64,000 nucleotides of DNA from an uncultured Methanosarcinaceae archaeon (lineage in GTDB: Archaea; Halobacteriota; Methanosarcinia; Methanosarcinales; Methanosarcinaceae), in assembly GCA_963721455.1 (NCBI GenBank), contig CAVRJG010000056.1:1-64000 (forward strand). Direction: 5' to 3'. Made by a program: the position numbers and the translations under genes. Below the pieces are notes generated by a model. The model was not told the origin of the DNA, did no database searches, and saw only the letters and a list, made by a program, of their open reading frames with translations. Below are positions 1 to 64,000 of the stretch, in pieces (positions within the stretch are counted from its first letter, which is position 1; every line of letters starts with the position of its first letter).

Positions 1-77
1 TGCATCAAGTTCAAAGTTTCGATATGTGTGCGGCCAAACAGTGGATTCGTCTCCCCACATCCAATTGATGTGGATAT

Positions 78-3071
78 TTAGAACTCCTTTTGGCCCATCA
101 GCAAGTCGCGCAATTCTATAGCAACCGGCTGCTGTGGTAGAATTTGGTAGAGGCTCAGGAGAGAGCTCTAGCGCAGTGACGAAGTAGGTCTCAGGCTCGC
201 GGAAATCGGAGAATACTTGATCGCTCAGGCATGGTGGGAATGACTTGGTCGCCGTACCCTCCAGTAACACAGGAATGATCGTGTTTTTCTTTTTCTCTGG
301 CACCTCTCATTCGTGTGTTGATTTGTGCACATTCTGCAGCTACCACGGTTCCACTTTTCGGGTCTTCATTATCGTACTTCTTGCGGTAGGCTGCAGTTCC
401 CACTACAATAATGCGATCCACTTTCTCCAGCCTGTCAATAAAACGGCCAATACTGCTTCCAGGAGGGTTGTGCCACTTATCCAACATAACCCTGATGCCA
501 GCCTTCTGCAAATCTGTTGCCAGGCTACGTTCCACCCACAGCTCTTGCTTTGAATTGCCCCACGAATAACTGATGAAACATTCTGGCAAGATAATCTCTT
601 GATCTGTCACATATGATTTCAGGCGAAAGAGCACTTTTTCAAAGCGAGAACGCTGATCTGCTGCTCGACGGTTTGCTCTCACTTCCTCAACCTGTTTCTT
701 GGTAAGATAAATAGGCTGGTTAGCTTTTGGTAGTATGATCTTCTCACCACATCGATTGCAGAAAGCAAGTTCTTCACCACTGGACATAAGCTCGCGGATC
801 ACCGCTCGGTTGAGAGTGTGCTCCTTAGAGCATAAGACTGGTTCATAACGCTGTACCGTAAGATTACGACGGGCCAGAAAGCTCTCAAACAATCCCTGAA
901 ACAGCATCTTCACTGAAGTGGGAGTGTTCGTTCCGGAATACAATACAAAGTCCAGTTCCCCAGCACGCTCTTCTTCTAGGCGGAAGCCGCACACATGACC
1001 TGTTCCGACCTCATAGCGGGCATGGTTCTGCCACTGGTTTTTGCGAGTGAAGTTCTGCGTATAACCCATAAGAACTACCAGTGACGCGTATACGTTTTCT
1101 ATGGCACCGCTCACCGTGTAGGCTACACCATCTTCAGTGAGCATTTCATCTCTTATTAACGGTTTTTTCAAGTTGATGAGTTCAGGAAATACTAGGTAGG
1201 CACGATTATTCAGTGGATCAGTTTCGCGAAAGCAGATATTGTGTTCAAGGAATAAGACTGCGCCTGAATCCAGTAGGATGCCCTGCTCGGCCTCAGTGAG
1301 CTTCTTCAGCTCGGGAAACTTATATTCACCCAATAACAGTCGTTGCTCCTCAATTGAACCGAGTCCTTCCGGATTACTACGGGCCTTTAGCACAAAGGAG
1401 GCCGCTAGATTGTTAAGCAGCTCTGGTGCGAGCAAAATACGCGTCTCTCCCTGCGAGGTCTTCAGCCGCGTTACATATCCGTGATTCTCAAGATGTCCTA
1501 CTGCAGTTAGCATCTCGGCATCGCTGAATTTCCACTTACGATCCTTCTTTTCCAAACGTTGACGAAGTTCCTTCGGCGTCAGAATCATTTTCCTGACGGC
1601 GACTTTTTTCTTTCAAGTCAAGGACGAAATTCTTGATTCGCTTGAATGTCTCAGTGGTAACAGTTGCCGTTTTATCATCCCAAGGAATCATGTTCTGCAT
1701 ATTCTGGACTAATTCTTCAATTCCTTCTCCAGACTTTGCACTAGTGAGCAGATATGACCTGACTCCCCGGTTTTGCAAAAAGCATCCAACTCTTCCTTTG
1801 TTAGCCTTGGCGTGCCACGGTCTGAACGTGCAGCAACCAAAACTGTAGGTGTTCCGCTGGAAGGTTGGGCCTCAACCTTTAGTTGTTTCAACCAGAATTC
1901 AACTCCATTTAGAGGATCGTCGTTACGTGGTCGGATCGAAGAGCACGAGCGCCAGATCCGCATCATCAAGGAATAGTGCGTGGATGAGCCGGTAGTCAGG
2001 TTGCCCAGCAAGATCCCACAGCACTGCTTCACATTGCGCACCGTCGTGCCGTTGCTTGCAGAGCTGGTTCAGCAGCCAGAACTGTTGCCCATGCGTGGAA
2101 GAGTGCTCCTTGAACTCCCCGTGGGCCAATCGCCAACCCAATCCAGTCTTACCCACCCCAGAATCGCCCACTAGCAAGACTTTGGCGCTAGTATAAGTTA
2201 TCGTCGGCGTGATAGACTGATTGAGGAGTAGGGTAAGATCCAGTTCCCATATGTGAATGACCCGATCGCGTTCTTCTTCTGGCGTGTTGGGGTCTGAACT
2301 GACTGTAGCAAGAAGTGGGAGGTGTAGATTGAAGGCAAGACTGGGAGGCCAAAATATTGAAGCTGGTTCAGTGATAATTCCCAAGCACATACCTGTACTA
2401 CTGTTCCAGAGACGAATCGTGTCGTCGCTAGACTTAGAAGCCAATACCTCTGCGATAGGAAGGAAAGAAACCGATTGAGTGCAACCTGTGTGCGCTTCTA
2501 GGTTGCGAAGTAACTGTCCGCTAGCCGAATCCCACTGCTTGATTGTGTTATCCAGACTGGCAGTAGCAAGGGTGTGGCCTGTCGGATCAAAAACAACACT
2601 TGTAATGCAGTCTTTATGTCCTTTTAGAGTATGTAGCAACCGACCGTCAGTTGCATCCAGAGCTTAACTGCTCCGCTATAATCACCACTGGCCAAGGTTC
2701 GACCAGCCGGGGTCAAAGATGACACTTGTGACCAGGGTTTGATGCCCTCCCAGTGTGCGTAGCAGCTTGCCACTGATGGTCTCCCACAGCTGGATCGTTT
2801 CATCATAACTTGCACTGGCTAAGATATGACCTGTCGGGTCAAAGGCGGCGCTTTCTACCGAGTCTTGATGCCCTTTCAGGGTGGGTAGGCTTACCACTGA
2901 CGACATCCCATAGCTTGATTTTATCATCCTGACCTCCGCTGGCCAGGACACATCCAGTTGGATCAAAGGTGACGCTATTGACGACGCTGTTGTGCCCTTT
3001 TAGCGTGTGCAGACACTTCCCAGTCTTAGTATCCCACAATTTGATCGTCTGATCCTCTGACGGTGAAGCTA
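78..3071 (-). pseudogene. WD40-repeat / ROC GTPase / COR / Zn-ribbon / TIR protein (ROCO-TIR), multiply frameshifted and 5'-truncated by IS630
   Basis: Consecutive minus-strand ORF fragments give WD40 repeats (LKGHNSVVNSVTFDPTG..LASGGQDDKIKLWD). ROC motifs follow: GDSGVGKT, WDLAGQPDY, ARSD, TSAK. Then a COR-like region, CxxxH..CxxC, and a TIR domain (CFISYSW..LDKW..IIVVGT..E). Joining frames continues IIPVLLEG..SDFR to TAA at 78-80. Confidence 0.85.
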
Positions 3072-4146
3072 TAGTCACCATTTTAAATAATGCGACATTT
3101 TGTGTGTAAATATATGTCTCTCCCAAAACTCATCCAGTTCTTTTTTCAATACTTTAATATTTTTGAATGATTTTATTGATGTTAACTCTTCTCTTGTCGT
3201 TTTCCAACAATATTCTGTTGGGTTCTTATCTGGAATAGCTGGAGGGAAAAATAGTATTTGCAACCAATGTTTATTATTTTGATAAAATTCCTTTACCTTT
3301 GAGGATCTATGCCATGTAGCCCTGTCCAGTAGAAGAAATATCCTTGTCCCTATATCTCTTTGAAACTTGATTAATGATTTTAAATAAGAGTCTGTATTCT
3401 GTGTACTTCCTAAATCGTACCAATAAAACTCTCCATTTTCAGTGTAGAATCCCCCAATATTGATTTTGGCTTTTGAACCACCTGTAAATTTAATAGGCTT
3501 TGAGCCTTTGATTGCCCAACATCTTGATCTATTTGAATCCACACAAAAACTGCTCTCATCGTGAGTGACGAATAAATGGTTAGGGTTTAGTAATCTTTTT
3601 TTGAACTTCGGCTATAAATTCGTTTGTGAATGCCTCATTCCGTTTTTTTGATCTAGGTCTACATGTAATTTTACTTAACCCTAAATTTTTAATAATTTGT
3701 CTCATTCTTGATTTGGAATAAGATATTCCGAATTTCTCTCTGACATATTGAACTGCATCCTTTGTTTGCCAACCGCGATAATAGCCGTCATCTGTTGGTA
3801 TTGGCTCTGAAAATGCTTTGCTTAACTCAGATACTTGTTCTGCTGTTAAAAAAGACTTTACTCCTCGACCAGGTTTACATTTAAGACTAGACAAACCTTC
3901 TTTTTCAGCTCGTTTTACCCATCGGTGAACCGTTGAACGGTGGACTGAAAATTCTTCTGCAATTTTAGCCGGACTCAAACCATTTTTAACCAATAATAGG
4001 GCTTGAAGTCTAATCTGCTCATTTTTGTTGCAGGAACGACATATAGCCGTGGCAATATCAGAAGTAGTAAACATTTCCAAACTCATAACTAAATTAATAT
4101 ACTTATTATAAATATATAAATGTTGCATTATATGGGGAGGTGACTA
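3072..4146 (-). mobile_element. IS630-family insertion sequence
   Basis: Imperfect terminal inverted repeats TAGTCACC..ATAATGC(G/A)ACA at both ends, TA on each side (3070-71, 4147-48), and a two-ORF transposase. Confidence 0.92.
3075..4128 (-). CDS. IS630 transposase, split into HTH ORF (3580-4128) and DDE ORF (3075-~3600) at an A7 run
   Basis: N-terminal HTH (SVHRSTVHRWVKR) and winged HTH. The second frame has HDES, LLDRATWH and NPTEYCW (DDE triad). Frames switch at CAAAAAAAG (3595-3603). Confidence 0.88.
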
Positions 4147-4147
4147 T

Positions 4148-5920
4148 ATATTTAGTCCCTTCATCACTTCTGCCGGACACAAACAAATCAGGGAATTTCT
4201 AGAGCAATTCAGCGATGAGATTATCGGAAGACTACAATTAAAGGGAAAAGTTAAACACAAATATGTCGACTATCAATGTGGGATATGGCTAGCGATTTTT
4301 AACAGCACACACAAATCACCAATGTCTACAGCAATACAGCTTTTTTTCTATTTTAAAGATGGAAAGATTAGTTACGGTGTTTATCGTTACCCGAATAATT
4401 ATTTAAAAGGACCAATAGAAAGAGACTCCGACACCTTTGATTTTGAATCATCAATTTCTCTTTTTGAAGAAAATAAAGGACTGATCTTGAGAGACGACCC
4501 TGACACAGAAGATATATTAACTGCGCCGCCAGCAGGTGAAAATAAACCAGAGATATTAACTATTCCAGCAGGTAATAAACTGTATAAAATATCGCATGGG
4601 GACTTTAAAGCTAAAAAGCATGCAAATATTCTTAATACGTTTAAACAAAATCACTGGGTTGGCCTTCACGAAAAGACCGGAAAATTGCAGGGTGAGCGAT
4701 TTAAAAACAACCTGCGGCTGGGTGACTACTTATATATCACTGTAGGTGCTGATGAACTTTTTGCGATAGCTAAAATCAAATCCGATTCATGGAAATATGT
4801 TCCAGAGGGTATTGTATTTGAGAGTGGTTGGATCTACCGAGAAGTAGAATACGTTAAATATGCAATAAAGACAGACCCTTATGAGTTAAAAGAGCATAAA
4901 AAGCATTTCTATCCCAGCGCAAACAGTACTTTATCTGAGATTACCCCTAAAAACCTCAAAGAAGCAAATGAGAATCTTTTCAAGCCTTATTTTGGAGTTG
5001 AGTTCGTTTTAGATGGAGGAAACACACCGAAAGTTCTGGAAAAGTCTCCCTGTAACATTATATTATATGGGCCGCCTGGTACTGGGAAGACGTACAATAC
5101 AATTGATTTAGCAGTTAAAATTATCACTGGAAAGAGTACGAGTCATGAAGAAGATAAAAAAGTGTTTGATGATTTAAGAAAAGAAGGACAGATTGAGTTT
5201 ATTACTTTTCATCAGAACTACAGCTATGAAGACTTCATGATTGGCATTAGGCCTGACCTGGGTGAAGCTTCAACCTTGAAATTCAGGCGCACAGAAGGCA
5301 TATTCCACAAGATGTGCAAAAAAGCAGAGCAGAATTTTCTGCAATCACAGAATCAAACAGAAGTTCCCTTGAAGAGATATGTGCTCATCATTGACGAAAT
5401 CAATAGAGCCAATATATCAAAAGTATTTGGTGAACTCATTACGCTGTTGGAAGAAGATAAACGTCTGGGAGCTAAAAACGAGCTTAGAGTCAGTATTCCC
5501 GGTGAAGAAACAGATTTTGGAATCCCGCCCAATGTTTATGTCATCGGAACCATGAATACTGCCGACAAATCGATAGCAATGATTGATATCGCATTGAGAA
5601 GGCGCTTTGAATTTAGTGGTTACTTCCCTGATTATAGCAAGGTAGACGAACTCAGCGGAGATATTCTGAAGCATATAAATAAACAAATCTACGAGCGTAA
5701 AAAGTCTGCTGATTACTTAATTGGTCACGGGTATTTCATGAACGGTGGCGAACCTCCGGAAACTTTGGAAGTGCTTCAAAACAAAGTTATACCCTTGTTA
5801 ATGGAGTATTTTTCTGGCAAGACCGATGTTGTCGAAGAAATCTTCAAAGGAAGTGAATGGTCAGTAAAATACGATACTGAGAAATATGGCTGGGAAATCG
5901 AACAGCAAATAACACAGTAA
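4148..5920 (+). CDS. mcrB: McrB-family AAA+ GTPase, 5'-truncated (first ATG at 4322)
   Basis: GPPGTGKT, FITFHQNYSYEDF, LIIDEINRAN, GTMNTADKS, ALRRRF. The frame is open from the IS630 end at 4148. Confidence 0.9.
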   Translation: MFSPFITSAGHKQIREFLEQFSDEIIGRLQLKGKVKHKYVDYQCGIWLAIFNSTHKSPMSTAIQLFFYFKDGKISYGVYRYPNNYLKGPIERDSDTFDFESSISLFEENKGLILRDDPDTEDILTAPPAGENKPEILTIPAGNKLYKISHGDFKAKKHANILNTFKQNHWVGLHEKTGKLQGERFKNNLRLGDYLYITVGADELFAIAKIKSDSWKYVPEGIVFESGWIYREVEYVKYAIKTDPYELKEHKKHFYPSANSTLSEITPKNLKEANENLFKPYFGVEFVLDGGNTPKVLEKSPCNIILYGPPGTGKTYNTIDLAVKIITGKSTSHEEDKKVFDDLRKEGQIEFITFHQNYSYEDFMIGIRPDLGEASTLKFRRTEGIFHKMCKKAEQNFLQSQNQTEVPLKRYVLIIDEINRANISKVFGELITLLEEDKRLGAKNELRVSIPGEETDFGIPPNVYVIGTMNTADKSIAMIDIALRRRFEFSGYFPDYSKVDELSGDILKHINKQIYERKKSADYLIGHGYFMNGGEPPETLEVLQNKVIPLLMEYFSGKTDVVEEIFKGSEWSVKYDTEKYGWEIEQQITQ

Positions 5921-5922
5921 TC

Positions 5923-7271
5923 ATGAATACCATATTCGAATATGGCGAGCAATTTACGGTTGATGACCGTAAAGGTCTTGAATCGTATTTACTCTCTTTA
6001 TGGAAAGAACATAAAGAAATTTGGCCAGCCAAGCGTGAAAATGGAAGTCCTGATCCCGATCCTGATTTAGGTTCAGATTCCGATTCAGATTCAAAATATC
6101 AGCCTTTCCTGAGTTTTGACGGGAAAATAGCCAGAGCAAGGAATTACATCGGGTTCATTCATTTTGAAAACTCTAATATGGAAATATACCCCAAGGTTTT
6201 TCAAAAACTTTTCGAAATGAACTTGAAATAAGCAAAGAGCTAATGCATCGCCATTTGTTTTACTGGTTCAGTTATTGCAAAAGAGTAAAGTTCCCATTTA
6301 ACCAGGCATTTCTTGATAAGCTTGAACTAGAATTACCGGAACTGATCATGTATTTATTCGCAAGACAGATACATGAAGTCATCAGTACTCGGCCTTTTTC
6401 TGCTTATGAAGAAGTACAGGAAGCTCTGTTTACACCCAGAGGGAGAATTAATTTTGACCGTTATGCAACCAGAATGTCTTACGGCAGTTATCACTTAATT
6501 GATTGTGACTATGAGCCATTCATATTTGATAATTCTTTGAATCGTATAATCAAATATTGTACCCGGTTACTGCTCTCTAAAACCGGGATCATTGAAACAC
6601 AAAGGACATTGAATGAAATCATATTCATGCTGGAGGATGTGGATGACCAGGTGTGTTTTACTCAACAGCTCCAGACCCTCCGAATACCTTCAATATATAG
6701 CGATTACGAAGAAGTAATCCAGATATGTCGCATGATATTGGAAAATCAGGTTTATTCTCACGCAGAGTATGAAATGAAAAACTGGAGCTTATTATTCCCG
6801 ATGGAATACATTTTTGAAGATTTTATAGCCGGCTATATTCAAAAACACTTTAGTGATATATTCAAGGTAGAAACGCAGAAATCAGATCTTTACCTGCATA
6901 CTAATCCCAACACGTTTAATCTTCAACATGATATCTTGCTCACAAACAAGAAAACTGGGGAGCAGATAATTGTTGACACTAAGTATAAACCCAGATGGAA
7001 CCTGGAAAAGAGCGATTCAAAGAAGGGAATAGCTCAATCCGATATGTATCAAATGATCAGCTATGCCTACAGGCGACGAACAGATAAAGTACTGCTTATC
7101 TATCCAAATACTTCTGATAAATTGGCAGATGATTCTATGTTCTTGATAAATAAAGGTACTAAGGATGAAACTATCAAAATCAAAGCCATAGATGTACCTT
7201 TTTGGTCACTTTACGGCCACTCATATGTCGAAGAAAATCTAAAAGTCAAGTTAAGAGATATTCTTTGGTGA
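5923..7271 (+). CDS. mcrC: McrC-family PD-(D/E)xK nuclease, one frameshift near 6200-6212
   Basis: Directly follows mcrB. Motifs RNYIGFI..IYPK, LFPMEYIFEDF, D..IIVDTKYK, DMYQMISYA, LLIYP. The two ORFs join across a T5/A5/T4 homopolymer stretch. Confidence 0.88.
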
Positions 7272-7324
7272 TTTCTGAACTGTGATTTGTAAATGTGATT
7301 ACTTCTATTGCCGATGAGAAAACT

Positions 7325-7432
7325 TAGGGTGCAATTGAGGGTGCAATTGAGGGTGTAATTGAGGGTGCAATTGAGGGTGCAATTGAGGGTGTAATTGAGG
7401 GTGCAATTGAGGGTGCAATTGAAGGAGCAAGT
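7325..7432 (+). repeat. 12-bp tandem repeat GAGGGTG(C/T)AATT x8 plus one degenerate copy
   Basis: Directly visible. C,C,T variants give a 36-bp higher-order period. One frame reads EGAI/EGVI. Confidence 0.95.
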
Positions 7433-7480
7433 GAGAGAGCAAAAATGCAAACTACAGAATCAAAGGATATCACCGGCTGG

Positions 7481-7570
7481 TTAAATGATACCTTAAATGA
7501 TACTGTAAAATTACTCCCCAAGCTACCCCCAAGCTACCGCGCAAGTTACCGCGCAAGTTACCCTGTAAGC
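7481..7570 (+). repeat. Two further ~12-bp tandem repeats: TTAAATGATAC(C/T) x2 and TACCGCGCAAGT-like x5
   Basis: Directly visible; they translate as LNDT and TPQA/TAQV. Confidence 0.85.
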
Positions 7571-7649
7571 TGGCAATAGGCGTTGAAAATCAATTTTCGT
7601 AAGGAAACAAAAACCAAAAATATTATTCTCAAACCCAAGGATTCAAACC

Positions 7650-9146
7650 ATGTCTGAAAATACCTCATCCATCGTTTCCAAAGTCTGGAGCTTCTGCAAC
7701 GTCCTGAGGGACGGGGGCGTGAGCTATGGCGATTATCTGGAACAGTTGACTTATCTCATATTCCTGAAAATGGCTGAAGAGTACAGGAAGCCGCCGTACA
7801 ATAGGGATGTTGGTATCCCGGAGGAATATACCTGGGATAGATTGAAACAGCAGCGAGGGGCGGAACTCGATATCCACTACAAGAAGCTGCTGGAAGAGCT
7901 TGGGAAAAAGCCGGGGATGCTCGGGCAGATCTTCCTCAAAGCCCAGAACAAGGTCAGTGATCCGGCCATGCTGTACAAGGTCATTGATATGATCGACAAG
8001 GAAAGCTGGGTCATGATGGGTGTGGATACAAAGGGAGAGATCTACGAAGGGCTCCTGCAGAAGAATGCCGAGGACACAAAAAGCGGAGCAGGCCAGTACT
8101 TCACCCCCAGGCCGCTCATCAGGGCAATGGTTCAGTGCCTCCAGCCCGAACCCATGAAAACGATAGGAGATCCCTGCTGTGGCACAGGCGGGTTTTTTTT
8201 AGCAGCCTATGACTTCCTTACATCACACCACCGGCTGGACCGGGAGCAGAGCCGCTTCCTGAAAAACAAAACCTTTGGCGGGAACGAAATCGTTGCAGGA
8301 ACCAGACGGCTTGCCCTGATGAACATGTTCCTGCACAACATCGGGGAAATAGACGGAGAGCCCATGATATCAAATTCCGATGCTCTCATAGCCGATCCGG
8401 GTTACCGTTACGATTACATCCTCACCAACCCGCCTTTCGGAAAAAAGAGCAGCATGACCTTCACCAACGAAGAAGGCGAGCAGGAAAAAGAAGATCTCAC
8501 TTACAACCGTCAGGACTTCTGGACAACCACAAGCAACAAGCAACTAAACTTTGTGCAGCACATCCATACAATCCTCAAAACCGGCGGGCAGGCAGCAGCA
8601 GTATTGCCTGACAATTTCCTGTTTGAAGGCGGAGCAGGAGAGACCATTCGCAAAAAACTTCTTGAAGCCACAGACCTGCAAACAATACTGCGCCTGCCGA
8701 CAGGTATCTTTTATGCAAATGGCGTAAAGGCAAACGTGCTCTTCTTTGAAGCTAAACCCGCAGCCAAAGAACCCTGGACCAGAGAAGTGTGGATCTACGA
8801 CTACCGCACCAATGTCCATCACACATTGAAAAAGAACCCGATGAAGTTTTCAGATCTTGAAGAATTCATTAAATGCTACAACCCCGATAATCGAATCAGC
8901 CGTAAAGAGGCATGGAGTGAAGAATCTCCCGAAGGCAGATTCAGGAAATTCAGCTATGATGAAATTATAGCAAGGGACAAAACGAATCTGGATGTATTCT
9001 GGCTCAAAGACAAAAGCCTTGCTGATCTGGACAACCTTCCGGACCCTGATATTCTTGCAAATGAGATAATTGAGAATATGGAAGCTTCACTGGCAAGTTT
9101 CAAGGAAATTATGGTCACAATTAATGGAGAAAATGAGGAGAATTAA
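7650..9146 (+). CDS. hsdM: Type I restriction-modification methyltransferase subunit M
   Basis: DYLEQLTYLIFLKM, GQYFTPR, DPCCGTGGF, NPPF motifs. Confidence 0.95.
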   Translation: MSENTSSIVSKVWSFCNVLRDGGVSYGDYLEQLTYLIFLKMAEEYRKPPYNRDVGIPEEYTWDRLKQQRGAELDIHYKKLLEELGKKPGMLGQIFLKAQNKVSDPAMLYKVIDMIDKESWVMMGVDTKGEIYEGLLQKNAEDTKSGAGQYFTPRPLIRAMVQCLQPEPMKTIGDPCCGTGGFFLAAYDFLTSHHRLDREQSRFLKNKTFGGNEIVAGTRRLALMNMFLHNIGEIDGEPMISNSDALIADPGYRYDYILTNPPFGKKSSMTFTNEEGEQEKEDLTYNRQDFWTTTSNKQLNFVQHIHTILKTGGQAAAVLPDNFLFEGGAGETIRKKLLEATDLQTILRLPTGIFYANGVKANVLFFEAKPAAKEPWTREVWIYDYRTNVHHTLKKNPMKFSDLEEFIKCYNPDNRISRKEAWSEESPEGRFRKFSYDEIIARDKTNLDVFWLKDKSLADLDNLPDPDILANEIIENMEASLASFKEIMVTINGENEEN

Positions 9147-9269
9147 AAAATAAATTCCACATATGTCTACAGATTAAAGAATATTCTTGATATTCTTTTT
9201 ATCATCGCCAAATCCAAAAATTCAGATGTTTTTCAATAAAAGTTTTTCAATAAAATATTGTGGTGGATA

Positions 9270-9541
9270 TCCACCACTCACCTTACTGTGACATATGCCG
9301 CCTTGGTTCTGGTTGTCGCTCCTGCTTCGTTCATGAATGTCAGGTTAATGGTGTTTTTCTGGCATCCTGAATGTGTGCACTGCAGTTACTGCGTGGTGTG
9401 AATTCCAATCAATGCTGGTAATGGTTCAAACAAACAGTAGTAGTCTGTTGGATTGACAGTTGTCGTACTCGTAAACTGAACTTTAAGAGGAGCTACACCA
9501 GATCTTACATTAGCATCGGAAGTTACGGTCGGTTTTTCGGG
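9270..9541 (-). pseudogene. Degenerate PKD domain, in frame after the stop of the surface-protein gene
   Basis: After TAA the frame reads PEKPTVTSDANVRSGVAPLKVQFTSTTT, followed by decayed PKD-like sequence. Confidence 0.65.
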
Positions 9542-10531
9542 TTAGTCTGCAAGGTTGCATAAATAGATATCATTGCCACCCGCGCCATCAACATAGTTCT
9601 TGTCTATTCCCCATACAACAGTGTTATCGTATACTTCTGGTGTCGTATAAACATCTTTAGGATATTTATATATTAGTGTGCTTTGTCCTGTAGATATGTT
9701 ATACACGTATACTCCAGGTTTGCCTTCATAATCATCAACACATTTATTATATACAATTTTATCATTTTGTATGGCAATATGTGTCCCTGTACTGGCGCCG
9801 TATTCTTTTCCATTTGGATCAGTGTCAAGTTGATGTGTGACGTCTATGATTTTCTTTGTTGACGTATCATACATCGCAATATATCCCTGATGATTATATA
9901 CGTCAGACCAGATGACTTTAGTGTCCCATATATGCGGTATGTTTGGATCTCCATATGAATTGACAGTTACTTTTTCCTTCGTATTGATGTCATACATTCT
10001 GATAGTTATATCCATTTCTGGATCTTCTGAATTAGAGTAATACACCACTTTTGTGTCATATATGTCGGGATTACTACCGTTTCCGATTTTAGTCTGTGTG
10101 GATGTAGACATGTCCCTCAGATACACACTATCATTTGCACTCCAGACGATTTTGTTGTCGTAAATAGCAGGTTTGCTATATTGGTCTACATTCTGCGTGA
10201 TGTAACTTTTTGTGGCTGTTGGTATATCGTACACCGCTAGCCTTGGTGTTCCACTGCTTTCATCATGCCACACTAACTTGTTGTCGTAAATATCTGGACT
10301 GGATGCTCCAGAAGAGCTAACCGTAGTGTCTGTTCTGTCGGTAAGGTTGTATAGATGAATTACAACTCCATTTGTCCATACTACATTGTTACCATAAACA
10401 GCAGGATCATATCCTGTGCCAATTTTCGTAACTGGAACCGCTGAAGTTGCGGCTGAGATTAAAATCAAAAAAACAAAACCCAGGAATGCTGAAGCTAAAG
10501 CTATTGAACATAGCTTCCCCTTATTTTTCAT
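9542..10531 (-). CDS. Methanosarcina-type cell-surface beta-propeller (TolB-like repeat) protein
   Basis: Signal peptide plus repeated P(A/D)IYDNKIVW units. Confidence 0.85.
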   Translation of the reverse strand: MKNKGKLCSIALASAFLGFVFLILISAATSAVPVTKIGTGYDPAVYGNNVVWTNGVVIHLYNLTDRTDTTVSSSGASSPDIYDNKLVWHDESSGTPRLAVYDIPTATKSYITQNVDQYSKPAIYDNKIVWSANDSVYLRDMSTSTQTKIGNGSNPDIYDTKVVYYSNSEDPEMDITIRMYDINTKEKVTVNSYGDPNIPHIWDTKVIWSDVYNHQGYIAMYDTSTKKIIDVTHQLDTDPNGKEYGASTGTHIAIQNDKIVYNKCVDDYEGKPGVYVYNISTGQSTLIYKYPKDVYTTPEVYDNTVVWGIDKNYVDGAGGNDIYLCNLAD

Positions 10532-10616
10532 TTATTTTCCCCCAAGTATCTTTATTTTTCAAAGTTAACGTACAGTTTATAGTTCGGATATTTTTCAGAT
10601 TCTGTAATAATATCTA

Positions 10617-10712
10617 AATCATCTGTTACTAAAGTCACATTAATCTTTGTGTTCTTTTAGTAATGTTAAAAATTCTTTTTTGTAATCATCTGTTACTAAA
10701 GTCACATTAATC
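10617..10712. promoter_or_regulatory. Duplicated 29-bp element with a TGTTAC-N4-GTCACA dyad (candidate operator)
   Basis: AATCATCTGTTACTAAAGTCACATTAATC at 10617-10645 and 10684-10712, upstream of the surface-protein gene. Confidence 0.55.
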
Positions 10713-10871
10713 CAAACTTGGACTATTTGCCCAACCAATGATGTGACAAATCAGTAAATAGATTAAGTAGATATTATATAATTTTACGAATAAAAGATTA
10801 TCTAACCTTTATTACATCAATTTTTGTTATGAACTAAAATTACAGATTTCAATTCGATGTCAAAAATTGCT

Positions 10872-11276
10872 TTAAGACGAGAGGCTAATGGAAAAACTAT
10901 CACTCAAACCGTTAAGGATCTTCTTAATGCATATAATCCTGATATCATCGATCTCAAAGCTTCCGAGATCAAACAACGCCAGCCGGAAATTTAGGAAGCC
11001 GATGCAAGGAAAAAAGCACAGAAGAATCTGATTGATATTGACAGGTCTACTTTTTCCGGCGAGCTGAACGAATATATTGAGAATGTCCGAATAGTCCATG
11101 AGCAGATAATTGATACCTTGAACCTTGACACCCTTCAAAGAGCCGAATGGGATAAAGACGCTGTAGTAAGGGCAGATGAGCTGATCAACGACTTTAAGGC
11201 ATATCTGAGAGCTAACAAGACAGATCATAGCCTGAGAATTTTCTACAACCAGCCCTACCAGCGCAGGGAAGTTACC
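10872..11276 (+). pseudogene. hsdR: Type I R-M HsdR C-terminal remnant
   Basis: Frame reads ..DLLNAYNPD..*..LNEYIENVRIVHEQIIDTLNLD..AEWDK..INDFKAYL..LRIFYNQPYQRREVT, resembling HsdR C-termini. It has an internal TAG at 10992 and no start codon. Confidence 0.7.
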
Positions 11277-12013
11277 GTTACGATTACATCCTCACCAACC
11301 CGCCTTTCGGAAAAAAGAGCAGCATGACCTTCACCAACGAAGAAGGCGAGCAGGAAAAAGAAGATCTCACTTACAACCGTCAGGACTTCTGGACCACCAC
11401 AAGCAACAAGCAGCTAAACTTTGTGCAGCACATCCATACAATCCTCAAAACCGGCGGGCAGGCAGCAGTAGTATTGCCTGACAATGTCCTGTTTGAAGGC
11501 GGAGCAGGAGAGACCATCCGCAAAAAGCTTCTTGAAACCACAGACCTGCACACAATACTGCGCCTGCCGACAGGTATCTTTTACGCAAATGGCGTAAAGG
11601 CAAACGTGCTCTTCTTTGAAGCTAAACCCGCAGCCAAAGAACCCTGGACCAGAGAAGTGTGGATCTACGACTACCGCACCAATGTCCATCACACATTGAA
11701 AAAGAACCCGATGAAGTTTTCAGATCTTGAAGAATTCATTAAATGCTACAACCCCGATAATCGAATCAGCCGTAAAGAGGCATGGAGTGAAGAATTTCCC
11801 GAAGGCGGGTTCCGGAAATTCAGCTATGATGAAATAGTGGCAAGGGACAAAACGAATCTGGATATTTTCTGGCTCAAAGACAAAAGTCTTGCTGACCTCG
11901 ACAACCTTCCGGACCCTGATATTCTCGCAAACGAGATAATTGAGAATATGGAAGCTTCACTGGCAAGTTTCAAGGAAATTATGGTCACAATTAATGGTGA
12001 AAGCGAACAGTGA
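11271..12013 (+). pseudogene. hsdM: Partial second hsdM copy (3' half)
   Basis: 11271-11997 is nearly identical to 8401-9127. Confidence 0.93.
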
Positions 12014-12108
12014 TTAAAAGTAAATTTCACATAATGCTAAAAATTTAAGAATTTAGCCAATTATGGGAAACATATTCAAGAGAAATATCCAACCTCAGAA
12101 ATGTCTGT

Positions 12109-12236
12109 AGCTGATCCCAAAACTCAAAATTGTGTATCTGAATTTCAAATTTTGAATAACCAACACAGTTTCCGATTATGAAAAGGGTTCTGAAATTCTT
12201 ATTGACGTGAAAATAAAGTTGGTTTTGGGATGAGCT
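12109..12236. mobile_element. MITE-like element, ~128 bp
   Basis: 15-bp inverted ends AGCTGATCCCAAAAC / GTTTTGGGATGAGCT (1 mismatch), with no coding capacity. Confidence 0.7.
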
Positions 12237-12347
12237 TATTAAAAAAGTCGTAAAAGAAGTTATGGAAATTAGAAGCAGATAATAAATAAAACGAAATTAA
12301 GAAAATCCTCGGGAAGGAATGAAGAAGCAGAAATAAAGCATTGCAGT

Positions 12348-13004
12348 TCAAACAATCTCTGCTACCTTTTTTGCAGATGCTTTAAACGCTTCTTTTGCCC
12401 CTGATTCGGTAAGCCCGGCTCCCATTGCAATTTTCAGCGCTGTTTCATCGGTGATCAGGTTTTCAGGGGCATGCGTGTCGGTGTTCACCACAAGAGTTGC
12501 CCCTATTTCGAGGGCAAGCCTGGCAACATGGCCGTTTGTCCTGTTGTGTCCGTTCCTGGCAGTAATCTCAAGAAAAACATTCTTCTCTGCCGCAGTCCGG
12601 ACGTCTTCTTCGGAGACCAGGCCGGGGTGAGCAAGGATATCCACATATTCGCAGGCGACCGACGCTGCATTTGTCCCGGGTGCGACCGGTTCGTATATGG
12701 TTTCCCCGTGCACGACAACTATTTCCGCGCCCAGATCTTTTGCTTTCTTTGCAAGGGGAGCGATCTTTCTTGGGGGTACATGCGTCAGTTCAACGCCAGG
12801 CAAAACGCGGATATCCCATTCGTTTTCCAGGTACTTAGCCTTCTTTGCAGCTTCCAGGACATGTTCGAGATTGGTGTAATCAGCATGATCGGTAATTGCA
12901 ATAGCCGTATAGCCGTGAACAACTGCCCGCCGGACAAGTTCGCTGGGGAGCAGCTCCCCGTCACTGAAAATTGTGTGAGTGTGAAGATCAATCAACCGGA
13001 TCAC
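12348..13004 (-). CDS. PHP-domain (histidinol-phosphatase-like) protein
   Basis: DLHTHTIFSDG, ITDH, AHPG and NTDTH motifs. Confidence 0.9.
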   Translation of the reverse strand: MIRLIDLHTHTIFSDGELLPSELVRRAVVHGYTAIAITDHADYTNLEHVLEAAKKAKYLENEWDIRVLPGVELTHVPPRKIAPLAKKAKDLGAEIVVVHGETIYEPVAPGTNAASVACEYVDILAHPGLVSEEDVRTAAEKNVFLEITARNGHNRTNGHVARLALEIGATLVVNTDTHAPENLITDETALKIAMGAGLTESGAKEAFKASAKKVAEIV

Positions 13005-13113
13005 CGTGTTTGAAACTCGTTTTATTCTTTACTGCTTATTTTTTCATCACTAAATTATATTTTTCATCGCTAGATTATATAGTTCACTTTATTAACTGAA
13101 CTCTCTAATAAAA

Positions 13114-13905
13114 TTATTCAGACGTCTCGGATTTCCCAAGCCTTTCTGCAACATCTGCAAAAGCGAAGTTCGGCTTGACATCTGTTATGCCGATCCTGAC
13201 CTTTTCTCCTACCTCGACTTCCTTTACGAAGACAACGAACCCCTCAATCAGTACGGCTCCGTCCCCGCTTGACCCCAGCTTCTCAATATCCACAACGAAT
13301 TCGTCTCCTTTGCGGAGCGGGGCTGTAAGGTATTTCTTTCCGATAACATAGATTTCCGCGCTCTGGGACCGCGACGCTTTCGGAGAATAAGCACCTGTTT
13401 TGACAAAGTTCTCCCTGACCTTTTGCAGGTAGTCGTTATACATGTCTCCCTGGAAGACTTTCACAACGAAATTCCCATTAGGCTTCAGGATCTTTTTCGC
13501 ACATTCCAGTGCCGAGGTCGCAAGCTCGATTGACCGCGCATGGTCATAAGACCAGTTTCCTGACAGGTTGGGGGCTGCATCACAGAGCACCACATCAGCT
13601 CCTTTTGCCCCTACGATCTGGATAATCTTATTTATTGTCGAATCTGCGTTTATGTTGCCCTGAATGGTCTCGACTCCCTGGATAGGCTCGATTCTCTGTA
13701 AATCCACGCCAAGGACTTTTCCCCCCGACAGTTCCTTTGCAACCTGCAACCATCCGCCAGGAGCCGCGCCTAAATCCACAACCGAGTCTCCACGATTGAT
13801 AACTCTATGTTTTTCATTGATCTGTTTGAGCTTGAAGGAAGCCCTGGAACGGTACCCGTCCACTTTTGCCTGATGATAATAATAGTCTCTTCTGTCTCTT
13901 GCCAT
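13114..13905 (-). CDS. rlmE: 23S rRNA Um2552 2'-O-methyltransferase with C-terminal TRAM domain
   Basis: YRSRASFKL, DLGAAPGGW, CDAAP and KVFQG motifs, plus a TRAM tail. Confidence 0.95.
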   Translation of the reverse strand: MARDRRDYYYHQAKVDGYRSRASFKLKQINEKHRVINRGDSVVDLGAAPGGWLQVAKELSGGKVLGVDLQRIEPIQGVETIQGNINADSTINKIIQIVGAKGADVVLCDAAPNLSGNWSYDHARSIELATSALECAKKILKPNGNFVVKVFQGDMYNDYLQKVRENFVKTGAYSPKASRSQSAEIYVIGKKYLTAPLRKGDEFVVDIEKLGSSGDGAVLIEGFVVFVKEVEVGEKVRIGITDVKPNFAFADVAERLGKSETSE

Positions 13906-14118
13906 TGCTTACCTTTCCTGCACTGAAAGCTGATATATATTACGCAAACGTTTTTTGCCAAATATCAGGGATTATAGTTTTAGATGAGAATATATAATTA
14001 TTTATTAAATATATAATCTCGGTTATTTTTGAGTAGGGAGAAAGCACGGCTCTCATCAGCCTGACATTCAGCGGTATGACTCCAAGCTTTCCGAACTCTT
14101 GACTTTTTCGAGTATTCC

Positions 14119-15162
14119 TCAAAGCAGATATCTTCTGGAGCTTAAGACCGTTCTGAGGATCTCTTCACCGCCTGCTTTTTCGACCTTGATATCAGAAGGC
14201 TTTTCAATTATCTCAAGGTTGAGAGGCAGACGCCTCTGTATTTCCCTTATGAGTTGAAGATCTCCGCTCATAATAACACAGTCTATAAGGGAGTTTTCTT
14301 CGAGGACTTTATCCAGGGCTTCAAAGACTTTGTTCATATGATGGGCGATATCCTCTTCCCTGAGGCGTTCGAAGCGGCGCTGGCTAAAACCTCCCTTGCT
14401 GTGTTTTTCCTTGACGCTGCTGTGGACAAGCTCTTCGGTATCGAAGACTCTGGCATCCGGAGCAAAACCTATGAAAGACTCGCCCGCATGCAGGACAAGG
14501 ACGAGCATGCGGTAGTCCCTATTCAAAATCTCTTCGAGGAAAGAAGTCTCAAAACTGTCCCGAAGCTGCCAGGATGGGGAAGTAACCGGGACAGGAGGGA
14601 CTATGGCTTCACAGACCATGCGATGAAAGTCATAGAAAAGTACCATGCCAGTTTCCGGATCAAGCCTGTCAAGGAGATTGAGGGTCTCTTCTTCTACCAG
14701 ATCAAGGACTTTTTCACTCAGCACGCCTGAGAGGCGAGTTCCAGGAGGCAGGTAAGCAGTCAAAAGGTCGTCTGCAGGAGTCCTGAAGGAACTGAGCTTG
14801 GAAAGGTAAGCCTGAACAGCCTGCGGGCTCAGGGTTTCAACTCCGCGAAATTCCAGTTTGCTCTGGGACTCAGCCCTGATTGTTTCGAGCTCGTGGGAGA
14901 GGGTTTGGGTTCGAACATATTCCTGATTTAAAAGGGCCTCAGCTTCCTGCCTGTCCGCAACGGCCTGCCTCGCAAGAGCCTCTTTCTTTTCAAGCTGGTT
15001 TTTTGCAGTCCGCAGGTCGAGTTCCAGTTTAATTATCAGGGAGTTGAGCCGGTCGATCTCAAGCTCGAGCTGTCCCTTTCCTGAGATTTTTCCTATGAAT
15101 GTGCTCAAGCCCTTTTTCGCGTCTTTAGCGGTTTCTTCTATTACATTCTTTTTATAGGTCAT
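14119..15162 (-). CDS. Vms1/Ankzf1-like release factor (aVLRF1) with N-terminal coiled coil
   Basis: KEKHSKGGFSQRRFERLR motif. Confidence 0.88.
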   Translation of the reverse strand: MTYKKNVIEETAKDAKKGLSTFIGKISGKGQLELEIDRLNSLIIKLELDLRTAKNQLEKKEALARQAVADRQEAEALLNQEYVRTQTLSHELETIRAESQSKLEFRGVETLSPQAVQAYLSKLSSFRTPADDLLTAYLPPGTRLSGVLSEKVLDLVEEETLNLLDRLDPETGMVLFYDFHRMVCEAIVPPVPVTSPSWQLRDSFETSFLEEILNRDYRMLVLVLHAGESFIGFAPDARVFDTEELVHSSVKEKHSKGGFSQRRFERLREEDIAHHMNKVFEALDKVLEENSLIDCVIMSGDLQLIREIQRRLPLNLEIIEKPSDIKVEKAGGEEILRTVLSSRRYLL

Positions 15163-15428
15163 TTGCCTTCCGTTCCTGTTTCAGATCTGTTCCCCACCTT
15201 AATTGAAATTTGTCACCTTAAACGAAATTTATCATATCCTTAATTGAAATTTAGCCCATATATGTACACTTCCTAATAAAAGATCCTCTTTTTGTCAATT
15301 TTAATCTCTCGCATTTCGAAAGTTTTAAGAATATCGTATTTAATGTCAATTTGCTTTCAGGAATTTTTCCTGAAAAGCAAGCCAATTTTCACACTTACTT
15401 AATTATTATAGATTACTCCGGTGCCTGA

Positions 15429-16784
15429 ATGAAAACCCCATTGAAAGACTTTCAAAATCAGACGGGCCAGAAGTGCCCGAACCAGGAAAATCCCGGCCAG
15501 AAGGAACCGGATAGAGTAAATAATATGGATAAAGAAGACAGGCAAAATGCCGCCAGATCCATAGCTGAAAAATTTCATCCAACGCTCTGGATCCAGGGAC
15601 AGAGGAGCTCTTCTCTTGCCGGAAAAACGATAGTTCTTGGCGTTACAGGGAGCATCGGAGCGGTCAGGGTAGTTGAACTTGCAAGAGAACTGATAAGAAA
15701 CGGGGCTGATGTCCATCCTGTGATGACAGACGCTGCCAGGCATATCCTGCACCCTGATGCCCTGCACTATGCGACCGGAAACCCTGTAATTACCGAACTT
15801 GGAGGCAGGGTTGAGCATGTGGAGTTCTGCGGGCTCAAGGGCAGAGCCGATCTTCTCCTGATAGCCCCTGCAACGGCAAACACCATAGGAAAAATCGCAT
15901 ATGGAATAGACGATACCACTGTCACATCTTTTGCAACAACTGCCCTTGGCTCAGGCGTACGTTTAATGGTTGTGCCTGCGATGCACGAGTCAATGTACAG
16001 GCACCCGGCTGTAGCTGAAAATATCGTAAAATTGAGAAGCTGGGGAATCTCTATCGTAGGTCCCAAACTGGAAGAAGGGATCGCAAAAATTGCATCAAAC
16101 GAAGAAATAGTGCTCGAAGTAGAAAGGGCTCTCGGAAGAAGGAGCCTTGAAAAACGAAAAGTAATTATCACAAGTGGTTCAACTGCCGAAAGCCTGGACC
16201 CGATCCGTATCCTCACGAACCGGGCTTCCGGGAAAACCGGAAGGGAACTTGCCCTTGAAGCTTACCGCAGTGGAGCTGATGTAACCCTGGTGCACAGGGA
16301 CCGGCTGGGGCTTGCAGGAATCAGGGAAATTTTTGCAGAAAACGCCGCCGAAATGACAGATGCCGTACTCTCGGAACTGCAGAAAGGGTATGATGTCCTG
16401 ATCAGCTCGGCAGCAATAGCCGACTATACAGCCGAACCTTCTCCCGAAAAGATCAAATCGGGAGGAGAACTTGTGTTGAGACTGAAACCGACCCGCAAAC
16501 TGATAAAAGAATGCCGTGAAAAGTACCCTGACCTTGTGATCATAGGTTTCAAGGCTGAAACCGGAGTTGGAAGAGATGAGCTTCTCAGAAGGGCAACCTC
16601 AACCCTTGAAGGGTCAAAACTGGACCTCATTGCAGCAAATGATGTCGGAAAAGGTGGAATGGGCACAGAGGAAAATGAACTTTACCTGCTCGGAAGGGAA
16701 AAAGGTGAGCTCAGGCACGTAAGCGGAAATAAACGGAAACTTGCAGCCTGCATCCTTGAAGAGGTAACCGGGCTTTTAAAATAA
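15429..16784 (+). CDS. coaBC: Bifunctional phosphopantothenoylcysteine decarboxylase/synthetase
   Basis: GVTGSIGA, APATANTIGK, PAMH, DPIR.LTNRASG, GFKAE. The true start may be slightly downstream. Confidence 0.95.
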   Translation: MKTPLKDFQNQTGQKCPNQENPGQKEPDRVNNMDKEDRQNAARSIAEKFHPTLWIQGQRSSSLAGKTIVLGVTGSIGAVRVVELARELIRNGADVHPVMTDAARHILHPDALHYATGNPVITELGGRVEHVEFCGLKGRADLLLIAPATANTIGKIAYGIDDTTVTSFATTALGSGVRLMVVPAMHESMYRHPAVAENIVKLRSWGISIVGPKLEEGIAKIASNEEIVLEVERALGRRSLEKRKVIITSGSTAESLDPIRILTNRASGKTGRELALEAYRSGADVTLVHRDRLGLAGIREIFAENAAEMTDAVLSELQKGYDVLISSAAIADYTAEPSPEKIKSGGELVLRLKPTRKLIKECREKYPDLVIIGFKAETGVGRDELLRRATSTLEGSKLDLIAANDVGKGGMGTEENELYLLGREKGELRHVSGNKRKLAACILEEVTGLLK

Positions 16785-16964
16785 CAAAAATGCCATGAAG
16801 TTACAATCCCTATCTTGAAGTTGACGCTCGATAAGAGTATTAAGCTGTGAAGCTGTGTTCAGTGCTGAATATATCTGAATATCCTGCAAAGTATTCTGCA
16901 AAGTATTCTGCAAAACAGGCATGAACTTTGAAAAAATGATTGAAATTGTAAAAAGGCGTTTTCT

Positions 16965-17867
16965 ATGTACACATATGAGAGTGAAGGAGCAGATTTTCTG
17001 GCAAAAGCCTATGCTCCGGGACACATTACAGGTTTTTTCCAGATCCACGAGCATGAAGACCCTCACCGTAAGGGTTCTACAGGCTGCGGAATTGTCCTTA
17101 ACGGGGGAGTTACCACCGAAGTAAAGGTTGGGAAATCCGTGGAGAAAACCGAGATATTCCTTAATGGAAAAAGTGTTGAAGGCAGGACTACCCGGACAGT
17201 CGCAGATATGATGACTGATGTGCCTGTAAGGATTAAGAGCTGGGCAGAAATCCCAACCGGATGCGGGTTTGGAGCTTCGGGCGCGGGGGCTCTCGGGACA
17301 GCCTATGCCCTGAACAGGGCACTTTCCCTGAACCAGACCGTAAAAAGCCTGACCGAATATGCACATGTGGCAGAGGTTGTCAACCGCAGCGGACTTGGGG
17401 ATATTGCTGCCCAGTCCAACGGCGGGGTAGTTATCAGACTGCAGCCCGGAGGGCCCGAATTCGGACTTGTGGACAGGATCCCGGCTCCCGAAGCCAGGGT
17501 TTTTTGCATCGTGCTTGGCGAGATTTCCACAGATTCTGTCCTGAGGGACGAAGCTGCAGCCGGGAGAATTAATAGCGCAGGAAAAGCAGCCATGTCCGAA
17601 CTGCTTAAAAAGCCTACTCTTGAGAATTTCATGCAGCAGGCAAAAACATTTGCAAGTAAAACCGGCCTTATGAGCAGCAGGGCAAAAGATGTTATTGAAG
17701 CTGTAAACGCGAGCGGAGGGCTGGCTTCTCAGGCAATGCTCGGGGATACGGTCTTTGCAATTGCCCCCGACTGCCAGGAATTTCCTCTCTATGAAGCCCT
17801 GCAGGAATTCGGGCAGGTGCTGGAATACGGCATAAGCACCTGTGTGCCGAAATTGATGTACGATTGA
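16965..17867 (+). CDS. Pantoate kinase (GHMP family)
   Basis: APGHITGFF, GSTGCG, PTGCGFGASGA; lies in the CoA cluster. Confidence 0.92.
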   Translation: MYTYESEGADFLAKAYAPGHITGFFQIHEHEDPHRKGSTGCGIVLNGGVTTEVKVGKSVEKTEIFLNGKSVEGRTTRTVADMMTDVPVRIKSWAEIPTGCGFGASGAGALGTAYALNRALSLNQTVKSLTEYAHVAEVVNRSGLGDIAAQSNGGVVIRLQPGGPEFGLVDRIPAPEARVFCIVLGEISTDSVLRDEAAAGRINSAGKAAMSELLKKPTLENFMQQAKTFASKTGLMSSRAKDVIEAVNASGGLASQAMLGDTVFAIAPDCQEFPLYEALQEFGQVLEYGISTCVPKLMYD

Positions 17868-18159
17868 GCCTCAGGGCGAAACTTTATTTACTTTTTTGAA
17901 TATCAGGCAGGAGATAGAAATATTGGCAGAAAATTTGCTACATAAGGAAACCCCCATAGCTTAAATAGAATAGAAATAGAAAAGCTGGGGCCAAATAGAC
18001 GACACGCAGTTCAGAGAATCATCTGAATACTCCAAAGAAATATAATCAGGCAAATATATTGAAAATCCTTTCCAGCTTTAAAGTAAATCCTTTCCAGACC
18101 TGAATAATAAAAAACGGGATGAAGAAATAAGTTAACAAGCAAAAAGGTAAGCGACAGAC

Positions 18160-18921
18160 ATGACCGAGATACCCCACGACCACCCAAGGTATGAGTCCCT
18201 GCTCGCCCGTGAAAAGGTTGTAGCCGGGGTAAAAATGGGAATTACAAGCGTACAGGGACTGATTGCCCAGGGAAGAGGCGAAAGCTTTGATTACCTTATA
18301 GGCGAGCGAAGCACAGAGTCTGCGCTGTATGCTGAAAGAGCTGCAGTTGCTGCCCTTCTTCTGGCAAAGAACCCGGTAATTTCCGTAAACGGCAATGTTG
18401 CAGCCTTAGCTCCTGAAAAAGTTGTTGCCCTCGCAGACATTACGGGAGCCAGGATTGAGGTGAATCTGTTTCACAGGACCGAGACCCGGGTTCACCTTAT
18501 AATAGAACAACTGAAAGCCAGCGGGGCTTCCGAGGTGCTCGGGAAAAACCCGGATGCGAGCCTTGAACTCTCCCATGCCAGACGGCTTGTAGAAAGCAAG
18601 GGGATCTATACCGCAGATGTGGTGCTTGTTCCCCTGGAAGACGGAGACCGGTGCGAAAAGCTTGTAGAAATGGGCAAAACGGTCATAACAATTGACCTTA
18701 ACCCTCTCTCACGGACCTCCAGGACAGCTACAATATCCATTGTGGACAACCTTACCCGGGCTCTCGAAAACATGGCAAGGTTTGCACGGGAGATGAAAAA
18801 GGAAAGGAAAGAGGAACTTGTAAAGCTCATTACTACTTATGATAACAAAAAAGTCCTCTCCGAAGCTATTTCCGAAATCCAGGAACATCTCAAGGCAATT
18901 ACCGCTGAAATGGAATACTGA
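18160..18921 (+). CDS. 4-phosphopantoate--beta-alanine ligase (phosphopantothenate synthetase)
   Basis: HPRYESLL, GRGESFDYLIGE, VPLEDGDR, IDLNPLSRT. Confidence 0.93.
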   Translation: MTEIPHDHPRYESLLAREKVVAGVKMGITSVQGLIAQGRGESFDYLIGERSTESALYAERAAVAALLLAKNPVISVNGNVAALAPEKVVALADITGARIEVNLFHRTETRVHLIIEQLKASGASEVLGKNPDASLELSHARRLVESKGIYTADVVLVPLEDGDRCEKLVEMGKTVITIDLNPLSRTSRTATISIVDNLTRALENMARFAREMKKERKEELVKLITTYDNKKVLSEAISEIQEHLKAITAEMEY

Positions 18922-18923
18922 AT

Positions 18924-19577
18924 ATGGACCTGATAGAAAAAACCAGGGAATTTGCAGCCTCTTTTCTTGAAGGGGAGCCCAGTTCCCACGATATGTCCCA
19001 TATCAACAGAGTAGAAGCCCTCTGCCTGGAAATCCGGAAAGAAGAAGGAGGAGATCCCCTGATACTCCAGCTCGCGGCCCTCCTCCACGATGTGGGCGTA
19101 ATTAAGGAGCATGAAGAAGGAGGGGACCATGCCCTGTACAGTGCGGAAATAGCCTCCGAATTCCTTGGGAAAGCAGGGCTCGGAAAAGAGACTATTGAGG
19201 CCGTTACAGGCTGTATCCTGACCCATCGTTTCAGCGGAGAAAAAAGGCCGGAGACTGTCGAAGCCAGGATTTTACAGGATGCGGACCGGCTTGATGCCCT
19301 TGGAGCAGTAGGGATTTTCAGGGCTGTTTTTTCCATGGGAGCTCTCAGGATGCTCAAGCACATAACAGGAATAGATAAGGGGAGCTCAAAAAAGACGGTG
19401 TATGTTGAAGACCCTATTGAAGGCTTTAACGAATATATGCAATACAAACCTTTCACGATTCCTGAGAAGTTGAATACCGACACTTCAAAGAGGATTGCCG
19501 CAGAAAGGCTGAAAATCATGCGCCTTTACCTTGAAGCCCTGAACCTGGAGACCGGGACTAATGAACAGCGGCTCTAA
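18924..19577 (+). CDS. HD-domain phosphohydrolase
   Basis: SHDMSHINRV, LLHDVG, LQDADRLDALGAVG. Confidence 0.9.
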   Translation: MDLIEKTREFAASFLEGEPSSHDMSHINRVEALCLEIRKEEGGDPLILQLAALLHDVGVIKEHEEGGDHALYSAEIASEFLGKAGLGKETIEAVTGCILTHRFSGEKRPETVEARILQDADRLDALGAVGIFRAVFSMGALRMLKHITGIDKGSSKKTVYVEDPIEGFNEYMQYKPFTIPEKLNTDTSKRIAAERLKIMRLYLEALNLETGTNEQRL

Positions 19578-19724
19578 GTGGTGAGCCGATTTTTGAGAAT
19601 TTCGCGCAGAAAAATTCCAGATGCAATTGGAGTTAGACTACCTCAAAATTTACAAAACTTCCCCTTTTTACAGGGTTTTAGCGCAATTCTCAGGACAACT
19701 TTTTTTACGATAACCTCTTAATTC

Positions 19725-19808
19725 CAGTACTTCTTAATCAGTACTTCTTAATCAGTACTTCTTAATCAGTACTTCTTAATCAGTACTTCTTAATCAGTAC
19801 TTCTTAAT
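19725..19808 (+). repeat. 14-bp tandem repeat CAGTACTTCTTAAT x6
   Basis: Six perfect copies, ending 52 bp upstream of the amidohydrolase start. Confidence 0.97.
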
Positions 19809-19860
19809 AATTCAGATTAATCTAACGAGTTTCAGTTCATTACCTGACGGATCTGATCAT

Positions 19861-21159
19861 ATGGCTGACATAATCATAAAAAATGCTTACATTTTAACGA
19901 TGGACCCGGATGCAGGGGACCTCAAAAACGGGACCGTTGTCATTGAAGACGGAAGGATTACGGAAATCGGGGAAAAAACAAATGAAAGTGCCGAGACCGT
20001 GATCGATGCAAAACATTCGGTCGTAATGCCAGGGCTTGTAAATACACATACGCACGCAGCAATGACTCTTTTCCGGGGTTATGCTGACGACCTGCAGCTT
20101 GCAGATTGGCTTGAGGGGCATATCTGGCCTGCCGAAGCCCGGCTCACTGCAGAAGACGTTTATAAAGGTAGCCTGCTTGCCTGCCTGGAGATGATAAGGT
20201 CGGGAACTACTTCTTTTGCAGATATGTACTTCCATATGGATGAAACAGCAAAGGCTGTTGAGGTATCCGGGCTTCGAGCCTCGCTTTCCCATGGACTGAT
20301 AGAACTATGGAATGAAGAAAAGGGAGAAGCCGACCTTAAGGAAGGCAGGCGCTTTGTCAGGGCCTGGCAGGGGGCAGCAAACGGCAGGATAAAAACGATG
20401 TACGGCCCCCATGCCCCGAATACGTGTTCAGAAGAGTTTCTTGCAAAGGTAAGGGAAGAAGCCAGCAGGGATGGGGCCGGAATCCATATCCATGTCCTTG
20501 AAACGGAAGCCGAACTGTTAGCGATGAAAGAAAGGTACGGGAAATGTTCCGTACACCTTCTGGAGGATATAGGATTTTTCGGCCCTGATGTGCTTGCCGC
20601 CCATTGTGTCTGGCTTTCGGACGGAGATATAGAGATTTTGAGGAAAAGAGGAGTCAATGTTTCCCATAATGCCGTTAGCAATATGAAACTGGCTTCCGGA
20701 ATTGCGCCTGTGCAGAAGATGCTCGATAAAGGCATAAATGTCAGCCTTGGCACTGACGGCTGCGCGTCAAACAATAACCTTGACCTTTTTGAGGAGATGA
20801 AAACCGCTGCCCTTCTGCATAAAGTAAGCACTTCCAGCCCAACTGCTCTTCCTGCGCGGCAGGTACTTGAGATGGGCACGGTAAACGGTGCAAAAGCCCT
20901 TGACCCGGAAACAGGCATGTTAAAAGTCGGGAAAAAGGCAGACCTGATAATCCTGGATATGAAAAAGCCGCACCTTACCCCCTGTTTCGATGTCCCGTCC
21001 CATCTTGTGTATTCGGCAAAAGGAAGCGATGTCAGGACGACAATCGTAAACGGGAAAGTCCTGATGGACAATTACAGGGTTCTGGTACTGGATGAGCAGA
21101 AAGTGATGGAAGAAGCTCAAAAAGCCGCCGACGAGCTTGTAGCAAGGGTAAACGCCTGA
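19861..21159 (+). CDS. dadD: 5'-deoxyadenosine / MTA-SAH deaminase (amidohydrolase)
   Basis: NTHTHAAM, HIHVLET, AAHCVWL, LGTDG; adjacent to ahcY. Confidence 0.85.
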   Translation: MADIIIKNAYILTMDPDAGDLKNGTVVIEDGRITEIGEKTNESAETVIDAKHSVVMPGLVNTHTHAAMTLFRGYADDLQLADWLEGHIWPAEARLTAEDVYKGSLLACLEMIRSGTTSFADMYFHMDETAKAVEVSGLRASLSHGLIELWNEEKGEADLKEGRRFVRAWQGAANGRIKTMYGPHAPNTCSEEFLAKVREEASRDGAGIHIHVLETEAELLAMKERYGKCSVHLLEDIGFFGPDVLAAHCVWLSDGDIEILRKRGVNVSHNAVSNMKLASGIAPVQKMLDKGINVSLGTDGCASNNNLDLFEEMKTAALLHKVSTSSPTALPARQVLEMGTVNGAKALDPETGMLKVGKKADLIILDMKKPHLTPCFDVPSHLVYSAKGSDVRTTIVNGKVLMDNYRVLVLDEQKVMEEAQKAADELVARVNA

Positions 21160-21381
21160 AAAATCCGTATATGGGGAAATACTTTAAAATATGCAGTAAA
21201 AGTAAATACCTGAAACCCGGACGTAATACAGATTAATTTTATTTTTTTGTAATCAAAATAATAATTTGAGTAAACTCAAAGTAACAATTTGGGTAAATTC
21301 AAAAATAATCCGATTAATAGAATCGAATTCAGCCTGATAAAAAATCAAATTCAACCGCTTATCCGATATGATGGGATTACC

Positions 21382-22617
21382 ATGACAGAAAAAGAACTCA
21401 TAGAATCCGGAAACATGAAAATGGACTGGGCAAGAAATCATATGCCTGTACTTGCTATCGTCAGGGAAAAGTTTGAGGAAGAAAAACCCCTGAGAGGGCT
21501 GAAAGTAGGAATGGCCCTGCATGTGGAAGCAAAAACTGCAGTCCTTGTAGAGACTCTGGCTGCAGGCGGTGCAAAGGTATCCATTACCGGCTGCAATCCT
21601 CTCAGTACCCAGGACGATGTGGCCCTGGCACTCGATACCCGTGAGAACATACACTGTTTTGCAAAATACGGAGTAGGAAGCCAGGAATATTATGAAGCTA
21701 TCGACAGGGTCCTGGATTTCGAGCCAGACATCACTATAGACGACGGGGCAGACCTTATATTTAAATTACACAAAGAAAGGACAGACCTGCTTCCGAATAT
21801 CCTGGGAGGCTGTGAGGAAACAACCACAGGGATTCACAGGCTTCATGCGATGGAAAAGGAAGGAGCCCTGAAGATGCCTGTAGTCGCAGTAAACGACGCC
21901 AGGACCAAATATCTTTTTGACAACCGCTACGGGACAGGACAGTCAGCCTGGGACGGGATTAACAGGACCACAAATCTTCTGGTTGCAGGCAAAAACGTTG
22001 TTATTGCAGGCTATGGCTGGTGCGGGCGCGGGGTTGCAATGCGGGCTGCGGGCCTTGGGGCAAGTGTAATCGTTACCGAAATAGACCCCATAAGAGCCCT
22101 TGAAGCCAGAATGGACGGATACAGGGTCATGAAAATGGAAGAGGCTGCAAAGTTAGGGGATATGTTTGTGACCACCACCGGAAACCGCGATATCCTCACA
22201 GCCGAACATTTCCAGGTCATGCAGGACGGAGCAATCCTTGCAAACTCCGGGCACTTCAACGTGGAAATCGATATGGAAGCCCTTGCTTCCCTTGCAAAAT
22301 CCGTCAAAACCGTCAGGAACAACATAAAAGAATACGATATCGGCAACCGGCGCATTAATGTCATAGCCGAGGGCAGGCTTGTTAACCTGGCTGCAGGCGA
22401 CGGGCACCCTGCCGAGGTTATGGATATGAGCTTTGCAAATCAGGCTCTCTGTGTACGCTATATTGCCGAAAATAAGCTTCTGAACGGAGTCCACAAGGTA
22501 CCGCAGGAACTCGATATGTATGTGGCAAAAATAAAACTTGAGTCAATGGGGATAAGCATTGATGAACTCACTTCCACGCAGGAATGCTATATGAACGGCT
22601 GGGAGTGCGGGACATAA
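21382..22617 (+). CDS. ahcY: Adenosylhomocysteinase (S-inosyl/S-adenosyl-homocysteine hydrolase)
   Basis: CNPLSTQD, EETTTG, FDNRYGTGQS, GYGWCGRG, GHPAEVMD. Confidence 0.96.
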   Translation: MTEKELIESGNMKMDWARNHMPVLAIVREKFEEEKPLRGLKVGMALHVEAKTAVLVETLAAGGAKVSITGCNPLSTQDDVALALDTRENIHCFAKYGVGSQEYYEAIDRVLDFEPDITIDDGADLIFKLHKERTDLLPNILGGCEETTTGIHRLHAMEKEGALKMPVVAVNDARTKYLFDNRYGTGQSAWDGINRTTNLLVAGKNVVIAGYGWCGRGVAMRAAGLGASVIVTEIDPIRALEARMDGYRVMKMEEAAKLGDMFVTTTGNRDILTAEHFQVMQDGAILANSGHFNVEIDMEALASLAKSVKTVRNNIKEYDIGNRRINVIAEGRLVNLAAGDGHPAEVMDMSFANQALCVRYIAENKLLNGVHKVPQELDMYVAKIKLESMGISIDELTSTQECYMNGWECGT

Positions 22618-22625
22618 TTTAGAAA

Positions 22626-22731
22626 AGAAGCAGCAGAGAATATTTTCAGCAACCCTTAAACTCTTGATTCATTATAAGTGCAGTGAATATCGGATCTTTC
22701 CAGCTTCGGAAAGTGATAGTATTTACTGCAC
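22626..22731 (+). repeat. Direct repeat copy 1 with GTGCAGTGAATA..TATTTACTGCAC hairpin
   Basis: 22626-22684 matches 26481-26539 at 58/59 positions; similarity continues through the hairpin. Confidence 0.9.
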
Positions 22732-23029
22732 CTGATTTTTAATAATTTTGAATTTTTTTAATTATTTTGACGCAAGAAGTATAGCCTTTTTTCGTGAAAT
22801 CGGGCTCAAATAGCCACTTTTATTTTTCCGAGGCTACATTAATACCATCTCTTATGTTGCTCTTGTACGCGCGTAGCGCGCCTGCCTGAAATGTGTGAAA
22901 TAATTTTTTCTTTTTCATGTTCTTTTTATCCACGATTGACAAATTAACAATGTTTATATCATTTTGTGATGTGAGTTTATAGGAAGTCACCGTCTTCTAA
23001 ATTAAGAACAACTTAGAGATGAGAACAAT

Positions 23030-26000
23030 ATGCCCGGATTTACAGAAGTAGAAAACCGTATCTATAACAAACCATATTTCAGATATTAAGTTATCTAGAA
23101 GCCTCACTTCAATTCGTGGGGTAATGGAAAGTATCTGGGCAAATGAAGCTCCTCGAATAGTGAAGGACTACACAGATCACGGTGAAGAGCACAGTAAAAG
23201 AGTTGCTTTTTTTGCAGAAAAACTACTCCAGTCTAATCCGGATGCAAACTTTTCTAAGCAGGAAATCTACTTGCTTCTCGCAGGCATTTATTTGCATGAT
23301 ATCGGAATGCAGTGCGATATTGCCAAATATCCTGAAATAAAGGAGAAGGCTGAAAGTCTAGGTGCGAAGTTCGACGAAGCGTTTACCGCAGAAACAACAA
23401 ATGAATATACTGTGAAAGAGCAGAAAGAAATTCGCAAGAATCATCATCTTCTTTCACGCAGCCTGGATTGACTACCTGTATGAAGGAAAAGATCCTGTGT
23501 TGTCTCATGGTATCAAAAGTGTACCTTATGATCTTGTGGATGATTTAATGGATGTATGTAAATTCCATTCTAAACTGTCAATTAATGATTGTCCTGATTA
23601 TTTCAGTGGTTATCCTAATAGTCGCAAAAAAATGGTTGCTTCACTTCTGCGTTTTGCTGATGAACTCGACATAAACAGCACACGTGTTAAAATCGAAACT
23701 GTAAAGATTTTTTCCATAACCCCAGAAAACAGGGTTTACTGGTGGTTACACAACTATACTAAAATCGATTTTATTGATTCTAATAATGTCCGTCTTAAAG
23801 TTGATTTGCATCCTGAAGACTTTAATTCATATGGTTCTTTTGTGCGTGAAGACTATATTACCACCTTTAAAAGCAAAAATCAGCCTGTTTTAGATGTGCT
23901 CGTTGGACAAAAAATTCCTATTATAATTGATAATAGGTCTGATGTCGTGCTACATCCCCGCGCGGAGAAATTTCCTCCTGAAATAACTGCTGTTCTGGAT
24001 GAAAAGATGCAGAAAAATGGCTTCTCTTCTAATTCTAAAATTCCGCCTACCAGTAAAGATTCGGGTTCCAGGCCCGTACAAATTTTGCCTCCTCAGCCTG
24101 AGCAGGAATCAAAAGCCACAATATCAAACGTTCCCTACTCAAGGAACCTTCGTTTTACAGGACGTGAAGATAAGTTAAAGCAAATCCATGAAGCTCTTCT
24201 TTCAGACAATTCAGTTGCTGTATCTCAACCCATTGCAGTGTGCGGACTCGGGGGTATTGGGAAAACACAAACTGCGGTTGAATATACATATCGTTATTGC
24301 GATGAATATGAATTTATTTTCTGGGTAAAAGCTGATTCTGAAGATTCGATATTCTCCAGTTATACCGAGATTGCAAAATTATTGAATTTACCTGTTAAAA
24401 ATGACTCAGACCAGAACAATATTGTCTCAGCTGTATTAAATTGGTTTAGAACCCATGAGAACTGGTTACTTGTTTTCGACAATGCAGATGGCATTTCTTT
24501 TGTAAAGAATTATCTTCCTCCAGATCCCAAAGGGCATGTCCTCCTAACCTCAAGGTCACAGAGTTTTTGATACACTGGATATTACTAAATTGGTTGATAT
24601 GGAGGCAATGACGCTTGACGAAGCTAAAAGTTTCCTTTTGAAGCGCACAGGACGTACTAATCTGAATCAATCCGAGCTTGAAGCTTTTGAAAAGCTTGTT
24701 CACGAGCTTGGCTGCCTCCCATTGGCTCTAGAACAAGCAGGAGCCTATATTTACGAAAATAACTCCAGTTTTAAAGACTACCTGATAAGCTATAGTAAAC
24801 GTGGTCTGAAGTTATTAGAAAAATCTCATATTGATAAGAGCAAGTATCCAGAATCGATATCTACCACCTGGTTGATGAACTTCGAGGAGGTGAAGAAAAA
24901 ATCTGAAAGTTTCAGCAGATGTTTTATTTGCAAGTGCTTTTCTCAATCCTCATGAGATTCCAGCCGAAATTATTTACAAAGGTGCGGACGAGTTAGGACC
25001 GTTAATTTCTGCCGCATTTGATGAGGTTGATACAGACCCTCTCGTTTTCGATGAAGTTCTCAAACCACTATGGCAGTACTCATTAATCAATCGTGAAACT
25101 GGCTGCCGTAATTACGATATTCACCGCCTTGTACAGGCTGTTCTTAGAGACGGAATGGAAAAGAGCGAACAGAAACTCTGGGCTGAACGTGTTGTTAAAG
25201 CTGTCAACCGCGCGTTTCCTGAAGTTGAGTATAAAAACTGGGAACTTTGCGATAAGCTTCTTCCACATGCTCAGACCTGTGCAGAATATATTGGATTGTG
25301 GGATATCGAGACTGAAGAGTCTGCAAAATTGCTAAACGCAACTGGCAGCTACCTGCATGAACGTGCACGTTTTAAGGAAAGCGAGTTGCTCTTGAAAAGT
25401 TCATTGGAAATTCGAAAGAAAGTTATGGAACCCGAACATTTTGATATCTCTAAGAGTTTCAATAATTTAGGAGAGTTATATAGTGATTTAGGTAGAGTAC
25501 TTCGAAGCAGAATCATTATTGTTGCGTGCATTAGAGATTCGAGAAAATACATTAAATTCAGATGATCCAGCTATAGCAGAGAGTCTTAACAATTTAGCGG
25601 AACTTTATAGAATTTTGGGTAGGTATTCTGAAGCTGAACCACTACATGCGCGTGCATTAGAAGTTCGAGAAACTGTCTTAAAGTCAGATGATCCGGCTAT
25701 AGCAGAGAGTCTCGACAACTTAGCTGGAGTTTATAGAGATTTGGGCAGGTATTCTGAAGCCGAACATCTTCGCATTCGTGCACTAGAAATTACAGAAAGA
25801 GCAATGGGACTTGAACATCCAGATGTAGGTAATCGCCTTAACAATCTGGCCGGAGTTTATAGAGATTTGGGAAAGTATTCTGAAGCTGAATCTCTTCGCA
25901 TTCGTGCACTGAAAATTGCAGAAAGAGCAATGGGACCTGAACATCCAGATGTAGGTACTTGTCTTAACAATCTAGCTAGCAGTTTACAGTGATTTAGGAA

Positions 26001-26458
26001 GGTATTCTGAAGCCGAACGTCTTTGCATTCGTGCCTTAGAAATTACAGAAAAAACGTTGGGTCCTGAACATCCAGTTATGGGTAATCGCCTCAATAATCT
26101 AGCAGCAGTTTACAGCGATTTAGGAAGGTATTCTGAAGCTGAACATCTTTGCATATCGTGCCTTAGAAATTACAGAAAAAACGTTTGGTCATGAACATCC
26201 AAATGTAGGTACTTATCTTAAAAATATGGCAATTAATTTATCACAAACAACATAAGTATCTCAAGGCCAGACCTTATTATGAGCGAGCAATTAGAGTTAT
26301 GGAAAAAACCAAAGGGGAAAATAGTTTTGAGCTTGCTAGCCTCTTAGAAAATTATGCTTCTTCGTTGAATAATATGAAGAAGGAACCCGGAAGCTACAAG
26401 AATATCTAATCGTGTTAAAGGGATACGTTCAAAAATTGAAAAAGGAAACAATAAGTGA
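23030..26458 (+). pseudogene. HD-CE-like phosphohydrolase / STAND (NB-ARC-like) NTPase / TPR protein, multiply frameshifted
   Basis: DYTDHGEEHSKRV, LHDIGM, LRFADELD; then FTGRED, GLGGIGKT, WLLVFDNAD, LLTSR, LPLALEQAGAYI; then many 42-aa TPRs (SLNNLAELYR..GRYSEAE). Ends at TGA 26456-58. Confidence 0.88.
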
Positions 26459-26480
26459 GCTCAATTTATATATTTATAAT

Positions 26481-26618
26481 AGAAGTAGCAGAGAATATTT
26501 TCAGCAACCCTTAAACTCTTGATTCATTATAAGTGCAGTTAAGTGCAGTGAATATTGGATTGCTTTCAATTTCCCGGATTGCTTTCAATTTTAGGAAAAG
26601 TAATTATATTTACTGCAC
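26481..26618 (+). repeat. Direct repeat copy 2 (with small internal duplications)
   Basis: Matches 22626-22731 but carries an extra AAGTGCAGTT and a duplicated GGATTGCTTTCAATTT. Confidence 0.9.
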
Positions 26619-29600
26619 ATTATTTTTAACGATTTTGGATGAAAGAAAAATACTTTCAATGCTTATAGACAGTTTAGAAGCCAGCAATTCCTATTAAAGA
26701 GCATACCTGACGTATGATTCATTTTACAAAAATGCTTAAATGTGAATAAGGCTTCTGTATTTTATAGAAAATGGTAAAATTCATTTTTTTCACAAGGGAA
26801 TTTACTGTAAAACCATAAACATAGGGAACCACAGTGCACTCTTGAAAGTCTAGCCACAAATTATTGTAGAATTTGCGTTTGAAAATAAGGATATCAAGAA
26901 TACGAAATAATATCTGGAGGCTGAAAACGGTGGCATAGAAGAGGGCTAAAAAACTGGACGTTACAAGTCAAATATTTTGCTGCCAGTTCCTGAATTTGAA
27001 AAATGGAGAACAAATAATTGAGACCAGCTTTTCCTTTATCAAAAACATGCTAATACTATGTTAAATCCTGTTTTAGATATGGACAAGATTGGGATATTCC
27101 CTAGCGTTAAAGAATCTTTTTCCAGGCAAATCGACCCTCTGTTTTTATGAAAAAGAGATCACCAGACATACCCTGCTTGAAGTGACAATGATTTAATAAA
27201 AGTTTTCCCAGCCTCAGAAGTGATCAATTACTCACAGACGATTAAATATGAATTTTTAAAACGAGTTCTTGATGGTAGGAGAAGATGTGGAATGAGAGAA
27301 AAACTGAGAAAGTCTGGAATTGATATTATTGGAGATGTACCATGGGGAACGCACTTCTGCCAGTTCTACCAGACAAAAGAAGATTTGATGGACATACTTG
27401 TTCCCTACTTCAAAGCAGGGCTGGAAAATAACGAATTCTGTATGTGGGTCACATCAAAACCTCTAGACGTGGAAGAGGCAAAAGAAGCCCTTAGAAGGGC
27501 TGTTCCTGATATTGATGTTTACCTGGAGAAAGGGCAAATCGAAATTATTCCCTACAATTATTGGTATGTAAAAGAGGGTTTTTTCGATTCGGAGAGGGTC
27601 TTAAACGACTGGGTTGAAAAACTCAATCAGTCCCTTGCCAGTGGCTACGATGGATTGAGGTTGAGCGGAAACACTTTTTGGCTGGAAAAAGAAGATTGGA
27701 ACGATTTCGTAGAATATGAGGAAGAAATAGACAAAATCATCGGCAGCTACCACATGATGGCTTTATGCACCTATTCTCTCGACAAATGCAGCGCAACCGA
27801 GATCCTCGACGTCGTCATCAACCATCAATTCGCTTTGATCAAAAAAGAAGGTAAATGGGAGCAGGTAGAAAGTTCCAGCCGGCAAAATATAATCGAGCGG
27901 AAGCGGGCTGAGGATGCACTTCGCGAGAGCGAGGCAAGGCTGCAGGTTATCATCGCAAACTCCCCGGATATTATTTTCGAGCAGGATCGTGATCTGCGCT
28001 ACATCTGGGTATTCAATCCGACATTCCCCTATGTCGTTTCGGATGTGGTGGGCAAGACAGACGCAGAATTGCTATCGCCTGACCAGGCACAGTTACTTAC
28101 GTCGATCAAGCGCCGTGTGCTCTATACGGGCATGCGCGAGCAGGCTGTTCTGCTGTTGACCCATGGCGGCGAATCACGATGGTTCGAAGCCCTCTACGAG
28201 CCGCGTTATGATGCAACTGGTAAGGTCATCGGAATACTCTCCTATACCCGTGACATCACAGAGCGTAAGCAAGCCGAAAAGGCACTGCAGGATAGCGAAA
28301 AACGTTTCCGCGCATTGGCTGAAAATTCTCCTGACGTGATTGCCCGCTTTGATAGACAAAATCGCCATATATATGCTAATCCTGCCGCGAAGGAGCCTTA
28401 CGGTTATTCTCAGGAAGAAATCATTGGGAAAAAGAATAGTGAACTGGGAATGAACCCCGAACAGGTGAAATTCTGGCAGAGACACTATGAAAATGTTTTT
28501 GCCACAGGCAAACCCGAAACAATAGAATTCCAGTATACATCGCCTCAGGGAAAAGAATACTACTTTAATACACGAATAGTACCGGAGTTTGCTGACAGCG
28601 AAGTTACCTCTGTTCTTGCAATTTCCCGTGATATTGCTGAAATAAAGAAAGCAGAAGCCAAGCTGAAAGAAACACTCGACAATTTAGAAAATATAGTTAA
28701 AGAACGTACAGCAGAGCTTGAGAAAGCTTATAATTCGCTGAAAGAGACTGGAGAAGAACTTGCTGAAGCTCAGAGAATGGCTCATATTGGAAACTGGAAA
28801 TGGAATATTGTAACTGATGAACTACACTGGTCTGATGAAGTTTATCATATTTTCGGACTTAGTCCTCAAGAATTCAGCGCAACTTCCGATGCATATTTTA
28901 ATTATGTACATCCAGACGATAGAGACTATTTGATGAATGCTGTCAAGGAAGCTTTTAAGGGAGAACCGTATAGCATTGATAATCGGATTATCACAGCCAA
29001 TGGGGAAGAACGAATAGTACATACAGAAGCTGAAATTACTTTTAATGAAGACAATATCCCTGTTTGCGCCAGGGGAACGGTTCAGGATATCACAGAGCGA
29101 AAGAAGGCAGAGGAAATGCTAAAAGAGAGCGAGGGCAAGTTGAAAGCTCTTTTTAATCTGCTGCCTGTAGGAGTTTCCATCACCGATAAAGAAAGAAATA
29201 TCCTGGATGCAAACCTTGCCCTGGGAAGAATCCTGGGCATCTCCAGATCAGATTTGCTCAAAGGAAGACATGGAACCCGAAAATATCTCAGGTCAAACGG
29301 CACAGAGATGTCGGCTGAGGAGTTCCCCAGCGTAAGGGCTTTGAAAGAGAAAGGGTCGATTCAAAGTTCAGAGATAGGGATAATTAGGGAGGATGGCAGT
29401 ACAATCTGGACGGATGTGAGTGCAACAGCTCTGCCTTTTTCCGATGGGCAAGTAGTTATTACCACCAGGGACATCACCGAAAATAAAAAAGCAGAAGAAA
29501 AACTTCAAACACTGGCAAACGTTGTTGAATCATCAGACGATGCCATTATAACCAAATCTCTTGATGGTATTATCACAAGCTGGAATAAGGGAGCAGAGCG

Positions 29601-29781
29601 AATTTATGGTTATTTCGCTGAAGAAGTCCTGGGAAGATCCGAATCCACATTTGAACCCTAATTTGACAGATTCTACTAATTAGTATAGTATTTTCACACA
29701 AAAAACGCGTTGCATCGGCACAGTACCTTTAGGAAAAATGAAAAACGTCAAAAATCAAAAAAAGTATGAAATAACTTTGAA

Positions 29782-31529
29782 CCTTAGTTCCCAAATTTTA
29801 AGCGCATAATCTTCATATTCTTTTGGAGTTATCTCAATTCATGCGCAAATGCGCATGAGTTTGTCTTATTTTTACCTGCGATTGGAAAATTTTAAATACA
29901 ATTATGCGCTTATTATATAAGCACATATGAAATCTACACTCCGCATCAAGAAAATAAATGGGATTGAGTACTGGTATGAAGATATTCCTTATTATGATAA
30001 GGAAAAGAAACAGATTCGTCATCGATCCAAATACATAGGTAGAAACGTAAATGGTAAACCTGTTCGAGTTCGAGATGCATTGAACTCTTCCGATGGGATT
30101 TCTTCCAATGATATTTCACCACCTTCCAGCAAACCCATAAATGCTTACAACTATGGTGAGTTTCTCCCGTTGCAGAAAATAACAGATGAACTCAAGATTG
30201 GAGAATATCTTGGCGATCTGTTCAATGAAAAAGACAGGAACATGATACTTGCAATGGCACTTAATCGTGTAATTCGTCCTACGGCTATGTATAACCTTAA
30301 AACGTGGTATGAGAATTCTGTTCTTTCCCTTGAGTGGCCTGAATTACCTTTGAAAAGTCAAAACATAAGCAATTTACTTGCTAAAGTAGGTGACAGCGAC
30401 ATTCCATCTATGTTTATGGGTAAAATGTTCAGAAGTATTGGGACAAAAAGCACATTAGTGTACGACCTTACCAGTTTCTCAAGCTACTCACAATTGATAA
30501 ATCTCCTTGAATACGGATACAATAGAGATGACGATAATCTCCCTCAACTAAATCTCTCTATGATTGTGGATAAAGAAAAAGGAATTCCAGTGATGTATGA
30601 CATCTATCCAGGAAGCATTGTTGACGTTACAACCCTCAAAAACACAATCAAAAAGATAGAAGCTTACGGAGTGGAGAAGTATACATTGGTAATGGACAGA
30701 GGATTCTTCAGTAAGGGTAACATTGAAGAACTACTCCATGAAAAAATTCCATTTATTATGCCAGCCACAATGACACTTAAAAGTGTCAAGGAGCTTATGA
30801 GTTCAGCGCAAAAAGACATTGAAAGTCCTGAATATCTTCACAAGTTTAACAAGAAACCGATATTTGTAAAACCAGTGACTCTTGAACAAAAGGAGTTTAA
30901 GATGGATGGATACTGTTTCTATGATCCGAAGAGAGAACTGAAAGAAAAGGACGCATTTTACTCTCGTCTTTATGATGTGAAGAAAAAACTAGAAGAAACA
31001 GCAATTCCAGGATGGAGAAACGCAGGAGAAGTATTCAAAGAGAAGGCAAAGGAAATGGCAAGTTTCTATTCTTGGGAAAAGATAGATGACCATTTCAGGA
31101 TCAATATCAAGAAAAATGCAGTAACTCAGAGAATAAACAGAATGGGGAAGTTTTTCCTTTTTTACTATGGAGAACGTGACTGGATGGAATGTCTTACCGT
31201 CTACAGAGAAAGAGATATTGTTGAAAAAGGATTCAAAATAATGAAGAATGATATTCAGTCACTTCCACTAAATACAAGTAAAGATTCAACAACAAAGGGA
31301 TTTATTTTTGTCTGTTTCATCGGACTGATACTTAGAATGAAGCTACTGAGTATGATGAGAGAAACAAAGATTATCGAGGATTATACAGTAGAAAGTTTAC
31401 TCTTAGAGCTTGAAAAGATAAGAAAGGTAGAACTACAAAATGGAGAAGTAATGGTTACAGAACTTACAAGGAAACAAAAAGAAATTATGGAAAAATTGAA
31501 TTTATGCGCTTAAAAAGGCGGAAGTTAGG
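29782..31529 (+). mobile_element. IS1634-family insertion sequence nested in the MITE
   Basis: Ends CCTTAGTTCC / GGAAGTTAGG, with TTTGAA at 29776-81 and 31530-35; encodes a 528-aa transposase. Confidence 0.9.
29927..31513 (+). CDS. IS1634-family transposase
   Basis: YDLTSFSS, YGYNRD, MDRGFFS, YRERDIVEKGF (DDE triad). Confidence 0.92.
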   Translation: MKSTLRIKKINGIEYWYEDIPYYDKEKKQIRHRSKYIGRNVNGKPVRVRDALNSSDGISSNDISPPSSKPINAYNYGEFLPLQKITDELKIGEYLGDLFNEKDRNMILAMALNRVIRPTAMYNLKTWYENSVLSLEWPELPLKSQNISNLLAKVGDSDIPSMFMGKMFRSIGTKSTLVYDLTSFSSYSQLINLLEYGYNRDDDNLPQLNLSMIVDKEKGIPVMYDIYPGSIVDVTTLKNTIKKIEAYGVEKYTLVMDRGFFSKGNIEELLHEKIPFIMPATMTLKSVKELMSSAQKDIESPEYLHKFNKKPIFVKPVTLEQKEFKMDGYCFYDPKRELKEKDAFYSRLYDVKKKLEETAIPGWRNAGEVFKEKAKEMASFYSWEKIDDHFRINIKKNAVTQRINRMGKFFLFYYGERDWMECLTVYRERDIVEKGFKIMKNDIQSLPLNTSKDSTTKGFIFVCFIGLILRMKLLSMMRETKIIEDYTVESLLLELEKIRKVELQNGEVMVTELTRKQKEIMEKLNLCA

Positions 31530-33607
31530 TTTGAATTGTATAAAGAAAACAGAGGCATGAAGCCCATTTATACATTATAACATGTATGCTTCTGTCAAAT
31601 TAGGGTTTGAACCGGATAATCTGAGAGGGGAGACAAAACGGTTAATTGAAAAGATTAAACAGGGAGAAAGGATTCACCACTACGAAACTTTACGGTTAAA
31701 AAAGGATGGTACAGTAATAAATATTTCAATAACTCTTTCACCGGTTTTTGACACATCTGGAAAGCTTGTGGCAATCTCAACCATTACCAGAGATATTACT
31801 GAGCGCAAGAAGGCAGAAGAAGCTCTCAGACTGTCAAATATGTATAATCGAAGCCTGATTGAATCCAGTTTGGACCCTCTAGTAACCATCGGAACTGATG
31901 GTAAAATTACGGATGTGAACGGTGCTACAGAACTGGTTACCGGATATTCCAGAAAAGAGTTGACTGGAACTGATTTTTCAGATTATTTCACTGAGCCTGA
32001 AAAAGCCAGAACAGGATACCAGCAGGTATTCATACATGGCGAAGTTCGGGATTATCCACTAGAAATTCGGCATAAGGATGGACACATAACTCCTGTTTTA
32101 TATAATGCTTCAGTTTACAAAGACGAAGCTGGCAAAGTTATTGGTATTTTTGCTGCAGCACATGATATCACTGAGCGTAAAAAAGCAGAAGAATTTATGG
32201 CAAACCTCGAGACTGCCCGCCTGAAAGAAATCCATCATCGAATTAAGAACAACCTGCAGGTTATCTCTTCCCTTTTGGATCTTCAGGCTGAAAAGTTCAA
32301 CAACAGAGAATGTTTAGAGGATTCAGAAGTGCTTGAAGCCTTCAGGGAAAGCCAGGACAGAGTAGCATCCATTGCCCTGATCCACGAAGAACTATATGAA
32401 GGTGAAGGAACCGATACTCTGAATTTTTCACTATACCTGCAGAAGCTTGTTGAAAACTTTTTCCAGACATACAGATTTGGAAATACATATAATACATATA
32501 TCAGTTTAGACATGGATCTCGAGGAGAAAGTTCTCTTTGATATGGACACTGCAGTCCCATTAGGAATAATTGTTAATGAACTTGTCTCCAATTCCTTCAA
32601 ATATGCATTTCCAGGGAGAGACAGAGGAGAAATCCAGATTAAACTCTCCAGGGAAGGAAATGGCCAATGTGAAAATAACGGTATAGGAAGCAAAATCGAA
32701 GTGTGTAAAAGTACCAGTTATACTCTGACCGTTTCAGATAATGGAGTGGGTATACCTCAAAGCGTTAATATAAAAGATTCCGATACTCTTGGCATACAAT
32801 TGGTAACTATTCTGGCAGACCAGTTAGATGGCGAACTTGAATTAAAAAGAGATTCTGGAACCGAATTCGTTATAAGATTCGCAGTACAAGAAAAACAGTA
32901 AGAGATTTCTTTAAGGGAAGTTTTTTGGAAGTGTATTTGTCTCTTATTTAGCTCTTATTTATCTCTTATATTTTGAGACAGCTGACCCCAAAATACAATA
33001 TGAAATACAAAAGCCACGGAAAATGAGTAAACACGTAATTTTTCCATGTTTCTCTGATGGGAAATTAAAGTGTGGATATTTATATTCAAAATTGCGTGGG
33101 ATATTTATATTTGAAACTGTAAGTTCACTTATAAATTTCCAAAAATTACTTAATTTATAAGATTTACTTAAGTTCCCAGGAATTTAAACCTGCTTCTGAT
33201 AAATAATGCTTTATTTTTGGAAAACGATGCTTTATTTTTGGAGAGGAGGTCTGGCGGGAAATCGGGGCGTTATTCAAAATCGGGGCAAAATTTTCCGTTT
33301 ACCCGAATCTGTGGAGTAAATGACCTGTATTTTCAGGCTTACTTTTAAAAAAGTGAAAATTATTGTACATATATCTTTCCGGCAGAATAGGAAAAATATA
33401 TGTATAAATTCAACACACAATAAAGAAATTTAGGTTACCCTCAAAGGAATTCCAGGATAAAAAGTCGCATCACCATAAACTATTTATAGAATAGCTATAA
33501 TTAGAGGGTTGCACCGGTGTGAGAGGTGCTCCCTGATGCAGCGGGGCAGCAGGGTGAAATGCAAAAAATCTCCAGGGTGCGAAAAAACATAGATGGAGAA
33601 AACAACT

Positions 33608-33684
33608 GGGCCCGTAGCTCAGTCAGGCAGAGCGACTGGCTTTTAACCAGTCGGCCTAGGGTTCAAATCCCTACGGGCCCGCCA
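33608..33684 (+). tRNA. tRNA-Lys(UUU)
   Basis: GGGCCCG acceptor stem, TAGCTCAG D-arm, anticodon loop CTTTTAA, GGTTCAAATCC T-arm and encoded CCA. Confidence 0.97.
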
Positions 33685-33770
33685 TGTTCTTAATTATACT
33701 CGGCGGAAAGGCCATTCGCGGGAAATGTCTGGCCAAGTTTTTTGAATGCTTTATTTTTGGAGGAAAGGAT

Positions 33771-34007
33771 TTGACAAAGTTCAGCCTGCTCGACCATGAG
33801 TCGGTCCCTAAACATGAAATCATGCCTGAGGGCGAGTTAAAGTCTGTTTTAAGCAAGTATTCCATTGAGAAGGAACAACTTCCGAAAATCAAAGTGCAGG
33901 ATCCTGTTAGTAAAGAAATCGGAGCTGTTATCGGAGATGTAGTGAAAATCACAAGGAAAAGTCAAACTGCCGGGGAGGCAGCGTATTACAGACTTGTGAT
34001 CGAGTAA
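33771..34007 (+). CDS. rpoH: RNA polymerase subunit H (Rpo5)
   Basis: HESVPKHE..QLPKI..DPV..GDVVKITRKS; TTG start after GGAGG. Confidence 0.95.
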   Translation: MTKFSLLDHESVPKHEIMPEGELKSVLSKYSIEKEQLPKIKVQDPVSKEIGAVIGDVVKITRKSQTAGEAAYYRLVIE

Positions 34008-34164
34008 GCGAAGGGGAGTAAACCGCTTGCATGATCTGATATTCTTCACGGAACATCTTTTTGAATTCCATGCACCATCGTACGGAAATATTCAACGACT
34101 GGACACAGATCTGAAGATCATAGCTTATTGATTTTCATTTTAATAAAGCAAAGAGGGTGCTATC

Positions 34165-35814
34165 ATCGCGTTAGAAAGTAGTATACTGTCGCAGGCTTAT
34201 TTTACACGGGACAAGATAGTGCAGCACCATATAGACTCGTTTAACAAGTTTATAGATTACGGGCTGCAAAAAATCATAGACGAACAGAGGATAATAGAGA
34301 CTGACATTGAGGACACATACCTCAAACTCGGGAAGATCCGGGTAGAACATCCTGTAGTAAAGGAGGCAGACGGGGCAATCGAAAAGCTTTACCCCAACGA
34401 GGGAAGGCTTAGAAACCTCTCGTACTCAGGCCCTCTCTATCTTGAGATGAGCGTAGTAAAAGAGGGAATCGAGTCCGATGTAATTGAAGCAAAGATAGGG
34501 CAGCTTCCAATTATGATCAAGTCCAAAATCTGCAATCTTCTCGGACTCAGTGATACTGAAAAAGTTCGGTATGGGGAAGACCCTCTTGACCCAGGGGGAT
34601 ATTTCATTATCGGCGGCACCGAAAGGGTAGTCATGACCCTTGAAGACCTCGCCCCTAACAAGATTCTTGTAGAGTATGGCGAACGATATGGCGATTCCAT
34701 TGAAGTTGCAAAAGTTTTCTCCCAGAAGCGAGGGTACAGGGCACTCGTAATCGTAGAAAGAGGCAGAAAGTCCCTTCTCGAGGTTTCCTTCCCTTCGATC
34801 TCAGGAAGAGTATTTTTTATTACCCTTATGAGGGCTCTTGGAATTGTAACTGATGAGGATATCGTAAACGCAGTTTCAAGTGATCCTGAAATTATCAAGT
34901 TCATGCTGGAAAACCTGGAAGAAGCCGAGGTCGAGACCCAGGAAGAAGCAATCGAAAAGATCGGTGCAAGGGTCGCTGCAGGGCAGGCCAAGGAATACCA
35001 GATAAAAAGAGCAAACTACGTCATTGACAGATACCTTTTCCCGCATCTTGGAAACGATATGAGGGACAGGATCTCGAAGGCTCACTTCCTGGCAAGAATG
35101 GCTGAGTCCTGTTTCGAGCTTGCACTTGGCAAGCGCTCTGAAGACGACAAAGACCACTATGCAAACAAAAGGCTGAAGCTCGCAGGAGACCTGATGGAAG
35201 ATCTCTTCAGGGTATCTTTCAACAGGCTGGCAAGAGACATAAAATACCAGCTCGAGCGCGCAAACATGAGGAACAGGGAACTGAACGTCGCCACAATAGT
35301 AAGGGCAGACGTCCTGACTGACCGCCTTCAGCACCCTCTGGCAACCGGAAACTGGGTTGGGGGGAGAACAGGTGTGTCTCAACTCCTGGACAGAAACGAC
35401 TATATTTCTACTCTTTCCCACCTGCGCCGTGTAATTTCTCCCCTTTCCCGCGCCCAGCCCCATTTTGAAGCTAGAGACCTGCATGCAACCCAGTGGGGAA
35501 GGCTCTGTCCTTCGGAAACCCCTGAAGGTCCGAATTGTGGCCTGGTGAAAAACTTTGCCGAGATGGTTGAGCTTTCCACAGGCATAGAAGAGACCGAAAG
35601 CATGAAGAAAATACTCTACAACCTGAATGTCGAGCGTGTGGTTGTAAAGGTGCCAGAAATCCCGGCTCGAATAAAAGAAATTTTACTCGACGAGTTCGGA
35701 GAAGAAATCGTTGAGGAGTTTGAAGAAACTCCGGAAGCCGAAACCAAATACAAAGATGAGGAATTCTACGATTATTCAGATATGAACGATGCCGAATCAA
35801 CGTTCGGTGATTAA
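34165..35814 (+). CDS. rpoB2: RNA polymerase subunit B'' (start uncertain; first canonical start at 34219)
   Basis: [31 protein letters not shown]. Confidence 0.95.
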
Positions 35815-35828
35815 GGGGTCGATGCCAG

Positions 35829-37643
35829 ATGACTAAAGCAAAAGTATTCATAAACGGGGAGCTTGTCGGAACCCATGATAACCCTACGGAACTCGCGAGC
35901 GAGCTCCGAAAAATGAGGCGGCAGGGGTTCATATCCAGACAGGTCAACATAGCTCTTAATGACAACACCAGGGAAATAATCATAAACTCCGACATGGGCA
36001 GAGCAAGAAGACCCCTCTTAGTAGTGGAAAACGGAGCGCTTCGTGTAACAGAAGAGCACATACGGAAACTGAAAAACAAAGAAATCAGCTATGAAGACAT
36101 CGTAAAAGAAGGCTGTGTGGAGTATCTGGACGCCGAAGAGGAAGAAAATGCTTACATTGCCCTCTACGAAGCTGATATTACCACCAGGCATACTCACATG
36201 GAGATTGATCCTGAACTTATGCTTGGAATTTGCACAGGTATGGTTCCTTACCCGGAACACAATGCATCTCCGCGTAATACCATGGGCGCAGCCATGATCA
36301 AGCAGTGTATCGGAGTTTCTACAGCAAACCAGAAGCTCAGACCCGATACCCGTGCCCATGTTCTTCACTACCCACAGAAGGCGCTCACCAGGACAAGAAC
36401 CTCTGAAGCAATAGGTTTTGATGAGAGGCCAGCAGGCCAGAACTTCGTGGTCGCAATCCTGTCCTATGAAGGGTATAACATTGAAGATGCCCTGATTTTC
36501 AACAATGGTTCAATCGAAAGAGGGCTTGGAAGAAGCCACTTCCTCAGAACCTTCGAGGGAGAAGAAAGAAGGTATCCGGGAGGGCAGGAAGACAAGTTCG
36601 AGATTCCCGACTCCGAGTTTCGTGGAGCCCGCAGTGCTGACGCATATGCGAACCTGGACATCGACGGGCTTGTAAACCCTGAAACCCCGGTTGGCCCTAA
36701 CGACGTGCTGATCGGAAAGACCAGTCCCCCGAGGTTCCTTGAAGAACCGACCGACTTCGGGATTGCAGTAGAGCAGAGAAGAGAAAGCTCAATCACTATG
36801 CGGTCCAATGAGACAGGGATTGTGGATACTGTAATTCTAACAGAATCAATTAATGGAACCCGTCTTGCCAAAGTAAAGGTAAGAGATGAAAGGATTCCTG
36901 ACATAGGGGACAAATTCGCTTCCAGGCACGGGCAAAAAGGAGTTATCGGGCTGAAAGTCCCGATTGCGGATATGCCTTTTACGGATTCCGGACTGACTCC
37001 GGACCTGATGATTAACCCGCACGCAATTCCTTCCCGTATGACTGTAGGGCACGTCCTGGAAATGATCGGCGGAAAAGTAGGTTCCATGGAAGGCAGAAGA
37101 GTAAACGCAACAGCCTTCTCCGGAGAAAAAGAAGACGACCTCAGGGAAGCCCTGAAAAAGCACGGCTTTGCCCATACCGGAAAAGAGATTTTCTATGATG
37201 GAGCAACAGGCAGGATGATCCCTGCAGATGTTTTCGTTGGTGTTATCCTTTACCAGAAACTGCACCACATGGTTACCTCCAAGATGCATGCCAGGTCTCG
37301 CGGGCCTGTACAGGTGCTTACCCGCCAGCCGACTGAAGGTCGAGCCAGAGAAGGTGGTCTCAGGTTCGGAGAAATGGAGCGTGATGTGCTGGTAGGGCAC
37401 GGAGCTGCCATGTCGTTAAAAGAGAGGTTGCTGGACGAGTCGGACAAGGTTGTAGAACTTGTCTGCTCTCACTGCGGAATGATTGCAACGTATGACAAGC
37501 AGCGGAAAGTATCTTTCTGCTCCGCCTGCGGTGCTGACACGGATATTTACCCCGTAGAGATGAGCTACGCATTCAAGCTGCTGCTGGACGAAATCAAATC
37601 CCTGGGAGTTGCTCCAAGGCTTAATCTTGAAGATGCGGTGTGA
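35829..37643 (+). CDS. rpoB1: RNA polymerase subunit B'
   Basis: [30 protein letters not shown]. Confidence 0.97.
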
Positions 37644-37651
37644 GGTGGAAG

Positions 37652-40294
37652 ATGGCAAATGTACCCCCTATTCCGAAAAGAATTTCTTCAATTAAATTCG
37701 GTTTACTGTCCCCAAAAGAAATCCGTAAGATGAGTTCAACGCCCATTATCACGGCTGACACTTACGATGACGACGGATTTCCAATTGATATGGGACTTAT
37801 GGACACAAAACTCGGGGTTATTGACCCCGGGCTTCGCTGCAAGACCTGTTCCGGAAGGGCAGGTGAGTGCCCGGGACACTTCGGGCACATTGAACTTGTC
37901 GCCCCTGTAGTCCACGTTGGCTTTAACAAAGTAATCAGAAAACTCCTTCGGGCAACCTGTAGAAAGTGCAGCAAGATCCTGCTTGAACCTGCACAAAAAC
38001 AGAAGTTCCTGGGCCAGCTTGTAGGCATCGGGGAAATCGGACATATGCCCGATGACCTTATCAACGAGGCTTATAAGGAAGCCAGTAAAGTAAAGGTCTG
38101 TCCTTACTGTAACGAGGAACAGCTCGATATCAAATTCGAAAAACCCACTGAATATCTCGAAAACGGGGAGAAATTGACCCCGACCGAGATAAGGGACCGT
38201 TTTGAGAATATCCCTGACGAGGACATAACAGTCATCGGAATGGACCCGAAGAATGCGAGGCCTGAGTGGATGATCCTTACCGTCCTTCCCGTGCCTCCTG
38301 TAACGGTTCGTCCTTCCATTACTCTTGAATCCGGGCAGCGCAGTGAAGATGACCTGACCCACAAGCTGGTAGATATCATCAGGATCAACCAGCGCTTCCA
38401 GGAAAACAGGGAAGCTGGCGCCCCTCAGCTCATTATTGAGGACCTCTGGGAACTCCTTCAGTATCACGTTACTACATTCTTTGACAACTCAGTCTCAGGG
38501 ATACCTCCTGCAAGGCATAGGTCAGGCAGACCCTTAAAGACCCTTTCCCAGCGTTTAAAGGGTAAGGAAGGGCGTTTCAGAGGGAGCCTGTCTGGTAAAC
38601 GTGTTAATTTCTCTGCCCGTACAGTAATTTCTCCTGATCCCAACCTGAGCATTAATGAGGTAGGGGTTCCGATGCCCATCGCACGGATCCTGACAATGCC
38701 ATGCGTGGTAACGCCAAGGAATATAGAACAGCTTAAGGTTTATGTGCGCAATGGCGTGGATATCCATCCCGGAGCAAACTATGTACTGCGTTCTGACGAC
38801 AGGCGCATAAAAGTTACCAATGTAAACAAAGACGACCTTGCCGAAAAGCTGGAGTTCGGATGGCTGGTGGAGCGCCAGTTGAAGGATGGAGATATTGTAC
38901 TCTTTAACAGGCAGCCGTCCCTGCACAAGATGAGTATTATGGCTCATTCTGTTAAGGTGCTTCCAAACAAGACCTTCAGGCTGAACCCTGCAGTATGCCC
39001 TCCATACAACGCCGACTTTGACGGGGACGAAATGAACATGCACGCCCTTCAGACAGAAGAGTCCAGGGCTGAGGCAAAGATCCTCATGCGAGTTCAGGAA
39101 AATATTCTCTCCCCGCGTTTCGGAGGTCCCATTATAGGCGGGATCCATGACCACATTTCAGGGCTTTTCCTGCTGACCCGTCTCGAAAATCACATTTCCG
39201 GCCACGATGCTTACGACATCCTCCGGAAGAGCAGCGCCCGTACCCTGCCTACGCCTGCGGGTCACGATGAGGACGGAAAGCCCTACTGGACTGGAAAGCA
39301 GATCTTCAGCCAGATTCTGCCAAAAAACCTGAGTGTAGAGTTTACAGCCCAGGTCTGCTCGCACTGTGACACCTGCAAGAAAGAAGGGTGCCCGAACGAT
39401 GCCTATGTGGTGATCCGGAATGGTGAACTCATTATGGGCACTATAGACGAAGCTGCGATAGGAGCATTTAAAGGCAAAATCCAGGACCGTATTATCAAGG
39501 AGATCGGTCCCGAAGCCGGAGCTAACTTCATAGACGACATGACCAAGCTTGCAATCAGAGCAATCATGCGGACAGGCCTGAGTTTCGGAATAGCTGACGA
39601 AGATATCCCGAGAGAAGCCAGGATCCAGATTAATGAAGTCCTCGGTAAAGCTGAAGAAGCCGTGCAGAACCTTATCAAATCTTATCAGAATAAAGAGCTT
39701 GAATCCCTCCCTGGCAGGACCCTTGATGAAACAATTGAAATGAGCATCATGCAGAAGCTCGGGAAGGCCAGAGACGAGACCGGTGGCATTGCAGACAGCC
39801 ACATGGGGCTTGAGAATTCGGCAGTTATCATGGCCCGCTCCGGAGCCAGAGGTTCCATTCTGAACCTTACCCAGATGGCAGCCTGTGTTGGCCAGCAGGC
39901 AGTGCGTGGTGAACGTATCCGCAGAGGATATGCAGGCAGAACTCTGCCCCATTTCGAAGTGGGAGACCTCGGATCGGATGCCCATGGATTCGTGAAGGCA
40001 AGCTACAAGAGCGGATTGAATCCGACCGAATATTTCTTCCACGCAATCGGTGGCAGAGAAGGGCTTGTGGACACTGCGGTCAGGACATCCCAGTCAGGGT
40101 ACCTGCAGAGGAGGCTTGTCAATGCCCTCCAGGATCTGGAAGTCCAGTATGACCTTACTGTCAGGGATACCAGAGGCGTGCTCGTACAGTTCAAGTACGG
40201 AGAAGACGGGATCAATCCCACGAAAAGTGACTTTAGCAAGCCTGAGACGATCCACAGGATCGTCCGTTCGGTTGTGAACAAAGAGGTGGCCTGA
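37652..40294 (+). CDS. rpoA1: RNA polymerase subunit A'
   Basis: CPGHFGHIEL and the catalytic NADFDGD motif. Confidence 0.97.
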   Translation: MANVPPIPKRISSIKFGLLSPKEIRKMSSTPIITADTYDDDGFPIDMGLMDTKLGVIDPGLRCKTCSGRAGECPGHFGHIELVAPVVHVGFNKVIRKLLRATCRKCSKILLEPAQKQKFLGQLVGIGEIGHMPDDLINEAYKEASKVKVCPYCNEEQLDIKFEKPTEYLENGEKLTPTEIRDRFENIPDEDITVIGMDPKNARPEWMILTVLPVPPVTVRPSITLESGQRSEDDLTHKLVDIIRINQRFQENREAGAPQLIIEDLWELLQYHVTTFFDNSVSGIPPARHRSGRPLKTLSQRLKGKEGRFRGSLSGKRVNFSARTVISPDPNLSINEVGVPMPIARILTMPCVVTPRNIEQLKVYVRNGVDIHPGANYVLRSDDRRIKVTNVNKDDLAEKLEFGWLVERQLKDGDIVLFNRQPSLHKMSIMAHSVKVLPNKTFRLNPAVCPPYNADFDGDEMNMHALQTEESRAEAKILMRVQENILSPRFGGPIIGGIHDHISGLFLLTRLENHISGHDAYDILRKSSARTLPTPAGHDEDGKPYWTGKQIFSQILPKNLSVEFTAQVCSHCDTCKKEGCPNDAYVVIRNGELIMGTIDEAAIGAFKGKIQDRIIKEIGPEAGANFIDDMTKLAIRAIMRTGLSFGIADEDIPREARIQINEVLGKAEEAVQNLIKSYQNKELESLPGRTLDETIEMSIMQKLGKARDETGGIADSHMGLENSAVIMARSGARGSILNLTQMAACVGQQAVRGERIRRGYAGRTLPHFEVGDLGSDAHGFVKASYKSGLNPTEYFFHAIGGREGLVDTAVRTSQSGYLQRRLVNALQDLEVQYDLTVRDTRGVLVQFKYGEDGINPTKSDFSKPETIHRIVRSVVNKEVA

Positions 40295-41487
40295 TGAGTA
40301 TCAGCGAAGCTACAATCGATAGCATGATAAAAGACCTGCCTTTTCCTTCGAATACTCTTAACGCTCTCAAGGAAGATGTTATCAAAGCCGGAGTAAGCAA
40401 GAAGGAAATGGAAGAGATCATAGAAAAGGTAATGGAAGAGTATGAGGTGTCATGCATCGAACCCTGCGACGCTGCAGGTGTTATTGCAGCCCAGTCCATA
40501 GGGGAACCAGGCACCCAGATGACCATGCGTACCTTCCACTATGCCGGTGTGGCTGAGATTAACGTTACTCTCGGTCTGCCCCGCCTTATAGAAATCGTGG
40601 ATGCCCGGAAAATTCCGAGCACTCCGATGATGACAATTGCCCTCTCCAAAGAGAACCCTGATGATTATGCTTACAACAGGGAAAAGACAAGAGCTCTTGC
40701 CTGGGAAATTGAAGCGACCAAAATAGACCACATTGCTGACGTGACCACTGACCTTTCCCAGATGAAGCTGATCATCGACCTGCACGAAAAAGCAATGGAA
40801 GGCAGGAACATCACTATTGAACAGGTAAAGGAGAAGTTCAACGAAGAACTGAACGTGCTGGTCACTATTTCCCCTGATATAGATAACCAGATTATCATCG
40901 CCCCGGGAGAGCAATCTTACAGGGAACTCCTCCAGCTTGCGAAAAGTATCCACAATGTCACCATGAAAGGGATAGAAGGGATCAAGCGAGTGGTGGTCAG
41001 GAAAGAAGGTGAGGAGTACACCCTCTATACCGAAGGCTCGGCTCTGCGTGAAGTGCTTCAGTTCGAAGGAGTGGACAGGACAAGAACCAGCACAAACAAT
41101 GTCAATGAAATATACGAAGTTCTGGGAGTCGAGGCTGCAAGAAATGCACTTATCAAGGAAGCCACAGATACCCTGCGTGAACAGGGTCTTACCGTGGATA
41201 TTCGGCACATTATGCTTGTGTCAGATCTCATGACCTGCGACGGAGAAGTAAAACAAATAGGAAGACACGGAATCTCAGGTGAAAAGGCAAGTGTATTTGC
41301 ACGTGCGGCTTTCGAAGTGACTGTCAATCACCTGCTGGATGCAGGGATGCGCGGAGATGTGGACAAGCTGGAGGGCGTTACCGAGAATATCATTGTCGGT
41401 CAACCTATCCGCATGGGTACCGGCGACGTTCACCTTGTAAGTAGAAGGAAACAAGAAATCAAAGCAGAGGATGAGTCAGGGCTTTAA
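40294..41487 (+). CDS. rpoA2: RNA polymerase subunit A''
   Basis: AQSIGEPGTQMTMRTFH, GLPRLIE, GVTENIIVGQ. Confidence 0.97.
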   Translation: MSISEATIDSMIKDLPFPSNTLNALKEDVIKAGVSKKEMEEIIEKVMEEYEVSCIEPCDAAGVIAAQSIGEPGTQMTMRTFHYAGVAEINVTLGLPRLIEIVDARKIPSTPMMTIALSKENPDDYAYNREKTRALAWEIEATKIDHIADVTTDLSQMKLIIDLHEKAMEGRNITIEQVKEKFNEELNVLVTISPDIDNQIIIAPGEQSYRELLQLAKSIHNVTMKGIEGIKRVVVRKEGEEYTLYTEGSALREVLQFEGVDRTRTSTNNVNEIYEVLGVEAARNALIKEATDTLREQGLTVDIRHIMLVSDLMTCDGEVKQIGRHGISGEKASVFARAAFEVTVNHLLDAGMRGDVDKLEGVTENIIVGQPIRMGTGDVHLVSRRKQEIKAEDESGL

Positions 41488-41718
41488 GGCAAAATCCCTG
41501 AATTCAACCTATAATTATTTAAATGTATAGCCTGATAGAAGACCAGTTCAGATCAGGTATATATTACCTTTATGAAACTTATCAAATCCTGTTGCAGAAA
41601 CTTGAGTCCGCGGGGCTCATAACCAGAAAATAGATATAAGGCATCAGGTATTTAGAGTACCATATATTCACCGAGCTTGGAAATCTTTATTGAGAAAGAT
41701 ATAGAGTAGACGAGCTAA

Positions 41719-42030
<312 letters not shown>

Positions 42031-42050
42031 TAAAAGGAGTTGGCAACGTC

Positions 42051-42476
42051 TTGGGTGAAATAAGACTTACTGCAGAAAGCATCCAGTACATTGCATTATT
42101 TGAAAATATGACACGAGCCAAGATTCTCGACTGCATTCCGGAAGAGGAAAGGCTCGTATATGTCGTAAAGCAGGGTGATATGGGGCTTGCAATAGGCAAA
42201 AATGGGGAGAATATAAACCGTGTTAAAAAAGCCCTGGACAAACCTATAGAGCTTGTGGAATATTCAGAAGACCCTGTCACCTTTCTAAAGAACGCCTTCG
42301 GACCTGTGTCCGTGAGTTCGGCGAACATTATAAACAAAAATGGCAAGCGATTGGCTTATGTAGAGGTACCAAATAAAGAGAAGGGGCTTGCCATCGGTCG
42401 CAGCGGCAAGAACATCGAAAAAGTAAAGATGCTTGCCCGTCGCCATCACAATATAGAAGATGTAATCCTGCAGTAA
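42051..42476 (+). CDS. nusA: Archaeal NusA (KH domains)
   Basis: GLAIGKNGENI and GLAIGRSGKNI KH motifs; conserved operon position. Confidence 0.93.
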   Translation: MGEIRLTAESIQYIALFENMTRAKILDCIPEEERLVYVVKQGDMGLAIGKNGENINRVKKALDKPIELVEYSEDPVTFLKNAFGPVSVSSANIINKNGKRLAYVEVPNKEKGLAIGRSGKNIEKVKMLARRHHNIEDVILQ

Positions 42477-42554
42477 TCTACCTTAATTTACGTTGATCCA
42501 TTAATCCGGCGTTGAAGGACAATCTGGCATCTAATGCCTTATAGGAAACTGTGA

Positions 42555-43576
<1,022 letters not shown>

Positions 43577-43648
43577 TCGCTTATACGGGCTTGCCCGATT
43601 TAAAAAGTCATTATATAACGAGATTACATTTGTTTAAAAGGTATTAGC

Positions 43649-45841
43649 ATGGGACGAAGGAAGAAAATGGTCGAGCGCGTAACGACGCTCATGAAGGAAC
43701 CCACAAAAATCCGAAATATCGGTATCGTTGCTCACATTGACCACGGAAAAACTACATTATCGGACAACCTGTTAGCAGGCGCCGGCATGATTTCAAAGGA
43801 ACTTGCAGGCAGACAGCTATTCATGGACTCCGATGAAGAGGAACAGGCAAGAGGTATTACGATCGATGCCTCTAACGTTTCCATGGTTCACACTTACAAT
43901 AATGAAGACTACCTGATCAATCTGATTGACACCCCCGGGCACGTTGACTTTGGTGGAGACGTTACCCGTGCCATGAGGGCGGTGGATGGCGCAGTCGTGG
44001 TCGTGGATGCAGTAGAAGGCACGATGCCCCAGACCGAAACCGTACTCAGGCAGGCCCTGAGAGAACACGTCAGGCCCGTGCTTTTTGTGAACAAGGTAGA
44101 CAGGTTGATCAATGAGTTGCAGGTTGATTCTCAGGAAATGCAGGTTCGCCTTGGCAAAGTAATTGACCACGTGAACAAGCTCATCAAGAACATGAACCCG
44201 GAGAAGTTCAAGGCAGGCTGGAAAGTCGATGCTTCAGCCGGAACTGTAGCTTTCGGATCAGCTCTTTACAACTGGGCTATCAGTGTGCCTATGATGAAGA
44301 AGACCGGGATCTCCTTTAAGGACGTATATGACTATTGTAAGGTAGAGGACATGAAGTCTCTGGCAGAAAAGTGTCCCCTGCACGCAACTGTCCTTGATAT
44401 GGTCATCACGTACCTGCCAAACCCTCTTGACGCCCAGAAGGGAAGGGTACCTGCTATCTGGCACGGAGATCCTAACTCTGAAATTGGCAAATCAATGGCC
44501 ACTGCAAATGCAGCCGGCGACCTTGCTTTCATGGTAACGGATATTTCCGTAGATCCTCATGCAGGAGAAGTCGCAACCGGAAGGCTGTTCAGCGGATCTC
44601 TTACCCGTGGAATGGAAGTTTACACATCAGGGACTGCAAAAAAGAGCAGAGTCCAGCAGGTAGGCATCTTCATGGGTCCCGAAAGGCTCGAAGTGGAGAT
44701 AATCCCTGCAGGAAACATTGCTGCAGTTACGGGCTTAAAAGATGCAATCGTAGGGTCCACAGTTACAACCCTTGAGGATATGATACCTTTCGAAAGCATC
44801 AGGCACGTAAGCGAACCTGTGGTGACTGTGGCTGTGGAAGCCAAGCACACCAAAGATCTGCCCAAACTAATCGAGGTTCTCAGACAGGTTGCAAAGGAAG
44901 ACCCAACTCTTCAGATTACTCTGGACGAGGAAACCGGGGAACACCTGATGGCAGGTATGGGAGAACTTCACCTGGAAGTTATCGCCCACAGGATCCAGAG
45001 AGATAAGAATGTGGAAATCACCACAAGTAAGCCAATTGTAGTTTACAGGGAAACCATCAAGAGAAAGATCGAGCCTGTAGAAGGAAAGTCCCCTAACAGG
45101 CACAACAGGTTCTATATTTATGTGGAACCCCTTGACACTGCAATTGTCGATCTGATCAAGTCCGGCGATATCAGCATGAACCTGCCTGAGCTTGAGCGCA
45201 GACAGAAACTCATGGAACTCGGCATGGGAAAAGAAGAAGCTAAAGGCATTGCTGGCATCCATAATTCCAACATCTTTATAGACATGACCAAGGGTATCCA
45301 GTACCTTAACGAGACAATGGAACTGGTACTTGATGGGTTTGAAGAAGTCATGAAGGCAGGCCCCCTTACAAGGGAACCTGTGGCAAACGTGAAGTGCGTG
45401 CTTGTAGATGCAAAACTTCACGAAGACGCAATTCACAGAGGTCCGGCCCAGGTTATCCCCGCAGCAAGGCAGGCCATCCAGGCAGGGATGCTTATGGCAG
45501 AAGACAGCCTTCTCGAACCTTATCAGAAGGTCTTTGTCCAGGTGCCCCAGCTCACAATGGGCGGTGCAACAAAGGAACTGCAGGGACGCCGCGGAGTTAT
45601 CCTTAACATGACTACTGAAGGAGACCTGGCAATTATCGAGGCCAGGGTGCCTGTGGCTGAGCTGTTTGGATTTGCAGGAGAGATCAGGTCCGCAACCGAA
45701 GGACGTGCTATGTGGAGTACTGAATTCGGAGGCTTTGATATTGTGCCATCCAGTATCCAGACTGAAGTAGTAGGCCAGATCAGAGAGAGGAAAGGCCTCA
45801 AGAAAGACCTTCCCAAGGTTGCTGACTACCTTTCAATGTAA
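43649..45841 (+). CDS. fusA: Elongation factor EF-2
   Basis: [21 protein letters not shown] and the DAIHRG diphthamide site. Confidence 0.97.
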
Positions 45842-46198
45842 GCGGGATTTTTTTCCGCTTTTCCTTAATATTTTTAAGGTAATACCTGTTTCCTTTGGAA
45901 TGAAAAAAAGATCTCGACTGACCTGGAAGGGAAGAGAATCCCTATCGGTTCGAGGATACGTCCGATCGGAAAGCTTTAAGACAAGGTATGCCTATATTGG
46001 GGAAAAACAGTCCAGGTCGCTGGATATTAATACAGTACCGGTTCAAGAAAAAAGTCCGGAAAAGGGAAATTAACAATATTGATTTGATAAAAGAATATAG
46101 AAATGGATGAATCAATATTGAGATCTGCCCTAATCTTAATATAGTAAATATTTGATATACGAATTAAACTCATCCAGAATTACAGGAGAATTATAAAT

Positions 46199-47814
<1,616 letters not shown>

Positions 47815-47972
47815 ATGCAAAAAAAAGACAGGTTACAGAAACCCTCTGTACCTGGTCTTGCAAACTTATTTTTCATTTCTTTCGCCGGCGGCCGTCAATT
47901 CAGACGTTCTCACCGCCAGGCATCTCTGCAATTTTAATCTCCTCTTGAAGCTTTTTACGGTATTATCTACCT

Positions 47973-49463
47973 TTAAAAACGGCGTTCTACAGTGTAAGAA
48001 ACAATCTTCGTGCCTTTTGCAGGGACCATCACGCTGAATTCAATGGTAAAGGCATCAGTTTTTTCGTAGCTGTCCGAGCTTTTCAGAATTTCCGATTCTC
48101 CGGAAAGATGTTCCACGATAGTGACGTTCTGGGAATCAGGTTTACTGTTATTAAGCTTGATCTCATAGCTGGCCCTGTCTACATTATCACTTATGCGCTG
48201 GTAATCGGTATCGTTCCGCTTAACAGTCAGGTCAAAAGATGAGCCGACAGCCACTCTTAATTCTCCGGCTTCGGGAGTATGCTTTATCCGGTCTTCCCCG
48301 AGAAACTGAAGCCCTCCTGAAGAATCAGCTTTATAAATTCTCACGACTCCTTTTGGAAGAGGCATCCCAAGCCCGCTTTCGTTTGAGTTTTCAAGAGTAA
48401 GGTAAGCCAGGACTTTCTCGCCCAGATAACTGTCGTAGATGAGCTTCTTTTCCATAGGGACGGAATCTGCAGACAGAAGGGAGATCTGTTTTGCCTGATT
48501 ATTTTCCAGGGTTGCCGGTTTTTCAAGGGTATAAAGATGATACTCAAAAAGCGCTTCTTCGGCAAAGGGCGTTTGTGAGACAGCTTGATCAGCCACAGTT
48601 TTTTCTTCGGCCCTCCCGAGCATGGGTCGGGAAACACGGTTTATTTGCCCTGAAACCAGTTTCAGAACTGCGTTTTCATAGGTCATCCCTGCTTTGTTGT
48701 CGATGTTCACCCAGCCCCGAATATCTGCTTTCGTATCATCCGCATTGCTTATGAGGACATAAGCCGCTTCCCAACTGATACCGCTCGTCAGGTAGGAAAC
48801 TAGAAGCTGTCGTGTTCCGGAAACCGGAGAATAAATCTGCCAGATGAGAGCAGGTTTCGCCGAGAGCCCGGAGGAGTCTGCCAGTTCTATTTTTGAGAAA
48901 TCCTTAAGTACCACAACTTTTTTTGCTTCAGTCTCAAGGACAACACTGCTGCCTTCATGGCTCAGCAGCGTACCTGTGTAAGTTTCACCGTTTCGGTCAG
49001 TTACGTTGACTTCCCTGCCAAGGTATTTCCCAAGCAAACCGGCGCTGTTCAAAAGATCGTATTCATAATTCTGTTCAAGCAGGACGGTGTCCTTATTTTC
49101 AGGGTCCCCGATTATAACGGACGTCGGGTCAATTCCGGAAGCAATATCAGTATATTCGACCTGATTGACTCCACTCTTCAGCTCGAGTTCCCGCTTTTCT
49201 TTCACAAGGGAAATTCCCTGTTCATAAACAGTAATTTCAAGGTCCCCCACGGCCTTAACCGCTTCCGGGATCAAATTCTCTGAGGCGTCTGCAGGTTTTA
49301 TTCCCGCATCAATACTCGGGCTTGAATTAATCCCGCTCGTATTATTTCCGGGTTCGTATTTCTGAGCCATAGCCCCCGTGTTTTGGGGGATGCAGGCTGA
49401 AAAAAACAGTATAACCCCGATGAATCCCAATATAAGCCAGAAGAAATGCTTCTTTACTCCCAT
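47973..49463 (-). CDS. DUF4139-domain secreted protein
   Basis: N-terminal hydrophobic segment; SYLTSGISWEAAY, EYHLYTL, LGMPLPKG, FLGED. Confidence 0.8.
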   Translation of the reverse strand: MGVKKHFFWLILGFIGVILFFSACIPQNTGAMAQKYEPGNNTSGINSSPSIDAGIKPADASENLIPEAVKAVGDLEITVYEQGISLVKEKRELELKSGVNQVEYTDIASGIDPTSVIIGDPENKDTVLLEQNYEYDLLNSAGLLGKYLGREVNVTDRNGETYTGTLLSHEGSSVVLETEAKKVVVLKDFSKIELADSSGLSAKPALIWQIYSPVSGTRQLLVSYLTSGISWEAAYVLISNADDTKADIRGWVNIDNKAGMTYENAVLKLVSGQINRVSRPMLGRAEEKTVADQAVSQTPFAEEALFEYHLYTLEKPATLENNQAKQISLLSADSVPMEKKLIYDSYLGEKVLAYLTLENSNESGLGMPLPKGVVRIYKADSSGGLQFLGEDRIKHTPEAGELRVAVGSSFDLTVKRNDTDYQRISDNVDRASYEIKLNNSKPDSQNVTIVEHLSGESEILKSSDSYEKTDAFTIEFSVMVPAKGTKIVSYTVERRF

Positions 49464-49712
49464 ACTATTTTACTCCCATACTATTAATGTAGTTCAAATT
49501 TATATATATAATTTTATTGAGAATTCAGGAAAAGTTGTATCTGAAAAAGGGCTCGAATCTCAGGAAGAAGGTATGAAACAGGTCCACTTTATAAAAAACA
49601 AAAAAATTAAAATAGAGAATCTTACAGGTGTGATAATACCGCATATACCTTAATTGGAGGTATCCTCTTTTGCAGGCACCCGAAAAATCAGTATAAGGTA
49701 AAGGACCTGTTT

Positions 49713-50075
49713 TTACTTTAGCAGTTTCAATGCGTCCCTGCAGGCTGCTACAGCAGGTGCACCCGAAGTTATGAATATGACATCCATTACTTCCATTATT
49801 TCTTCTTTGGTAGCACCGTTTTTGAGTGCACTTTGCATCTGCACGACAGTACACCTTTCGCACTGTTTGGATGCAACAACTGCAAGAGCTATCAGGATCT
49901 TCACCTTTGCAGGCAGGGCTCCATCTGACAGTAATTTGTTATTGCACCTGTTATATCTTTTAAGGGATTCACTGTCAAGCTCCCCGATAATTTCAAGAAT
50001 ATGCGGAGTAAAGCCCAGTTTATCACTCATGCTTTCAAGCAATTCTTTAGGTTCCAGATGTTTATGTTCTTCCAT
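49713..50075 (-). CDS. Carboxymuconolactone decarboxylase/AhpD-family protein
   Basis: [30 protein letters not shown]. Confidence 0.88.
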
Positions 50076-50230
50076 ATTTAATAACCCCCGATTGTAGTTA
50101 TATTAGTATTAATATCATTATGCATAATATTTATCTATTCCTGATAATCCGAAAACCACTCTGAGAAAAGAGTAAGCCGAAAATAACAAAAAGAATGAAA
50201 CCAATTTTAAATAAGTAATTGGGGGATCAG

Positions 50231-50785
50231 ATGAAACCGACGGATGACTTGAGAGAAGAGCACAGGGCTGTCAAGCTGATGCTGAGAATCCTCGGCGGCG
50301 TATGTACAAATATAGAGACTGGGAGAAGTGTAAAACAGGAACACCTTGAGGAACTCGTAGAATTTATGAGAGTATTTGTTGATAGATGCCATCACACAAA
50401 AGAAGAGGCTTACCTTTTCCCTGAAATGGAGAAATCAGAAATTTCAGGTTCGAGAGAGATGCTAATTTCCCTTAAAAATGAGCATGAAGAGGGAAGGCAT
50501 TATGTCAGCAGAATTGAAAAGGTAGTCTCCGAAAAAGAAGAACACAGGGAATTACCGACTATGGTTGAGAACTCAAGAGCCTATATTCAACTTCTGACCC
50601 TGCATATTGACAAAGAGGAAAATAACCTTTTCCCGATGGCTGATGCCTATCTCTCACAGGCTGTCCAGAAAGATTTGCTTGAGTCTTTTGAAGCTGTGGA
50701 AACTGAAATAATAGGCATGGGGAAGCATGAGAAGTTCCACAAGCAGCTGCACACCATGGGAGAAATCTACGCAAAACCCGAGTAA
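50231..50785 (+). CDS. Hemerythrin-domain protein
   Basis: EEH, HHTKEE..LFP, EHEEGR, HIDKEE..LFP. Confidence 0.9.
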   Translation: MKPTDDLREEHRAVKLMLRILGGVCTNIETGRSVKQEHLEELVEFMRVFVDRCHHTKEEAYLFPEMEKSEISGSREMLISLKNEHEEGRHYVSRIEKVVSEKEEHRELPTMVENSRAYIQLLTLHIDKEENNLFPMADAYLSQAVQKDLLESFEAVETEIIGMGKHEKFHKQLHTMGEIYAKPE

Positions 50786-50842
50786 ACGTGCAAAGGTAGA
50801 GAGTGCGGACCTACATTATGTTTTTCATCCCGAGTTCCGCTT

Positions 50843-50919
50843 CCCGAATTGCGCCTCGCCCGAATTGCGCCTCGGGAGTACGCGGTCCGTTTCGCTCGCT
50901 TCGCTTGCTCAAGCGGACT
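50843..50919. repeat. GC-rich palindromic/REP-like intergenic element between convergent genes
   Basis: CCCGAATTGCGCCTCG x2, followed by a GTCCGTTT..CGCTCGCTTCGCTTGCTC..AAGCGGAC hairpin. Confidence 0.55.
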
Positions 50920-50968
50920 ATTTTTTGGGGAAGAAGTTTAAAACTATTTTTTAAAGATATTCGAGGGA

Positions 50969-51337
50969 TTAACCATGAATCAGCGTGGGGAGGCAGCGGG
51001 TACAGACCCAGAGACTCTCCATTTTGTGCCGGATGGGAAGGAGGTAGTGGGTATTTTCTCCGGCTCCGCAGGTGAAGCAGCGAATGGAGAGGTCTTTTTG
51101 TTTGGGCTGGGCTTCTGCTTTTTCTCGATTGAATTCGATGGTGTATCTTTCCTCAATTGAGATTGCGCCTTCGGGACAGATGCCGAGGCAAAAGCCCATA
51201 CCGTCACAGAGTTCTTCGGATACGACCTTCGCTTTTCCGTTAATGATTTGAATAGCACCTTCGGCGCAGGGTGCGACGCATTTTCCGCAGCCTGTGCATT
51301 TTTCTTCGTCAATTTTCACTATCATTCGTTTTACCAT
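50969..51337 (-). CDS. 2x[4Fe-4S] ferredoxin with C-terminal Cys-rich domain
   Basis: CTGCGKCVAPCAEG, CDGMGFCLGICP, CFTC..CTRC. Confidence 0.9.
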   Translation of the reverse strand: MVKRMIVKIDEEKCTGCGKCVAPCAEGAIQIINGKAKVVSEELCDGMGFCLGICPEGAISIEERYTIEFNREKAEAQPKQKDLSIRCFTCGAGENTHYLLPIRHKMESLWVCTRCLPTLIHG

Positions 51338-51410
51338 GAAACCGACCCCCCTTCAAGATCGAATGCCGTTAAAAATTATTTTATTTATATGTGCAGCGAA
51401 CTGCCAGAAA

Positions 51411-51890
51411 TCAGATGTCGCTCAGCAATAGCTTCATTCGGAGGTCCGGCAAATAACCCTCTCTATGCAGCATTCTTTTATAATCGTTGATTACTTTGCA
51501 CATTTTGCAAGTATACTTTACAAAGTCAGTCCCTGTTTCTCCTTTGAATAACAATTTTTCAGCTTTTTCCAGAAGATCCGGATAAATAAGGACAAGTTCT
51601 TCTTTAGTGTGCAGAAACAGGGCTGAAAAATCCCTGTGAATGCTCATGCTTCTCTGTAGCAGTTCCAGATCTAAGGTATTTTCAGAGATATAGTCCTTGA
51701 ATTTCGTATAAGTATAAAAGTTTGCAATATTAAGATTTAAGGAATTTAAAATTGAATAGAGTATATTGCCTGTTTTCGGAAGGGGAATATTCCGAAGTTC
51801 AGGGTCTGCACCTTCGTAATTCTTATTTTCTTCTATATTCCGGTCCTGGATTATATCATCGTTCATTTTATCGACCTGGCATATTAGCAA
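51411..51890 (-). CDS. Hypothetical protein
   Basis: 159-aa ORF in AT-rich DNA; no motif recognised. Confidence 0.5.
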   Translation of the reverse strand: MLICQVDKMNDDIIQDRNIEENKNYEGADPELRNIPLPKTGNILYSILNSLNLNIANFYTYTKFKDYISENTLDLELLQRSMSIHRDFSALFLHTKEELVLIYPDLLEKAEKLLFKGETGTDFVKYTCKMCKVINDYKRMLHREGYLPDLRMKLLLSDI

Positions 51891-52055
51891 GTTATATCTG
51901 CAAGTTGTATTTTCACTACGAACTAAAATTTCGGCCGTTCCCCGTTAGCTGATTGATATTTCTTTATGAATATTCCTTTCATTTAAATATGCTTTCTAAA
52001 CGCTCCGAATGAGAGGCAGGATGCAATTATGTGAACGACCTGAAAAAATCTCAAC

Positions 52056-52472
52056 TTATGGTGCAGGAAAAATCCCTAGCTGCTGCATCAGACCAAGAAG
52101 GTTAGCTTCACCCCACAGCTCAATAATCTTACCGTCCTTAATGCGGAAGATCTCTATACCAGTCATGGTTATTGGCTTCCCTGTAGCCGGTAGACCCATA
52201 AAATCGCCTTTATGTATACCATGAGCTGTGAAACGAGCAGCCACATTATTACCCTCGGCAATCATATCCTCAATTGTAACATTAAGGTGCTCAAAGGCTG
52301 CCCTGCACGTGATAATTACTTCATGTATCCCCTCGATTCCTGGAGACACAGGAAGAGGAACATGAAGGGTGAAGTCAGGTGACAGCAGCTCATCAGCAAT
52401 ACTCAGATTACCTTTAGAGGGCCCTTCCTCAAAGAATCGTCGAACTATTGCTTTGTTCTCTTCTGTAGACAT
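52056..52472 (-). CDS. SnoaL-like ester cyclase (NTF2-like)
   Basis: ENKAIVRRF, GIHKGDFMGLPATGK, DGKIIELW. Confidence 0.9.
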   Translation of the reverse strand: MSTEENKAIVRRFFEEGPSKGNLSIADELLSPDFTLHVPLPVSPGIEGIHEVIITCRAAFEHLNVTIEDMIAEGNNVAARFTAHGIHKGDFMGLPATGKPITMTGIEIFRIKDGKIIELWGEANLLGLMQQLGIFPAP

Positions 52473-52553
52473 GTTTTCCTCATTTGTGCTTCTATCGGCC
52501 CTATTTTTGACCTCTTCGTTGACGATATGTGTCTTTGAAGTGAATCTGTAGTC

Positions 52554-52898
52554 TCAGTGGTGAGTGCCTTCCACAATTTCTATTCCCGCATCCTGGATTG
52601 TCTTTTTGATGCTATCCAGATTGGGGCACTTAGGATAAGTGTTCTCCATAAGCATGCAGGAACTGAGGTGTACGGCATCCAGACCATGCTTTTTCAGGGC
52701 ATTTACCAGACGGTATACTCTCCTGCCAGAGCAGCCTCCGCATGTGAAAAAGGCTATTATCTGGGTGTCTGTACCGTATGCCTCAAAGCAGGACTTTCTT
52801 TCGTTGAAAGCTTTAAAGCAGCCCACTCCAGGGCAAGTCTCCGAGACCAGGTCACAGCGGACGACAGCTATTTTGTGGGATTTTGTTTTTTCAGTCAT
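52554..52898 (-). CDS. CGGC-domain protein
   Basis: CPGVGC, FFTCGGCSGR, HLSSC, KCP, GTHH. Confidence 0.92.
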   Translation of the reverse strand: MTEKTKSHKIAVVRCDLVSETCPGVGCFKAFNERKSCFEAYGTDTQIIAFFTCGGCSGRRVYRLVNALKKHGLDAVHLSSCMLMENTYPKCPNLDSIKKTIQDAGIEIVEGTHH

Positions 52899-52929
52899 GC
52901 TTGCACAATCCAGTTTACCTGATCCGGTT

Positions 52930-53268
52930 TTACAGCAGGCGTGTGGATTCGGTTTGCCTTGGAACTTTAATAACAAGCACCCTGAAGACCCCATCTCCGG
53001 GATTCAGAAGGCGGTGAGGGACCTTTGCAGGACTCTCGATCAGCATATCCCTGCTGACTTCCTGAGTTTCGTCTCCGACCTCAACAACGCCTTTGCCTTC
53101 AAGAATGTAGAAAAAGACATCCGTGGGGGTGACATGCTTTTTTAAGGCTTCCCCTGGTTTGAGTTCTATGTGCACTGCCTGGGCATGTTCGGTGTCATAG
53201 AGCATCCGGACGCTCACATTATGAGGGTTCGGCTTTTCAGGTGAAGATTTCATCTCGGTAACTTTCAT
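52930..53268 (-). CDS. Cupin-domain protein
   Basis: LKPGEALKKH..FYILEGKG..PAKVPH. Confidence 0.9.
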   Translation of the reverse strand: MKVTEMKSSPEKPNPHNVSVRMLYDTEHAQAVHIELKPGEALKKHVTPTDVFFYILEGKGVVEVGDETQEVSRDMLIESPAKVPHRLLNPGDGVFRVLVIKVPRQTESTRLL

Positions 53269-53585
53269 ATTATTCTCCCCTTTTGACCACAAATTTCGTA
53301 TTTGTCAGCATTATGCCGGTATAATTTATAAGTATTTTTAGATTAATTTTTACCTGCTTTTTTTATACTGTATATTCCATTCTGTACATTCCATTCTGAT
53401 ATCCATCCCATATATGCCCGATCAGTACAAATTTTTCCATTACCTCTGAGAGCCATTATTAACTTTAACCCCTGAAAACCCGGATTTTATTGGGGTTGAG
53501 GGTTTACAGGAGGAAACGTATTAAACGGGAGCATATCAGGAGCATATGGGACTGAATCAGGAGAATGGGGCTGAAAGTGTATGTT

Positions 53586-54245
53586 TTACAGCCCTACCTG
53601 GGTTTTGAAATTATCAAGGCCCGTATCTTCAATGAACTTTCCCAGCCTCTTTTTCGTACCTGAGCTTTTGTAGAAATTAAGGATCCTATCGACCGTTTCA
53701 AGAACTTCCTCTTCGGATAATTCCTTTGCGACAACCTCGGCAAGTCTTGGCGTCGCGGCCGCCGAGCCTCCGACCATCAGGGTGTATCCTCTGGCAGTGC
53801 CCATTACCCCTATGTCCTTGATAGCAGGTTCAGCGCAGGAATTCGGGCAGCCGGAAACAGCCATCTTTAGCTTTGAAGGCATTGGCATTCCGTGATATTT
53901 CTCATCCAGTTTCAAGCCAAGACTTACAGCATCCTGCTTTCCCTGCTTGCAGAAAGTTGTCCCCGGGCAGAATTTCACGCTTCTTACGCAAAGCCCTATA
54001 GCTGCTCCTGGTTTTATATCAAGCTCAGCCCACACATTATCAAGGTCTTCTTCTTTCAGGCCCACTATTGCAATCCTCTGGGCAGAAGTCATCTTGAGGG
54101 CCGCAGCTCCGTACTTTTCCGCAACATCAGCAATTCTTCTGAGGGTTGTCGGGTCCACAATTCCTCCGGGAAGGTGGGGGGCTATTGCGTAGGTCTCACG
54201 GTCTCTCTGAACGATTGCGCCTTTTTCCGGTAAGTTGTCTTTCAT
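53586..54245 (-). CDS. Stand-alone nitrite/sulfite reductase-like [4Fe-4S] domain protein
   Basis: QRDRETYAIAP..PGG, TSAQRI, CPGTTFC, KLKMAVSGCPNSC. Confidence 0.85.
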   Translation of the reverse strand: MKDNLPEKGAIVQRDRETYAIAPHLPGGIVDPTTLRRIADVAEKYGAAALKMTSAQRIAIVGLKEEDLDNVWAELDIKPGAAIGLCVRSVKFCPGTTFCKQGKQDAVSLGLKLDEKYHGMPMPSKLKMAVSGCPNSCAEPAIKDIGVMGTARGYTLMVGGSAAATPRLAEVVAKELSEEEVLETVDRILNFYKSSGTKKRLGKFIEDTGLDNFKTQVGL

Positions 54246-54490
54246 GGTTGATCCCTTGCTCCAAATTTTCTGGATTTCACTGTATGAGATTACATGGCAG
54301 TCCTGACAGAACTCAGACAGAGTTTCTCAGTCATAAACTGCTTTTGACTCTTTTTTGCCCGATACAGGGAAATTTTCAGAGTATATTTTTGTAATTAAGT
54401 TTTATAAATTACATATTATAATAGTATCCTTTTGATACCAGTATATTAGAGATACTAATTTATATATCAGCCAGTTTCTATGTTTATACT

Positions 54491-54847
54491 ATGAAAGACT
54501 GCACAGTCTACAAAACTATGAATATCATCGGAAAAAGATGGACAATCCATATCCTCCTGGAGTTGCACAAAGGGGAAAAGAAAGAAAAACGCTTTAACGA
54601 GCTGAAAAGGAAACTCGGATACATAACCCCGAAAATACTCTCTGAGAGGCTGACGGAACTGGAAACTGAGGGTCTGATTGAAAAAAAGGTTGATGACTCG
54701 ACAAATCCCCCAAAATCCGAGTATTACCTTACCGAAAGTGGAGTGGATTTCGTGAAGATAATACAGGCTATTAAACGCTGGGGGTTGAAGTGGAAGTTTC
54801 AGAATGAAGAGTGCGAAAAGGCCATTTGCATGTACTGTGACCACTGA
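54491..54847 (+). CDS. HxlR-family transcriptional regulator
   Basis: C near the N-terminus, IGKRW, RFNEL, LSERL.ELE..GLI, EYYLTESG, Cys-rich tail. Confidence 0.92.
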   Translation: MKDCTVYKTMNIIGKRWTIHILLELHKGEKKEKRFNELKRKLGYITPKILSERLTELETEGLIEKKVDDSTNPPKSEYYLTESGVDFVKIIQAIKRWGLKWKFQNEECEKAICMYCDH

Positions 54848-55170
54848 GTTTCAGTGGTCATAGAAAATGAGATGAGTTCGAACCACTTAAAACACAATAA
54901 AGGAAACAGGGACATCGTTTTTTTTCAGTGCTCTCCGTGTTTTCTATGGTTGTGGAGTTTGTCCTGAGTTTTCCTTAACTTTTGGTGTTTTCCGTGTCTT
55001 CTTTCTTTTCTGAAGTTATCTTGACATTGTCAAATTAACTCTTATTTGGAGCTGTTACTACTATTTCTTCCAAATGATTTACGGAATAGCCTGCATGTTT
55101 GGAGTATTCCTGTACGGACACAAGGGTTTAGGGGCTGCCCCCTTCTGTCCCTGTCTCCTCTGTTTCTCAG

Positions 55171-55509
55171 TCATTTTTTACCAATCCTTATGCAATTCCC
55201 ATTCTCATAATATCCCAAATAATTATTACAGTCATCATATAAAGGGAAACAGTTTTCAGAAATAAATCTCCATTCCGGCCTAGAGGGTTCGTTTTTCTCT
55301 CCTAAAATAGGTATCAAATCATTATCCCATTCCCCATTTCGCACATCGAACACTTTAATATATTTATTAATCACCGGAGATTCGTTTCCTTTTCTAGCAT
55401 TGATAATTTGATCGTATTCTTCCTTAGTTTCTGGAAGCCTGTTAATATTTACGATTCCATCGTTTCCAATTGTAACGCCAAACATTTTCTTTTCACCTTC
55501 ACCTATCAT
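55171..55509 (-). CDS. Hypothetical protein (AT-rich, possibly a fragment)
   Basis: 112-aa ORF; no motif recognised. Confidence 0.45.
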   Translation of the reverse strand: MIGEGEKKMFGVTIGNDGIVNINRLPETKEEYDQIINARKGNESPVINKYIKVFDVRNGEWDNDLIPILGEKNEPSRPEWRFISENCFPLYDDCNNYLGYYENGNCIRIGKK

Positions 55510-55763
55510 TCAGGAGCACAAACAAAAGACTTTCGGAGAAAGGGTATTTTTGCCCAACCCCTCCAAAAGGTATATTAAGAGTATTTTCGCCCATCCAACG
55601 AGAAGGAGATTTAAGAAAATGAGTTGATGATGTTTTATCCCTGTAATGTGACATAGTCAAGTTATAGAACCGAAGTTTATTAAGTGTAAATATTTAAGCT
55701 CGGAACTATAATCTGCATATGATCTATCTGCATAGGATCTACAGATAATCCGGGAGGCTATCG

Positions 55764-57131
55764 ATGACCACTGAAGAGCATATTGATTTTTTCTTCAAGC
55801 CTGAGAGCATAGCCCTGATAGGAGCCTCGCCAAATCCCGAAAAGCTTTCCTGCACAATTCTGGAAAGCCTCCTGAAGATGAGGTTTCAGGGAAGGATATA
55901 TCCCGTAAATCCGGGCTACCGGGAGATTAAAGGGCTTAGATGTTACTCGGCTCCCGGAGAGATTAAGGACACAATTGATATTGCGATTTTTGCAGTCCCG
56001 GCATCTTCGGTTCTTGAAATCCTTAAAGGCCCTGTGGAAAATATAAAAGGAGCGGTAATTGTCAGTTCCGGTTTTCGGGAAATGGGGCCTGAAGGAAAGG
56101 AAATGGAAGTTCGCCTGAAAGAAATCTTAAAGGAGAAAGGTATCCGGGCTATGGGGCCTAATTGCCTGGGGATCTATGACACGATCTCAAAAGTGGACAC
56201 CTTTTTTATAGGCCAGGATAAGGTAGAAAGGCCTGGAAGAGGCGGAGTTTCCGTGCTTACCCAGAGCGGGTCCTTTGCGGCTATGATTATGGACGAGATG
56301 GCAAACGAGGGAGCAGGGGTTGCAAGGGTTATAAGCTATGGAAATAAAGTGGATGTGGACGAAAGCGATTGCCTCGAGTTCCTGACAGGAGATGAAGCCA
56401 CAAAAGCAGTTGCGATCTACATCGAATCTGTGGAAAATGGGCGCAGGTTCCTTGAAGCTGCTTCCGGCTGTGTGAAAAAGAAACCTGTGGTAGCTCTCAA
56501 AGTTGGAAAGCGGGAGCCGGGAGCAAGAGCAGCAAGTTCCCATACAGGCGCTGTTAGCGGGAGATATGAGGCTTATGAAGCCGCTTTCCGAAAAGCAGGC
56601 GTAATAGAAGTTACAAATTATGAAGAATTGAAAGATGCCTGCAAAGTCCTGAACAGGTATCCGCTGGTTAAAGGAAAAAGAGTCCTCATTATAACTGACG
56701 GAGGAGGCATAGGGATTTCAGTTGCCGATGCCTGTGAAGAGGCCGGACTAAAGGTATCCGAAATTTCCAGCGAGGCTGTGAGGAGGCTGAAAGAGAAACT
56801 TCCGGCTTTTGCTTCCGTAAGAAATCCTGTAGACCTGACAGGCAGTGTAAGGGACGAGCACTATGTTGCTGCCCTGCAGGAGGCTTTTGGGGAGGAATAC
56901 GATCTTGCAATAGTGAGCCTGCTCTGGGGTCCGCCTCTTCTTACCAGAGCAGTTGCGGAGAAAATCAGAGACTTTGCTGACAGTTGCGGAAAGCCGATCC
57001 TCATATGTTCTCCAGGCGGAAAATTCACAAGGGAAATGGCTGCATCATTCACGGCAGTAGGGATTCCGGTCTTTTTTACTCCGGACAGCGCAGTCAGGGC
57101 TGCAGCGGTGCTGTGCGGAGGAAAGAGATAA
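55764..57131 (+). CDS. acdA: Acetate--CoA ligase (ADP-forming) alpha subunit / CoA-binding protein
   Basis: IALIGAS, YPVNP, GPNCLG, QSGS, ASSHTGA (phospho-His), NPVDLTG. Confidence 0.85.
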   Translation: MTTEEHIDFFFKPESIALIGASPNPEKLSCTILESLLKMRFQGRIYPVNPGYREIKGLRCYSAPGEIKDTIDIAIFAVPASSVLEILKGPVENIKGAVIVSSGFREMGPEGKEMEVRLKEILKEKGIRAMGPNCLGIYDTISKVDTFFIGQDKVERPGRGGVSVLTQSGSFAAMIMDEMANEGAGVARVISYGNKVDVDESDCLEFLTGDEATKAVAIYIESVENGRRFLEAASGCVKKKPVVALKVGKREPGARAASSHTGAVSGRYEAYEAAFRKAGVIEVTNYEELKDACKVLNRYPLVKGKRVLIITDGGGIGISVADACEEAGLKVSEISSEAVRRLKEKLPAFASVRNPVDLTGSVRDEHYVAALQEAFGEEYDLAIVSLLWGPPLLTRAVAEKIRDFADSCGKPILICSPGGKFTREMAASFTAVGIPVFFTPDSAVRAAAVLCGGKR

Positions 57132-57484
57132 TTTGAGAAATCTGTGTGAACTACAAAAGAACTTCAAATAAGCAGACTTAAAAATAAATTTAAAATCAAA
57201 TTCGGATTGAGACCTGTAGAAATTATGTAAGTACATGGAAACCTTTTTTTATAAAATTTGGGATATTTATCGTAAGAATCTGTAATCAGTAGATGAATTT
57301 CTGAAGGCAGGTCAGGACTTATTTTAAGAACAAATATTTCAATAAGTAGATAAAATCAGGTGATATTTGTAATACCAAACATATTTTTCTATATAAGCTT
57401 CAAAGAGATGTAATCATTATTCACTTGCGCCTTGATTGCTGATTTCTTCCGGGAAATGGAGGGAAAAGGGAAGGGGGATTCGGT

Positions 57485-58267
57485 ATGGAAACAGCATTTA
57501 ATAAATCAAAGTTTTCCTGGGCAAAATATTTTTCGAACAAAAAAACGGGAGGACACAGGCATTCTACAGAAGAATTCCTTTTTAAAGAGGCTAGGGAAAA
57601 ACTGTATCATTTAAGTGGGGGCAAATCCCTTCTCGATTTTGGATGCGGTGCCGGAGAACTTCTAATATACTACGTGCCAAATTATGAGAGGGTAGTGGGG
57701 GCTGATTTTTCAAGTTCCATGCTTTTTGAAGCGGAAAAGAAAATGTGGCAGCAGAACTACAAAAATGTAAATTTAATCCTTGCCGATGACGAAACAATCT
57801 GGGATAAGTTGAATTTATCATTTGACCGGATTACTGCAACAGAAGTGGTCCAGTACCTGACGCCTGAGCAGGTAGATGCTTTTATCCGGCATGCATCCGA
57901 CCATCTCAATGAGGACGGAAAAATAGTCTTTTTTGATATAATTGACCCAAGGCTGTATTCTTTATGGAAAATCGGATGGTTTTCACAGAATTTTAGATTA
58001 TGGAAGACTTTGCCGAAGGTTGGTCTGGGATGCTTTAAGCAAGTATCGGCCATTTTGAAAAATCTTCCAAGGGATATAATTGGAGATGCTCACAGTCCCT
58101 ACCTGATTGAAAAAATTGCCAATAAGCATGGCTTCAAAATGGAATATGTAAAGTCTATGTACTATGAGTACAGGTATCATGCAATATTATCGAAGGATAT
58201 TATGAAACCTTTCAGGGCATGTGAGGCTTTAGGAGAGGATCCAATGCCCTCATACCTTACAACCTGA
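57485..58267 (+). CDS. Class I SAM-dependent methyltransferase
   Basis: LLDFGCGAGE, VGADFS, FDRI. Confidence 0.88.
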   Translation: METAFNKSKFSWAKYFSNKKTGGHRHSTEEFLFKEAREKLYHLSGGKSLLDFGCGAGELLIYYVPNYERVVGADFSSSMLFEAEKKMWQQNYKNVNLILADDETIWDKLNLSFDRITATEVVQYLTPEQVDAFIRHASDHLNEDGKIVFFDIIDPRLYSLWKIGWFSQNFRLWKTLPKVGLGCFKQVSAILKNLPRDIIGDAHSPYLIEKIANKHGFKMEYVKSMYYEYRYHAILSKDIMKPFRACEALGEDPMPSYLTT

Positions 58268-58694
58268 CTGTGAAACTTACTATAAATGTAATTATAAATT
58301 CCTTCCTGTACTTCCCCGCAGCTTTTGTTTTTGTGTATCCGGTCCAACCCATTACTCATGCACTTCTCCTGAACATATGGGGTTGAGTATCCTCATTGAC
58401 TGAAGCTTATCTGCACTTCACCCATTAATTTTTTAGATATATACAAAAATTATAAATAGAATCCAACATATTTCGTTAGAAATCGAACAATTTGTAATCA
58501 AACAAATAACTGGTTAAAACACTCACAATAAACATTTTGCGCTGACCTTCACATCTTATTTACAGAAATTTCCAGAAGTACAATATCCGTAAATTTGCAG
58601 GTTTTCGAGTCCCTGAGTATTTGAAAACCGGAAAAGAAGATTGGAATGAATTCATAGAGATCAGACAGCCTGCGGGAACTTTAGAGGTAATGAA

Positions 58695-59615
58695 ATGCAA
58701 TCAAATACGGCAGAGGCACTAATAAAATCATTAAATTCCACTGATCAGGAAGGTTCTTTTGACGCTATTGGGCCTGCTGAGACTTCCAGTGCCCCCGGAG
58801 ACAATTCCGGCATAAATAGTGATATGGACACAGGAGACTGCACAGAGGCTTTTGAAGCTAATAATCATACTGATACTCGTAACGTTGCTGCCAGGTCAGG
58901 GCGCAGTCCTCTCATCAAATTGACAAATCTCTGGAAAATCTACCTGATGGGAGAAATTGAGTTTGCAGCTCTCAAGAGAGTCGACCTCGAAATCTATGAA
59001 GGGGAATTTGTAGTGGTTCTCGGCCCAAGCGGAAGTGGAAAAAGTACGCTTATGAACCTGTTAGGCTGCCTTGACCTTCCCTCGGAGGGAACAGTCTTTC
59101 TGAACTCAAGGGATATTTCCAAACTTGAAGAATCCGAACTGGCCCGTATCCGGGGACAGATGATAGGATTTATTTTCCAGAGTTTTAACCTCATTCCCAC
59201 TCTGAACACACTGGAAAACGTTCTGTTGCCCCTGGAATTTCAGGAAGAAGATCCGGTAAGAGCAAGAAAAAGAGGAGAATACCTGCTAGAAGTTGTAGGG
59301 CTTTCGGATAAGAAACGCAACCTGCCGTCTCAGCTTTCAGGGGGACAGAGGCAGAGAGTTGCAATTGCTCGTTCTCTTGCCGTTAACCCACCTATTATCC
59401 TTGCAGACGAACCCACAGGGAACCTGGATACCAAAACTGGAGATTATATCCTGGGATTTCTGGCTAAGTTACATGAAAAGGAAGGAAAGACAATCATTAT
59501 TGTAACCCATGACCTTGACATTGTAAAGTATGCAACAAGGGTCGTGTACATCAGAGATGGTGAAATCGAAAAAATTGAAAAACATAAGAAAAACGAACCG
59601 GTGGAACAGAAATGA
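58695..59615 (+). CDS. ABC transporter ATP-binding protein (LolD/MacB-type)
   Basis: [36 protein letters not shown]. Confidence 0.95.
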
Positions 59616-60997
59616 AAACGTTTTCTTTGCTAACGCTCTTACTGCTGCTTACAGCATTCATATCCCTCGGAGCCGGAACAGCACTTGGCTCAAACGGAAT
59701 GATAGACTCCTCATCCATGCAGGTAAATCTAACGAACCAGAATCCCGATGCTGCTCGTCCTGGAGAACCTGTTGAACTCACTGTCAGTGTGCAAAATGTA
59801 GGAAGCAATAACCTGAAAGATATTGCTGTCACAGTTAATCCGGAATATCCTTTCAGTAAGGTTTCCGGAGAAACTCTTGAAAAGGAGGTCTCCTATCTGA
59901 ATGCACGGCAGGATGATAACGATGCAGCTGTCCTTAAGTTCAAGCTCATGACAGACTCCAACGCTTCCGAAGGCACTTATGATATCGACATCACCACCAT
60001 TGCCAAAAAAGATGGATCCTCATCAAACACGATTACTACTACAAAAACCATCCAGCTAGAGGTAAGGGGTAAAGAGTACGCTCAGATCGTGACCATAAAC
60101 AAGGCGAATATTGACATAGCAAGGGAAGAGCCTCTCGAGTTCATTATAACGAATACAGGAAACTCCCCTCTGAAAAATATGGTCGTCTCCTGGAAAGATC
60201 CCAAAGGTGTTATCCTCCCGGTCTACTCGGACAATACAAAGTACATTAAGTACCTGGAAACAGGTCAATCCGTGACAGTTGCTTACTTGGTCATGGCAGA
60301 TGTAAACGCCAATCCCGGGCTCTACACTCTGGATATAAACCTTAGCTTTGAAGACTATGAATCCAATACAAAAAATATCCAGACCACAGCAGGACTTTTC
60401 GTAGGCGGGGAAACCGACTTTGATGTTTCCTTTTCGGAAAACGATGCGGGAGAGATTTCCCTTTCAGTTGCAAACGTGGGCAATAACATGGCATATTCGG
60501 TGAAAGTATCGGTTCCGGATCAGGACGGTTACAGGGTATCAGGAAGTTCCTCCTCTATCGTGGGAAACCTTGAGAAAGGAGACTACACAATCGCTTCATT
60601 TAATGTTGCGAGCACACAGGCTGCAGGAGGAAGTGAAGGAGGGAGTCCCGGAGCACCACCGGATAGTGCAAAAGCCAGTGATACAGGAGACAATGAAACG
60701 TCTGCTTCAACGGATTCCAATCCACTAAAAGTCCAGATTGAGTATACGGATGCAAAGGGAGAAAGAATAACAGTCAACAAGGAAGTAAAACTCGAAATGA
60801 CTTCCGGAAATATGACTGCGCAGGGAGCAGGAGAGCCAGGCAGTCGCAGCGGATTCGGTTCATACGTGCTCTATATTGCGATAATAGCACTTGCAGGAGC
60901 AGGAGTATTTGTATACCGCAAGAAAAAACAGGGAGAGAAAAAAGCCGGATACAAAGCATCTGAAAATGATGCAAGTTCAGGAGTACTCAAGCACTGA
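59612..60997 (+). CDS. COG1361-type S-layer-like accessory protein
   Basis: Signal peptide, repeated Ig-like N.G motifs and a C-terminal TM helix with basic tail; lies between the ABC genes. Confidence 0.8.
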   Translation: MKTFSLLTLLLLLTAFISLGAGTALGSNGMIDSSSMQVNLTNQNPDAARPGEPVELTVSVQNVGSNNLKDIAVTVNPEYPFSKVSGETLEKEVSYLNARQDDNDAAVLKFKLMTDSNASEGTYDIDITTIAKKDGSSSNTITTTKTIQLEVRGKEYAQIVTINKANIDIAREEPLEFIITNTGNSPLKNMVVSWKDPKGVILPVYSDNTKYIKYLETGQSVTVAYLVMADVNANPGLYTLDINLSFEDYESNTKNIQTTAGLFVGGETDFDVSFSENDAGEISLSVANVGNNMAYSVKVSVPDQDGYRVSGSSSSIVGNLEKGDYTIASFNVASTQAAGGSEGGSPGAPPDSAKASDTGDNETSASTDSNPLKVQIEYTDAKGERITVNKEVKLEMTSGNMTAQGAGEPGSRSGFGSYVLYIAIIALAGAGVFVYRKKKQGEKKAGYKASENDASSGVLKH

Positions 60998-61025
60998 AAA
61001 AAAGCAAAAACTGGAGGGATGCTCA

Positions 61026-62276
61026 ATTAGAAACGCAACTTACCTGAAAATGGCCCTGAACATGCTCCTGCACAGCAAACTCCGGAGCTGGCTAACTATT
61101 ATCGGGATAGTTATAGGGGTTGGAGCAGTTGTAGGGATTATTTCTCTGGGGGATGCTATGGAGGCAAGCGTACAGAGCAGCCTTGCCAACATGGACCTGA
61201 CAAGCATCACCATAACGCCGGGATATTCAAAAGCTCAGTCGCATATGCCCGGTCACGGGGATAACGGATGGGGAGGAGGAGGTACTGCGACTGACGCCCA
61301 ACTGACAGATCACGATATCGATGCTCTTCAGGGTATAAAAGGCATAACGTACGTTACAGGTGAGATTTCCGGCAGAGAGGAAATTAGCTACACCGGAGAA
61401 AACGCAACCCTTTCTATCACTGGAGTGGACCCCCAGGTCTGGCAATACATGAACTCTCTTGAGGTAGAATCCGGAAGGCTTCTGGAACCGGCAGACAAGT
61501 ATGTTGCGGTTATCGGAAGCGGTGTTGCCAGGGGAATTTATAAAAAAGACATTGGAGTTAACCAGCTTATAACGATCAACGGTAAGTCTGTGAGAGTTGT
61601 CGGAATCCTGAAAGAAGAAGGTGGAAGTGGGGACAATCAGATATACATGCCGATAGAAGCTGCAGTGAACCTGATTACAGATGCGAAAAAAGACGTCTTT
61701 GATTCCATCAACGTAAAAGCTCAGAGTGTAGATATAGTAGACACGGTGGTTACGACGATTGAAAAAAAGCTCATGATTTCCAGACACATCTCCAATGAGG
61801 ATGACAGAGACTTTTCCGTAACCGCCTTAAAGTCCATGGCTCAGTCAGTTACCAGTATGATTTCCTCGATGACTCTCTTTTTGGGAGCCATTGCTGCTGT
61901 ATCGCTTGTTGTAGGAGCTGTGGGAATTGCAAATACGATGTTTACTTCTGTCCTTGAAAAGACAAGGGAAATCGGAACTATGAAAGCCATAGGGGCGAAA
62001 AATCGAGATATCCTTATGATTTTCATCTTTAACTCCGCAATGGTAGGTCTTGTTGGAGGTATCCTTGGAGTTACACTGGGAGCGCTTGTTTCAGCTATCT
62101 TCCCGATGATTGGCGTGACCATGACAAGACCAGAAAGCGGGGTAAGCCTGCCTCTTTCCCCTGGTCTGATGATTTTTGGACTGATTCTCGCTGTCCTTAT
62201 CGGTGTAATCTCAGGAGCAGTGCCCGCATACAGGGCTTCAAAAATGAAACCTGTAGACGCACTGCGATACGAATAA
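61026..62276 (+). CDS. ABC transporter permease (MacB/FtsX-type); start uncertain
   Basis: RSWLTIIGIVIG, GIANTM..SVLEKTREIG.MKAIGA, PAYRASKM.PVDALRYE. Confidence 0.93.
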   Translation: MRNATYLKMALNMLLHSKLRSWLTIIGIVIGVGAVVGIISLGDAMEASVQSSLANMDLTSITITPGYSKAQSHMPGHGDNGWGGGGTATDAQLTDHDIDALQGIKGITYVTGEISGREEISYTGENATLSITGVDPQVWQYMNSLEVESGRLLEPADKYVAVIGSGVARGIYKKDIGVNQLITINGKSVRVVGILKEEGGSGDNQIYMPIEAAVNLITDAKKDVFDSINVKAQSVDIVDTVVTTIEKKLMISRHISNEDDRDFSVTALKSMAQSVTSMISSMTLFLGAIAAVSLVVGAVGIANTMFTSVLEKTREIGTMKAIGAKNRDILMIFIFNSAMVGLVGGILGVTLGALVSAIFPMIGVTMTRPESGVSLPLSPGLMIFGLILAVLIGVISGAVPAYRASKMKPVDALRYE

Positions 62277-62420
62277 CTGGAAACCCGGACTGCTTAGAGG
62301 TATGAAGAATCGTGGATGATGCTTAAAGAAGAGTTCGGGCTTAGAAAAGGGAAGTTGAAAAAACTGAAAGTTGAAAAGGGAAGCTTTTAGAAAAACGAAT
62401 AATTAAGGAAGATGCAATAA

Positions 62421-63857
62421 ATGAAAAGTAATCAAGGTAAAAGTGAAATTTCTGCCGGGCATGCAGGGGAAATGGAGACAATTGGTGTAAAAACACTGTT
62501 GGGGGACCCAAAAAAAGCTATAGTGAAACTTTCAATTCCTATGGTTATTGCGATGTCAGTACAGACACTCTACAGTCTGGTTGATACTTACTGGGTTTCC
62601 GGGCTTGGAGCAGATGCCCTTGCAGCAATGGGTTTTGTATTCCCATTTTTCTTCATCAGCATGGCTTTATCCAATGGATTGGGTATAGGCGGGGGAGCTG
62701 CAATCTCCCGAATGATAGGAGCCAGGAATAAAGCAGGTGCAGATAATGTAGCAGTACATACGATAATTATAATGACTCTGCTCTCGATTCTATTTACAAT
62801 TCCTTTTTATATCTTTGCACCTCAAATCTTTACCCTTGTAGGAGCCGGAAAAACTACAGGTCTTGCAGTTGCATATGCCAGAGTTATTTTCCTTGGAAGC
62901 ATTGCAATATTTTTTTCCAACATAGCTAATGCAATTCTTCGAAGCGAGGGAGATTCAAAGCGAGCTATGAAAGCTATGATTATAGGCGGAGTCCTGAACA
63001 TTGTCCTTGATCCTATCTTCATCTACACTCTGAATATGGGAATCGCAGGTGCAGCCTGGGCGACGGTGCTTTCCATCGCAATATCTTCTCTTATGATGGC
63101 TAACTGGCTTTTCTTCAGAAAAGATACTTATGTGAACTTCAATTTTAAGGATTTCCATTTTGAAAGGAAGATTGTAAAAGACATCTTTGATGTTGCAGTT
63201 CCAGCTTCGGCCCAGCAACTTTCCATGTCTCTGTCAATGGTATTCTTGAACTTCATTATTGTGCTTGTAAGTAACACTGATGGAGTTGCAGTATATTCTA
63301 CAGGATGGAGAATAGCGACAATTGCAATGGCTCCTTTAATAGGAATATCAACTGCTGTAATTTCAGTAACCGGAGCTGCGATGGGGGCGCGTGAGTATAT
63401 AAAAGCAAAAGTTGTTCTTTCCTACTCAACAAGACTTGGATTTCTTATAGAGTGTGCAGCCGGAGCTTTTATATTTATCTTTGCCACGCCAATAGCTTCC
63501 ATATTTACACAATCTGAAGGGGGAGCCCATATAACAGCTGACCTTTCCCACTTCCTGAGAGTTATGTGCCTGTTCTACCCAACCGCTGCACTTGGTTTTT
63601 TCTCCTCTTCTTTTTTCCAGGGAGCGGGCAGGGGAATGAGTGCTTTGATTGCAACCCTCCTGAGAACTATTGTTTTTACTCCCATCTTTGCAGCACTTTT
63701 AGCTTTCACCTTTAATATGGGGCAGGAAGGAGCCTGGTGGGGAATGGTTATAGGCAACGGAATAGGCTCTCTGTTAATGTATGTCTGGGCATTGTATTTC
63801 CTGAGAACACTTTTAAGAACAAAACATGTTGCGAGGGTTGAGGGAGCTTCAGCCTGA
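62421..63857 (+). CDS. MATE-family efflux transporter
   Basis: LYSLVDTYWVSGLG, LNIVLDPIFI, GIAGAAWAT; multi-TM pattern. Confidence 0.93.
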   Translation: MKSNQGKSEISAGHAGEMETIGVKTLLGDPKKAIVKLSIPMVIAMSVQTLYSLVDTYWVSGLGADALAAMGFVFPFFFISMALSNGLGIGGGAAISRMIGARNKAGADNVAVHTIIIMTLLSILFTIPFYIFAPQIFTLVGAGKTTGLAVAYARVIFLGSIAIFFSNIANAILRSEGDSKRAMKAMIIGGVLNIVLDPIFIYTLNMGIAGAAWATVLSIAISSLMMANWLFFRKDTYVNFNFKDFHFERKIVKDIFDVAVPASAQQLSMSLSMVFLNFIIVLVSNTDGVAVYSTGWRIATIAMAPLIGISTAVISVTGAAMGAREYIKAKVVLSYSTRLGFLIECAAGAFIFIFATPIASIFTQSEGGAHITADLSHFLRVMCLFYPTAALGFFSSSFFQGAGRGMSALIATLLRTIVFTPIFAALLAFTFNMGQEGAWWGMVIGNGIGSLLMYVWALYFLRTLLRTKHVARVEGASA

Positions 63858-64000
63858 AAAGGGCTGGCTCTTTCTCTACTTTCACTTACAACTATGTATC
63901 TTATTTTAAATTTATTAGGAGCCAGTAAGATATTGAATATATTTTTCAGAGTCTTTTCTCTTCCAGGCTCTTATTTATCATATTAATTATTTTTTATCCA

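Follow-up and report, generated by a model that had tools for sequence, protein, structure and literature searches.

NLR-like proteins of the Avs/AVAST and bNACHT groups carry sensor repeats, an NTPase switch and an effector in one chain. Among GTPases, Kaur et al. 2021 predicted counter-invader proteins that combine an AP-GTPase and a COR domain with sensors of LRR type and with effectors of 24 or more kinds, TIR among them (PMC8195603). The source data of their Fig. 6 also list the architecture 'BetaPropeller+AP-GTPase+PrimaseZnR+TIR' for PKL67687.1 of a Methanobacteriales archaeon, and 'BetaPropeller+AP-GTPase+TIR' for HFS11412.1, SNR48942.1 and WP_179276996.1. The wider setting is outlined by Kaur 2020 (PMC7159879) and by a paper on brown-algal ROCO proteins (PMC11378527).

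A 2019 review states that every prokaryotic Roco protein then known had the layout LRR-RocCOR, and it describes CtRoco as alternating between a monomeric and a dimeric state as GTP is turned over (PMC6337361). A further relevant domain is SEFIR, which has been tested against phages; homologues of the bacterial SEFIR defence protein are reported in Methanosarcina (Millman et al., 10.1101/2022.05.11.491447). The mutant described there affects the contact between SEFIR domains, not catalysis. A paper testing a propeller-type prokaryotic Roco, or its physiological output, was not found in the literature accessible to the search, with subscription journals mostly outside it.

The gene described here is the first on contig C56, in a stretch of 64,000 nucleotides (the window) from an uncultured Methanosarcinaceae archaeon. 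An earlier note, made from the letters alone, proposed a WD40-ROC-COR-Zn-TIR protein in a defence island and a candidate archaeal immune receptor. By its domain layout, the window copy is a member of a class already listed in 2021 as predicted immune receptors. The reading that probably holds is that it is a 5'-truncated, eight times frameshifted and likely dead copy of a WD40-Roc-COR-Zn-TIR gene, whose intact relatives are predicted to be GTPase-gated receptors directed against invaders.

Domain layout of the gene

On the minus strand, from position 3073 to 78, several short ORFs give in order WD40 repeats, Roc, approximately 280 residues without a Pfam match, the motif C-x3-H...C-x2-C and a TIR/SEFIR domain (Table 1). 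WD40, Roc and TIR_2/SEFIR are matched by Pfam in separate pieces. Frameshift-aware alignment with six intact homologues (68-76% identity) places the same eight frameshifts in all six cases, at about 2885, 2708, 2655, 1925, 1773, 1592, 296 and 160, and finds no in-frame stop. The pieces therefore belong to one original gene, as the earlier note had assumed when stitching them.

Pfam matches and motif coordinates also confirm the WD40 repeats, a Roc domain with G1-G5, the Cys/His motif and the C-terminal TIR of that reading. Zinc-finger matches at the Cys/His motif, a putative metal-binding site, stay below the Pfam threshold. The N-terminal helix is missing from the WD40 remainder, as is most of blade 1; the propeller fold is present in the structure model of P0001, an intact relative.

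The COR domain is seen in the fold rather than in the sequence. Profile searches gave no Pfam match for this region and no match to a solved Roco protein. A Foldseek search with the full-length P0001 model was filled by WD40 matches, so the core was folded separately (pLDDT 85, pTM 0.84). The top VIA match of this core model is MbRoco2 (4wnr; Z 22.2, 303 aligned, rmsd 3.9). Foldseek matches it to LRRK2 (E 1e-17, 554 columns) and to the isolated COR of C. tepidum (3dpt_B; E 6.5e-10, 317 columns), and the C. tepidum Roco structures 3dpu and 6hlu are matched as well. The predicted fold of a relative thus supports a COR domain directly after Roc, which bears out the earlier claim. A dimer prediction with two copies of Roc-COR-Zn (495 aa) scored 0.10 and carries no weight for or against a dimer.

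The TIR-like domain resembles SEFIR. Its best PADLOC model is bSEFIR (E 6e-20), and the best PDB match of the TIR profile is a B. cereus-type SEFIR (5y8f, E 5e-16), in which the conserved Glu is aligned to SEFIR GVGTE. In the full-length model this Glu is the fifth residue of a predicted helix. The earlier note saw it where the catalytic residue of an NADase is expected. It is kept in 119 of 120 relatives and may be that residue, although HMMER alignment with the NADase TIR 7uxr places it on a different Glu of that protein.

Table 1. Features of the window copy and its surroundings. Positions are those of the window, except in the last line.
Feature	Position	Strand	Basis or remark
3' flank to contig end	1..77	-	homologous to flank of G025 TIR allele; ends at right boundary common to prt-site alleles
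Stop codon of Roco gene	78-80	-	
TIR/SEFIR-like domain	78..598	-	Pfam TIR_2/SEFIR, PADLOC bSEFIR; frameshifts ~296, ~160
TIR Glu	332-334	-	conserved residue
TIR FISY	~569	-	motif
C-x3-H...C-x2-C zinc-ribbon-like motif, then long linker helix	704..844	-	residue conservation
C-x3-H...C-x2-C	830-749	-	motif
COR-like region (helical N-COR, beta-sheet C-COR)	845..1679	-	fold of relative's model; frameshift ~1592
Roc (AP-GTPase) G-domain, G1-G5 all there	1680..2198	-	Pfam Roc E 3e-16; frameshifts ~1925, ~1773
G5 SAK	1740-1734	-	Roc motif
G4 ARSD	1829-1820	-	Roc motif
G3 DLAG	2013-2004	-	Roc motif
G2 Thr	2094	-	Roc motif
G1 GDSGVGKT	2166-2145	-	Roc motif
WD40 beta-propeller remainder (predicted sensor)	2226..3073	-	Pfam; frameshifts ~2885, ~2708, ~2655
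IS630-family element, TA at both ends	3069..4149	-	Pfam HTH/DDE_3; HTH ORF 3580-4128, DDE ORF 3075-3542
mcrB-like AAA GTPase, 5'-truncated	4151..5920	+	Pfam; frame open to IS end; starts at residue ~101 of G025 orthologue
mcrC, two ORFs, split by 11-bp insertion near 6206	5923..7271	+	Pfam, alignment
Type I hsdM, intact	7650..9146	+	Pfam, PADLOC
Second partial hsdM copy	11324-12013	+	
prt-site alleles (L022, L007, L024, L171, L172)	G017:C16; G025:C198 and C201; G069:C9; G029:C1:3,294,600-3,302,200		

Probable origin and decay of the window copy

Alignment with relatives of about 1045 aa begins at residue ~49-52, a point that coincides with the TA terminus of an IS630-family element. This element stands in place of two 5' ends, that of the Roco gene and, on its far side, that of mcrB. 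Its own ends recur in the genome (nine left-end and six right-end matches).

The neighbouring McrBC and type I restriction-modification genes had suggested a defence island. The adjacency is there in the assembly. The argument drawn from it fails, because the insertion element joins two 5'-truncated genes, the search met none of the intact Methanosarcina relatives next to mcrBC, and defence genes are only weakly enriched near homologues. In the 20-32 kb examined from each of G017, G025 and G077, the hsdR-hsdS-(mcrBC)-hsdM locus is separate from the Roco locus and contains no Roco gene. It was probably the insertion element that brought the two together, and the McrBC context should not be read as evidence for the function of the Roco gene. 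No hsdR accompanies hsdM within window positions 1-20000. A short tandem repeat array occupies 7211-7521, between mcrC and hsdM, and at 11118-12013 a fragment of hsdR precedes the second partial hsdM, which suggests a rearrangement of the type I locus.

A different origin is indicated by the other end of the gene. Four of the five intact Methanosarcina Roco loci lie directly upstream of prt-dph2, two with a TIR and two with a cyclase, and where the contig extends far enough they sit behind cofD and an fmdE-like gene. In the complete genome G029, this position is occupied by 45 codons left over from the 5' end of a Roco gene (78% identical), followed by a 1658-aa NNH7/STAND repeat protein. This protein is called NACHT-like on the basis of NNH7 (E 8e-30) and a sub-threshold NACHT match (E 0.0015); it has no PADLOC match. 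No paper on 'NNH7' was found by that name, and its link to bacterial NACHT is taken from the Pfam description. Two other prt sites carry a transposase or an alpha-amylase-like gene, and the right boundary sequence is common to the alleles.

The first 60 bases of the window correspond to the sequence that flanks the G025 TIR allele on its 3' side, and contig C56 ends at the common boundary. The likely source of the window copy is therefore the variable site that precedes prt/dph2, as judged from these sequence matches. A rearrangement mediated by IS630, or a mis-join across the IS repeat, would have brought it next to mcrB. The source genome's own prt site (G000:C21, ~22,600) is empty.

As assembled, the window copy cannot make a protein. 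Eight frameshifts and the IS630 truncation leave it without a single open frame that has a start. It is quite probably a real pseudogene. Evidence for decay rather than general sequencing error is provided by several observations. Only three frameshifts occur in 87 orthologues (87 kb) of this genome compared with its closest relative, and +1 and -1 indels are balanced in 20 kb of non-coding DNA (52 versus 60). Together, these two counts rule out an insertion-type error across the whole genome. The adjacent IS630 is free of gaps relative to full copies on C2 and C73, and an nSTAND1-WD40 gene of the same genome is intact. Finally, the window copy departs from its relatives at 8 of 270 highly conserved columns, compared with 0-6 in the 12 closest relatives and a median of 4 over all 120.

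Alternatively, the organism itself may carry an intact gene. The indels would then be sequencing errors of local extent, due to thin coverage of the contig end or to a minority strain, the IS junction would be a mis-join, and the complete gene would lie upstream of prt. This is unlikely, although part of the evidence fits it. Local error would account for frameshifts that are mostly +1 and come without a nonsense codon, and for an excess of amino-acid changes that is mild and significant with only one of five outgroups. Compared with L007, seven of nine DNA gaps are insertions, but no such excess is found genome-wide and the IS630 copy shows none of it. The position at the very start of C56, whose end is the exact shared boundary of the prt site, would suit a poorly covered end, and G025 has three alleles of the prt site, so that strain mixtures do occur there. 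However, a gene for an HD-STAND-TPR protein in the middle of the contig (23-26 kb) is similarly lesioned between clean core genes, mcrC carries an 11-bp insertion, and neither the missing 5' end nor the fmdE-like gene of the prt site is found in the assembly. The best match there to the lost 5' end is another WD40 gene at 50%.

Public sequencing runs match window positions 1-4400 in small shares only. Four of the 24 matching runs were aligned and cover essentially only the insertion element; no public run was found that covers the Roco gene. Programmed frameshifting is implausible for eight sites, all of them absent from relatives.

The mid-contig gene codes for an HD-CE/STAND/TPR protein (23030-26458) and, compared with G767, is interrupted by five or more isolated +1 gaps (23455, 24560, 24905, 25495 and 25978). 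Its decay is rich in insertions and poor in stops, like that of the Roco gene, and the core genes on both sides are clean.

Spread and proposed role of the family

Of 7990 candidates scored against the COR-TIR piece, 989 match, with lengths of 815-2325 aa. The best 120 of these are 62-83% identical and are mostly single proteins of ~1050 aa. A profile of COR-Zn recovers 1241 representatives at E<=1e-10. Within its top 150 matches, 131 have Roc and COR; 108 of these 131 also have WD40, and 113 have a TIR after COR.

The proposed receptor is no archaeal speciality. Most relatives that carry a name are from bacteria, and the taxa represented include Planctomycetota, Chthoniobacter, Bradyrhizobium, Methanosaeta and Methanosarcina. 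Within Methanosarcina, 4 of 58 other genomes have a member of the family. A search at phylum level gave one close match in 400 genomes, and the phylum of G460 gave none in 300 genomes at E<=1e-40. A single-protein search of genome contigs yielded six loci. On viral contigs there were 123 pattern matches, none of them a relative, and on plasmids seven distant matches, all of which fell short of 80% query coverage. In a quick tree of 65 rows, the G017 copy stands beside a Planctomycetota protein (SH-aLRT 99), and the Methanosarcina copies are not monophyletic but mixed with bacterial rows. These placements suggest transfer between lineages.

The 120 closest relatives have an invariant P-loop Lys, G3 Asp, G4 Asp, G5 Ser-Ala, last two Cys and TIR Ser-Tyr. 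The GTPase motifs are conserved in 114-120 of them, except for a variable G5 Lys (85 of 120), and the window copy has all. C858, H862, C882 and C885 are conserved in 119, 119, 120 and 120, respectively. Mean pairwise identity is 45% in the propeller, the most variable part, compared with 75-78% in Roc-COR.

The effector is swapped across the family. Besides TIR it may be a class III cyclase (L024, L171), DUF4365 (L125) or a metallophosphoesterase (L126, L128); the proteins with these other tails are more distant members. Some members (P0015, P0020, P0124, P0143) have extra domains: a C-terminal PtuA-like ATPase, an N-terminal AAA_35 that replaces WD40, or a CHAT protease after the TIR.

The reading of the earlier note as sensor, switch and effector fits the family, with its variable propeller, conserved catalytic-type residues and swapped effectors. 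It does not extend to the broken window copy. In the proposed mechanism, the variable propeller would bind a viral or other foreign protein. Binding would shift the nucleotide-linked Roc-COR cycle between monomer and dimer that is known for Roco proteins, and the long linker helix would then bring the TIR domains together. The assembled TIRs would cleave NAD+ directly and arrest the infected cell; direct cleavage is proposed because no effector gene travels with the family. Alternatively, the SEFIR-like domain may serve as a scaffold or signalling part instead of an NADase.

The genes around homologues bear on this proposal. After 14 near-duplicate and special loci were dropped, PADLOC matches at 1e-15 were found for 16 of 251 neighbours from 67 loci, compared with 2 of 109 control genes (two-sided p=0.11), the controls coming from four carrier MAGs that are a poor taxonomic match. 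A hand-picked, post hoc set of specific defence matches gave 11 of 251 versus 0 of 109 (p=0.04). The enrichment near defence genes by which the earlier note was to be checked is thus a weak signal. Of the neighbours scanned, 103 of 251 have a Pfam family, and most of these serve everyday metabolism, transport or regulation. In 79 metagenome and 6 genome loci, no gene accompanies the family consistently, apart from neighbours common to near-identical loci.

At one locus (L055:2055-8371), two family members stand in tandem near a gene for a CapP-like peptidase. On a metagenome contig (L116:2-2851), an ORF with a Tc-toxin TcA C-terminal domain lies upstream of a family member.

The weak neighbour signal, the position of the Methanosarcina site among housekeeping genes and the existence of cyclase alleles would also suit a family of GTP-level or stress sensors for general signalling. 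The cyclase forms would make cAMP, and the TIR forms would be SEFIR-type scaffolds or signal makers, with no role against viruses. The review cited above allows for a direct dependence of Roco GTPase activity on the physiological level of GTP (PMC6337361). Such a role is nevertheless improbable. The spread is very patchy, both within the genus and in the phylum of G460, the repeat domain is hypervariable, and the effectors are swapped among conflict-type domains. At the same site a NACHT-like gene replaces the Roco gene, and decay is frequent. All these features are typical of conflict genes (PMC8195603).

With a Roco-TIR gene, a Roco-cyclase gene, and a Roco remnant followed by a NACHT-like gene as its alleles, the prt site is better support for a receptor role than the McrBC context. 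A bolder view can be put forward tentatively, with the odds somewhat against it: WD40-Roc-COR-Zn proteins would be a distinct class of one-protein immune receptors with an LRRK2-type GTPase in place of the NLR ATPase, exchanged in Methanosarcina with cyclase-armed versions and a NACHT-like NLR at one fixed slot of the chromosome upstream of prt/dph2. If true, the site offers a naturally occurring set of archaeal receptors that can replace one another, and a tractable way to learn what lies under the control of a prokaryotic Roco switch. The useful yield is the intact Methanosarcina TIR and cyclase alleles at one site, the window copy being unfit for a functional test.

The source genome has further NLR-like genes. 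On C44 (G000; L149:3322-7595), an APAF-1-like gene with NB-ARC, APAF1_C and WD40 lies in three ORFs, inserted after metG. On C42 (G000; L150:5037-10107), an intact Sir2 gene (ThsA-like, PADLOC E 6e-21) overlaps an intact gene for a 1223-aa nSTAND1-WD40 protein. A 161-aa ORF lies upstream of this pair, a candidate split NLR-like defence operon.

Comparison with described systems

Avs and bNACHT proteins have a STAND ATPase core where this family has Roc-COR, and in most of them the domain order is the opposite.

The closest profile and the closest solved structure for the TIR-like domain are those of bacterial SEFIR, and like the SEFIR defence system the family consists of a single gene. In that system the SEFIR is N-terminal in a protein of about 400 aa, and membership calls for a SEFIR score above that of TIR. 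In the window family the domain is C-terminal, behind the GTPase, and Pfam TIR_2 scores above SEFIR.

The Roc-COR-CHAT protease of Runella, part of a bacterial gasdermin system (10.1101/2021.06.07.447441), likewise joins Roc-COR to an effector tail and belongs to a tested prokaryotic cell-death operon. As described there, it differs in having a protease as effector and a gasdermin partner gene, whereas the window family has no conserved partner.

The AP-GTPase proteins of Kaur 2021 share a repeat sensor, the AP-GTPase, COR and a variable C-terminal effector that includes TIR. The family, too, combines fast-evolving N-terminal repeats with AP-GTPase, COR and a variable conflict effector. Its repeats are WD40 rather than LRR, which places it with the propeller entries of the supplementary table. 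In the main text the sensors are LRRs; the propeller forms stand only in the table, where COR is not annotated, and the match is one of architecture.

With CtRoco (3DPU/6HLU), MbRoco2 (4WNR) and LRRK1/2 the family shares the Roc-COR tandem fold and G1-G5, with ARSD as a variant of G4. It differs in sequence (13-19% identity), in having WD40 for LRR, in the added Zn ribbon and TIR, and in a COR that is invisible to Pfam. Should an intact relative turn out to be an anti-virus NADase gated by GTP, it would reveal what the Roc-COR switch does in the prokaryotic kin of LRRK2 and add a GTPase-based counterpart to the NLRs.
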